A stretch of 32,000 nt of DNA from Escherichia sp. E4742 (GTDB lineage: Bacteria; Pseudomonadota; Gammaproteobacteria; Enterobacterales; Enterobacteriaceae): contig NZ_CP040443.1 of assembly GCF_005843885.1 (NCBI RefSeq), forward strand, positions 1,083,898 through 1,115,897. Reading direction: 5' to 3'. Position numbers and translations under genes: made by a program. The notes beneath the pieces were generated by a model. The model saw nothing but the letters and a program-made list of their open reading frames with translations, did not search any database and had not been told where the DNA came from. This document shows positions 1-32,000 of this stretch, piece by piece. How positions within the stretch are numbered: the first letter of the stretch is position 1; each line of letters starts with the position of its first letter.

Positions 1-283
1 AGCCCGCCAGGTGCGTCACTTCCCCGCAGATAACCGGAAACCTGGCTGTGTAAAAAAAGGAAAAAGGGTGCCGGACGTACAGCTGTCGGGAATAAAATCC
101 CGGTAACTGTCTGTACATTTTCAGACCGGTAAGTTTGCCGACCCCGGTCAGAAGGTACGGACAGCATCTTTATATTCATAACCAATTGACTTAAAAAGGA
201 AAAAAGATGAATACAAATCATCAACAACTGCCGTCCGGCATTGATGACTTCGCTGCGAACAGAGGTGCGCGTTACAAAAATTG

Positions 284-544
284 TCATGCCGCCTCCTCCG
301 CTTTTCGCTTTTTGCCGGAAATACAACATGAAAAAAGCTGGTCATGCCGCTGACGACGCTGGCGCTCCTGCAAAAGAAAGTTGTCACAACTGGAGCACAG
401 CCCCAGCCCGCTCTCATGATTCACCTTCACCCACTGCCGGGTGTCCTGACCTGCAGCATCACCAAACCGCACACCGGAATAACCACACCCGACACACACT
501 GTCCGGCTGCGTCCTGTCAGGGATTTAAACGACAGCTTTACCAT
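284..544 (-). CDS. Hypothetical small protein, possibly translationally coupled to parA
   Basis: Its ATG (544-542) overlaps the parA stop (CAATGGTAAAG gives TGG TAA in one frame and ATG GTA in the other). The Cys/Arg-rich composition is odd and other ORFs overlap it in other frames, so support is weak. Confidence 0.2.
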   Translation of the reverse strand: MVKLSFKSLTGRSRTVCVGCGYSGVRFGDAAGQDTRQWVKVNHESGLGLCSSCDNFLLQERQRRQRHDQLFSCCISGKKRKAEEAA

Positions 545-1416
545 TGACGCATGCCTCCGTTTTCCAGCAGTTCATCAAAAAACTCACTCCACTCCGGCAA
601 CAGCTCACAGGCCAGGCTGTGCATGGTGACCAGCGCAGAATCACTGCGACGGGCAGACGCTTTTTCAAGACGGTGCACCGGCTGACCGGCTGCGTGTCCC
701 TGTTTGTAAATATTCAGGTCATAAATCTGTGTTGAAAGCAGGGTGACCGCGCCTTCCGGAAGCACTTTGCTGTAGCGACCGGAGTTAATAATGTCAGTCA
801 GCTCCGCCAGTGTTTGTCTGGCCAGCGCCGTATAATCCATGCAGTTAACCAGGGTGCGGACTTTCGGCAGGGGGATACCCAGTTCACGGTAGGGCAACAG
901 GTTTTCCATGACATTGACTGTGCCACGAATGAACTCACGCACATCCGGCAGAACCGGATTCACCATCCCCACCACAGACTCCGTGGCAGACAGCACAATC
1001 ATTTCCAGCATGACGGAACGCGCGCCCTGTGAATCCACCACAATGACGTCATAGCTCTGGAAAAGCGGATGCTGGAGCACATTACGCAGACGGAGGCGAC
1101 CATCCGGTGCATGAAGCATGGCCGTTTTCAGTTGTTCATGGGGGTCATTGGAGACTATCAGGTCAAGGCCGTCGATAGCCGTGCGGGAAATGATGTTGTC
1201 GGGATGACTGAGGTCAGCCGTGCGCATCAGTAATTCAAAAAGACCGGCCGGCGCTTCATACGTCAGCGGAAAGATATTGCTTGCCGTGGGCTGGGCATGG
1301 TCTCCGTCTATCAGCAGAGTACGGAGACCAGCATCCGCCAGAAAACCGGCAAGGTTAGCAGACTGGGTTGATTTTCCTTCGCCACCTTTGGTGGACACAA
1401 CGGGCAGAATGTTCAT
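538..1416 (-). CDS. ParA/Soj-family partition ATPase
   Basis: The N-terminus MNILPVVSTKGGEGKST carries the deviant Walker A motif KGGxxK[ST], followed by LLIDGD. I placed the start at ATG 1416, which has AAGGA about 9 nt upstream. The tracked ORF extends to 1434. Confidence 0.85.
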   Translation of the reverse strand: MNILPVVSTKGGEGKSTQSANLAGFLADAGLRTLLIDGDHAQPTASNIFPLTYEAPAGLFELLMRTADLSHPDNIISRTAIDGLDLIVSNDPHEQLKTAMLHAPDGRLRLRNVLQHPLFQSYDVIVVDSQGARSVMLEMIVLSATESVVGMVNPVLPDVREFIRGTVNVMENLLPYRELGIPLPKVRTLVNCMDYTALARQTLAELTDIINSGRYSKVLPEGAVTLLSTQIYDLNIYKQGHAAGQPVHRLEKASARRSDSALVTMHSLACELLPEWSEFFDELLENGGMRQW

Positions 1417-1517
1417 TACGCACATCCTTCTCATTTATAAGTTGAGACTGGATGCACATGAAAAAAAACTCTTTTGACTACTTGACGAACTCTTAATTAT
1501 CAGAAGCTCATTGCCAT

Positions 1518-1566
1518 GGGATTGAAAATCCCCGTGTCCTTGGTTCGATTCCGAGTCCGGGCACCA
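1518..1566 (+). tRNA. Truncated tRNA-Phe(GAA): 3' 49 nt only (anticodon loop to CCA), likely an att repeat and not a functional gene
   Basis: GGGATTGAAAATCCCCGTGTCCTTGGTTCGATTCCGAGTCCGGGCACCA matches the 3' part of enterobacterial pheV/pheU as I recall it. The sequence just upstream (cagaagctcattgccat) does not encode the acceptor or D arm. The match reaches about 52 nt if one mismatch is allowed. Confidence 0.8.
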
Positions 1567-1577
1567 AATTCATATCA

Positions 1578-1604
1578 ACGGACCTCCACGGAGGTCCGTT
1601 TTTC
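1578..1604 (+). terminator. Rho-independent terminator-like hairpin downstream of the tRNA fragment
   Basis: ACGGACCTCC (1578-1587) and GGAGGTCCGT (1590-1599) are a perfect inverted repeat, followed by TTTT. Confidence 0.6.
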
Positions 1605-1763
1605 GTTTCAGGACGCCACGATTTAAGCGTTCTGCCTCCAAATCATTTCTACCGAACTCAACCAGATTCGCCCCACATCAACCTCATTGTGTGGGTATAA
1701 TTGCGGGTATACCCCAGTTCGACAGAATTTGTACCCTCTTTAACGCATTCAGAAGGCTGAACT

Positions 1764-3026
1764 ATGGCACTGACTGACGCAAAAATCCGGGCTGCAAAGC
1801 CCACTGACAAGGCTTATAAACTCACTGACGGGGCTGGCATGTTCCTGCTGGTACATCCTAATGGTTCCCGTTACTGGCGTCTCCGTTATCGTATTCTGGG
1901 TAAGGAGAAGACTCTGGCACTTGGGGTGTATCCAGAAGTTTCTCTCTCCGAAGCTCGTACAAAACGGGATGAGGCCCGAAAACTGATTTCGGAGGGGATT
2001 GACCCTTGCGAACAGAAAAGAGCTAAAAAAGTAGTCCCTGATTTACAACTCTCTTTTGAACATATTGCACGACGCTGGCATGCCAGTAATAAACAATGGG
2101 CACAATCACACAGCGATAAAGTACTCAAAAGCCTCGAGACACACGTTTTCCCCTTTATCGGCAACCGGGATATCACAACACTCAGTACCCCGGACCTGCT
2201 TATCCCTGTTCGTGCTGCAGAAGCTAAACAAATTTATGAAATCGCCAGTCGTCTGCAGCAAAGAATATCTGCTGTAATGCGTTATGCCGTACAGTCTGGC
2301 ATCATCAGATATAACCCGGCTCTGGATATGGCTGGTGCATTGACCACGGTAAAACGCCAGCATCGCCCTGCTCTGGATCTTTCACGCCTGCCTGAACTTC
2401 TGTCGCGTATTGACGGTTATAAAGGCCAGCCTGTCACCCGACTGGCAGTTATGCTGAATTTACTGGTTTTTATTCGTTCCAGTGAACTCAGATATGCCCG
2501 CTGGTCTGAAATTGATATTGACAATGCCATGTGGACTATTCCAGCCGAACGCGAACCTCTGCCAGGCGTAAAATACTCACACCGGGGCTCCAAGATGCGA
2601 ACACCACATCTTGTGCCACTCAGCCAACAGGCTGTAGCCATACTGACAGAACTTCAGACATGGGCAGGTGAAAATGGTCTGATATTTACGGGTGCACATG
2701 ACCCGCGTAAACCAATCAGTGAAAATACTGTAAATAAAGCCCTCAGGGTGATGGGGTATGACACAACCCGGGAAGTCTGTGGCCATGGATTCCGGGCGAT
2801 GGCGTGCAGTGCATTGATTGAATCAGGTTTGTGGTCCCGCGATGCTGTGGAACGTCAGATGAGCCATCAGGAGCGTAATGGTGTACGTGCTGCGTATATC
2901 CATAAAGCAGAACATCTGGAAGAACGGCGACTGATGCTACAGTGGTGGGCAGATTTTCTGGATGCGAACAGAGAACAATGTATCAGCCCGTTTGAATATG
3001 CAAAGATTAACAATCCATTAAAATAG
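1764..3026 (+). CDS. int: P4/CP4-57-type tyrosine integrase
   Basis: The N-terminus MALTDAKIRAAKP..DKAYKLTDG.GMFLLVHPNGSRYWRLRYR is the typical DUF4102 arm-binding domain. The C-terminus has HGFR (HxxR) and AAYIH (catalytic Tyr). TATAAT at 1696-1701 and a duplicated GGGTATA (1693-1699 and 1705-1711) lie upstream. Confidence 0.95.
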   Translation: MALTDAKIRAAKPTDKAYKLTDGAGMFLLVHPNGSRYWRLRYRILGKEKTLALGVYPEVSLSEARTKRDEARKLISEGIDPCEQKRAKKVVPDLQLSFEHIARRWHASNKQWAQSHSDKVLKSLETHVFPFIGNRDITTLSTPDLLIPVRAAEAKQIYEIASRLQQRISAVMRYAVQSGIIRYNPALDMAGALTTVKRQHRPALDLSRLPELLSRIDGYKGQPVTRLAVMLNLLVFIRSSELRYARWSEIDIDNAMWTIPAEREPLPGVKYSHRGSKMRTPHLVPLSQQAVAILTELQTWAGENGLIFTGAHDPRKPISENTVNKALRVMGYDTTREVCGHGFRAMACSALIESGLWSRDAVERQMSHQERNGVRAAYIHKAEHLEERRLMLQWWADFLDANREQCISPFEYAKINNPLK

Positions 3027-3032
3027 TAATCA

Positions 3033-3061
3033 TCCCGGGCTGCCAGCCCGGGAATTATTTT
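3033..3061. terminator. Hairpin between convergent int and PEtN-transferase genes
   Basis: TCCCGGGC (3033-3040) and GCCCGGGA (3046-3053) form an 8-bp GC-rich stem with a 5-nt loop, followed by ATTATTTTA. Confidence 0.6.
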
Positions 3062-3122
3062 ATGAATATTTTTCTTTGTGAGTAACCGGAAAAAAGATAG
3101 CGAAATAAATTACTTTAATGAA

Positions 3123-4727
3123 TTACTCCAGGGTTTCATTAAAGTTCTTTCGTAATACTTTGTAGTCAAACACGTTATGACTGGCATCAAAAACCACGGA
3201 TTTCCCCTGCCAGCGGGTAATCACCTCCTCCGGCGTTTTCGGTTGAGCCGGTCTGGTTACGCCCATCCATGCATTAATCAGATAATCATTATACGCAGTG
3301 GAAAAAACGCTGTTCACCGTCTGGCGATCGACATGCTCTCCCAGTGTCGGGCTGTACCAGATAAACATCGGAACATGATAAGCCTGCTGACTGGGTTTTA
3401 TTCCACCATGAAAATAGGCATGTTCTTTTGTCGGGTCATACTCCAGACCGTGATCTGAAAAATACATGACTGATGCCCGACGCGTTTCCAGCATGGCGAA
3501 AATCTGTCCCAACAAATTGTCGGTATAATAAATGGAATTATCGTAGCAGACTTCTTCTGTATCCAGCGGTTTAAACACGGCTTTATCTCTGGGCCAGTTA
3601 CTGCAGACTGGCTCATGGCTGCCCGTCAAATGCAGAACAATCAGTTTCCTGCTCCCCGGATTACTGTTCAGTGCTTCAGCCAGGTGTGGGAGCAGTAACT
3701 CATCATAGCCTCTGACATAAATTCTGTTTCTGGCCCGCATGGCGATACTGGCCACAGCCGTTCCGTTCTGTCGGAAAGCGGACTGCGCACTGAGCCACCA
3801 GGTATCGAACCCCGCCTGATTCGCCATGTTGATAATATTATCGGGGTAACGGCGAACATCATGATGCAGCACGGTATCAGCAGATAATGCCAGCGGTACC
3901 GCAAGAGCGGTATAAGGTGCCCCGCTGATTGCCTGAGTGAACAGTTTCAGTCGTGATTTCTGTTTCTGAAGCTCTGGTGTGGTTGGGCGCGAATACCCGT
4001 AAATGGACATGTTATCAGTCCTTGCAGATTCACCAATCACCAGAACAAATACGTCAGTGTTGTTATCCGTAATCATCAGATCGTAGTGAGGTATGGTATC
4101 AGCAATCGTCATTAATCTCTGATGCTCCTTTGCGGCCAGTGCAAAATAGTTCAGATTAAAGAAAGGGGTATATGTGGCAAATCGGGAAGCGACTATGTAA
4201 GGATCAACTTCATTTATTTGATACTGTTTCTTCAACGCAAACTGGAAGGAAGAATATAACGTTACTGTAATTAACAATAAAAATGTAATTACCGTGACCT
4301 TTTCCGATGGCAATGAGGACGTTTTATTTATTGCTGAACAGAAGAACAATAAAAAGAGGATAATAAATGCGATAACATAAACAACATACATCCTGAACAT
4401 TCTTATTACTTCATCAGGATCTGTCTGAAGGATACTGATTGCAAAACCATCATTAAATGTTGTGCCAAATGTACACCATGAATACAGGCTGATACTGATA
4501 TCTGCAGCAGTCAGTAATGTGAACGGGAAGGCAAGAATCAAACGCAACGTAATCGATTTCATTGCCTTAATAATAAGAAGTGCCAGGATAAAGAATAATA
4601 TCCGGTAAATCAGATGCGCTCCTGAGGATACAAGGAGATTAGAAAGGGTAAAGACAACCACTGATAACACGAGGCGCTTATCATTGCTAATCCGTGGCCA
4701 GTGTATGAATGGAAGATTAATTTTCAT
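3123..4727 (-). CDS. Sulfatase-family phosphoethanolamine transferase (EptA/OpgE/YhbX-like) inner-membrane protein
   Basis: The N-terminal half is multi-TM. The C-terminal half has motifs parallel to EptA: IGESARTDNMSIYGY (compare VGETSRAENFSLNGY), HLTGSHEP, YDNSIYYTD and SDHGLE. The ORF extends to 4796, but MKINLPF (ATG 4727) is the more plausible start. Confidence 0.85.
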   Translation of the reverse strand: MKINLPFIHWPRISNDKRLVLSVVVFTLSNLLVSSGAHLIYRILFFILALLIIKAMKSITLRLILAFPFTLLTAADISISLYSWCTFGTTFNDGFAISILQTDPDEVIRMFRMYVVYVIAFIILFLLFFCSAINKTSSLPSEKVTVITFLLLITVTLYSSFQFALKKQYQINEVDPYIVASRFATYTPFFNLNYFALAAKEHQRLMTIADTIPHYDLMITDNNTDVFVLVIGESARTDNMSIYGYSRPTTPELQKQKSRLKLFTQAISGAPYTALAVPLALSADTVLHHDVRRYPDNIINMANQAGFDTWWLSAQSAFRQNGTAVASIAMRARNRIYVRGYDELLLPHLAEALNSNPGSRKLIVLHLTGSHEPVCSNWPRDKAVFKPLDTEEVCYDNSIYYTDNLLGQIFAMLETRRASVMYFSDHGLEYDPTKEHAYFHGGIKPSQQAYHVPMFIWYSPTLGEHVDRQTVNSVFSTAYNDYLINAWMGVTRPAQPKTPEEVITRWQGKSVVFDASHNVFDYKVLRKNFNETLE

Positions 4728-4861
4728 AATAATTGAGTAAAAGCGATATTTCTGTCCGGCGCCGCTCGCTGAACATGCCGTGACAGGTAAATACATTTTT
4801 CTGAATAATCATAAAACAGGCATCATCCGCCGCCACAAATGTAACGGCGTAAACAGGAACG

Positions 4862-5146
4862 TCATGATGTTTTCTTTCGTGACAGAAGAGAACCGCATAT
4901 ACCACCCGCAATCACTATCATCAGGAATAACATCCCCAGGCCAACGATTACTCTTAATGCCGGATGAACCCGATCGGCGAGAAAAAATAACTCCATCCCG
5001 AAACCAATAACAAGCCAGGCCAGCGTCATTCCGACGAGCCCTTTTAACAACAATCTCACGATCCTCTCCTTCTGCGTTCTTAACGAAAATGCCTTACAAT
5101 AACAGCAGCCGGAGAAAGCAACGCTGGCTGCTGAACGGAATGACAT
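4862..5146 (-). CDS. Hypothetical small membrane protein (2 predicted TM helices); real start may be the internal Met at 5029
   Basis: The C-terminal 55 aa (MTLAWLVIGFGMELFF...GLGMLFLMIVIAGGICG) are hydrophobic. It is co-directional with the operon upstream. I recognise no family. Confidence 0.3.
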   Translation of the reverse strand: MSFRSAASVAFSGCCYCKAFSLRTQKERIVRLLLKGLVGMTLAWLVIGFGMELFFLADRVHPALRVIVGLGMLFLMIVIAGGICGSLLSRKKTS

Positions 5147-5198
5147 TTTACTGTTTTATGTTCTCTCAGTTTCTGTCCTGACGCCGCCATTAATGGCA

Positions 5199-5465
5199 TT
5201 ACAGTTTATTCAGAATAAGGCAGGCGGCCTGGTTTAATGCAATAAACTCCTGCCAGCTGTACTGAGACTGATAATTCAGTAAATACTGGTCTTCAACCCG
5301 GCAAATCTGTGGGCGTTTATCATAAATTGCACACAAATGAGAATCAGTCTGATAGTGGCGGCAAATACCGTCACCACGATCCAGACATTGCGTTTCACCC
5401 GCCCTGTTGACATGACGACAACAGGCCCCACACTGGTTACAGGGAAATGGAGGGTGTAATTTCAT
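5199..5465 (-). CDS. YkgJ-family Cys-cluster (CxxCxxCC) zinc/iron-chelating domain protein
   Basis: It contains CNQCGACC plus further Cys residues (C..C...C) in 88 aa. Its ATG overlaps the stop of the upstream gene (ATGA at 5462-5465), which suggests translational coupling. Confidence 0.7.
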   Translation of the reverse strand: MKLHPPFPCNQCGACCRHVNRAGETQCLDRGDGICRHYQTDSHLCAIYDKRPQICRVEDQYLLNYQSQYSWQEFIALNQAACLILNKL

Positions 5466-7033
5466 CGCTTATTTAACCAGTCACGAACAGAAGCCACATT
5501 TCCTGACTCAAACGGCAACGCAATCCCTCGTCGGCTGACTTCTTCTCTCAGCAGAAGTCCGCGCTCTATCTCACTGTTTACGCTATCCAGATGAAGTGAA
5601 AAATGATTTAACGCGGCAGCATCAACAGAAAATTCCAGCGCAGTAAGTTCCACAAGATAGCGATCAAGTTCAGCATTGACTGCCTGAAAGTATTCCAGTG
5701 ACCGCCGGAATTTGTCCTTAAATTTGTCCAGAAATGCCCATACCCGCTGCATAACCTCGCTATATTCGAGATAATAATTCATCACCAGCCCGAGAATACC
5801 TGTCGTCAGCGCACCACAAAAGGCAGCAAGCTCTGAACCAAATGGAAAAATAAGGATCTGCGCCATCGCCTCATTTATCATCACCCCTCCGGCAACAGCC
5901 ACACCTGCTGCTATCAGTTTAGTGACCGCTTTGGCTAACTGCCCCGGCGATAATCCCTCCGGGTTAAATACCAGGACTTTAAAGGCCTGAACGAGATTGT
6001 TCCACATCTCCCTGATAAGCCGGACAATCATTCTTTCCGTCGTCAGGAATATATTTAACAACGTTGTGGTAATACCTGACAGTATCCCTCCGATGACACC
6101 ATCTTTAAAGGCAATTAAAAAAGAACTGAATTTTTCCTGTACTCGTTCCTGGCAGGCACGTAATGATGACGTTATTTCGGACAGGCATTTGCCGGCGCAG
6201 AATGAGTTCCGTTGCTGTCTGATAATATGCGGGATTCGTTCCCTCACTTCGAACCAGATCTCGGCAAGAATAAGCCCCAGCATCTGTCGCGTCCCCATAC
6301 GAAAACCGGAATTAAGTGAAGCACTGGCGACAGCAGTAGCAAACTTACTACTCAGGTAATAGCTCTGATTAATCGTGGCCTCGTATTTTTCCCGGGCATA
6401 TTTATCAGCCCTTTCCATACGCTCAGTATCTGCATCAGCTTTTTTTCTCAGACTTATCAGACGTTTCTTTTCTTTTTCTGTCAGTGTTGCCTGAGATTCA
6501 AGCTCTGCTATCTGCCTTAACGTATCTTCTCTATTTTTCTGCAATGTGCAAATAAACGCATCCATTGAGTCTGCTTTCTTTGATTTATTGAGCGACTCAT
6601 GTGTGAATGCCAGATTTGAAGCGTCATTTGCCAGTTCTGCACCATCCCGTTCAGCAAGAATTCTCCCCGGATCATCATGAATTTCTTTAGCGGAAATAAT
6701 ATGATCCAGATTTTTTTTATCGTCTGAAGCAAACACTTCGCCTGTATATGCATCAGTAAGAGTCCCTGCCTGATGTGCACGCTTTCCTTTCCGGTTCGTC
6801 GCGATGTAGTTCTCATGGCTGTGGTAATGATGAGAATCATAGTCGCCACGACCTTCATACCGCTGTCGCTCAGCCTCCGTGGCATAAATGCCATTACGCA
6901 CATTATGGATAGTGTCAACATCACCACCCTTACGATCATTTAACAACAGAAAATCCAGCCCGAATGATGTAACCAGGCTCTTCACCATGGTCTGATGTAA
7001 CTCTTCTGTCCAGTCAAATTTTTCCACATTCAT
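5462..7033 (-). CDS. Membrane-anchored HNH-like nuclease: N-terminal HNH, coiled coil, three C-terminal hydrophobic helices; family not recognised
   Basis: Residues about 105-155 read KKNLDHIISAKEIHDD...NDASNLAFTHESLNKSKK, a Cys-less D-H...N...N-x-x-K pattern like the Cas9-type HNH. Residues 165-225 are charged heptad-like sequence. Hydrophobic segments lie at aa 312-331, 372-396 and 401-421. Confidence 0.6.
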   Translation of the reverse strand: MNVEKFDWTEELHQTMVKSLVTSFGLDFLLLNDRKGGDVDTIHNVRNGIYATEAERQRYEGRGDYDSHHYHSHENYIATNRKGKRAHQAGTLTDAYTGEVFASDDKKNLDHIISAKEIHDDPGRILAERDGAELANDASNLAFTHESLNKSKKADSMDAFICTLQKNREDTLRQIAELESQATLTEKEKKRLISLRKKADADTERMERADKYAREKYEATINQSYYLSSKFATAVASASLNSGFRMGTRQMLGLILAEIWFEVRERIPHIIRQQRNSFCAGKCLSEITSSLRACQERVQEKFSSFLIAFKDGVIGGILSGITTTLLNIFLTTERMIVRLIREMWNNLVQAFKVLVFNPEGLSPGQLAKAVTKLIAAGVAVAGGVMINEAMAQILIFPFGSELAAFCGALTTGILGLVMNYYLEYSEVMQRVWAFLDKFKDKFRRSLEYFQAVNAELDRYLVELTALEFSVDAAALNHFSLHLDSVNSEIERGLLLREEVSRRGIALPFESGNVASVRDWLNKR

Positions 7034-7079
7034 GTTATTTCACTTCTTGTAAAGCCGGGCTTTAACGCCCGGTAAATCA

Positions 7080-8159
7080 TTAACTCCGGGATGAAAAATC
7101 ATCAAATTTCACAACCGAACAGGCCAGTACATCATCCAGCTCTTCCTTATTAATAACATTCATTCCATTATCATCCTTTTCCATTTCAATAACGTTATCT
7201 TTTATCACCGCCTCACCATTTTCCTGTTTCCGCGGTTTAAACAGTGGCGTTGTAATAATATCCGTCATAATAGCGGCCAGTGAATATCCATGGTCAATAA
7301 GCATAATGATTTCATCTGATACACTAATATCCTGTTGTTCTGTAATAACAGAATGCATGGATTTAAGCGGATCAAAATAGTGTTTAATAAATACAGCATG
7401 CATTCTGTTCAGTGCAGTGAGAATTTCATCAACGTACTGATTAACTTTTGCAAAATGTTCCCGGGCCAGATTCATTTGCTTAACTGCCCGTTCAACTTTG
7501 CAGGCACACTGATGGGCATTTTCAAGAGCTTTCGTCGCATGTCTGTCGTAAGCCCAGCCCGCAATGGCAATCAACGGTGCAGCCACTGCAGTGCCTAATA
7601 CCATTGCGCCACCAGCCATTCCCATGCCCCCTGCAGCCAGTGAGCCCCCACCAATTGCCGCCATCGTCGCGTTATAAGCCGCGGCACCAGAAAGCGCTGC
7701 AATGGGTGTACCTGTGGAAGCCGCAGCAAATGCCATCACTCCGCTATACACAGCAAAACCCGCAGCAGCCCCGGAAACTCCGGCAGCAACGACCGTACTG
7801 AGATATTCTGTCGCTGAAATGGCCAGGTTCTGAATCTTATTGATGTTATGTTGCGGGACACTCAGTTTCAGGTCTTTATTGCCCTCTTTTTCCAGACGCG
7901 CCAGGAGCTCAGCAGCAATCCTGTCGAACTCACTGAAATCTTTACCAATCTCAAGCTCTTTATTTCCGAGCGTTGTTAATTTTGATGATGTCTGAGCTTC
8001 AGCCTGCTCAAATTTTTCTTTATGCTCCTCGTAACGCTCTTTTGCTTTTTCGAGGATATCCTCTGCTTCTGACTTTTTTTGATATCCATCGTAAGCTTTT
8101 TTTCCGCCGAATGCCGCAGCGCCGGCAGCCACACCCAAAATAATGAAAGGTAACGCCAT
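7080..8159 (-). CDS. Gly/Ala-zipper membrane protein with coiled-coil and C-terminal soluble domain; family not recognised
   Basis: AGGAGG lies 7 nt upstream of the ATG. The N-terminal hydrophobic helix is MALPFIILGVAAGAAAFGG. Residues 25-100 are a charged helical region. Residues 120-203 form a continuous G/A-rich hydrophobic block (GVSGAAAGFAVYSG...GGSLAAGGMGMAGGAMVLG...). Confidence 0.6.
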   Translation of the reverse strand: MALPFIILGVAAGAAAFGGKKAYDGYQKKSEAEDILEKAKERYEEHKEKFEQAEAQTSSKLTTLGNKELEIGKDFSEFDRIAAELLARLEKEGNKDLKLSVPQHNINKIQNLAISATEYLSTVVAAGVSGAAAGFAVYSGVMAFAAASTGTPIAALSGAAAYNATMAAIGGGSLAAGGMGMAGGAMVLGTAVAAPLIAIAGWAYDRHATKALENAHQCACKVERAVKQMNLAREHFAKVNQYVDEILTALNRMHAVFIKHYFDPLKSMHSVITEQQDISVSDEIIMLIDHGYSLAAIMTDIITTPLFKPRKQENGEAVIKDNVIEMEKDDNGMNVINKEELDDVLACSVVKFDDFSSRS

Positions 8160-8207
8160 TCTTTTCCTCCTGTACAGGTTGCTTTATCATCAATCAACTG
8201 AAGTATT

Positions 8208-9104
8208 TCAGGAAACATTCTCAGCAGTGAGGTATTTTCCTAACATTGTTAACACGGCTTCTTTCAGCCATACTGGTTCAATAATTTCAACATTCGGTAG
8301 CCAGTATAAAATCAACGGGATAATTTGATTTTTATGTGCAGCCTTGCATGACAGCGTAATGCCATTGTCATGTCTGTGTAGCAATTGCTGGTAAGGAAGT
8401 AAGTCCCGTCGCAAAAAATAATGGGCGATATTACTGTGAATGAACAACACTACATTAAATGTTTTGTCGCTCACCCACGGGTCACATGACTCACTTACTA
8501 GTGACTGTATTTCCTCACTCTTTGCAAACTTTTCTTTTTTTATATCCAGCCATTTTATTTTAGCTAATGAAAACGACTTTAACTTGTTCTCTTCAGTAGC
8601 CAGCAAATACCATATACTTCTCTGATTAGTTAATTTATAAGGATGAACGATTCTGGTCTTACCGGCATATGCAATCTGACAAACATTACTGTTGCAGATC
8701 GCTTTTTCAAGAACATCAAGATATTTTCTTAAATCATCCCTGATGGTGTGCTCAGGGTTATGAAACTGAACACGAATATGCTCTTCGGTTGCCCTGTTTT
8801 CTAATTTCTGCCAGAAACTTTCATTCCGTTCAGGAAAAATCGCATCAGTATCCAGTAACCTGGCCAGAGATTTGTGCAGTGATTCTTTGCTCTGGTTATC
8901 TGCTCTTGCTGAAATAAGCCGGTATTTTCCATCGCCACAGGATTCAATAAAGGGAGAAAGCATATTCAGATCACGATATGCTGTTCGCTCAGTGATGTTG
9001 TATTTTTTCATCAAATTATGGCGACTGACCACGCCATAATTCTGTAATTCAACAAGAATATCAATCAAACGCTCCGCTGAGCGATTTTTCGTTGAGTCAG
9101 CCAT
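8208..9104 (-). CDS. HTH + WYL-domain transcriptional regulator (CapW/BrxR/PafBC-like architecture)
   Basis: The N-terminal DeoR/HTH_11-like segment is RLIDILVELQNYGVVSRHNLMKKYNITERTAYRDLNML. The central segment HPYKLTNQRSIWYLLATEENKLKSFSLAKI contains a literal WYL motif. It is the first gene of a co-directional cluster. Confidence 0.85.
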   Translation of the reverse strand: MADSTKNRSAERLIDILVELQNYGVVSRHNLMKKYNITERTAYRDLNMLSPFIESCGDGKYRLISARADNQSKESLHKSLARLLDTDAIFPERNESFWQKLENRATEEHIRVQFHNPEHTIRDDLRKYLDVLEKAICNSNVCQIAYAGKTRIVHPYKLTNQRSIWYLLATEENKLKSFSLAKIKWLDIKKEKFAKSEEIQSLVSESCDPWVSDKTFNVVLFIHSNIAHYFLRRDLLPYQQLLHRHDNGITLSCKAAHKNQIIPLILYWLPNVEIIEPVWLKEAVLTMLGKYLTAENVS

Positions 9105-9157
9105 AAATCACTGCACCTGTAGTATTACTCTTGTGTAAGTGAATTATATAAATATTC

Positions 9158-9226
9158 CTGACATCATTTGTCAGTTCTACAAAACTACGCCCTCCGGTAA
9201 CAGGTTTTTATTTGATTATAATCAAA
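9158..9226. promoter_or_regulatory. Two palindromes upstream of the WYL regulator gene (candidate operators/promoter)
   Basis: CTGACA-tcatt-TGTCAG lies at 9158-9174. A perfect 16-bp palindrome TTTGATTATAATCAAA lies at 9211-9226 and contains TATAAT in both orientations. Another TATAAT (minus sense) lies at 9143-9148. Confidence 0.4.
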
Positions 9227-9524
9227 CTTTAAACCAGATATCCGGAGTACCTCTTTCGCAATAAGGTTTATTACGGAAGGGCTGATATAGCAAAAAGCAA
9301 CATGCCTCAACAACAGTCTTTATTCATTTAACAGGCTGACAACCATACTGCGTATCACCTGCACCTCTGTAAAAAATCAACGCGAGTAATATTTTTACTC
9401 TATTTATATTTCATTCATCTAAAATTATTAGTTGCCAGAGGGAGAATATCATCGGGATATCTGTTGTTGACAATTTGTCATACCTGCACTTTACTGTGCC
9501 CCAAAGCGCAGGCAGAAATGGCTG

Positions 9525-10262
9525 TCAGAAGTTATACGTTGCGCCTAACATAAACTCGTTACTTTTGACATCAACAGAGGATTTATATTTAGCACCATCC
9601 TCATCTTTATAAGTCAGAGTGGAATCCCCTGCATCCAGATACCGGTAGCTGAGGTCAAGGCTGAAATCCTGCGTCACATCGTATTTAACACCGACACCAA
9701 GGCTCCATGCCAGGTTGTTTTCGTATTTTGACGCTGAAGCTGAATAAGCTTCACTTCCTGCCGGGCTGTTATCGGTATATATGTACGAAGTTTTATGATG
9801 AACCCGTGCATAACCCAAGCCAGCAGATATCCATGGCGTGAATGCACTGTTGTTTCTGAAATCATAATACGCATTCAGCATCAGCGTGTTTACACTGAGC
9901 TTGTTCTGTGCGTCATCAAACTCGGCGCCACCGGCACTTTCCCAATAACTCAGACGATATTTTGATTCAGCATTACCACGGCCATAAAACTCCACTTCAA
10001 TACGTACCGGCACATTGTAGTGCTGATAAAAATCGTATCCCACCGCAAGGCCTGTGCCAAAAACCGTATCACTTTTGTCACCGCCTTTATATTTATCTGC
10101 CCATGCCCCTTCACCATCAACGAAACGTTGGTCTGAAAGTGACATAACAGAAGCACCGGCTTTACCGGTCACATAAAAGCCTGTTTTATCCTCATCAGCC
10201 AGAGCCTGGGCCGAAAACATGCCTGCCATTGCAAGCGCTGAAACCGCAATAACCTTTTTCAT
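9525..10262 (-). CDS. Tia/Hek/Hra/PagN-like small beta-barrel outer-membrane adhesin/invasin family protein
   Basis: It has a signal peptide (MKKVIAVSALAMAGMFSAQALA), alternating beta-strand pattern, aromatic girdle residues and a C-terminal ...GATYNF ending in Phe. GGAG lies 9 nt upstream of ATG 10262. The ORF extends to 10271. Confidence 0.8.
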   Translation of the reverse strand: MKKVIAVSALAMAGMFSAQALADEDKTGFYVTGKAGASVMSLSDQRFVDGEGAWADKYKGGDKSDTVFGTGLAVGYDFYQHYNVPVRIEVEFYGRGNAESKYRLSYWESAGGAEFDDAQNKLSVNTLMLNAYYDFRNNSAFTPWISAGLGYARVHHKTSYIYTDNSPAGSEAYSASASKYENNLAWSLGVGVKYDVTQDFSLDLSYRYLDAGDSTLTYKDEDGAKYKSSVDVKSNEFMLGATYNF

Positions 10263-10350
10263 TTCAATCATCTCCGTTGGTTCTTACCCTACCCGACAAA
10301 TAGGGTTGCCTATTTTAAAACCATGCAAAAGATATGGTAAAATGGTTACA

Positions 10351-10394
10351 ACCGATCGATGCGATCATATCGATCGGTAAAATCGATCGATTTT
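10351..10394. promoter_or_regulatory. GATC-rich nested palindromes upstream of the OMP gene
   Basis: ACCGATCGAT (10351-10360) and ATCGATCGGT (10369-10378) are an inverted repeat. The palindrome AAAATCGATCGATTTT lies at 10379-10394. GATC sites occur at 10354, 10363, 10372 and 10385. Confidence 0.5.
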
Positions 10395-10658
10395 GATGAA
10401 GGTTTTCGTTTCGAATCAACAAAATGGTAATGATGGAACCAGGACTGAAATGCTGTCTCCCAAAAGCCCGGGAGGTTTGCATTACAACTGCACTACAGTA
10501 CAAAAGGTCAGACACAGTAAAAAAGACTGGGTAATCACCCCACCAGAGAAAACACGTCTATTGCAAAAGATGGGGGGATTATGTGCAAACTGACTGCGTA
10601 TTATCGTGAAGGAGATCGGTGAGTAACTGGCATTTTTAAATTACCTTCACTGATCTCC

Positions 10659-11724
10659 TTCCATGAAAATACGCACGCGGGGAACACTCGTGAATTACAT
10701 AAACTGCATCAGAGTGAGCCGGTTTATCCCCGCTGACGCGGGGAACACTTCGTGGCGTTCTCCGGGCGGCTGGTATATTGCGGTTTATCCCCGCTGGCGC
10801 GGGGAACATTCATTCACAAACTGACCGGAACCGGAGCGGAACGGTTTATCCCCGCTGGCGCGGGGAACATCAGTTGAATCAGACTAATGGAAGCCATAGC
10901 TGCGGTTTATCCCCGCTGGCGCGGGGAACATGTCCGGAAAAGTCGGCTGGGTTACGTAAATTGCGGTTTATCCCCGCTGGCGCGGGGAACATATATCAGA
11001 CAACACAGAACGCATTGATCCTGCCGGTTTATCCCCGCTGGCGCGGGGAACATGATCAACGTCGCGCTGTGATAGTTTGCTGTAACGGTTTATCCCCGCT
11101 GGCGCGGGGAACATGGCAATTTGCAGCCAACGCTTACCATTTCTGCCGGTTTATCCCCGCTGGCGCGGGGAACATATCAACTGACTCTATACTACAAAAG
11201 AGATAAGCGGTTTATCCCCGCTGGCGCGGGGAACATGCGTCCTGAAGGTATTTTCACGTCAGGGAAAACGGTTTATCCCCGCTGGCGCGGGGAACATCAG
11301 CAATGGTACCGGGTGGAAAGATGCTCTTTCGGTTTATCCCCGCTGGCGCGGGGAACATCAGTCCGCTCTGACCAATGCTGGACAGAATGCCGGTTTATCC
11401 CCGCTGGCGCGGGGAACATTCCAGGCTGTTCTCCCCACTCACGGGCGATTTCGGTTTATCCCCGCTGGCGCGGGGAACATCAGCCATGAACATCAGCTGT
11501 TCAGTGGTCTGCCGGTTTATCCCCGCTGGCGCGGGGAACATTTCTGATTGCCTTTAGTTTTTTGGCGTAATCTCGGTTTATCCCCGCTGGCGCGGGGAAC
11601 ATCTGAAGGGAAATGGCTCAGGTGTCCTGAATAACGGTTTATCCCCGCTGGCGCGGGGAACATGCCATCCGGCACTCCACCGGTTTACCGGTGAACGGTT
11701 TATCCCCGCTGGCGCGGGGAACAT
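10659..11724 (-). CRISPR. Type I-E CRISPR array: 17 full 29-nt repeats plus 1 degenerate trailer repeat, 17 unique 32-nt spacers, 61-nt period
   Basis: The plus-strand repeat is CGGTTTATCCCCGCTGGCGCGGGGAACAT, the reverse complement of ATGTTCCCCGCGCCAGCGGGGATAAACCG. Repeats start at 10720 and then every 61 nt up to 11696. The degenerate copy (10659-10687) keeps only GCGGGGAACAC. The leader and cas2 lie on the 11725+ side, so transcription runs on the minus strand. Confidence 0.98.
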
Positions 11725-11820
11725 ACTAAGCATATATGTTTGTTTTTAAACAACTTTATTTGACATCAACAATCTACCAACTAAATTCAAACATTTACTT
11801 ATTTTTTAATAACGGATAAC
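11725..11820 (-). promoter_or_regulatory. CRISPR leader (AT-rich) between cas2 and the first repeat
   Basis: This is a 96-nt AT-rich non-coding stretch directly abutting the newest repeat, in the position typical of I-E leaders. I have not mapped the promoter or an IHF site. Confidence 0.7.
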
Positions 11821-13030
<1,210 letters not shown>

Positions 13031-13034
<4 letters not shown>

Positions 13035-13681
13035 GCCTCTGCTCCGGGTTTGATAAGCATCAGACCACAGCCGAACGCCCGGCTTTTGCCATACCCCTGG
13101 CTCAGACGTTGCAGAAATAATCCGGGATCGGTGACCGTAAGCATCCCCGTATAATCCACGCAACTGAACTGGATCAGTTGCCGGGCGTTTTCCCGCCGGA
13201 GTTGCTGTTGTCGGTAGGCATCAACCGAAGTATCCAGCAGTGTAAAACCGCTTCTTTCCCCCTGCGCTGCCAGCCAGTCCAGCGCAGCCTGTTGTTGATG
13301 CAACCAGACATCAATTCCTTCCGCCTGCCCCCTCACCTGCCGTTTCGCCTCCATCAGCAGATCGTGGCGCTTGCCCGCTTTACAGATGGTTGGATTCGCC
13401 CGCAGGTTGAAGCAAAGGGATTGTCCGGTACGCAGCTCCGGCGCAAATGGTCGGCATTCGATGGTGAAAATTTCACTTTCCGCCGGACATTCCTGCGACA
13501 GGACAAAAAAGCGAAACGCGCCCTGGAGTTCTTCCCGACGATAAAGAAATTGCCTTTCTTTTCCGCCAGGGAAAAGATCCCACAGCCACTGATGCATCAC
13601 ATATTCACCGCGATCCACCAGATGCAGCAACTGCGCAGGCGAAAGCTGGCCGGTATGTAAGGTTATTCTTGAGAGGTACAT
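13031..13681 (-). CDS. cas6e: Cas6e (CasE/Cse3) crRNA endoribonuclease
   Basis: The position is right, the start is MYLSRITL... (compare MYLSKVII in K-12 CasE), and the C-terminal glycine-rich loop is GKSRAFGCGLMLI. I placed the start at 13681. The tracked ORF extends to 13819. Confidence 0.9.
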
Positions 13682-14409
13682 GGTTCCTCCTTGCTGAGCC
13701 ACGGCCCCTGATTGATGGTGCGCTCCCCAAACAGCCATTGCTGACGATTTAAAGGAACATCCCGGCGGCGTAATATTTTGCTCACGACCAGGCCATCGTG
13801 CTCCCCTTCCCACCAGCATTCATCCTGAAGTTTCGGGAGTGAGACTTTCAGTTTGTGGAAATGATCCTGATACTGTTTGTATGCGTTACGTAAGACATGA
13901 GACGCGTTGCCTTCGAACAGTAACGGCGCAAGAGGTAATGCCAGCGGATGACTTTTTCGCCCCAGATAAAGCGGAAAAACCGGATGGCGTAAACCTTCCT
14001 GCAACTGCTCGAGGCTGTATGGCGCATCGGTAGTTTTTGCTACAGCCACCATCCACCAGGCATCGGTGTAGTAGTCGCGCCGGGAGATAATCGCGCTCAG
14101 AAGAGCAGGATCGCTCAACTCTTCGCGACGGCTGAAATAACGCGCTTTACGCACCTCTTTTGGCATCTGGATCGTGTGATAATCCCGTGCCCAGCGCGGG
14201 TTACGGCTGGCGCAAACCACCAGTGAATAGTGGCGATTAAACGCGTTTAAGCGTTCGGTATCATCACGCCGGATCCCTACCCCGGCAGCCAGCAGCCCCA
14301 GCAATGCTGAGCGCGAAGGCAGTTCATGGGTATGACGCACTTCGCCGGGGGCATCGACGCCCCAGGATGCCATCGGCCCATGAAGCTGAAAAATCAGATA
14401 TTGGCTCAT
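13663..14409 (-). CDS. cas5e: Cas5e (CasD)
   Basis: MSQYLIFQLHGPMASWG...PSRSALLGLLAAGVGIRRDD parallels the K-12 CasD N-terminus. Confidence 0.92.
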   Translation of the reverse strand: MSQYLIFQLHGPMASWGVDAPGEVRHTHELPSRSALLGLLAAGVGIRRDDTERLNAFNRHYSLVVCASRNPRWARDYHTIQMPKEVRKARYFSRREELSDPALLSAIISRRDYYTDAWWMVAVAKTTDAPYSLEQLQEGLRHPVFPLYLGRKSHPLALPLAPLLFEGNASHVLRNAYKQYQDHFHKLKVSLPKLQDECWWEGEHDGLVVSKILRRRDVPLNRQQWLFGERTINQGPWLSKEEPCTSQE

Positions 14410-14419
14410 AAGCCGCCCC

Positions 14420-15475
14420 TTACGCGCAGATAAAGTCCAGCACGTCCTTCATGCTTCCCTGTTTGTTCATCACGTCAAAACTTGCGTAATCGGTCTTCTG
14501 TTCGTAGACCGTATTCATGTTTTCGCGAAGAGTTGTAATACGCTGCACCGCCACCTCTAACTGACGGGTGCCATTAATGGGTTCATAGAAAGCTGCCGCC
14601 AGAGAACGCGGTTGATCGGTGCCTTTTTCTGCCAGCGCCCAGGAGGCATAAGCCCGGCTGGCAAAGCTGTTTTGTTTTCCGGTTGGAGAGACTTTGAGCG
14701 CGGCTTCCGTAAAGGCGCGTATGGTCTGATTAGCTAACGCTTCGTCACCGCCGAGGTTTTCTACCAGCAGATCTTTATCAATGCAGATATAGGTGTAGAA
14801 GAGCGCAGAACCGAATCCGGTTTCTCCCAGATGCCCGGCACCGGCATCTTCAGAAGCCTGGCGTAAATCATCAACGGCGGTGAAAAAATCATCTTCGACA
14901 ATCGTTTCACTGACACCAAACGCGTGCGCGACCTGGCAGGCGGCTTCAACATTAAACTCAGGTTTATTCGCCAGCATACGACCAAACATGGCGATATCTA
15001 CCGCCATGCGATCTTTACGTAACAAAGAGAGATCTTCCTCTTTTGGCGCGCGCTTTTCTTCTGCCAGTTGATGGGCCAGCGCTTTTACGGCGTCAAATTC
15101 TGCCGGGCTGATATGGACTAACTGTTCAGTTTCGGCGTTACTGAGCGGATCTTTTGGTTTTTTGTCGTTTTTAGCTTTTCCAAGATAATCCGCAATTTTT
15201 GCCGCCCATTCGATGGCTTTTTTCTCTTCGATTCCTTTCTCAATCAGGATAGTTGCCGCCTCACGCGCAATACGCCCACTGCGAATACCAATATGGCCCG
15301 CCAGTGCCTGTTCAAAAAGTGCAGAAGTGCGCCACGCACGCTTCAGACTTTGCGAGGAAACACGCAGTCGTGTTGCTCCACCCAGCACCACAGTTTTCGG
15401 CGCACCGGTATCATCACGGTTAAGGTTGGCAGCAGGGTAAGCGGTTAACAAATGAAGCTGAATAAATGTCGTCAT
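14420..15475 (-). CDS. cas7e: Cas7e (CasC/Cse4) Cascade backbone subunit
   Basis: It shows ...LNRDD...RLRVSSQSLKRAWR, the conserved Cas7e N-terminal motifs. It is 351 aa. Confidence 0.93.
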   Translation of the reverse strand: MTTFIQLHLLTAYPAANLNRDDTGAPKTVVLGGATRLRVSSQSLKRAWRTSALFEQALAGHIGIRSGRIAREAATILIEKGIEEKKAIEWAAKIADYLGKAKNDKKPKDPLSNAETEQLVHISPAEFDAVKALAHQLAEEKRAPKEEDLSLLRKDRMAVDIAMFGRMLANKPEFNVEAACQVAHAFGVSETIVEDDFFTAVDDLRQASEDAGAGHLGETGFGSALFYTYICIDKDLLVENLGGDEALANQTIRAFTEAALKVSPTGKQNSFASRAYASWALAEKGTDQPRSLAAAFYEPINGTRQLEVAVQRITTLRENMNTVYEQKTDYASFDVMNKQGSMKDVLDFICA

Positions 15476-15486
15476 GAGATAGTCCT

Positions 15487-16026
15487 TTATTGATTTTGTT
15501 CGTTATCGGCGTCGCCAGCCTGGTAATATTCCAGCGCCCAGCGGATACGGATAAATTCGGTTGGCCGCTGCTGTCGGCGGTGATGATTGAGCAGGTCGTC
15601 GCTCTCCTGGCACCAGCGGAAAATATCTTCTGCCAAAGAGATAAGATTGACGGAACCATTTAATAATTTGACCGCGCGACGTAACTGACGTAGTAAATCA
15701 TCCGGCGTTTTTACTGCCGACAGACGAGTAAAACGTCCCTCAGACATTACTGCCGCCAGCTGCGCGGCAAAAGGCTGCCGTTCATCAATAGCTTTTACAT
15801 TGGCGCTAACTGCGGCGACCAGCGCCAGTGCGGTAAAACGCCACTCTTGTGCTTCAATTTTCCACAAAGTGTGGGTCTGCATCAGCAGAGAACGAAACCC
15901 TTCTGACAAGCAAACATCATTAACCGTTGTGCTACGCCGCAGACTGGCACGATTGCCGCGTTTAGCCTGCAACTCTTCGTGCCATTTACGCAGCGTGGCT
16001 TTGTGCTCCTCTTTTACAATGCTCAT
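15487..16026 (-). CDS. cse2: Cse2 (CasB) small Cascade subunit
   Basis: A 179-aa helical, Arg-rich protein between cse1 and cas7e, overlapping cse1 by 4 nt. Confidence 0.88.
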   Translation of the reverse strand: MSIVKEEHKATLRKWHEELQAKRGNRASLRRSTTVNDVCLSEGFRSLLMQTHTLWKIEAQEWRFTALALVAAVSANVKAIDERQPFAAQLAAVMSEGRFTRLSAVKTPDDLLRQLRRAVKLLNGSVNLISLAEDIFRWCQESDDLLNHHRRQQRPTEFIRIRWALEYYQAGDADNEQNQ

Positions 16027-17585
16027 TCAGCAGCCTCCTGCTTTTTCTCCCTGGCGGCTTTAGCATTTTGCTTCTCCGCCGATGTTGTAAAATATTTCTT
16101 GCGCGCGGTCATGACGCGTTTCAAATCAACGGGCTCATATGGACTGGTGAATACACGCTCGTCAAAATCCTGACGCGCGAATAACCAAATTTCCTTTTGC
16201 CATTTGCCGAGTAATTCATCCGCATCCTGACCTTCTTCAATTCTGCGCACTAACCTCAGGAAGCGATGCTGAGTTTTGTTCCAGAAGTCGATATCCACAA
16301 AACTAAAATCCCCCCGTGCGCCTTTTGGATCGGAGAACCATGCTTCTTTCAATGCACTCCGTAACAGACTCAGAATTCGTGAAGCCGTTTGCGCAGCCAG
16401 CCGCAGTTTCGGTATCTGGCCTTCTTTTTTATTGAGCAGCAGCGGGAAATGGTGTTCGTACCAGCAGCGCGCTTTCATGTTGTCGAAATCATAGCCAAAT
16501 CCCCACAGGCCCACTTTTGCCTGTTTCAGACTGCTGGCATTGAAGAGTTTCACCACCAAAGCGGGAAGTTCCGTATTGTTTTCTGATTTACCCGTTTCGA
16601 TAAGGCCTAACCAGTCGCGCCAGATTAAACCGCCCGGTTGTGGTTTTACGGAGTAAAACTCGCCTCCCTCTTTAAGGGGTACACGGTAAGGCGTTAAGGG
16701 ATGCTGCCACATGGCATAATTCGCACCGTAATTTTTTGTCGTCATCAGGCTCAGGAGCGCGTCGCTCTGCTCACCGCAAATATCGCAGTTACCGACTTGA
16801 GTGGTATTAAAATCAATACGAATACGGCGCGGCATTCCCCAGTACGCCTGGAGTTTATTGACCTGATCATAGGTTACCACCGCACCGGCCAGTTCGCTGG
16901 TTCGCGTCGGGCCAAGCCAGGGGAAAACCAGATCATCAAATTTTTTGGGTAACGGTAAGTCGGATTCATCCTGCGGCATCACATTGAGCCACAGTTTGCG
17001 CCACAAGGGCGTTTGTTGATTGCCCTGATATTCCTGTAATTCAATCAGAGTGGTCATCGGCCCACCGCCGCGCAAACCGGTGCGGTAGCCTTTGCCACCT
17101 GACGGCGCATTTAACTGTAGGGAGAACAGAGATAACGCGGAACAATGAGGGCATATATGTTCAGTCACGCCACGTTTAATAAAGTGGTCTTTATTAAACT
17201 TCGTTGTTTGAGCGCCGGGAATCTCAGGCAGTAGCGAAGCGACCGGAATTTTATCTCCGGTGAGCGCCTCGAAATCCTGCATAAATGAAGGGGAATCTGG
17301 CCCAAACTGGAAAGCGTGCTCTAAGGACAGCAATGCTTCCCGTAGCTTTTCAACTTCCAGTCCGTCTTCCCAGATATCATCCCAACGACGGTGATCTTTT
17401 GGCGCAAAGCTGGTTTGTAGTAGCCCCAGCAAAAACTGCCATGCCGCCCCCTGGAGATCTGCCCGCGGCGCAGCGATATCGACAACATTTTCATCCGCCA
17501 GATCGACTGGCGCCAGTTTGCCTGTCGTTCCGTCTTTAAGACGAACGGGCAACCACGGGGTTGTCAGAAGTGAAAACGAGTTCAT
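16023..17585 (-). CDS. cse1: Cse1 (CasA/Cas8e) large Cascade subunit
   Basis: About 520 aa, immediately downstream of cas3 and upstream of cse2. The start MNSFSLLTTPWLPVR has GAGAGG upstream (ATG 17585). The tracked ORF extends to 17654. Confidence 0.9.
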   Translation of the reverse strand: MNSFSLLTTPWLPVRLKDGTTGKLAPVDLADENVVDIAAPRADLQGAAWQFLLGLLQTSFAPKDHRRWDDIWEDGLEVEKLREALLSLEHAFQFGPDSPSFMQDFEALTGDKIPVASLLPEIPGAQTTKFNKDHFIKRGVTEHICPHCSALSLFSLQLNAPSGGKGYRTGLRGGGPMTTLIELQEYQGNQQTPLWRKLWLNVMPQDESDLPLPKKFDDLVFPWLGPTRTSELAGAVVTYDQVNKLQAYWGMPRRIRIDFNTTQVGNCDICGEQSDALLSLMTTKNYGANYAMWQHPLTPYRVPLKEGGEFYSVKPQPGGLIWRDWLGLIETGKSENNTELPALVVKLFNASSLKQAKVGLWGFGYDFDNMKARCWYEHHFPLLLNKKEGQIPKLRLAAQTASRILSLLRSALKEAWFSDPKGARGDFSFVDIDFWNKTQHRFLRLVRRIEEGQDADELLGKWQKEIWLFARQDFDERVFTSPYEPVDLKRVMTARKKYFTTSAEKQNAKAAREKKQEAAE

Positions 17586-17682
17586 ACGCATCCTCTCGTA
17601 AAAAAGACCATCCCTGGCCGGTTGTCCATCCTTCCATCTTTTTCTGTGTATCAACTATTCAGAGAGTCCTGTCGCAGGCATC
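17586..17682 (-). promoter_or_regulatory. cas3-cse1 intergenic region, probable Cascade operon promoter by analogy with E. coli Pcas
   Basis: It is the only sizeable gap (97 nt) inside the cas cluster. I identified no specific -10/-35 elements with confidence. Confidence 0.3.
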
Positions 17683-20340
17683 TCAATCAACCTTTCCAAT
17701 CAATCCCTCCGTAGCCGAATACCCGCAACTTTCGTCATCGGAAACTAAAATCACGTTTGCCATCTCCGGATCTTGCCGCTGTTCAATGCACCACTGCCTG
17801 AACGCTTCCCCTTCCAGTAAAGAAAATTCATCCCGATGTTTTTTCCACCAGCTTCGACGCACTCTGACAACACTCATCTCCCATGCGTGAGCACCGGTGG
17901 CATAAGGCTTCACCACGCCGTTAATACAGGTAGCCAGCCACAGGGAAACAGACTCCTCAGCCAGACGTGTCGACTGTTTTTCAGGGAGGTAATCGTTGAT
18001 ATTGGCGGCATAGCCGGGCCTGAAGTTCAGCACAAACTTTTTAGCCATTGCGCGATCGCAGTAATATTTGCCCACTTGCTCCTGCTCGCTGCGGGCAAAT
18101 CCTTCCGGCATTACCACGTCCTCACCGTAGACTGATTCAATAAGAAGGCGGGCTGAGTGTGGCATCTGAATAGCGCCTTGCTCACGCAGCACACGCTGGG
18201 TCAGCCAGATTCGCCCATGATCCGGGTAGACATATGCACTGTTACGCATGGCACTGCCGAACCATTCGTCACCAGGAGCGTCGTCCCAGACGGGGGCCAG
18301 AATCAGCAATTCAGGAGGGGAACGCTCGTCTTTTCCGTCACGCTTTAACTGACCATTAATATCGCGGATATGCCGCTGTAATCGCCCCGCGCGTTGGATC
18401 AGCAAATCGATAGGGGCCAGGTCGGAAATCATTTCATCCATATCGCAATCAACGCTCTGCTCCAATACCTGAGTGCTAATAAGGACTTTTCCGGCACGCT
18501 GTGAACCGTCTTCTTTACCAAAGCGTGCCAGCGTTTCCGTTTCAATTCGCTGGCGATCGCTAAAAGCAAAGCGGCTATGAAAAAGTGAAAGGCTGGAAGC
18601 AGGAATGACGCCGCGGGCAAGCAGCTGACGATGAATCTTAATAGCGTCATCGACAGAATTCCGAATCCAGGCGATGCATTTCCCCTGACTTACCGCCGAT
18701 TCGATACGCGCAATACACTCTTGTTCACTATGGAGCCAACCCACGCTCACGCTACGCTCAACTTCTTTGCGCGTAGCTACCCGGTGTGAATTCACATCCG
18801 ATTTCGTGACATGCGTCAGCCAGGGGTAATCTTCTTTTTCCAGGAACGGAGCTTCTTGCTGACCCTCTGCGCCACGCGCAAAGGCGGCGACGAGTTTGTC
18901 GCGCTGCTGTTGGGATAACGTAGCAGAAAGCAAAATGACGCTGTTTCCGCCGCGCGCCTGCCGTTCGATCAACCCTTCAAGAATGCACGACATGTAAGCG
19001 TCACAGGCGTGGATCTCATCAGCCAGCAGGATTTTATTACTCAGCCCCAGAAGCCGCAGATTATTATGTTTGAACGGCATCACCGCCATCATCGCCTGAT
19101 CCAAAGTGCCGACGCCAATTTCAGCCAGCAACGCCTTCTTGTTACTGTCGGCAAACCAGGCCGCACATCCCTGACTGAACGTTTGTTCATCCGGTTCTTC
19201 TGACCCGACTAAATCACCGGACCAGAGTGATTCATTAAAGCGGTCCATTAATGTGCGGGCACTGTGTGCCAGCACCAGGCTGGGGCGAGATTCTGGAGAA
19301 TAGAAAGCAAGCCAGGTTTTGACCAACCGATCGTACATGGCATTGGCCGTTGCCATTGTTGGCAGGCCAAAAAACAAACCCTGTGCTTTCCCCGCAGCCA
19401 TCAACCTGTGCGCCAGGATAAGCGCCGCTTCTGTTTTACCTGCGCCAGTCACATCTTCCAGAATAAATAATTGTGGCCCTGGCTGGCTGATATCCAGATC
19501 CAGTACCTTTTGCTGTAACGGTGTCGGGTGCTCAATAAAAGGAAACAGCGTATTAATTCCGGTGAAAGGCACGGTTTGTGCTTTTGGCGGGAAGACGGTT
19601 AAGGCGTTTTGAGCCTGAACTAAAGCCTTTTGCCAGTAATCTTCAATATCCATTGTCTGTGCGACGCGTGGAAAAAATCGCGTTGACGATCCCGTCCAGT
19701 CTGCAAGTACGACGGTTGCAGAGATATACCAGGAAAGTTGTTTTATAAGTTCAACTCCCTCGTCCTCATCCCAGAATGCGGGGATCTCGATGAGCGGAAA
19801 CAGTGGTTTGATTGCAATGAGAAAATCTCGTGCAGCAGCTTTATCTTCAGGCAGAAAATTATCCAGTTCATCAATACTGTCAGGAGGCCGACCATGATGC
19901 CCGGTAGTTACGGGCATCCACATATCTATTACCCGTTTGAGCTTGCGCGGAGAGAGTGAAGATGAAGGAAGCAACTCTTCGCATCCTCTTAAATAATGAT
20001 GCCACAACCAGTAGCCCAGCGTTGAATGAGAGATTTTTTCGTAATTTTTTCTGGCACCTTCCGGCCTCCTGAGTTGTGGGTGCAGGTAAAGTTGCTGAAA
20101 TGAGCGGGCAAATTTTCCCGTATCGTGCCAGCACAACAACCAGGCGAAAAATTGTGCTGGCTGCTCCGTGTTAGCGAAACCTAATTGACGAAAATAGTCA
20201 GCCAGCCCGAAGCAGTTGCTTTTAACCATTAAATAGCCCATTGCGGCTACATCCAGCGAATGCCAGCAAAGGAGGTGATAGTCGTCACCACCCTCTTTCT
20301 CGCCACGTCGGGTTTTTCCCCAAAAATCCCAAAAAGTCAT
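17683..20340 (-). CDS. cas3: Cas3 HD nuclease / SF2 helicase (type I-E)
   Basis: The HD region reads FWGKT...HLLCWHSLDVAAM...HDTGKF...HHG. Helicase motif I is VTGAGKTEA and motif II is LLADEIHA, followed by later motifs (SATL, ...QRAGRL). I placed the start at ATG 20340 (MTFWDFWGK), by analogy with K-12 Cas3 length. The ORF is open to 20388. Confidence 0.95.
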   Translation of the reverse strand: MTFWDFWGKTRRGEKEGGDDYHLLCWHSLDVAAMGYLMVKSNCFGLADYFRQLGFANTEQPAQFFAWLLCWHDTGKFARSFQQLYLHPQLRRPEGARKNYEKISHSTLGYWLWHHYLRGCEELLPSSSLSPRKLKRVIDMWMPVTTGHHGRPPDSIDELDNFLPEDKAAARDFLIAIKPLFPLIEIPAFWDEDEGVELIKQLSWYISATVVLADWTGSSTRFFPRVAQTMDIEDYWQKALVQAQNALTVFPPKAQTVPFTGINTLFPFIEHPTPLQQKVLDLDISQPGPQLFILEDVTGAGKTEAALILAHRLMAAGKAQGLFFGLPTMATANAMYDRLVKTWLAFYSPESRPSLVLAHSARTLMDRFNESLWSGDLVGSEEPDEQTFSQGCAAWFADSNKKALLAEIGVGTLDQAMMAVMPFKHNNLRLLGLSNKILLADEIHACDAYMSCILEGLIERQARGGNSVILLSATLSQQQRDKLVAAFARGAEGQQEAPFLEKEDYPWLTHVTKSDVNSHRVATRKEVERSVSVGWLHSEQECIARIESAVSQGKCIAWIRNSVDDAIKIHRQLLARGVIPASSLSLFHSRFAFSDRQRIETETLARFGKEDGSQRAGKVLISTQVLEQSVDCDMDEMISDLAPIDLLIQRAGRLQRHIRDINGQLKRDGKDERSPPELLILAPVWDDAPGDEWFGSAMRNSAYVYPDHGRIWLTQRVLREQGAIQMPHSARLLIESVYGEDVVMPEGFARSEQEQVGKYYCDRAMAKKFVLNFRPGYAANINDYLPEKQSTRLAEESVSLWLATCINGVVKPYATGAHAWEMSVVRVRRSWWKKHRDEFSLLEGEAFRQWCIEQRQDPEMANVILVSDDESCGYSATEGLIGKVD

Positions 20341-20843
20341 ATTAACAAAAGTCTCATCATGCCAAACCTGAATATATTTCCGCTGCATTGCTTTACAAAA
20401 GTCGAAAAAATAGTTTCACACATCTTTAATGTCTTTTCATTTCAGGACAAATCAAAAACTTCAATATTCTCCAACGCACACCCTTTTTTGTATAATCCGC
20501 CATAAAACAACAATAATTTGGCAGTCTGGCTGTATGTCATATACTCTGTCGGTAAATATTCGGAAATATCACGGCACCGGTTATATTCCCCCTTATTTTG
20601 ACAGGTAGTTCAGAATCCAAACAAACAATTTATTGCTGATGGAACAACTGCTGTTGTTTTCGCGGGGACCAGGGGGCATACGTAAGCATAAAGCCAGCAC
20701 AGCCTGTTATACTGATTCCCTGCAGAATAAGTTAGAACTCTGCCTGATTCAGAAGGCGTTTTCTTCATCGCATAAAAGTTGCCATGTCATTGATATACTG
20801 TTTGCTATCCCTTTCTTCATCATTAATACCGGTTACCTGAATA

Positions 20844-21152
20844 TCAACAGGTAGGTATACCTTTTCTGAATACCTCCCCGGATGGACTGGCAATACCCAT
20901 TCGTCTCAGCGTGGCATCAGCGGCTTTCGACACCTCACTGATATCCAGTTTCTCCGGTAATGCTGGCGGTAATATCTGCTCCAGACAATATTCCCGTCGC
21001 AACAACAACCACTCCCGTTGTGCTTCTGTACATTCAACATTGCCCATAACGAAAAGCCAGCGGGCAGAAGCTCTGCGCCAGCAACCAGCAGCCTCCAGTT
21101 TCTGCGCAACCGTGTCTTCCACAACTTCCGGGGTACTCTTTTTCCTGCTCAA
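20844..21152 (-). CDS. PerC/Pch-family transcriptional activator-like protein
   Basis: KLEAAGCWRRASARWLFVM....TEAQREWLLLRREYC matches the PerC signature (G-WRRAA-RW ... QREW..RR.YC). Confidence 0.75.
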   Translation of the reverse strand: MSRKKSTPEVVEDTVAQKLEAAGCWRRASARWLFVMGNVECTEAQREWLLLRREYCLEQILPPALPEKLDISEVSKAADATLRRMGIASPSGEVFRKGIPTC

Positions 21153-21191
21153 AACATTAACTCACTGAAATAATATACATATATGACGGTC

Positions 21192-21830
21192 TCAGCGAAC
21201 CGTCCATGCCGGACTGAAATCCTCTTCCTGAAACAGCTCCGTCAGCCCGCTAATCTGTTTCAACCTGAGAACTTCATCCTGGTCCATACCCAGCTCCGTA
21301 CCAATACGTTCATCCGTCCAGCCCAGCCGCGACAGGTCCCTGACAATATCAGACATTGAAGTTATCTGGTGCTTCCCCCTGGCCCGGTTATGTCTAATGG
21401 TTGCAGCAATACGTGAGGCCTGTCCCTTTCTTTCCGGATTAATACAGGTCACTGGCAACCAGCCCTTCAGGCGTTTTCCCGTACCTGCTTCCCTGCCCAG
21501 TAATTGACGATGAAAACCATCCACGACCAGATAATGCTCCTTCTCTTCCGAGACAACCACAGGCTGCGTGAACCCATCCTGCTCCAGTGAATGTTTCAGC
21601 AGTTTCTTCTCACCCGGCGCCATGACATTGGGGTTATAATCGTTGGCCACCACCTCATCTGCTTTCACCCACAGCACACAGTCCACAGGCTCCTGTGCAA
21701 ATGGACTGACCTCATGAAGCACCCTGCGCAGATGATTCAGGGCCTGTATGGCCTCTTCTTCTGGTCGTTCCTGGCTGAAGTACTGACGAATCATGTTGCT
21801 CAGTATCTCCGGTGTCACAGAATCCCCCAT
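21192..21830 (-). CDS. ibrB: IbrB-like ParB/sulfiredoxin-fold domain protein
   Basis: It carries the ParB-like core VVDGFHRQ (DGxHR) and a C-terminal HTH-like region. It overlaps the upstream PAPS-reductase-like gene by 16 nt. Confidence 0.8.
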   Translation of the reverse strand: MGDSVTPEILSNMIRQYFSQERPEEEAIQALNHLRRVLHEVSPFAQEPVDCVLWVKADEVVANDYNPNVMAPGEKKLLKHSLEQDGFTQPVVVSEEKEHYLVVDGFHRQLLGREAGTGKRLKGWLPVTCINPERKGQASRIAATIRHNRARGKHQITSMSDIVRDLSRLGWTDERIGTELGMDQDEVLRLKQISGLTELFQEEDFSPAWTVR

Positions 21831-23047
21831 TCCTTCCTCCTTTCTTTCATACGCTGCAGATAACGTTCATAGTGCCGGGGTTTGTTCGGACTGAAGGAGA
21901 GGGTACGGCACCAGAAATCATTCTTTATGAGAGTCTTACAGATACGTCGCCAGGACGGAATATCCCGGCTCCCCAGGTCATTTTCCTGTTCATCCGGGAT
22001 GTCATCCGGAAAGCCCCGCGTCTGATACCAGCGGAGATAGACAGCTATCTTGTTGCGGTAATGTTCTGCCGTTTTTTCCGGCATCACATCCAGCAGGAAC
22101 ATCGCGTAACTGCGCCAGGTATGATGGGCCGGTTTTGATATGCGCTTACGCAGGGCAAAATAAGCCCCGCTTTCATTGGCATAAAGTGCCCCGCTGGCAG
22201 CCCCTGACACCCGCTCACACATCCTGGCCCAGGTTTCCGGCTCCAGAACATGATAAAGCCACAGCCCCTTACGCTGTTCAGGACCAAAAGGCTCACAGAC
22301 ACGCATGTTGCGTAACGGCACACCGGCACGGTGCATCAGGTCATACAGGGGATTGTAGATAGCCCGGGTTCTGGTGTGATATATCCAGATATCACGAGTT
22401 TTCCAGTCATACAGCGGATACATGGTGTAGTAAAACCCTTCAGGCGATGCCGTTGTCCAGGGCTTATCATCGGCATATCTCAGTTTGCGCTGGGACACCA
22501 GTCCCATAAAGCGATTGAGCGATTCATCCGCACGGACACCAGTCAGCACTGCCACTCCACACCGGTTACCGGCAAACCAGGAAGAAAATGCCGGAACAAA
22601 TTCTTCAAAAGTCATGGCATACCGGTAAAAGGGAAAATACGCCATATCCGTAATAGCCTCTTCAGGTGCCTGGCGAACCCACTCCACACCTGGCTCCCAG
22701 CATATCCACTCCGGCTGAAACTGAGAGACACCGTTTACCGTAGTCAGGGGGAGTGCCACCCAGTAAAAGGTTTCCGTCACATCATGGTACATTTCCCGCA
22801 TCTTCTGAATATGTTCAATGGTGCACTGGTACTGGGCTTCCCAGTCAATAAACAATACAGAGAAATGACATTTTTTCCTGCGAGCCACATTTGCCACCAG
22901 ATGAAAAAGCACGGTGGAATCCTTTCCACCTGAAAAAGACAGGCATACAGACTGAAAAGTTTCAAAGATCCACTCAATGCGGGCGGTTGCTGCACGCAGA
23001 ACATTTTCTCCAGTAAGAATTTTTTCAGTTAAAAATGTATCACTCAT
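21815..23047 (-). CDS. ibrA: IbrA-like PP-loop ATP pyrophosphatase (PAPS reductase family) with C-terminal extension
   Basis: The PP-loop reads LSFSGGKDSTVLFHL. It is 410 aa, longer than CysH, and is paired with a ParB-like gene as in ibrAB. Confidence 0.8.
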   Translation of the reverse strand: MSDTFLTEKILTGENVLRAATARIEWIFETFQSVCLSFSGGKDSTVLFHLVANVARRKKCHFSVLFIDWEAQYQCTIEHIQKMREMYHDVTETFYWVALPLTTVNGVSQFQPEWICWEPGVEWVRQAPEEAITDMAYFPFYRYAMTFEEFVPAFSSWFAGNRCGVAVLTGVRADESLNRFMGLVSQRKLRYADDKPWTTASPEGFYYTMYPLYDWKTRDIWIYHTRTRAIYNPLYDLMHRAGVPLRNMRVCEPFGPEQRKGLWLYHVLEPETWARMCERVSGAASGALYANESGAYFALRKRISKPAHHTWRSYAMFLLDVMPEKTAEHYRNKIAVYLRWYQTRGFPDDIPDEQENDLGSRDIPSWRRICKTLIKNDFWCRTLSFSPNKPRHYERYLQRMKERRKEWGIL

Positions 23048-23267
23048 TTTCCTGACTTTATGTCGAATAATTCTGTTTATGCATTCAGATAAACTTCATT
23101 AATACCATTACCGCCTTTGGGTAAAAAATAACAATAAAATTCATCAAATATCAATCTATTTTTGTTTATTACTCACTTCTTTTTTACTGGTAATGCTTCT
23201 GAAAAAAAATATAAACTTTCAACTTATACCATCCTTTCAACTTGTAAATAAGGGGATATGATGCCAG

Positions 23268-23588
23268 ATGGTAAACGATTCAAATATCATTTTGCAGGAA
23301 GTATTCACTGTAATAGAACTACCCCTGATAAAGTTTATTCACGAAAGAATTATTCAACAGAACCATTTCCTGTTAACTTTGAACAATAGCACTTATTTTT
23401 ATATGTATCGGGAATGCGTTGATGTAACCAAAACAAAGAAATCTGTGCCCATGGATTTCGTACAATTGTGTGTAGCGTATGACCTAATCAGGCTTGAGGA
23501 CTCCCGCTGCAATGTTTTTTATTCAGACATTAGCCTGACAGACCTGACAGAAACGCTCCCAACTTCCCTTCTATATCACTGTCTATAG
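23268..23588 (+). CDS. Hypothetical protein (doubtful)
   Basis: An AT-rich ORF that converges on and overlaps the 3' end of the helicase gene by 59 nt. I recognise no motif. Confidence 0.15.
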   Translation: MVNDSNIILQEVFTVIELPLIKFIHERIIQQNHFLLTLNNSTYFYMYRECVDVTKTKKSVPMDFVQLCVAYDLIRLEDSRCNVFYSDISLTDLTETLPTSLLYHCL

Positions 23589-25926
23589 TACGTAATCTTA
23601 ATAATGGCAGGCCACATTTCTTCAGTATACTGTTTTTAAGTTCATCACGTTCAGCCTGGACACTGGTCAGATGATAACCTCCGTCCACTTCAATAACCCC
23701 TAATGGTGTCTTCCCGACCTTATAGTAAACAACAAAGTCACAACTGGCCCGGTTGCGCATGAATAACAGCTCACGGTGTGTAAAATCTCCCCGCTCCAGC
23801 AACACCAACTGATTCAGCGCTATTTGTGAATGAAACATCATACTCCGATAACTATCCTGCGACATGATATCCCGCAACAGGCAGGCAACAATCTGTTCTG
23901 ACTTAAAGCGTGAATCATTTGAATTCAATCTACTATTCAGTCGTTCCAGTGATTTGTCATACTCACTGTACAGCAAATCAAAAGCTGATATCACCGGGCT
24001 CTCGAAAATTTCTCCGTCATCAGCGTAGTATTTGATGTAACGAATCAGTGCCGCAATATGTCCAGCGTGGCGTTCAAATACATCATTACCAGTCACCAGC
24101 GTAAATTTATTTCGGGCCCTTGAAACAGCGACATTCACCAGTTCAGGATTATCAACAAACGCGATGTTCCGACTTTGCTGGCTGCTGCGTTTCTTATCCA
24201 GCACAGTGGAAAACACTATTTCATCGCACTCCCGCCCCTGAAATTTATGCACCGTCGATTTCACAAAATCAGCGGGCAGCACTGTTTCAGCCAGATTAAC
24301 CTGTGCATTATATGGAGCGATGTATCCCCTGCTACTTTCTTCATCCCAGTAATGACCTTCCAGAGATTCAAGCTCCCTGAGATTTGAAAAATTACGGGTA
24401 TGGTTTCCTTTTGCCGTGATGACCAGAGATAATGAGGCTTCACCTGAATCAACCGTTAGAGGTATCAGAGCATTATCATAAAACTGCTTATTACAAAATT
24501 GAATGATTTTAGGATGACAGCGATAATGCTCTTTAAGAAGAGTTACTGGCACCATGTTCCTGAACAACATACAAACCGAATCAAGTAGACTATATTTCTC
24601 ACAATTATAGTATTCTGCCGGTGGAGATGGGCTGTTCGGGAGTAATACGGGAACATGTGGAAGTTGCTTACGATCCCCTACAACGATTACATTACGGGCA
24701 CATCCCAGCCCAAGTATTCCCGGAATAATATCCTGCTGTGAGGCTTCATCAATAATCACATAATCAAGAAGGGCACCCTTACCGATAGAGTTAATAATCG
24801 AATGCGTGCTGCTACCAATAACCGGAAAACGCTTTATAAAACGGTCAAATTCATCCCTGTATGTCTCTGCCGAGAATGAATTTCTTGTTGAAATATTTCT
24901 TCGCAGATGTTGCTTTAAATAAAGCACAGACCATGATGTCAGGCTCCCCAGTAAAATTTTGAAATCAGATTTTTTTAATACTTCCTCATATTCATTCAGA
25001 GAAATTTGTTTTTCCCGGATAGTTTTTTCATAATAAGAAAGCTGAAGAAAAGTAAACAGTGCCAGCCTTCTCTCCGGAATCATCAATGGTTTGACTTTCA
25101 GTATCCTGAAGTTTAACAAAAAATCAATTCTGTTTCTGAATCCAATCCGCCTGTCAGAAAGGTAATGAATATAAGCCATCAGGTCGGTTGTTTTTTGTGA
25201 GGAAAATCGGTATTTGTGAGAAAAAAGCTCCTCCGGTCGAAGATTCTGACTCTGCCATTGCTGCAGGTATTTATACTCAATATTCAGCTCATTAATTTCT
25301 GCTTTTAACGAAGCGACCTGGTTAATGGCATTCAGGTGTTTTTTCACTTGTTGAAGTACATCATCAATCGCATTTGCAGACGGTGAGTCAGGTAAGACTT
25401 CCTCAGAACGCGAAATCGACGTTGAAAAAAACTGTTGCCTGTTCTCCGTACTCCCCAGTCGTGCCACCACATACCCCAGTTGCTGTTTGTCCATCTTTTC
25501 ATAAACATTACTGACAGCTGAGTTATTATTGGACAAAATTGCCACTGTTTTATTCTGAATTAATATATTAGCAACAATATTGAGTATAGTCTGTGTTTTA
25601 CCTGTTCCAGGTGGTCCTTCAATAACTGAAATCTGTGAGGAGAATGCCCGTTCGACAGCCAGCAACTGACTTTCATTAAGACCAAACGGAAAAATCAAAC
25701 CCCATAGCGAATCACGTTTTTTACTCTGTCCTGAACAGTATGCATGCAAGGCGGTATCCGGATGAGGAACTATTTTCTTTATCTGCCTAAGGATATTCTC
25801 ATCGATATTTCGGTTATTACCACGAGCATAAAAAATACGTTCATTAGCCACCCTACACAAGTAATTAAACACGGCATGCTCTGTAAATGCTGAACACTGT
25901 TGAAAGTCAAGGCCGGTCGTTTTCAT
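23530..25926 (-). CDS. Upf1/DNA2-like SF1B helicase fused to a C-terminal DUF2726/Vsr-like PD-(D/E)xK nuclease domain
   Basis: Helicase motifs present: Walker A GPPGTGKT, motif II VIIDEASQ, VVGDRKQLP, HYRCHPKI, YIAPYNAQV, TVHKFQGRECDEIVFS and VAVSRARNKF. The C-terminal CDFVVYYK....PLGVIEVDGGYH......ERDELKNSILKKCGLPLLRL matches the DUF2726/DUF559 pattern. Confidence 0.85.
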   Translation of the reverse strand: MKTTGLDFQQCSAFTEHAVFNYLCRVANERIFYARGNNRNIDENILRQIKKIVPHPDTALHAYCSGQSKKRDSLWGLIFPFGLNESQLLAVERAFSSQISVIEGPPGTGKTQTILNIVANILIQNKTVAILSNNNSAVSNVYEKMDKQQLGYVVARLGSTENRQQFFSTSISRSEEVLPDSPSANAIDDVLQQVKKHLNAINQVASLKAEINELNIEYKYLQQWQSQNLRPEELFSHKYRFSSQKTTDLMAYIHYLSDRRIGFRNRIDFLLNFRILKVKPLMIPERRLALFTFLQLSYYEKTIREKQISLNEYEEVLKKSDFKILLGSLTSWSVLYLKQHLRRNISTRNSFSAETYRDEFDRFIKRFPVIGSSTHSIINSIGKGALLDYVIIDEASQQDIIPGILGLGCARNVIVVGDRKQLPHVPVLLPNSPSPPAEYYNCEKYSLLDSVCMLFRNMVPVTLLKEHYRCHPKIIQFCNKQFYDNALIPLTVDSGEASLSLVITAKGNHTRNFSNLRELESLEGHYWDEESSRGYIAPYNAQVNLAETVLPADFVKSTVHKFQGRECDEIVFSTVLDKKRSSQQSRNIAFVDNPELVNVAVSRARNKFTLVTGNDVFERHAGHIAALIRYIKYYADDGEIFESPVISAFDLLYSEYDKSLERLNSRLNSNDSRFKSEQIVACLLRDIMSQDSYRSMMFHSQIALNQLVLLERGDFTHRELLFMRNRASCDFVVYYKVGKTPLGVIEVDGGYHLTSVQAERDELKNSILKKCGLPLLRLRTIDSDIEGKLGAFLSGLSG

Positions 25927-25935
25927 GATGTAGGG

Positions 25936-26211
25936 TCACTCACCCTCGCGGTAATAAACAGCAGCATATTTATCACCATATATAATAACCCGTTCAGCCC
26001 GGGATGTTACAGCGTCCCCTTTCTTTTCGAGGAAAACATTTCGCAAATTTACAGTTGGCGTTATCTGACATACAGAAAGCGGACGAGTATATTTTTTCCC
26101 GCTGCGAAAATGACAGGTCAGCATAACCTCTCCGTCGTCATTTCCAGCCCACAGCGTCCAGTCGGTAATTTTATGAGTCTTATTTTCACCGTCAACATAA
26201 ATCGTGACCAT
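25936..26211 (-). CDS. Small beta-rich hypothetical protein, first gene of the helicase operon
   Basis: It is 91 aa and its stop lies 9 nt before the helicase ATG. The same strand and absence of a terminator between the two genes suggest co-transcription. I recognise no motif. Confidence 0.5.
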   Translation of the reverse strand: MVTIYVDGENKTHKITDWTLWAGNDDGEVMLTCHFRSGKKYTRPLSVCQITPTVNLRNVFLEKKGDAVTSRAERVIIYGDKYAAVYYREGE

Positions 26212-26718
26212 ATTCTCACTCAGAAATTATCATTTAACTTACGGAAAATTGTTAAGGCACTCCCGATATTAGCTCCGGAGGATTTTCCACAACTCCGGGA
26301 CTGTTAACATATTTCCGCCTGCCATATATACATTGAATTCAGTCATAACAGTCAATACCAGAATTACAGGAACGCGATGCCGATACGCTGGTTATTAAAT
26401 ACTGGTAGCCCTGGGCACTAATTCATCACGATACTCTGTATTTACTGTTTTCACTGCTTTTTACAACCATTCCACCAGGAAAAAGAGTCCATTTATCACG
26501 CTCCTCTTTAACGCCTGCCAGCCTAATTTAAGAATGGATACCGTGGGTGGAATAAACAATACTTACTCCGAACTGCTGTCATATTTCTGTTCTGGTATGC
26601 CACTATTTCGTGGGCACTCTTCACACCGCAATGAGTTTCAAGGAAACGAATCTCTTTGATTGTTCATGGTGTACACATTCTTTTGGGTTTATTTTTCATT
26701 ATCATATTTTATCAACCA

Positions 26719-28083
26719 TTATGGTTGTCTCTCCGGTTTGCCTGCGAGCTCCATCTGATAACGATTAATCAACTGATTCAGTGCCATTTCAGCCTGTTTT
26801 TGCTGCTGTTCGCTGTCGTTTTGTTGACGAGCCTCACCATAGCGCCGTAACTGCTCTTCTGCCGGGATATGTCGGTTAAAAGCCTGCATGATGCCAAACA
26901 CCGCCGTTTTCAGTTCACTGACCGTCATGTATTTTCCCCGCTGTTCATCCAGACAGTTCAGGCGCTCAGCCAGTTGCTGTAAACGGATCATGCCTTCGTT
27001 CCAGCCCGTCATCGCCTCTTCCGGGAGCGCACGACTCCTTACACTCTTCTGCCAGTTATCCACCATTTCCTGTACCCGGGGATTATCGGGGAAAAGTACC
27101 ATCAGTTGCTGCAGCAACTGCGCACTGCGCTGCAGGTTGTATGCCGGGGGTAATTCTGTCAGTCGCGTTATCTGCTGACCGGAAAGGGTTATCCACTCTG
27201 ACGCATGATTTAACAGTGAGGATGTTCCGCTGAGCTGTGTCATCTGGTCTGCTGAAAGCACATCCGGTGGTGGTGTCAGCAGCGCCCTGAGTTGCTGCTC
27301 CGCCGGTGATGGCTGTGTCAGAAGCTGCCATCCCGGAATGGCCACGCTGACAGCCAGCAATGCCGCACAGACACCTGTTACAAACGGTTTCAGAAACGTG
27401 GGCGGGGTGTTTTGAAGGGAGGATGTGGGCTCTGTTTTTGTTTCAGAAACAACATACACCAGACGGGAGTTCGGCAGGGGCTGATGTTCCTGTACGTCCC
27501 GAGCATCAGACCGGAGTGCCTGAGCAGGAAGGGTTACCGGAGACGACGCTTCGCCCTGCACCGGCTGATTTTCCAGACGGGTGATATATCCCTTCACCAT
27601 GGCTTCCGGTAAAGCCACTTTACTGCTCTGTTTAAGTTCGTGCCGGGCCAGTGTGTCACTCAGTGCCTTCAGGAATGTTTCGGTCTGATACAGCAGGGGC
27701 AGGTTATCACGGTCGTCCGGTGGCATGGCCCGGAGCGTTTTTTGCAGACGGTTGAACAGACCGGTAATAATTTCCAGCCGGGCGTGGGTATTCAGCGGCC
27801 ACATCACTGACCAGTGATGCCGGGTCAGCGCCACAATCAGAGCCAGTCCTTCATTCAGGCCACTTAATCCTGTTGTATGCATCCGGGCGATGGTGTACCA
27901 GGATGCTGTCTGTAATTCCACACCATTGTGTTCATACAGACGCAGGCAAAGCGTTTCCACGTAACGCCAGTCCATATCCGGGCGTGCCGGGTGGGTCAGT
28001 TTGCTGATTTCATCGCGCAGGGCAGCATAATCCGGTAATGACCGGGGGTCACCACCGGTTTTCAGTTTCACTTCAGAAGTCAT
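26719..28083 (-). CDS. T6SS ImpA_N-domain protein with central TM helix (VasL/TssA-like accessory)
   Basis: The N-terminus GGDPRSLPDYAALRDEISKL....W..VETLCLRL...GVELQTASWYTIAR...GLSGLNEGL matches the ImpA N-terminal signature. A TM helix FVTGVCAALLAVSVAIPGW lies near aa 225-245. Confidence 0.8.
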   Translation of the reverse strand: MTSEVKLKTGGDPRSLPDYAALRDEISKLTHPARPDMDWRYVETLCLRLYEHNGVELQTASWYTIARMHTTGLSGLNEGLALIVALTRHHWSVMWPLNTHARLEIITGLFNRLQKTLRAMPPDDRDNLPLLYQTETFLKALSDTLARHELKQSSKVALPEAMVKGYITRLENQPVQGEASSPVTLPAQALRSDARDVQEHQPLPNSRLVYVVSETKTEPTSSLQNTPPTFLKPFVTGVCAALLAVSVAIPGWQLLTQPSPAEQQLRALLTPPPDVLSADQMTQLSGTSSLLNHASEWITLSGQQITRLTELPPAYNLQRSAQLLQQLMVLFPDNPRVQEMVDNWQKSVRSRALPEEAMTGWNEGMIRLQQLAERLNCLDEQRGKYMTVSELKTAVFGIMQAFNRHIPAEEQLRRYGEARQQNDSEQQQKQAEMALNQLINRYQMELAGKPERQP

Positions 28084-28137
28084 CGGCAGATTCAGTGTTG
28101 CTGTATTAAATCATGATTAACAGTTACGGAAAGAACA

Positions 28138-28518
28138 TCAGTGTGATACCGGTACCCGGGAAAGGTATTCCACTGCGCGGATAATTGCCGGTGTCACATC
28201 CCACCGCCGTTTCAGAACCGGTAACAGCTCATTAAGGTTTCTGATATAACGTTCAGTGAACAGCCGTTGTCCGTCCCGGGTTAAATGAAAACCGGACTGA
28301 TTACAGGTAATGGTGATATGACAGGTATCGCTGCCAATATATACGGCTTCCTGAGGTCTGAATCTGACATTCCAGTGCCAGGAGTACGGCGAGTGGTTCA
28401 GATAAAAAAGACGCATCTGAATATCGTTAAATAACGGGTTCATAATCAAAATCACAAAAAATATATTTTTCATCCGGACCACCCACACAGGGGCTGCCCG
28501 GATAAAAAAATCAGACAT
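28138..28518 (-). CDS. Hypothetical protein downstream of tssE (start uncertain: 28518, 28473 or 28443)
   Basis: The ORF is open from 28656 but its first 46 codons overlap tssE. An ATG at 28518 overlaps the tssE stop. I recognise no family. Confidence 0.35.
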   Translation of the reverse strand: MSDFFIRAAPVWVVRMKNIFFVILIMNPLFNDIQMRLFYLNHSPYSWHWNVRFRPQEAVYIGSDTCHITITCNQSGFHLTRDGQRLFTERYIRNLNELLPVLKRRWDVTPAIIRAVEYLSRVPVSH

Positions 28519-28969
28519 GATAATAAGATGAATTGTCCACAAACTGCTGTTGCTTAAGATAGCGCAGCAACACCCTGCCCTCCGGCATAAATGTTGTTCC
28601 GTAACGAACCAGCCCGGCATCTTTAAGTTCTGCATCAATGACATAATGCAACTCACCAGGCTGAGTCTGTTCCTGCATCGTCACGTCAACGCGCTTAATA
28701 CGTGGCTCATACTTCAGCAGAACGTCTGAAAGCACGCGCATCAGTTGATGCGCCGTACCCGGCATTCCCTGCAGAACGGTTGTCATATCCGGCAGCCCAT
28801 AGTCCGGAAGATGTTTAAGGCTCCCGGCCCGGGTATTCAGAATACGCTGCATGTTATCGAGCACCGACACGATGACCTGATTTTCTTCACTGACCTGATG
28901 GAGGTCGAGGCCACCGGTAAAATTTCCGTATAAGGTTTCGTAAAGGGAGGGGCTATGATGAGACATCAC
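28511..28969 (-). CDS. tssE: T6SS baseplate subunit TssE (gp25-like)
   Basis: SVLDNMQRILNTRAGSLKHLPDYGLPDMT is the GPW/gp25-family signature. At 152 aa the size is right. Confidence 0.88.
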   Translation of the reverse strand: MMSHHSPSLYETLYGNFTGGLDLHQVSEENQVIVSVLDNMQRILNTRAGSLKHLPDYGLPDMTTVLQGMPGTAHQLMRVLSDVLLKYEPRIKRVDVTMQEQTQPGELHYVIDAELKDAGLVRYGTTFMPEGRVLLRYLKQQQFVDNSSYYHV

Positions 28970-29009
28970 AACTTCTTCTCATAATCATTTAATCGTGGAA
29001 ATAGTTCAA

Positions 29010-29300
29010 TCAACACACTGGAAAGAAGATTACCGGAGTAAAAAATCGATTCGACATTTTAACTTTTCCTTTTTGACGCTGCTTTCTCAAATAATTAATA
29101 TGCTGTCTGTTTTTTGATCCCGTAGAAAGCATTATTATAAAAAACACCAACAATCCCATATCGATAAACAAAGATATAAAATTCATTTTCACCAGATTAT
29201 CAAGAAAATCTGAGACCTGAGAAAAGATAATCAACAACAGGCTAACGACCACAGGATATCGATACCCCATATCACGAAGTCGCTGTACATTTAGCAGCAT
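29010..29300 (-). CDS. Hypothetical 2-TM small protein in an AT-rich patch (possible orphan immunity or leftover cassette gene)
   Basis: Hydrophobic segments YPVVVSLLLIIFSQV and FISLFIDMGLLVFFIIMLS are followed by a basic tail. The upstream part of the tracked ORF (to 29399) overlaps the VgrG tail and is discounted. Confidence 0.3.
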   Translation of the reverse strand: MLLNVQRLRDMGYRYPVVVSLLLIIFSQVSDFLDNLVKMNFISLFIDMGLLVFFIIMLSTGSKNRQHINYLRKQRQKGKVKMSNRFFTPVIFFPVC

Positions 29301-29347
29301 AAAAACAAATCCTGTAGCACCTGCATCATTTTTGTGACATCCATTGA

Positions 29348-29757
29348 CTACGCTCCCTGAACGATAGCATCGTTGACTTTGATGGCATTGAGGAGACATT
29401 CAATACAAATTTGGCCATTAAGTGGTGGATACAGGTCCAGGAGAAGCGGTATGGGTAGCGGCATTGTTGCCGGGGCTGCCACCATCGTCCGTTTCGTCCG
29501 CCGCAGATACGTCGCCATCGTACCGTACTCTATTTCCCCGCCTCCAGCCGCAGGTAACTCCCCCCGCCAATCAGCGTGATGCGTTTTTTCCCGGCAAAGG
29601 AGATGTCACTCGCTGAGCTCAGTGTCAGCTTCTTCTCAGCAAACAACCGCATGCTGCCGTTTTGCGCCTGTACCTCTACCGGCCCTTCCCCGGATTTCAG
29701 GCTAAGTTGACCGGTGCGGGCAAAAAGCCCCGGCCTCTCTCCGGCCTGCACGGTCAT
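29348..29757 (-). pseudogene. vgrG: VgrG C-terminal remnant, 5'-truncated and frameshifted
   Basis: LSLKSGEGPVEVQAQNGSMRLFAEKKLTLSSASDISFAGKKRITLIGGGSYLRLEAGK is a DUF2345-type VgrG repeat. A TGA sits immediately upstream of the first Met. After GGGAAATAG the reading continues in the adjacent frame (one base missing from the A run) as EYGTMATYLRRTKRT... down to a stop at 29348. Confidence 0.75.
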
Positions 29758-29770
29758 TCAGCACACGACC

Positions 29771-30986
29771 TTACTCAGGTAGTGTATAAACGCTACCATT
29801 GTCATCTCGTTTCAGCAGTTTCCAGCAAGCCCTGTGCTGCTTACCGTGCTTATCCTCAAACGGGGGCATTTTCTGCCCTTCGCGGGTCTGGATGTACTCG
29901 GTGGTGCCATTAACCATCGCGGCCCATTGTCCGGCATGGGGCGCTATTTCATCGGTCCAGCATTTAATGCGTTCGGGGGCGCAAGATTTCCCCATTTCTT
30001 CTTTATCGAGCAGGGCGCTGGCTTCGTCAAAACGGGCAAACCATGCCATTGAAGACGCTTCTTCAAACTGAAGTCCTTCATATTCTGAGTAAAAATGCAG
30101 ACCATTGCGTCCATCATAGCGAATGGAACGAATGACCTGGTTCACCTTCACCAGCAGCGGCGATAAACCTTCTGTTTTCATCTCTCCCAGTGGCGGGGGG
30201 AGTTCACCGGCTTTAAGTACAACACCATTGTTATAGGGTAGCAGGCTAATTTCAGGCGTTTTAGCTAAACGATGTTTTACTCTCTCTGCCCCCCCCAGTT
30301 TTTCCAGCCACGGCGTACCGAGAATGGTGTACCAGCAGGCACCTTTCAGCCCCTCAACGGCTTCACCGCCTTCAAGCGTCCCAAGAGAATCCACCATCAC
30401 ACCCGGAAAAACGCTGCGCCAGGGCGAATTCATAGGGAAACATCCGTTCGAATGCATAAGGAAGTGCAAACGACAGTCCTGCATAACCACTTTCCACGGT
30501 GAAGTTGTCACACAACCACATCAGCCAGGCTTCATATCGCTTTTTACCATCAGCTTCTTTTAGCAAGGACAATGGAAATGTTAGTTTAATAACTGAACGG
30601 TCATTGTCATTATGAAACACCCTTTTTCCCATGATAAGAATGTCGTAATCGGGGGCTAAAAAATCCTTCTCTGCGCTACTCAGATACCAGGAAAAAATCT
30701 CTTCAGGCGTTGAATCGAGGATCTCCTGCCGCTTTTTGGCGTAGTTATTATCAGTGATGCCAACCCAGTTTTTGGTGATCGTTTTTTTCAGCCAGGGTTT
30801 AAACTCCCCATAGAAGCGATCCACGCACTCCACCATCCTGCGGCGGACTTCTGGCGTATGTCCGTCCTTAAAAAAGACGGTGATAATCAGACCGAGATTG
30901 ACTGCCGGACTGCCGTCTTTGTATTTCACGGAGGCTTCCGGCAGCCATTTCTCAATGTAGTTCAGCTCAAAATCATGCAATTCCAT
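29771..30986 (-). pseudogene. T6SS immunity protein (DUF3396-like, TsiV-type) split by a frameshift
   Basis: Two overlapping ORFs (30372-30986 and 29771-30511) together span about 405 codons. They rejoin as ...ALAQRF|PGVMVDSLG if one A of the A5 run at 30407-30411 is removed. AGGAG lies 7 nt upstream of the ATG, which is 12 nt after the effector stop. Confidence 0.7.
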
Positions 30987-30998
30987 ACCTGCTCCTGT

Positions 30999-32000
30999 TT
31001 AACCAACTGCCAGTACCGCCGTACCCGTACCGAGAATCGTCGCCAGTGTTCCCCAGGCGCTTATTGCCAGACGAACAATCAGTAAAAACGCGCCAATAAT
31101 GGCTTCCGGGATACCCAGCGTTACGACCAGTCCGCCGACACCCACAGCAACCAGAATAACGCCGACCGTTTTCGCGACGTTGGTTAAAACCTGTACCCAG
31201 TCCACCTGTTTCAGCATATCAAGCGTCATATCGGTGGCGTGCTGTATTTCTGTCCATGCGACCTTAATCTGGGCGTTGGTCCAGGATTTCACCGACTTAC
31301 CGGTTTGGCTGGCCCAGACCCAGACCTCACTTCCCTGCCGGTAAACCCACTCACCGCTGTCGTTAAGCCAGCTGGCTGCTGAATTCAGGACCAGTTGCAT
31401 CTCTTTTGACAGGGCATTCCAGCCTTCAGCCACACCACGCACCGCCCCCTCACTGAGGTCAGATACTACTTTACCAGCGTAAGTCCAGGGCTCTATTCTG
31501 GCAGCAACGGGGGTTGATGGCGGACGGGGCATAAAGACTGGCGGGTAAAGAGCCAGCGGCCAGTATTTCGCGCCGCTGGTCTGCCAGGCTTTCATCGTCA
31601 CGTTGACCACCTGGTCAACCCACTGGTGCTCTTCCGGGCGACAGTCGTGAATCTCCAGAATGGTCATGCGGGTTCGGTTCCTGCCCACAATCTGCATATA
31701 TTCGTTGTACTGCTCCCGAGAAAGAACATCCCCCGGAAACTTCACCTCCACCAGACGGGCCAGGTTATCGCTGTGCATATTACCTTCAGTATCCGGCCCC
31801 GCCAGTCCGGGCCAGCGGTCCTCCTTATTTTTAACAATAATCACGTCCGGGCGGCGGTAAATGCCCCTGCCGGGCACAGGGAAAGGATTGGTCGTGTGGC
31901 GACGGCCAGCACCGTCTTTTTCCAGCAGCGTACTGCTCAGAAAAGGGCGTGGCGGCGTAGTGCGCATATCAAACGCCACCTCCGCCTTATAATACCAGCA
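30999..32000 (-). CDS. T6SS VRR-NUC (PD-(D/E)xK) nuclease effector, TseV-like; N-terminus probably beyond the window
   Basis: RRPDVIIV......LARLVEVKFPGDVLSREQ matches the D...E-x-K VRR-NUC core. The frame stays open upstream of the tracked GTG (31979) to the window edge. The C-terminal 60 aa are strongly hydrophobic. Confidence 0.7.
   Translation of the reverse strand, partial: CWYYKAEVAFDMRTTPPRPFLSSTLLEKDGAGRRHTTNPFPVPGRGIYRRPDVIIVKNKEDRWPGLAGPDTEGNMHSDNLARLVEVKFPGDVLSREQYNEYMQIVGRNRTRMTILEIHDCRPEEHQWVDQVVNVTMKAWQTSGAKYWPLALYPPVFMPRPPSTPVAARIEPWTYAGKVVSDLSEGAVRGVAEGWNALSKEMQLVLNSAASWLNDSGEWVYRQGSEVWVWASQTGKSVKSWTNAQIKVAWTEIQHATDMTLDMLKQVDWVQVLTNVAKTVGVILVAVGVGGLVVTLGIPEAIIGAFLLIVRLAISAWGTLATILGTGTAVLAVG

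Follow-up and report, generated by a model that had tools for sequence, protein, structure and literature searches.

A mobile cassette of two membrane proteins and a small cysteine-rich protein, predicted to act against phage or other foreign DNA, in Escherichia sp. E4742

The 32,000-nt stretch of Escherichia sp. E4742 DNA that was analysed (the window) carries on its minus strand, at 5199-9104, four open reading frames that encode, in order of transcription, a WYL-type regulator, two predicted membrane proteins termed P2 and P3, and a cysteine-rich protein of 88 aa (Table 1). The genes are co-directional and tightly packed, as the initial annotation had described. The gaps between the regulator gene and P2 and between P2 and P3 are 48 and 46 nt, respectively, and a strong AGGAGG ribosome-binding site precedes P2. 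The stop codon of P3 and the start codon of the small gene overlap as ATGA; by this overlap the 88-aa protein is, as read from the sequence, translationally coupled to P3. The low-GC patch that had also been remarked on is evident (0.37-0.47 versus 0.50-0.56 nearby). The operon had further been placed on a tRNA island with CRISPR-Cas. A CRISPR-Cas I-E locus does adjoin the cassette, but no complete tRNA gene was found in the window with ARAGORN and Rfam; only the 3′ 50 nt of a tRNA-Phe gene are present, at 1517-1566, and these are an att-type remnant.

Table 1. Features of the operon, with positions in the window.
Feature	Position	Strand	Basis
YkgJ-type CxxCxxCC protein, 88 aa	5199..5465	-	Pfam PF03692
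P3, 523 aa	5462..7033	-	ORF; hydropathy; PADLOC PDC-M40B
P3 membrane region, residues 312-420	5774..6100	-	hydropathy, alignment
P3 N-domain, residues 38-230, putative His-Me (HNH-like) metal-dependent nuclease	6344..6922	-	alignment, AlphaFold
GC-rich hairpin CCGGGC-GTTAAA-GCCCGG then CTTT	7055..7072	-	P2-P3 gap, read from sequence
P2, 359 aa	7080..8159	-	ORF; hydropathy; PADLOC PDC-M09A
P2 Gly/Ala-zipper block, residues 117-206	7542..7811	-	composition, alignment A2
wHTH-WYL-WCX transcription regulator, 298 aa	8208..9104	-	Pfam WYL, WCX, HTH
-10 hexamer TATAAT, perfect	9143..9148	-	read from sequence
Putative WYL-regulator operator, inverted repeat CTGACA-N5-TGTCAG	9158..9174	-	sequence and related loci

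The product of the first gene matches the Pfam domains WYL (E = 1.7e-8), WCX (1.5e-7) and HTH_DeoR/HTH_11, and PADLOC WYL models match it at 4e-22. The literal W-Y-L noted previously lies within SIWYLLATE. The centre of the putative operator lies 62 nt before the start codon of this gene, and the repeat overlaps the -35 region. Its core, GACA-N5-TGTC, precedes the WYL gene in 24 of 47 related loci, where about 0.6 would be expected (0.013 per 390 nt by chance); the arms are kept between loci and the spacer is variable. Relatives carry an exact CGACA-N5-TGTCG, and in longer form GCGACA-N5-TGTCGC. The TATAAT hexamer lies 9 nt downstream of the putative operator and likely serves as promoter for all four genes. 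The operator's left arm, CTGACA, resembles a -35 element but stands 20 nt from the hexamer; a consensus promoter scan omitted the hexamer, as it has no canonical -35 at a distance of 16-18 nt.

BrxR and CapW are WYL-family proteins that repress BREX, CBASS and defence islands, and the regulator resembles them in its first position in a defence-type operon and in the inverted repeat at its own promoter (PMC9122601). Gating of the CapW/BrxR type had been proposed for the operon. However the BrxR-specific Pfam domains WHD_BrxR and BrxR_CTD, which are seen on the BrxR genes of neighbouring V. cholerae loci, are absent from the regulator in a Pfam search, no BrxR or CapW structure is among its PDB matches, and none of the genes of BREX or CBASS is present in the cassette. 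The only PDB sequence relatives are DriD entries, and these are weak (E = 0.016-0.07). DriD of Caulobacter and DdaA of Moraxellaceae are WYL activators of DNA-damage responses, with the same wHTH-WYL-WCX order. Their boxes, CGAC-N7-GTCG for DriD and CGWCA-N5-TGWCG for DdaA, are of the same type as the repeat in the window, and one position differs between the DdaA box and the window half-site. By the available tests the regulator is not BrxR- or CapW-like, and it looks nearer to DriD and DdaA, which are activators, than to these two repressors. Thus the logic of a repressor gate is unproven. DdaA and DriD differ in that they control a global regulon, whereas the cassette regulator is local, its gene being carried together with its target on the mobile cassette.

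P2 consists of an N-terminal hydrophobic helix (residues 1-20), long coiled coils and a central hydrophobic block of the Gly/Ala-zipper type; the helix and the block agree with the earlier description. Of the 90 residues in the block, 28 are Ala and 16 are Gly, and columns A132 to W202 are mostly invariant in alignment A2, whose 24 sequences are 52-92% identical overall. At least 1317 homologues are found at E≤0.001, and there is no Pfam family match. Weak fold matches to the alpha-pore-forming toxins ClyA and SmhB are non-significant (E = 0.25-0.65). P2 is predicted from hydropathy to be a coiled-coil inner-membrane protein.

P3 displays a conserved enzyme-like N-domain, followed by a coiled coil, three hydrophobic helices and a helical C-terminal domain. 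The three helices, already reported, correspond to hydrophobic segments at residues 312-332, 366-391 and 399-420; this region holds an invariant P397-F398-G399 turn, and F396 is conserved in at least 90% of sequences. Membrane topology of P2 and P3 is predicted from hydropathy alone, and AlphaFold confidence is low throughout the hydrophobic parts of both proteins, with pLDDT <40 across the P2 block. The N-domain is read as cytoplasmic because it has no signal peptide.

The P3 N-domain family comprises 595 clusters at 50% identity. Its invariant residues include D110, H111, N136, N140, N149 and K152, together with the motifs GGDVDT-HN-R and Y-H-x-H. Strands 107-111 and 141-145 and helix 146-152 are modelled with pLDDT >90 and form a strand-strand-helix element that spans D110-H111...N140...N149. 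This element and the D-H ... N ... N order agree with GmrSD/DUF1524 and HNH (His-Me finger) nucleases, and in an hhalign alignment with a probability of <1% LDHI falls on VEHI and SNL..T..lNkSK on GNL.LL...N. Matches to the HNH, EndoVII, GmrSD_C and Cas9 folds are weak. Pfam GmrSD_C reaches only E = 0.097 with P3 and matches 4 of 27 members (best 0.013), P3 has no Pfam family match, and no PDB match was found at E≤0.001, the best for P3 being 0.83. P3 differs from GmrSD in the absence of a DUF262 partner domain, and from simple HNH enzymes in a domain of ~190 residues with further invariant His and Asp clusters. The "Cys-less HNH" of the initial annotation is plausible but is a motif-level reading without statistical support. 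SLATT_6, a two-TM conflict effector domain, is weakly matched by 3 of 27 P3 homologues (best E = 0.008).

The 88-aa protein matches the CxxCxxCC family at 25.8 bits against a cut-off of 23, in keeping with its earlier assignment. Eight cysteines, C9, C12, C15, C16, C35, C45, C55 and C82, are invariant in 82 sequences.

Across genomes P2 accompanies P3 in 79 of 80 loci, and a ykgJ-type gene is present and adjoins P3 in 78. The loci span Gamma-, Beta- and Alphaproteobacteria, Firmicutes and Synergistota, and in the last two groups the gene order is P3-YkgJ-P2. P2, P3 and YkgJ make up the conserved unit, a strict core of three genes. The WYL gene, although frequent, is facultative: many loci lack it or have a truncated copy; in one successful plasmid lineage it is 5′-truncated, and the effector genes are intact where regulator and promoter are truncated. 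The four genes do form one coupled operon here with the WYL gene at its head, as had been proposed, but the conserved unit is the three-gene core.

The flanking genes are almost never conserved (432 neighbouring ORFs fall into 394 clusters), and therefore the cassette is self-contained and mobile. It is carried on tRNA islands, ICEs, defence islands and 69 plasmids, 23 of them conjugative; one ICE copy adjoins tra genes, and most loci are chromosomal and distant from transfer genes. In E. coli it is patchy and strain-specific, with 374-488 of 5426 complete genomes (~7-9%) carrying it. Lytic jumbo Aeromonas phages also encode P2 and P3 homologues. On the tRNA-Phe and tRNA-Sec islands of E. coli the cassette is found beside CRISPR-Cas or type I RM genes, in V. 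cholerae Azaca-like genes, BrxR-Wadjet, BREX and SIR2 flank it, and in Pseudomonas its neighbours are UvrD, helicase+MZB and NERD genes. The mobile and defence-rich setting first suggested for the operon is borne out by these loci. It should be noted that several loci have no defence neighbour, that immediate neighbours are often housekeeping genes, and that some loci lie among such genes.

That the operon fits no named system holds in part. No validated defence system matching the cassette is found in PADLOC-DB 2.0.0, which was run on the window, or in the searched literature. However P2 and P3 match two untested PADLOC candidates, and only these, so that by sequence the family is already part-flagged: P2 matches PDC-M09A (E = 3.6e-23, 80 bits) and P3 matches PDC-M40B (E = 9.3e-42, 141 bits), both distantly, as closer family members score 273-289 bits. 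PDC-M09B and PDC-M40A have no match among the window proteins, and the YkgJ protein has no PADLOC model. PDC-M40B has a full-length match in Firmicutes P3 homologues, and the PDC-M09B C-terminus is matched by one P3-like representative. In the branch nearest PDC-M40B the partner is a non-homologous tail-anchored coiled-coil protein, and neither YkgJ nor WYL is present. By these matches PDC-M09 and PDC-M40 fall with the cassette into one broad superfamily, in which a P3-like enzyme of the membrane is paired with a coiled-coil membrane protein. Neither is mentioned in the searched literature.

The four-gene mobile operon is most likely a new module directed against phage or other foreign DNA, a function that is predicted. 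The reading we tentatively prefer is a self-contained, horizontally mobile and inducible module for defence in which a nuclease complex is tethered to the membrane. Its analogue would be SNIPE (PD-lambda-1), a membrane-bound GIY-YIG nuclease by which phage DNA is cut as it is injected (PMC13190303). The likeness would lie in a nuclease-type domain on the cytoplasmic side of the inner membrane and in discrimination of self from non-self by location, both predicted for the cassette; the same logic also suits phage use for superinfection exclusion. SNIPE is unrelated, a single polypeptide that has a TM segment at its N-terminus, a GIY-YIG domain at its C-terminus and DUF4041, whereas the enzyme domain of the cassette is N-terminal and His-Me-like at best, with a three-helix anchor, two extra conserved partners and a regulator. 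PD-Lambda-1 was not matched in the PADLOC search of the window.

In the proposed mechanism the regulator would bind the GACA-N5-TGTC repeat, by analogy with DdaA, DriD, CapW and BrxR, and would sense ssDNA from DNA damage or foreign-DNA attack and raise expression of the operon. P2 and P3 would assemble in the inner membrane, where the nuclease-like domain of P3 would cut incoming phage or conjugative DNA; tethering would hold this domain off the chromosome, as shown for SNIPE. The eight-cysteine protein may serve as a Zn- or Fe-S-bearing subunit by which P3 is stabilised or gated. We infer the nuclease activity, complex formation, regulator polarity and any phage phenotype.

The main rival, which we consider somewhat unlikely, is abortive infection, the model of the initial annotation. 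Here the P2 zipper and P3 helices would form pores and collapse the membrane potential, the P3 N-domain would degrade DNA, and the infected cell would die before phage release, the WYL regulator keeping the toxic set off in healthy cells. Zippers of the GxxxG type are typical of channel-forming toxins, and the nearly invariant P2 block favours this rival because zippers of this kind more typically belong to pores or channels than to passive anchors. The ClyA, SmhB and SLATT_6 matches point the same way, but all fold matches are non-significant. Toxic abortive systems such as CBASS are under WYL regulators (PMC9122588), but the regulator here looks DriD/DdaA-like. Suicide would be of no benefit to the lytic jumbo phages that carry P2 and P3, for which superinfection exclusion fits better, and many loci have intact effectors with the WYL gene missing or truncated. 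Obligate toxicity is argued against by these phages and by the regulator-less cassettes. The operon and its mobile, defence-rich context stand from the initial annotation, and its core unit, its regulator kinship and the inferred "suicide effector set" are revised.

An improbable alternative is a non-immune, accessory DNA-damage-response module, a mobile stress-tolerance trait in which a WYL activator induces membrane proteins acting on the host, possibly by arresting division, remodelling the envelope, or processing or exporting damaged DNA. The DdaA-like operator core, exact in relatives, and the DriD kinship suit it. Division inhibitors that act at the membrane are switched on by both DdaA and DriD: AciT is activated by DdaA (PMC13010146), and the targets of DriD are cell-division genes. 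Until Moraxellaceae captured it, DdaA putatively regulated adjoining genes whose function is unknown (PMC12392091), and some loci of the cassette do lie among housekeeping genes. However the patchy distribution in E. coli, the carriage on plasmids, ICEs and phages, the recurrence beside BREX, Wadjet, CRISPR-Cas and RM genes, and relatives picked by PADLOC as defence candidates all speak against it, and a membrane-tethered nuclease-like domain fits chromosome repair poorly.

Quite unlikely is an entry-exclusion or anti-plasmid device of ICEs, plasmids and islands that would be triggered by an ssDNA-sensing WYL regulator and would hit incoming conjugative ssDNA at the membrane: the conjugative plasmids, the ICE copy beside tra genes, the response of WYL regulators to ssDNA, the control of the anti-plasmid system DdmDE by a separate WYL protein (PMC13622015) and the activation of DdaA by DNA uptake during natural transformation (PMC13010146) are in its favour, but most loci are remote from transfer genes and the jumbo-phage copies suggest phage-phage conflict.

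The hairpin in the P2-P3 gap may act as an attenuator and so set the ratio of P2 to P3.

Four minus-strand genes form a compact cassette that is real, widespread and uncharacterised, and is distant kin of two phage defence candidates curated in PADLOC-DB 2.0.0. They encode a WYL regulator, a Gly/Ala-zipper membrane protein (P2), a protein with an enzyme-like N-domain followed by three hydrophobic helices (P3), and a Cys-rich protein of YkgJ type. The operon layout described in the initial annotation is borne out, with gaps of 48 and 46 nt and an ATGA common to the P3 stop codon and the start of the next gene, and the cassette region is indeed a GC trough. Overall, what had been observed on the bare sequence stands, and its interpretation as a novel defence or abortive-infection module is supported in part. 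The hairpin between P2 and P3 may be a partial terminator, which would leave P2 more abundant than P3.

Positions of the cassette genes, their control elements and related features (window numbering; L-numbers denote other loci with P3 relatives, in their own coordinates)
Feature	Position	Strand	Remarks
wHTH-WYL-WCX regulator, 298 aa	8208-9104	-	
P2, 359 aa	7080-8159	-	strong AGGAGG ribosome-binding site
P3, 523 aa	5462-7033	-	
Cys-rich protein, 88 aa	5199-5465	-	
GC-rich hairpin CCGGGC-GTTAAA-GCCCGG, then CTTT	7055-7072	-	P2-P3 gap
Putative operator CTGACA-N5-TGTCAG	9158-9174		inverted repeat, 62 nt before regulator start codon
Perfect -10 TATAAT	9143-9148		9 nt after putative operator
Type I-E CRISPR array and cas3-cse1-cse2-cas7-cas5-cas6e-cas1-cas2	10780-11541 and 11909-20388		
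5'-truncated WYL genes	L098 6385-6815; L099 2420-2812; L006 476-868; L008 3790-3935		
130-aa gene of Vibrio cassettes	L085-L093, about 9606-9998 / 8605-8997		faint TerB Pfam match
Phage LAh10 P2 and P3 homologues	L097 3979-6575		also phages D3, D6, D9; genomes ~260 kb
P3 branch nearest PDC-M40B	L101 1877-4617; L102-L104		289 bits

A small, very hydrophobic ORF (4862-5059, minus strand) follows the YkgJ gene at a distance of 139 nt and precedes a phosphoethanolamine-transferase-like gene (3123-4796). It corresponds to a 65-aa protein in E. coli RefSeq, and is absent from the conserved cassette in other genera.

The co-occurrence of P2 and P3, which had been put forward as a check on the module, was assayed in 80 loci with P3 relatives, one genome per species. 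P2 is found beside P3 in 79 of the 80, and the Cys protein is present in 78. In an iterated HMM search, about 47 loci have a WYL regulator directly upstream in the same orientation, about 10 others have one near the cassette but on the opposite strand, and the remainder have none. Since the regulator is present in only part of the loci, whereas P2 and the Cys protein are nearly constant, the core consists of three strictly linked genes, with a frequent but dispensable regulator. The cassette is found in Gamma-, Beta- and Alphaproteobacteria, and in Firmicutes and Synergistota with the order P3-YkgJ-P2. In Vibrio cassettes the regulator and P2 are separated by an additional gene of 130 aa, for which no PADLOC or PHROG match was detected. 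No conserved fifth gene or neighbour was found among the 432 nearest flanking ORFs, which form 394 clusters at 50% identity. Thus the flanks are almost never alike, and the cassette moves as a unit.

Its locations are varied. In E. coli the cassette is present in 374-488 of 5426 complete genomes (7-9%), always chromosomal in that collection, where it opens tRNA-Sec or tRNA-Phe islands equipped with an integrase and with type I RM or type I-E CRISPR-Cas genes; the window displays the CRISPR-Cas arrangement. In V. cholerae it is situated between a DUF6361/helicase set (Azaca-like), BrxR-Wadjet, BREX, SIR2 and type I RM genes in varying combinations. The Pseudomonas cassette adjoins UvrD, helicase+MZB and NERD-helicase genes, that of V. 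parahaemolyticus is at the edge of an ICE, and that of Providencia is among housekeeping genes. It is present as well on 69 plasmids, predominantly of the IncF type in Klebsiella. Among 139 immediate neighbours, pooled and scanned with Pfam and PADLOC, defence genes (GmrSD-type, PDDEXK_4/HEC-06 and HsdR among them) are mixed with integrases and other mobile-element genes and with many metabolic or housekeeping genes. In addition, four lytic jumbo Aeromonas phages carry neighbouring homologues of P2 and P3 (29-33% identity). Both the Cys protein and the regulator are absent from these phages, and in place of YkgJ the P2/P3 pair is followed by a gene whose product has a signal peptide and no Cys. 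A search of PHROGs gave a clear phage family for the regulator only.

That the cassette fits no named system is upheld by PADLOC-DB 2.0.0, which gives no validated system for it. P2 matches PDC-M09A (3.6e-23, 80 bits) and P3 matches PDC-M40B (9.3e-42, with the best stretch at residues 195-424), each a component model of a PADLOC candidate. However, PDC-M09B and PDC-M40A are matched by no window protein, and an assignment to PDC-M09 or to PDC-M40 was rejected, as each is without its second component model in the window. The PADLOC matches of Firmicutes and phage homologues show the same pattern. Other P3 branches reach up to 289 bits on PDC-M40B, and one representative also touches PDC-M09B. 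Unlike the window cassette, the branch nearest PDC-M40B has as partner a coiled-coil protein of 333 aa that bears a membrane anchor at its C-terminus and is non-homologous to P2, and has neither a YkgJ nor a WYL gene. These scores and the differing partners place the window cassette in a separate branch of a superfamily that combines a P3-like membrane enzyme with a membrane coiled-coil partner, and of which other branches have been picked out as candidates by the PADLOC curators. PDC-M09 and PDC-M40 are not mentioned in the literature searched. Searches on YkgJ, CxxCxxCC, the mis-annotated protein names and the DefensePredictor tables found no functional report for the cassette genes, and the three genes are named in the searched literature in one GWAS list only.

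Two published systems were compared with the cassette. RefSeq names P2 and P3 'chemotaxis protein' and 'cobalamin adenosyltransferase', but no profile matches that back these names were detected. Olokun, which consists of an adaptin-like OloA and a PD-(D/E)xK nuclease OloB, was checked after the 'chemotaxis protein' annotation and set aside, as PADLOC shows no OloA or OloB match and the architecture differs. SNIPE, a GIY-YIG nuclease of the inner membrane, attacks phage DNA while it is being injected, and its tether prevents self-damage (PMC13190303). It was rejected as a homologue, since Pfam and PADLOC searches revealed no DUF4041, GIY-YIG or PD-Lambda-1 match; the likeness is functional only, and SNIPE is the nearest functional precedent.

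Neither P2 nor P3 matches a Pfam or NCBIfam family or has a solved relative, yet the P3 family alone amounts to ~600 clusters at 50% identity. The membrane-type segments that had been predicted, i.e., the N-terminal helix and Gly/Ala-rich central block of P2 and the three hydrophobic helices of P3, are borne out by hydropathy and composition. The central block of P2 has 28 Ala and 16 Gly among its 90 residues. The P2 alignment shows divergent coiled coils on either side of a hydrophobic block that is invariant at most positions, above all at residues 145-189 (AAASTGTPIAALSGAAAYNATMAAIGGGSLAAGG.GMAGGAMVLG). AlphaFold models P2 as long helices, with a pLDDT <40 in the hydrophobic block. The pore toxins ClyA and SmhB are among the generic coiled-coil fold matches of P2, which are not significant (E 0.25-0.65, TM 0.13-0.21). 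A paralogous relationship of P2 and P3, as in bipartite pore toxins, was rejected on an hhalign probability of 1.7%.

The P3 N-domain (residues ~38-230) is modeled by AlphaFold with a pLDDT >90 and is rich in invariant Asp, His, Asn and Lys. Its invariant residues and motifs include GGDVDT.HN.R, Y70-H71-x-H73, D110-H111, H119-x-D121, N136, N140, N149 and K152. In the model, D110-H111 end the strand 107-111, N140 precedes the strand 141-145 and N149 is in the helix 146-152, all with a pLDDT >90. This D-H...N...N arrangement on a predicted strand-strand-helix resembles the layout of a His-Me finger. Foldseek matches with viral HNHc, EndoVII, GmrSD_C and Cas9 are weak (E 0.4-1.4; Cas9 probability 0.41), and one unnamed viral protein is matched with E 0.035 and a probability of 0.99. 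The HNH motif proposed for P3 was not supported by profile searches, in which no significant match was obtained; GmrSD_C (DUF1524) reaches 13 bits (E 0.097), below its cut-off of 23. GmrSD_C is weakly matched by 4 of 27 P3 homologues, with a best E of 0.013. When P3 was compared by hhalign with five GmrSD_C domains from neighbouring genes, the motifs aligned, with a probability of 0.06%. A profile search of the PDB with P3 detected nothing relevant. As the Foldseek, Pfam and hhalign support is weak throughout, 'nuclease' is taken as a best guess and not as a result for this clearly enzymatic, metal-type domain, which is termed a putative nuclease here. The N-domain family comprises 595 clusters at 50% identity, nearly all of 510-590 aa, and thus is essentially restricted to the P3 architecture.

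The assignment of the 88-aa protein to the CxxCxxCC (YkgJ) type was correct. It displays the cysteine cluster and scores 25.8 bits with PF03692, above the Pfam gathering cut-off of 23. Its eight cysteines, a metal-cysteine signature, are invariant across 82 homologues.

The regulator was rightly recognized as an HTH+WYL protein: Pfam HTH_DeoR (2.8e-4) and HTH_11 (4.9e-4), both at residues 12-50, WYL (1.7e-8, 128-184) and WCX (1.5e-7, 216-291) are all matched, and its domain order is that of Class A WYL proteins (wHTH-WYL-WCX). The proposed kinship with BrxR, a WYL repressor of defence operons, was not found, as the winged-helix (PF26109) and C-terminal (PF26107) domains of BrxR are unmatched at E<=0.1. 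True BrxR genes in the V. cholerae loci do match the BrxR-specific Pfam domains. The only PDB sequence relatives of the regulator are entries for DriD, a WYL activator of the DNA-damage response, with no BrxR structure among the matches.

The putative operator extends over the -35 region of the presumed promoter, whose -10 is perfect. This repeat recurs, with differing spacers, at the equivalent position in relatives such as those of Citrobacter, Pectobacterium and Serratia, and takes the form GCGACA-N5-TGTCGC in Pseudomonas, Comamonadaceae and Stenotrophomonas. GACA-N5-TGTC is conserved in 24 of 47 upstream regions, against an expectation of 0.013 per region. The box reported for DdaA, a WYL protein that activates the DNA-damage response of Acinetobacter, is CGWCA-N5-TGWCG. 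The window operator differs from it by one mismatch per half-site and is also close to the DriD site, CGAC-N7-GTCG, whereas the Pseudomonas-type and Comamonadaceae-type relatives have an exact CGACA-N5-TGTCG that fits the DdaA box. According to PMC12392091, DdaA had been a putative regulator of neighbouring genes without known function until Moraxellaceae captured it. Cassettes of the window type are candidates for those former neighbours. A lineage made up of Klebsiella/Raoultella plasmids, Pluralibacter and Buttiauxella lacks the promoter and some 176 codons at the 5' end of the regulator gene, while P2-P3-YkgJ are intact; in one plasmid an IS3 element adjoins the truncated WYL gene.

Moraxellaceae cassettes have their own operators, GTGACA-CAACC-TGTCAG in Acinetobacter gyllenbergii (L064) and AGGACA-CAACC-TGTCGC in a MAG (L038). 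As these are close to the host DdaA box, the global activator might cross-regulate the cassette there. A perfect 16-bp palindrome, TTTGATTATAATCAAA (9211-9226), located ~110 nt ahead of the regulator gene, includes a TATAAT and may be a second promoter or binding site. Situated at the upper boundary given to the operon in the initial annotation, it was set aside as the operator since it is conserved in no related locus.

In the mechanism proposed, P2, P3 and YkgJ would form an inner-membrane complex in which the P3 N-domain would face the cytoplasm and act as a metal-dependent nuclease, and the WYL regulator would raise expression of the operon upon the appearance of ssDNA. DNA cleavage at the membrane, directed against phage or conjugative DNA at entry, is tentatively the favoured reading. 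It is favoured because lytic jumbo phages keep P2 and P3, which suits superinfection exclusion and not suicide, because cassettes persist without the regulator, and because there is a proven precedent for nuclease tethering. Its main rival, an abortive-infection pore, has its best argument in the invariant glycine zipper of P2, but suicide is what the phage-borne pair does not suit, and this rival is considered somewhat unlikely. A non-immune DNA-damage function is improbable, and an anti-plasmid or entry-exclusion role very improbable. Cleavage at the membrane may be carried further, to a novel inner-membrane immune complex of bacteria and jumbo phages, in which an 8-Cys metal-cluster subunit would gate a nuclease tethered on a glycine-zipper platform and foreign DNA would be destroyed at entry, with a regulator from the pool of local regulators that yielded Acinetobacter DdaA; in this full form the proposal is unlikely.

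If phages or plasmids are restricted, the cassette would be a second, unrelated case of membrane 'defence by location' and the first immunity role for the widespread YkgJ cysteine-cluster fold. It occurs in E. coli, on resistance-type plasmids of Klebsiella, in defence islands of V. cholerae and in jumbo phages. It could matter for phage therapy and for the spread of plasmids in Enterobacterales. The operator link with DdaA and DriD offers a testable route from the regulator of a mobile cassette to a global DNA-damage regulator. The cassette is worth testing because of its Enterobacteriaceae source, its compactness (4 kb, with native promoter) and the clear point mutants that it offers.

The surroundings had been described as a tRNA island with CRISPR-Cas. 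A search of the window revealed no complete tRNA gene or Rfam family, but the 3' 50 nt of a tRNA-Phe, with the 5' half missing, are present at 1517-1566 (plus strand). This remnant stands directly before the island integrase (1764-3026), identical to the E. coli tRNA-Phe island junction, and a ParA-like ATPase gene (538-1434, minus strand) lies across it from the integrase, which points to two tandem elements with an att repeat between them. The CRISPR-Cas is there as stated: a type I-E array with 61-nt periodicity and a full cas set are beside the cassette, preceded on the cassette side by an OmpW-like porin gene (9525-10271). A trio of PerC-like, IbrB-like and IbrA-like genes is at 20844-23047 (minus strand), the IbrA-like product having PAPS-reductase and DUF3440 domains. 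The IbrA/IbrB-like pair is common on islands. A second low-GC patch includes a single gene of defence-like character, for a 798-aa SF1 helicase (AAA_11/AAA_12) with a C-terminal DUF2726 (23530-25926, minus strand). Type VI secretion pieces occupy 26719-31979 (minus strand), with a VasL/ImpA-type protein, a VRR-NUC effector-like gene and at least one TsiV immunity gene (29771-30511).

Follow-up and report, generated by a model that had tools for sequence, protein, structure and literature searches.

A solitary helicase-nuclease gene of Escherichia sp. E4742 interrupted by a nonsense codon

Hhe, Mokosh, Nhi with Hna, and the type III-B CoCoNuTs are the described bacterial systems with which the gene analysed here has most reason to be compared. 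Hhe was reportedly described by Gao et al. in 2020; in Nhi the nuclease is N-terminal, and Hna has SF2 motifs. Hna and Nhi are single-protein helicase/nucleases that respond to phage SSB or to replication complexes (PMC10732053). For the CnuH of type III-B CoCoNuTs we follow the published description (Bell et al., eLife 2024, PMC11090510); CoCoNuTs are defined by being almost invariably associated with CnuB/McrB and CnuC/McrC, to which CnuA is added in type III-B (PMC11090510). The yjhR gene of K-12 has been placed within Mokosh (bioRxiv 10.1101/2022.12.12.520048). The locus that we set against these systems lies in a stretch of 32,000 nt from Escherichia sp. E4742, hereafter the window, and had been described in a sequence-only reading as a two-gene, defence-like module.

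One gene, one nonsense codon

The window contains two ORFs on the minus strand, one of 798 aa (23530-25926) and one of 91 aa (25936-26211), separated by 9 nt; these ORFs, like all the motifs quoted in the sequence-only reading, are indeed present (table 1), but the two-gene module built upon them is not. Because the lengths add up to 276 + 9 + 2397 = 2682 nt, the two ORFs share one frame, and the sole interruption of this 2,682-nt frame is a single TGA at codon 92 (25936-25938, minus strand). Comparison of codons finds CGA (Arg92) at this point in E. coli STEC005 and in O157:H7, and the corresponding alignment column contains R or K among relatives. The STEC005 orthologue is a single open frame of 893 codons reading ...YHEGERPYIMKTT... 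where the window reads ...YREGE*PYIMKTT...; the two genes have 95% nucleotide identity and a dN/dS of 0.135, on account of which we consider the lesion to be recent. The orthologue of the window gene is the 893-aa E. coli product annotated as 'AAA domain-containing protein' or 'DUF2726 domain-containing protein', full-length homologues span 100% of the 893-aa query, and products of 893 aa are common in the 90% cluster, while the 798-aa form occurs on only two contigs. Hence 23530-26211 (minus strand) is one gene, in which the CGA of Arg92 became TGA through a C-to-T change, so that annotation yields a 91-aa stub and a 798-aa remainder; since the E. coli relatives with CGA encode one 893-aa protein, the window copy is nonsense-disrupted. 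Most likely it is inactive or crippled, because the N-terminal domain is no longer covalently attached, and the 798-aa remainder could at best arise if ribosomes started anew at Met96, 9 nt past the stop.

Table 1. Features of the disrupted gene and its flanks, in window coordinates
Feature	Position	Strand	Basis or remark
Whole disrupted gene	23530..26211	-	893 sense codons + terminal stop, same-frame translation
Premature TGA, codon 92	25936..25938	-	CGA (Arg) or Lys in relatives
Leftover 798-codon ORF from Met96: helical linker, helicase, nuclease	23530..25926	-	
Greater part of the family-specific N-terminal domain, all-beta (residues 1-91)	25939..26211	-	AlphaFold2
RecA1 half of Upf1-like SF1B helicase (AAA_11)	24658..25680	-	Pfam, motifs, Foldseek
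Walker A GPPGTGKT	25594-25617	-	residues 199-206, with Lys at K205
Helical insertion of ~160 residues after Walker A	24892-25377	-	AF2 helices 279-440
DEAS	24739-24750	-	residues 488-491
VGDRKQLP	24658-24681	-	in RecA1 half
RecA2 half (Pfam AAA_12)	23992..24672	-	Pfam, motifs
KEHYRCHP	24511-24534	-	in RecA2 half
Motif V, KFQGRE	24229-24246	-	
Motif VI, VAVSRAR	24112-24132	-	
Predicted DUF2726/Vsr-like PD-(D/E)xK endonuclease domain, C-terminal	23533..23844	-	Pfam
Nuclease motif CDFVV	23728-23742	-	
Nuclease motif IEVDGGYH	23671-23694	-	
Nuclease motif GLPLLRL	23593-23613	-	
Promoter-like candidate TTAACA-18-GATAAT, just 5' of the full-length start codon (26211)	26226..26255	-	consensus scan alone, 10/12 matches
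AT-rich non-coding spacer, gene to ibrA	23048..23529	.	32% GC; not conserved with other genera
Spacer, gene to T6SS VasL-domain gene	26212..26718	.	39% GC; O157 homology ends ~26484

The small ORF, for which the role of a separate sensor, adaptor or antitoxin gene had been proposed, is therefore nothing else than residues 1-91 of the helicase-nuclease, severed by the nonsense mutation. AlphaFold2 models the N-terminal domain with eight strands and a pLDDT of 91, and structure searches returned no significant neighbour for it (best E 0.13 in PDB and 0.12 in BFVD) and no wHTH-type match. The N-terminal region is homologous even to that of a distant Firmicutes clade of 36-38% identity (hhalign 95.8%, E 7e-9). 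When 1.84 billion representative proteins were searched with the 91-aa piece, 36 matches were obtained; the short ones that were inspected and the one full-length protein that was scanned all belong to the same helicase-nuclease family, so that no free-standing small-protein family came to light.

With regard to the remainder, the proposed fusion of an Upf1/DNA2-type SF1B helicase with a C-terminal DUF2726/Vsr-like nuclease is borne out by Pfam matches above cut-off in both parts. AAA_11 (4e-22, 79.6 bits) and AAA_12 (8e-22, 78.1 bits) stand well over the cut-off of 27, and the SF1 motif set is complete (I, Ia, II DEAS, III, IV, V and VI) and invariant in 25 homologues. The best Foldseek matches of the helicase are SETX, UPF1, DNA2, Sen1 and ZNFX1 (E 4e-9 to 1.5e-4; 4e-9 to 7e-7 for SETX, UPF1 and DNA2), while a profile search of PDB gives IGHMBP2, UPF1 and DNA2; the window protein is, in short, an Upf1-like (SF1B) helicase. 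The nuclease is a predicted one of the DUF2726/Vsr-like PD-(D/E)xK type, with a DUF2726 (PF10881) match of 1.5e-12 whose 47.8 bits exceed the cut-off (24.7), weaker matches to DUF559 (0.006) and MTES_1575 (0.019), and residues D825, E841, D843, H847, R855, D856 and K859 (893-aa numbering) invariant in 25 homologues. In the full-length AlphaFold model the nuclease domain has a pLDDT of ~85, and the RecA2 half is poor (pLDDT <50 over residues 514-759), so that inter-domain geometry is unreadable from the model.

Could the split nevertheless be genuine, or only apparent? That the locus is an operon of two real genes, with a 91-aa beta-rich sensor, adaptor or antitoxin serving a 798-aa helicase-nuclease, is suggested by two same-strand ORFs lying 9 nt apart, which gene callers on this genome likewise report as two. 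We give this reading next to no credence, and as a conserved architecture it is already refuted: besides the shared frame, with its one TGA against CGA in relatives, and the failure to find any free-standing homologue of the 91-aa piece, the N-terminal domain sits within the helicase ORF in 55 of the 62 loci where it occurs, and the full-length homologues examined have it there without exception. Moreover, the split allele is found on two contigs only, as against thousands of cluster members, and the O157:H7 copy is split at another position, by a frameshift. An error of sequencing or assembly, the gene being intact in the organism, is very improbable. It would account for a single-base difference that is unique in comparison with 521 complete E. 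coli genomes, none of which has an exact match to the 76 nt around the TGA (the best has two mismatches), but the TGA allele, with identical 798-aa and 91-aa products, is present both in a draft assembly at NCBI and in Logan's independent re-assembly of the reads (run SRR6148341), and the exact 91-aa sequence is found also on a 5.12-Mb contig. It is somewhat easier to imagine, if still improbable, that the split gene works, some function being kept by re-initiation at the in-frame ATG 9 nt past the stop or by readthrough of TGA-C, a stop context at which E. coli terminates weakly. The product would then be a helicase-nuclease devoid of its N-terminal domain, with or without that domain bound non-covalently, or else traces of full-length protein. 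The remainder is intact with all its catalytic motifs, and the dN/dS of 0.135 reveals no visible decay; yet this low value mainly reflects the history preceding the recent mutation, the ATG is not preceded by a good, properly spaced Shine-Dalgarno sequence (the nearest GAG ends at -13 from the ATG), the allele is confined to a single lineage, and the N-terminal region is conserved superfamily-wide, which argues that the domain is needed in cis.

Distribution and genomic setting of the family

Homologues encoded by a single ORF and 888-930 aa long are spread over at least 584 species of bacteria; WP_172950831.1 and WP_000225633.1 are examples of the intact allele. The intact protein is of ~890-910 aa and is laid out as an all-beta N-terminal domain with a helical linker (~175 aa), the helicase, a further helical linker and the nuclease. 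Homologues with 100% coverage and 888-910 aa are found in Salmonella, Serratia, Yersinia, Edwardsiella, Pantoea, Photorhabdus, Pseudomonas, Burkholderia, Methylobacillus and Telmatospirillum, and likewise in Enterococcus and Coprobacillaceae; the copies of Enterobacteria, Pseudomonas and Burkholderia are 56-60% identical to one another. Of 5,426 complete E. coli genomes, 655 (12%) carry the gene. Plasmid records rarely contain it (18 of 72,556, mostly records of ~1-2 Mb), and there are just two phage matches, both partial. The O157:H7 copy is broken elsewhere than that of the window, by a 1-nt deletion causing a frameshift, and the ORF is disrupted or split also in five further loci (L032, L043, L060, L062 and L063); the nonsense codon of the window, the deletion of O157:H7 and the breaks in these loci are independent lesions.

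The gene has a GC content of 41.6%, its neighbours 51-54%. Both flanking spacers are AT-rich (table 1), as the sequence-only reading had stated; its suggestion of an independently acquired cassette is not supported: nucleotide homology to other genera ends ~35 nt 5' of the start codon and ~10 nt 3' of the stop, which leaves the AT-rich flanks outside any conserved unit. Neither spacer has a match in Rfam. In the window the gene has a type I-E CRISPR-Cas locus on one side and a T6SS on the other. Downstream of it, ibrA follows after 482 nt and on the same strand, as it does in the E. coli loci inspected. Among 84 loci, however, IbrA/IbrB are near the gene in only the two of E. coli, no homologue of either occurring within 6-9 kb in the 82 non-E. 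coli loci, and E. coli SWHEFF_58 has a cas3-perC-ibrBA arrangement without the helicase-nuclease gene. In 56 loci, the 112 genes directly adjoining it belong to 129 Pfam families, none of which is shared by more than three of them. About 10 of these 112 have strong PADLOC matches (~9%, a raw share without formal background control), including PDC-S34 three times, a type I REase, OloB, AbiEii and ZorF. The Nitrincola copy adjoins a RES-Xre toxin-antitoxin pair, and the locus of the Salmonella copy also carries a NERD-UvrD helicase; many other copies, such as those of Serratia, P. agarici, Edwardsiella and Herminiimonas, are surrounded by common metabolic genes and have no defence gene beside them, and several directly follow guaB-guaA. 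The helicase-nuclease gene is thus solitary, with no conserved partner or syntenic position. Patchy presence in E. coli, low GC, repeated lesions, rarity on plasmids and some defence neighbours may be noted together as traits of a defence-like kind.

What the intact protein may do

The reading that we favour, with some reserve, is that the window contains a decayed copy of a stand-alone helicase-nuclease whose intact form is a nucleic-acid defence enzyme; the intact family would then probably consist of defence proteins. The helicase would load on single-stranded nucleic acid of the invader, for instance replication or recombination intermediates, and translocate 5'-3' at the expense of ATP, so that the tethered endonuclease could cut the invader nucleic acid to which the helicase is bound. 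Hna and Nhi, as helicase/nucleases of one protein, furnish an analogy for such a defence. DNA is slightly favoured over RNA as the target. The N-terminal domain may be a sensor or an autoinhibitory module confining this activity to infected cells, a sensor role that we infer purely, because no fold is assigned to the domain. No experimental study of any family member was found in the literature searched. A further-reaching proposal, which we advance only tentatively, is that the intact family could constitute an unnamed single-protein immune system spread across Proteobacteria and Firmicutes, a sort of "solo CnuH" without McrBC partners, in which the beta domain would be a new sensor or autoinhibitor and the window allele a natural deletion of the N-domain.

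Two other readings of the family need to be weighed against defence. It could instead comprise accessory enzymes of DNA or RNA metabolism, engaged in DNA2-like end-processing and repair or in Upf1-like RNA surveillance, as might be expected from nearest solved structures that are eukaryotic housekeeping proteins (UPF1, IGHMBP2, SETX/Sen1 and DNA2), from the many copies placed amid metabolic genes, including those right after guaB-guaA, and from an identity of 56-60% across genera that is unusually high for a defence protein. We regard this as unlikely, if deserving of attention, in the face of the patchy presence among strains (12% of E. coli), the atypical GC, the several independent disruptions, the want of conserved operon partners or syntenic position, the copies that do lie amid defence or toxin-antitoxin genes, and the nearest bacterial profiles, which are the defence helicases MkoA, MkoC, PDC-S37 and Hhe. 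The proximity of ibrA in the window and in the inspected E. coli loci might alternatively indicate that the protein is the restriction arm of a modification system formed with ibrA (PAPS-reductase/DUF3440) and ibrB (ParB-like), by analogy with DndC/DndB-type modules. This is a highly improbable reading and already disfavoured by the loci outside E. coli, by the ibrBA of SWHEFF_58 standing without the helicase gene, and by the difference in GC (41.6% versus 51.2%).

Whatever its function, the apparent two-gene defence architecture is an annotation artefact of one nonsense mutation, and the family is now delimited as large, well conserved and encoded by a single gene, with an N-terminal domain without assigned fold. 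If the intact allele turned out to protect against phage, a compact defence system of a single gene would be gained, and the protein would offer a bacterial model for the coupling of helicase and nuclease in the Upf1/DNA2 class; the nonsense codon of the window and the frameshift of O157:H7 provide natural broken-allele controls.

Likeness to and difference from known systems

No defined system claims the family by the profiles of PADLOC and NCBIfam, in keeping with the earlier remark that it matches no system that can be named. PADLOC matches are confined to the helicase core (MkoA 1.2e-43, MkoC 1.4e-41, PDC-S37, and Hhe 9e-17), and those of NCBIfam fall far under their cut-offs (ProA 109 bits versus 1500; Hhe, NF042953, 76.7 versus 2000, in two short stretches). 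For each of Hhe, Mokosh and CoCoNuT III-B the family lacks at least one defining feature, and this is probably so for Nhi as well.

Mokosh MkoA and MkoC share with the window family the helicase core (positions 616-1100 of 1112 in the MkoA profile), and MkoC also the combination of helicase and C-terminal nuclease in a single polypeptide. The Mokosh nuclease is however a PLD, that of the window family DUF2726/Vsr-like: the window protein lacks a PLD domain, as had been noticed from the letters alone; it has no PLD match in Pfam, nor one to MkoB, its MkoC match ends at profile position 953-963 of 1,136, short of the PLD part, and the N-terminal ~600 positions of the Mko profiles are left unmatched. 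The K-12 gene yjhR, once suggested to be a decayed relative, was rejected as a decayed copy of the window gene; it is the C-terminal remnant of an MkoC (PADLOC 3.8e-139 to Mokosh type II MkoC, profile positions 812-1135) and is 31% identical to the window protein over 96 aa, in helicase motifs V-VI only.

Hhe resembles the family in joining an AAA_11/AAA_12-type SF1 helicase to a C-terminal Vsr-like endonuclease in one protein. It is correctly said to be longer, its profiles having ~1,800-1,900 positions as against 893 aa here, about twice the length; its N-terminal domain, DUF4011, is absent from the best 25 of 28 Pfam matches at E<=1, and the PADLOC Hhe match (PDLC02194) covers ~80-120 residues around Walker A in a profile of 1,911 positions. 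Nhi and Hna are alike in concept, as one polypeptide with helicase and nuclease acting alone, both activities being predicted ones in the present case; no Nhi or Hna model is among the PADLOC matches at E<=1, and the nuclease here is C-terminal. UPF1, IGHMBP2, SETX/Sen1, DNA2 and ZNFX1 are the nearest solved structures or profiles for the helicase core, at 12-16% identity, and they have neither the N-terminal beta domain nor DUF2726. DNA2 similarly couples a helicase of Upf1-like class to a PD-(D/E)xK nuclease, but one that is N-terminal and of another family.

The type III-B CoCoNuTs differ from the window family in their neighbours, since CnuB/McrB, CnuC/McrC and CnuA do not accompany the latter (no McrB/McrC-type neighbour is present in the window or in seven Pfam-annotated related loci). 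Judged from its published description, CnuH of type III-B possesses an OB fold besides a Sul7s-like wHTH at the N-terminus, where the window family has an all-beta domain with no OB fold evident in the model. The two are alike in that their SF1 helicase is Upf1-like and contains, after Walker A, a large helical insertion of the coiled-coil type, and in a Vsr-like PD-(D/E)xK endonuclease, predicted in the window family, fused at the helicase C-terminus.

A single reading frame and its interruption

In the window, the helicase-nuclease gene had been taken in the sequence-only reading for a two-gene module, in which a small beta-rich protein of 91 aa precedes a 798-aa helicase fused to a nuclease. 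The two open reading frames do lie where that reading placed them (see the table) and all the motifs it quoted are found, the 91-aa product being without significant Pfam match; the module itself is wrong. The lengths of the two frames and of the gap between them (276 + 9 + 2397 = 2682) put both in the same frame, and the translation of 23530-26211 is one continuous protein with a sole internal stop (...YYREGE*PYIMKTT...). In E. coli STEC005 the orthologue, whose DNA is 95% identical, carries the annotation of a single 893-aa "AAA domain-containing protein", which reads ...YYHEGERPYIMKTT... across the site of the window's stop; at codon 92 the window has TGA, versus CGA in STEC005 and in O157:H7, and 893-aa products are common in the 90% cluster that holds the 798-aa product.

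Could the 91-aa segment be a gene in its own right? This is ruled out by the shared frame, by its position within the helicase frame of relatives and by the lack of a stand-alone family. Of the 62 loci with a detectable segment, the co-occurrence check placed it inside the helicase frame in 55; the others have a disrupted or split helicase frame. When 1.84 billion representatives were searched exhaustively by phmmer, the 91-aa query matched 36 proteins and revealed no free-standing small-protein family; the short matches that were read run on into linker and helicase sequence, and are thus truncated fragments of the helicase-nuclease family. Two giant proteins also matched (P0144 and P0155), and were set aside as relatives because their Pfam content (TSP1, HYR, beta-helix, PKD) is unrelated to this family. 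The 90% cluster holding the 91-aa stub has as its representative a partial IbrA (DUF3440) to which the stub is unrelated; the stub has no detectable similarity to the IbrA fragments of the same cluster (E 15). The grouping is an artefact of database clustering rather than homology, and could mislead automated annotation.

The copy in the window is most likely a non-functional pseudogene with its N-terminal domain severed, even if some product could arise by re-initiation at Met96 or by read-through of the TGA. A dN/dS ratio of 0.135 (Nei-Gojobori) for the window against STEC005 indicates a gene under purifying selection and a recent nonsense change. The 76 nt around the stop have no exact match among the 521 complete E. 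coli genomes carrying the segment, the closest of which show two mismatches, the same as in O157:H7. In a collection of 15 billion proteins, the 798-aa product occurs on two contigs only, one in an NCBI draft and the other in a Logan assembly made independently from run SRR6148341, and its presence in two independent assemblies argues against an assembly error. The O157:H7 strain 8368 (locus L001, 9549-12229) carries a 1-nt deletion that leaves annotated products of 171 aa and 722 aa; since this lesion lies elsewhere in the gene, inactivation has occurred at least twice independently in Escherichia.

Features of the window and of the helicase-nuclease (window coordinates in nt; residues as numbered in the product named)
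Feature	Position	Strand	Remarks
Type I-E CRISPR array	~10780-11541		61-nt period, repeat CGGTTTATCCCCGCTGGCGCGGGGAACA
cas3-casABCDE-cas1-cas2 operon	12111-20388	(-)	complete type I-E
perC-like gene, ibrB, ibrA	20844-23047	(-)	PAPS reductase + DUF3440 (ibrA); between cas3 and helicase gene
Larger open reading frame	23530-25926	(-)	798 aa
Smaller open reading frame	25936-26211	(-)	91 aa
TsiV, first frame	30372-30986	(-)	profile positions 1-150
TsiV, second frame	29771-30511	(-)	profile positions 144-271
AAA_11	residues 83-423 (798-aa product)		Pfam
AAA_12	residues 530-612 (798-aa product)		Pfam, best stretch
DUF2726	residues 718-784 (798-aa product)		Pfam
N-terminal domain	residues 1-105 (893-aa protein)		all-beta, predicted model
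Helical linker	to ~175 (893-aa protein)		after N-terminal domain
Walker A	residues 199-206 (893-aa protein)		helicase
Helical insertion	residues ~279-440 (893-aa protein)		helicase
DEAS	residues 488-491 (893-aa protein)		helicase; followed by motifs III-VI
Second helical linker	residues 744-815 (893-aa protein)		leads to nuclease

Genomic setting and a possible guaA hot spot

The gene stands alone, without a conserved partner. Its neighbours in the window are cas3-perC-ibrB-ibrA on one side, with the full type I-E cas operon and the CRISPR array beyond, and a T6SS block (VasL, TssE, TsiV) on the other; the CRISPR-Cas region is ~95% identical to E. coli, like the rest of the window. The TsiV gene, coding for the immunity protein of type VI VRR-NUC effectors, itself appears divided over two overlapping frames (29771-30986, minus strand), an arrangement suggestive of another frameshift pseudogene in the window. 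A functional link with ibrAB is rejected, for homologues of IbrA and IbrB occur near the gene in E. coli loci only and in none of the 82 loci from other taxa, and in E. coli SWHEFF_58 the cas3-perC-ibrBA block is present but the helicase gene is not; the perC-ibrBA block is thus an independent module. A conserved partner within ~6 kb is equally ruled out by the all-against-all clustering of flanking frames and by the Pfam survey of neighbours: only guaA/guaB and generic families (ABC ATPase, SDR, LysR, two-component regulators) recur, no Pfam family appears more than three times among the 112 immediate neighbours in 56 loci, and the Pfam neighbourhoods in Serratia, Pseudomonas agarici, Edwardsiella, Salmonella, Herminiimonas and Nitrincola have nothing in common. 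Strong PADLOC matches among these immediate neighbours (PDC-S34 three times, type I REase, OloB, AbiEii, PDC-M01B, PDC-S02, PDC-M05B and ZorF) amount to ~10 of 112, a count without a background rate that looks suggestive.

The flanks are indeed AT-rich (32% and 39% GC, with 41.6% in the gene and 51-54% in neighbouring genes), but the independently acquired cassette with which they had been taken to agree is not supported. Nucleotide homology between genera spans the frame plus ~35 nt upstream and ~10 nt downstream; since it ends just outside the frame, the AT-rich flanks are no part of a conserved unit, and a mobile cassette with conserved ends is rejected. Direct repeats were found in two guaA-linked loci only, and the flanks gave no Rfam match at E<=0.1 that would point to an RNA element. 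An origin from plasmids or phages is rejected as well: plasmids seldom carry the gene (18 of 72,556 records, most of them about 1-2 Mb in size), and it is essentially absent from phage genomes. Among complete E. coli genomes it is present in 655 of 5,426.

About 11 loci have the helicase gene downstream of guaA, complete or as a fragment (L017, L020, L023, L025, L045, L047, L048, L052, L055, L056 and L059), the taxa being Beta- and Gammaproteobacteria plus one Firmicute (Beduini, L045); in three of these it is on the same strand and no more than 250 nt from guaA. The copies in Billgrantia (L020) and Franzmannia (L056) lie between direct repeats, with 91% identity over 192 nt and 90 nt, which are fragments of the guaA 3' end. 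Such linkage and repeats suggest that the end of guaA is a hot spot for integration. A frame of 1,278 aa adjoins the Billgrantia copy (L020, 9396-13232, minus strand); its N-terminus, FFCGAGVS, resembles by eye the nucleotide-binding motif of the SIR2 family, and it may be another defence-type gene at the same hot spot. Elsewhere, the Salmonella Newport copy follows by 79 nt a 422-aa LAGLIDADG_3 protein (L087, 7654-8922) and has a NERD-UvrD helicase ~6 kb upstream; in Nitrincola the copy comes after a RES-Xre toxin-antitoxin pair, an RNase_T protein and a protein of 1,443 aa without Pfam match (L090, 2835-8852).

The family and the anatomy of the intact protein

Searching with the 893-aa protein retrieved 3,762 proteins at E<=1e-5. 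The best matches listed, of 888-910 aa and 100% query coverage, come from Salmonella, Cedecea, Yersinia, Serratia, Edwardsiella, Pantoea, Photorhabdus, Photobacterium, Methylobacillus, Burkholderia, Pseudomonas, Telmatospirillum and others, and a relative was confirmed at 584 of the 600 stretches examined, one genome being taken per species, so that at least 584 species have one. Relatives in Enterococcus and Coprobacillaceae are ~50-57% identical. A second clade (L064-L084), mainly of Firmicutes with some alphaproteobacterial MAGs, comprises proteins of 910-930 aa with 36-38% identity and an unchanged three-part layout, in which ~175 aa without Pfam match precede AAA_11/12 and then DUF2726. 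Although very divergent, its N-terminal region is a homologue of the main clade's (hhalign probability 95.8%, E 7e-9, 162 columns); the N-terminal domain is consequently old and integral to the protein. More distant relatives, ~35% identical over residues 113-889, are present on two Bacteroidales plasmids.

The 91 residues of the window are modelled with a pLDDT of 91. Assigning a fold to the N-terminal domain failed, for it has no significant structural neighbour (best E 0.13 in PDB and 0.12 in BFVD) and no match in Pfam or PHROGs, showing only short sub-threshold similarity to chromo, Tudor and SH3-like barrels. The helicase motifs (Walker A, DEAS and III-VI) are invariant in 25 homologues, as are D825, E841, D843, H847, R855, D856 and K859 of the DUF2726/Vsr-like nuclease, and the nearest structures and PDB sequences for the helicase are SETX/Sen1, UPF1, IGHMBP2, DNA2 and ZNFX1. 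The full-length model is unreliable in its RecA2 half (pLDDT <50 for 514-759), so domain packing is not readable from it.

Possible function and comparison with known systems

Intact ATPase/helicase motifs and an intact PD-(D/E)xK-type site reside on one polypeptide. Upf1-like helicases translocate 5'-3', and the family could act in the same manner as a stand-alone helicase-nuclease: the helicase would load on the single-stranded nucleic acid of an invader and move along it, the tethered endonuclease would cut it, and the N-terminal domain would gate the activity. By analogy with the single-protein helicase/nucleases Hna and Nhi, which respond to phage SSB or replication complexes (PMC10732053), replication intermediates would be the most plausible trigger. 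DNA is slightly favoured over RNA as the target; the authors of the CoCoNuT work have argued for RNA in related systems.

The literature search (DUF2726, PF10881, Vsr-like helicase and Upf1-like defence) found only CoCoNuT papers to be relevant and no experimental work on the family; DUF2726 is described there only as a domain of REase fold that is joined to a range of defence-associated N-terminal modules (PMC3710099). The earlier view that the protein fits no named system stands. Its best PADLOC matches, MkoA (1e-43), MkoC (1e-41), PDC-S37 and Hhe (9e-17), cover the helicase core only, and its scores against NCBIfam anti-phage equivalogs are far below the cut-offs (ProA, 109 bits versus 1500; Hhe, 77 versus 2000). 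It is not Mokosh, since the PLD domain is absent, nor Hhe, since it has no DUF4011 and is half as long. The K-12 pseudogene yjhR (L086, 5016-6032), which had looked like a decayed relative, is rejected as a copy of this gene: it is a remnant of Mokosh type II MkoC (3.8e-139, profile positions 812-1135), corresponding to the last ~338 residues with the helicase end and the PLD domain, and has an MkoB-like stretch (176-304); only motifs V-VI are common to it and the protein of the window. This agrees with a paper in which YjhR is taken to be a fused Mokosh (bioRxiv 10.1101/2022.12.12.520048).

Among described architectures, the closest is that of CnuH from Type III-B CoCoNuTs, in which a coiled-coil insertion follows Walker A of an Upf1-like helicase and a Vsr-like nuclease is fused directly to this helicase (PMC11090510). 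CoCoNuTs, however, are defined by McrB/McrC-type partners, which are not applicable to the present family, and III-B CnuH has an N-terminal wHTH that this family lacks. Compared with these systems, the family is an uncharacterised single-polypeptide Upf1-like helicase-nuclease and a candidate for a role in defence.
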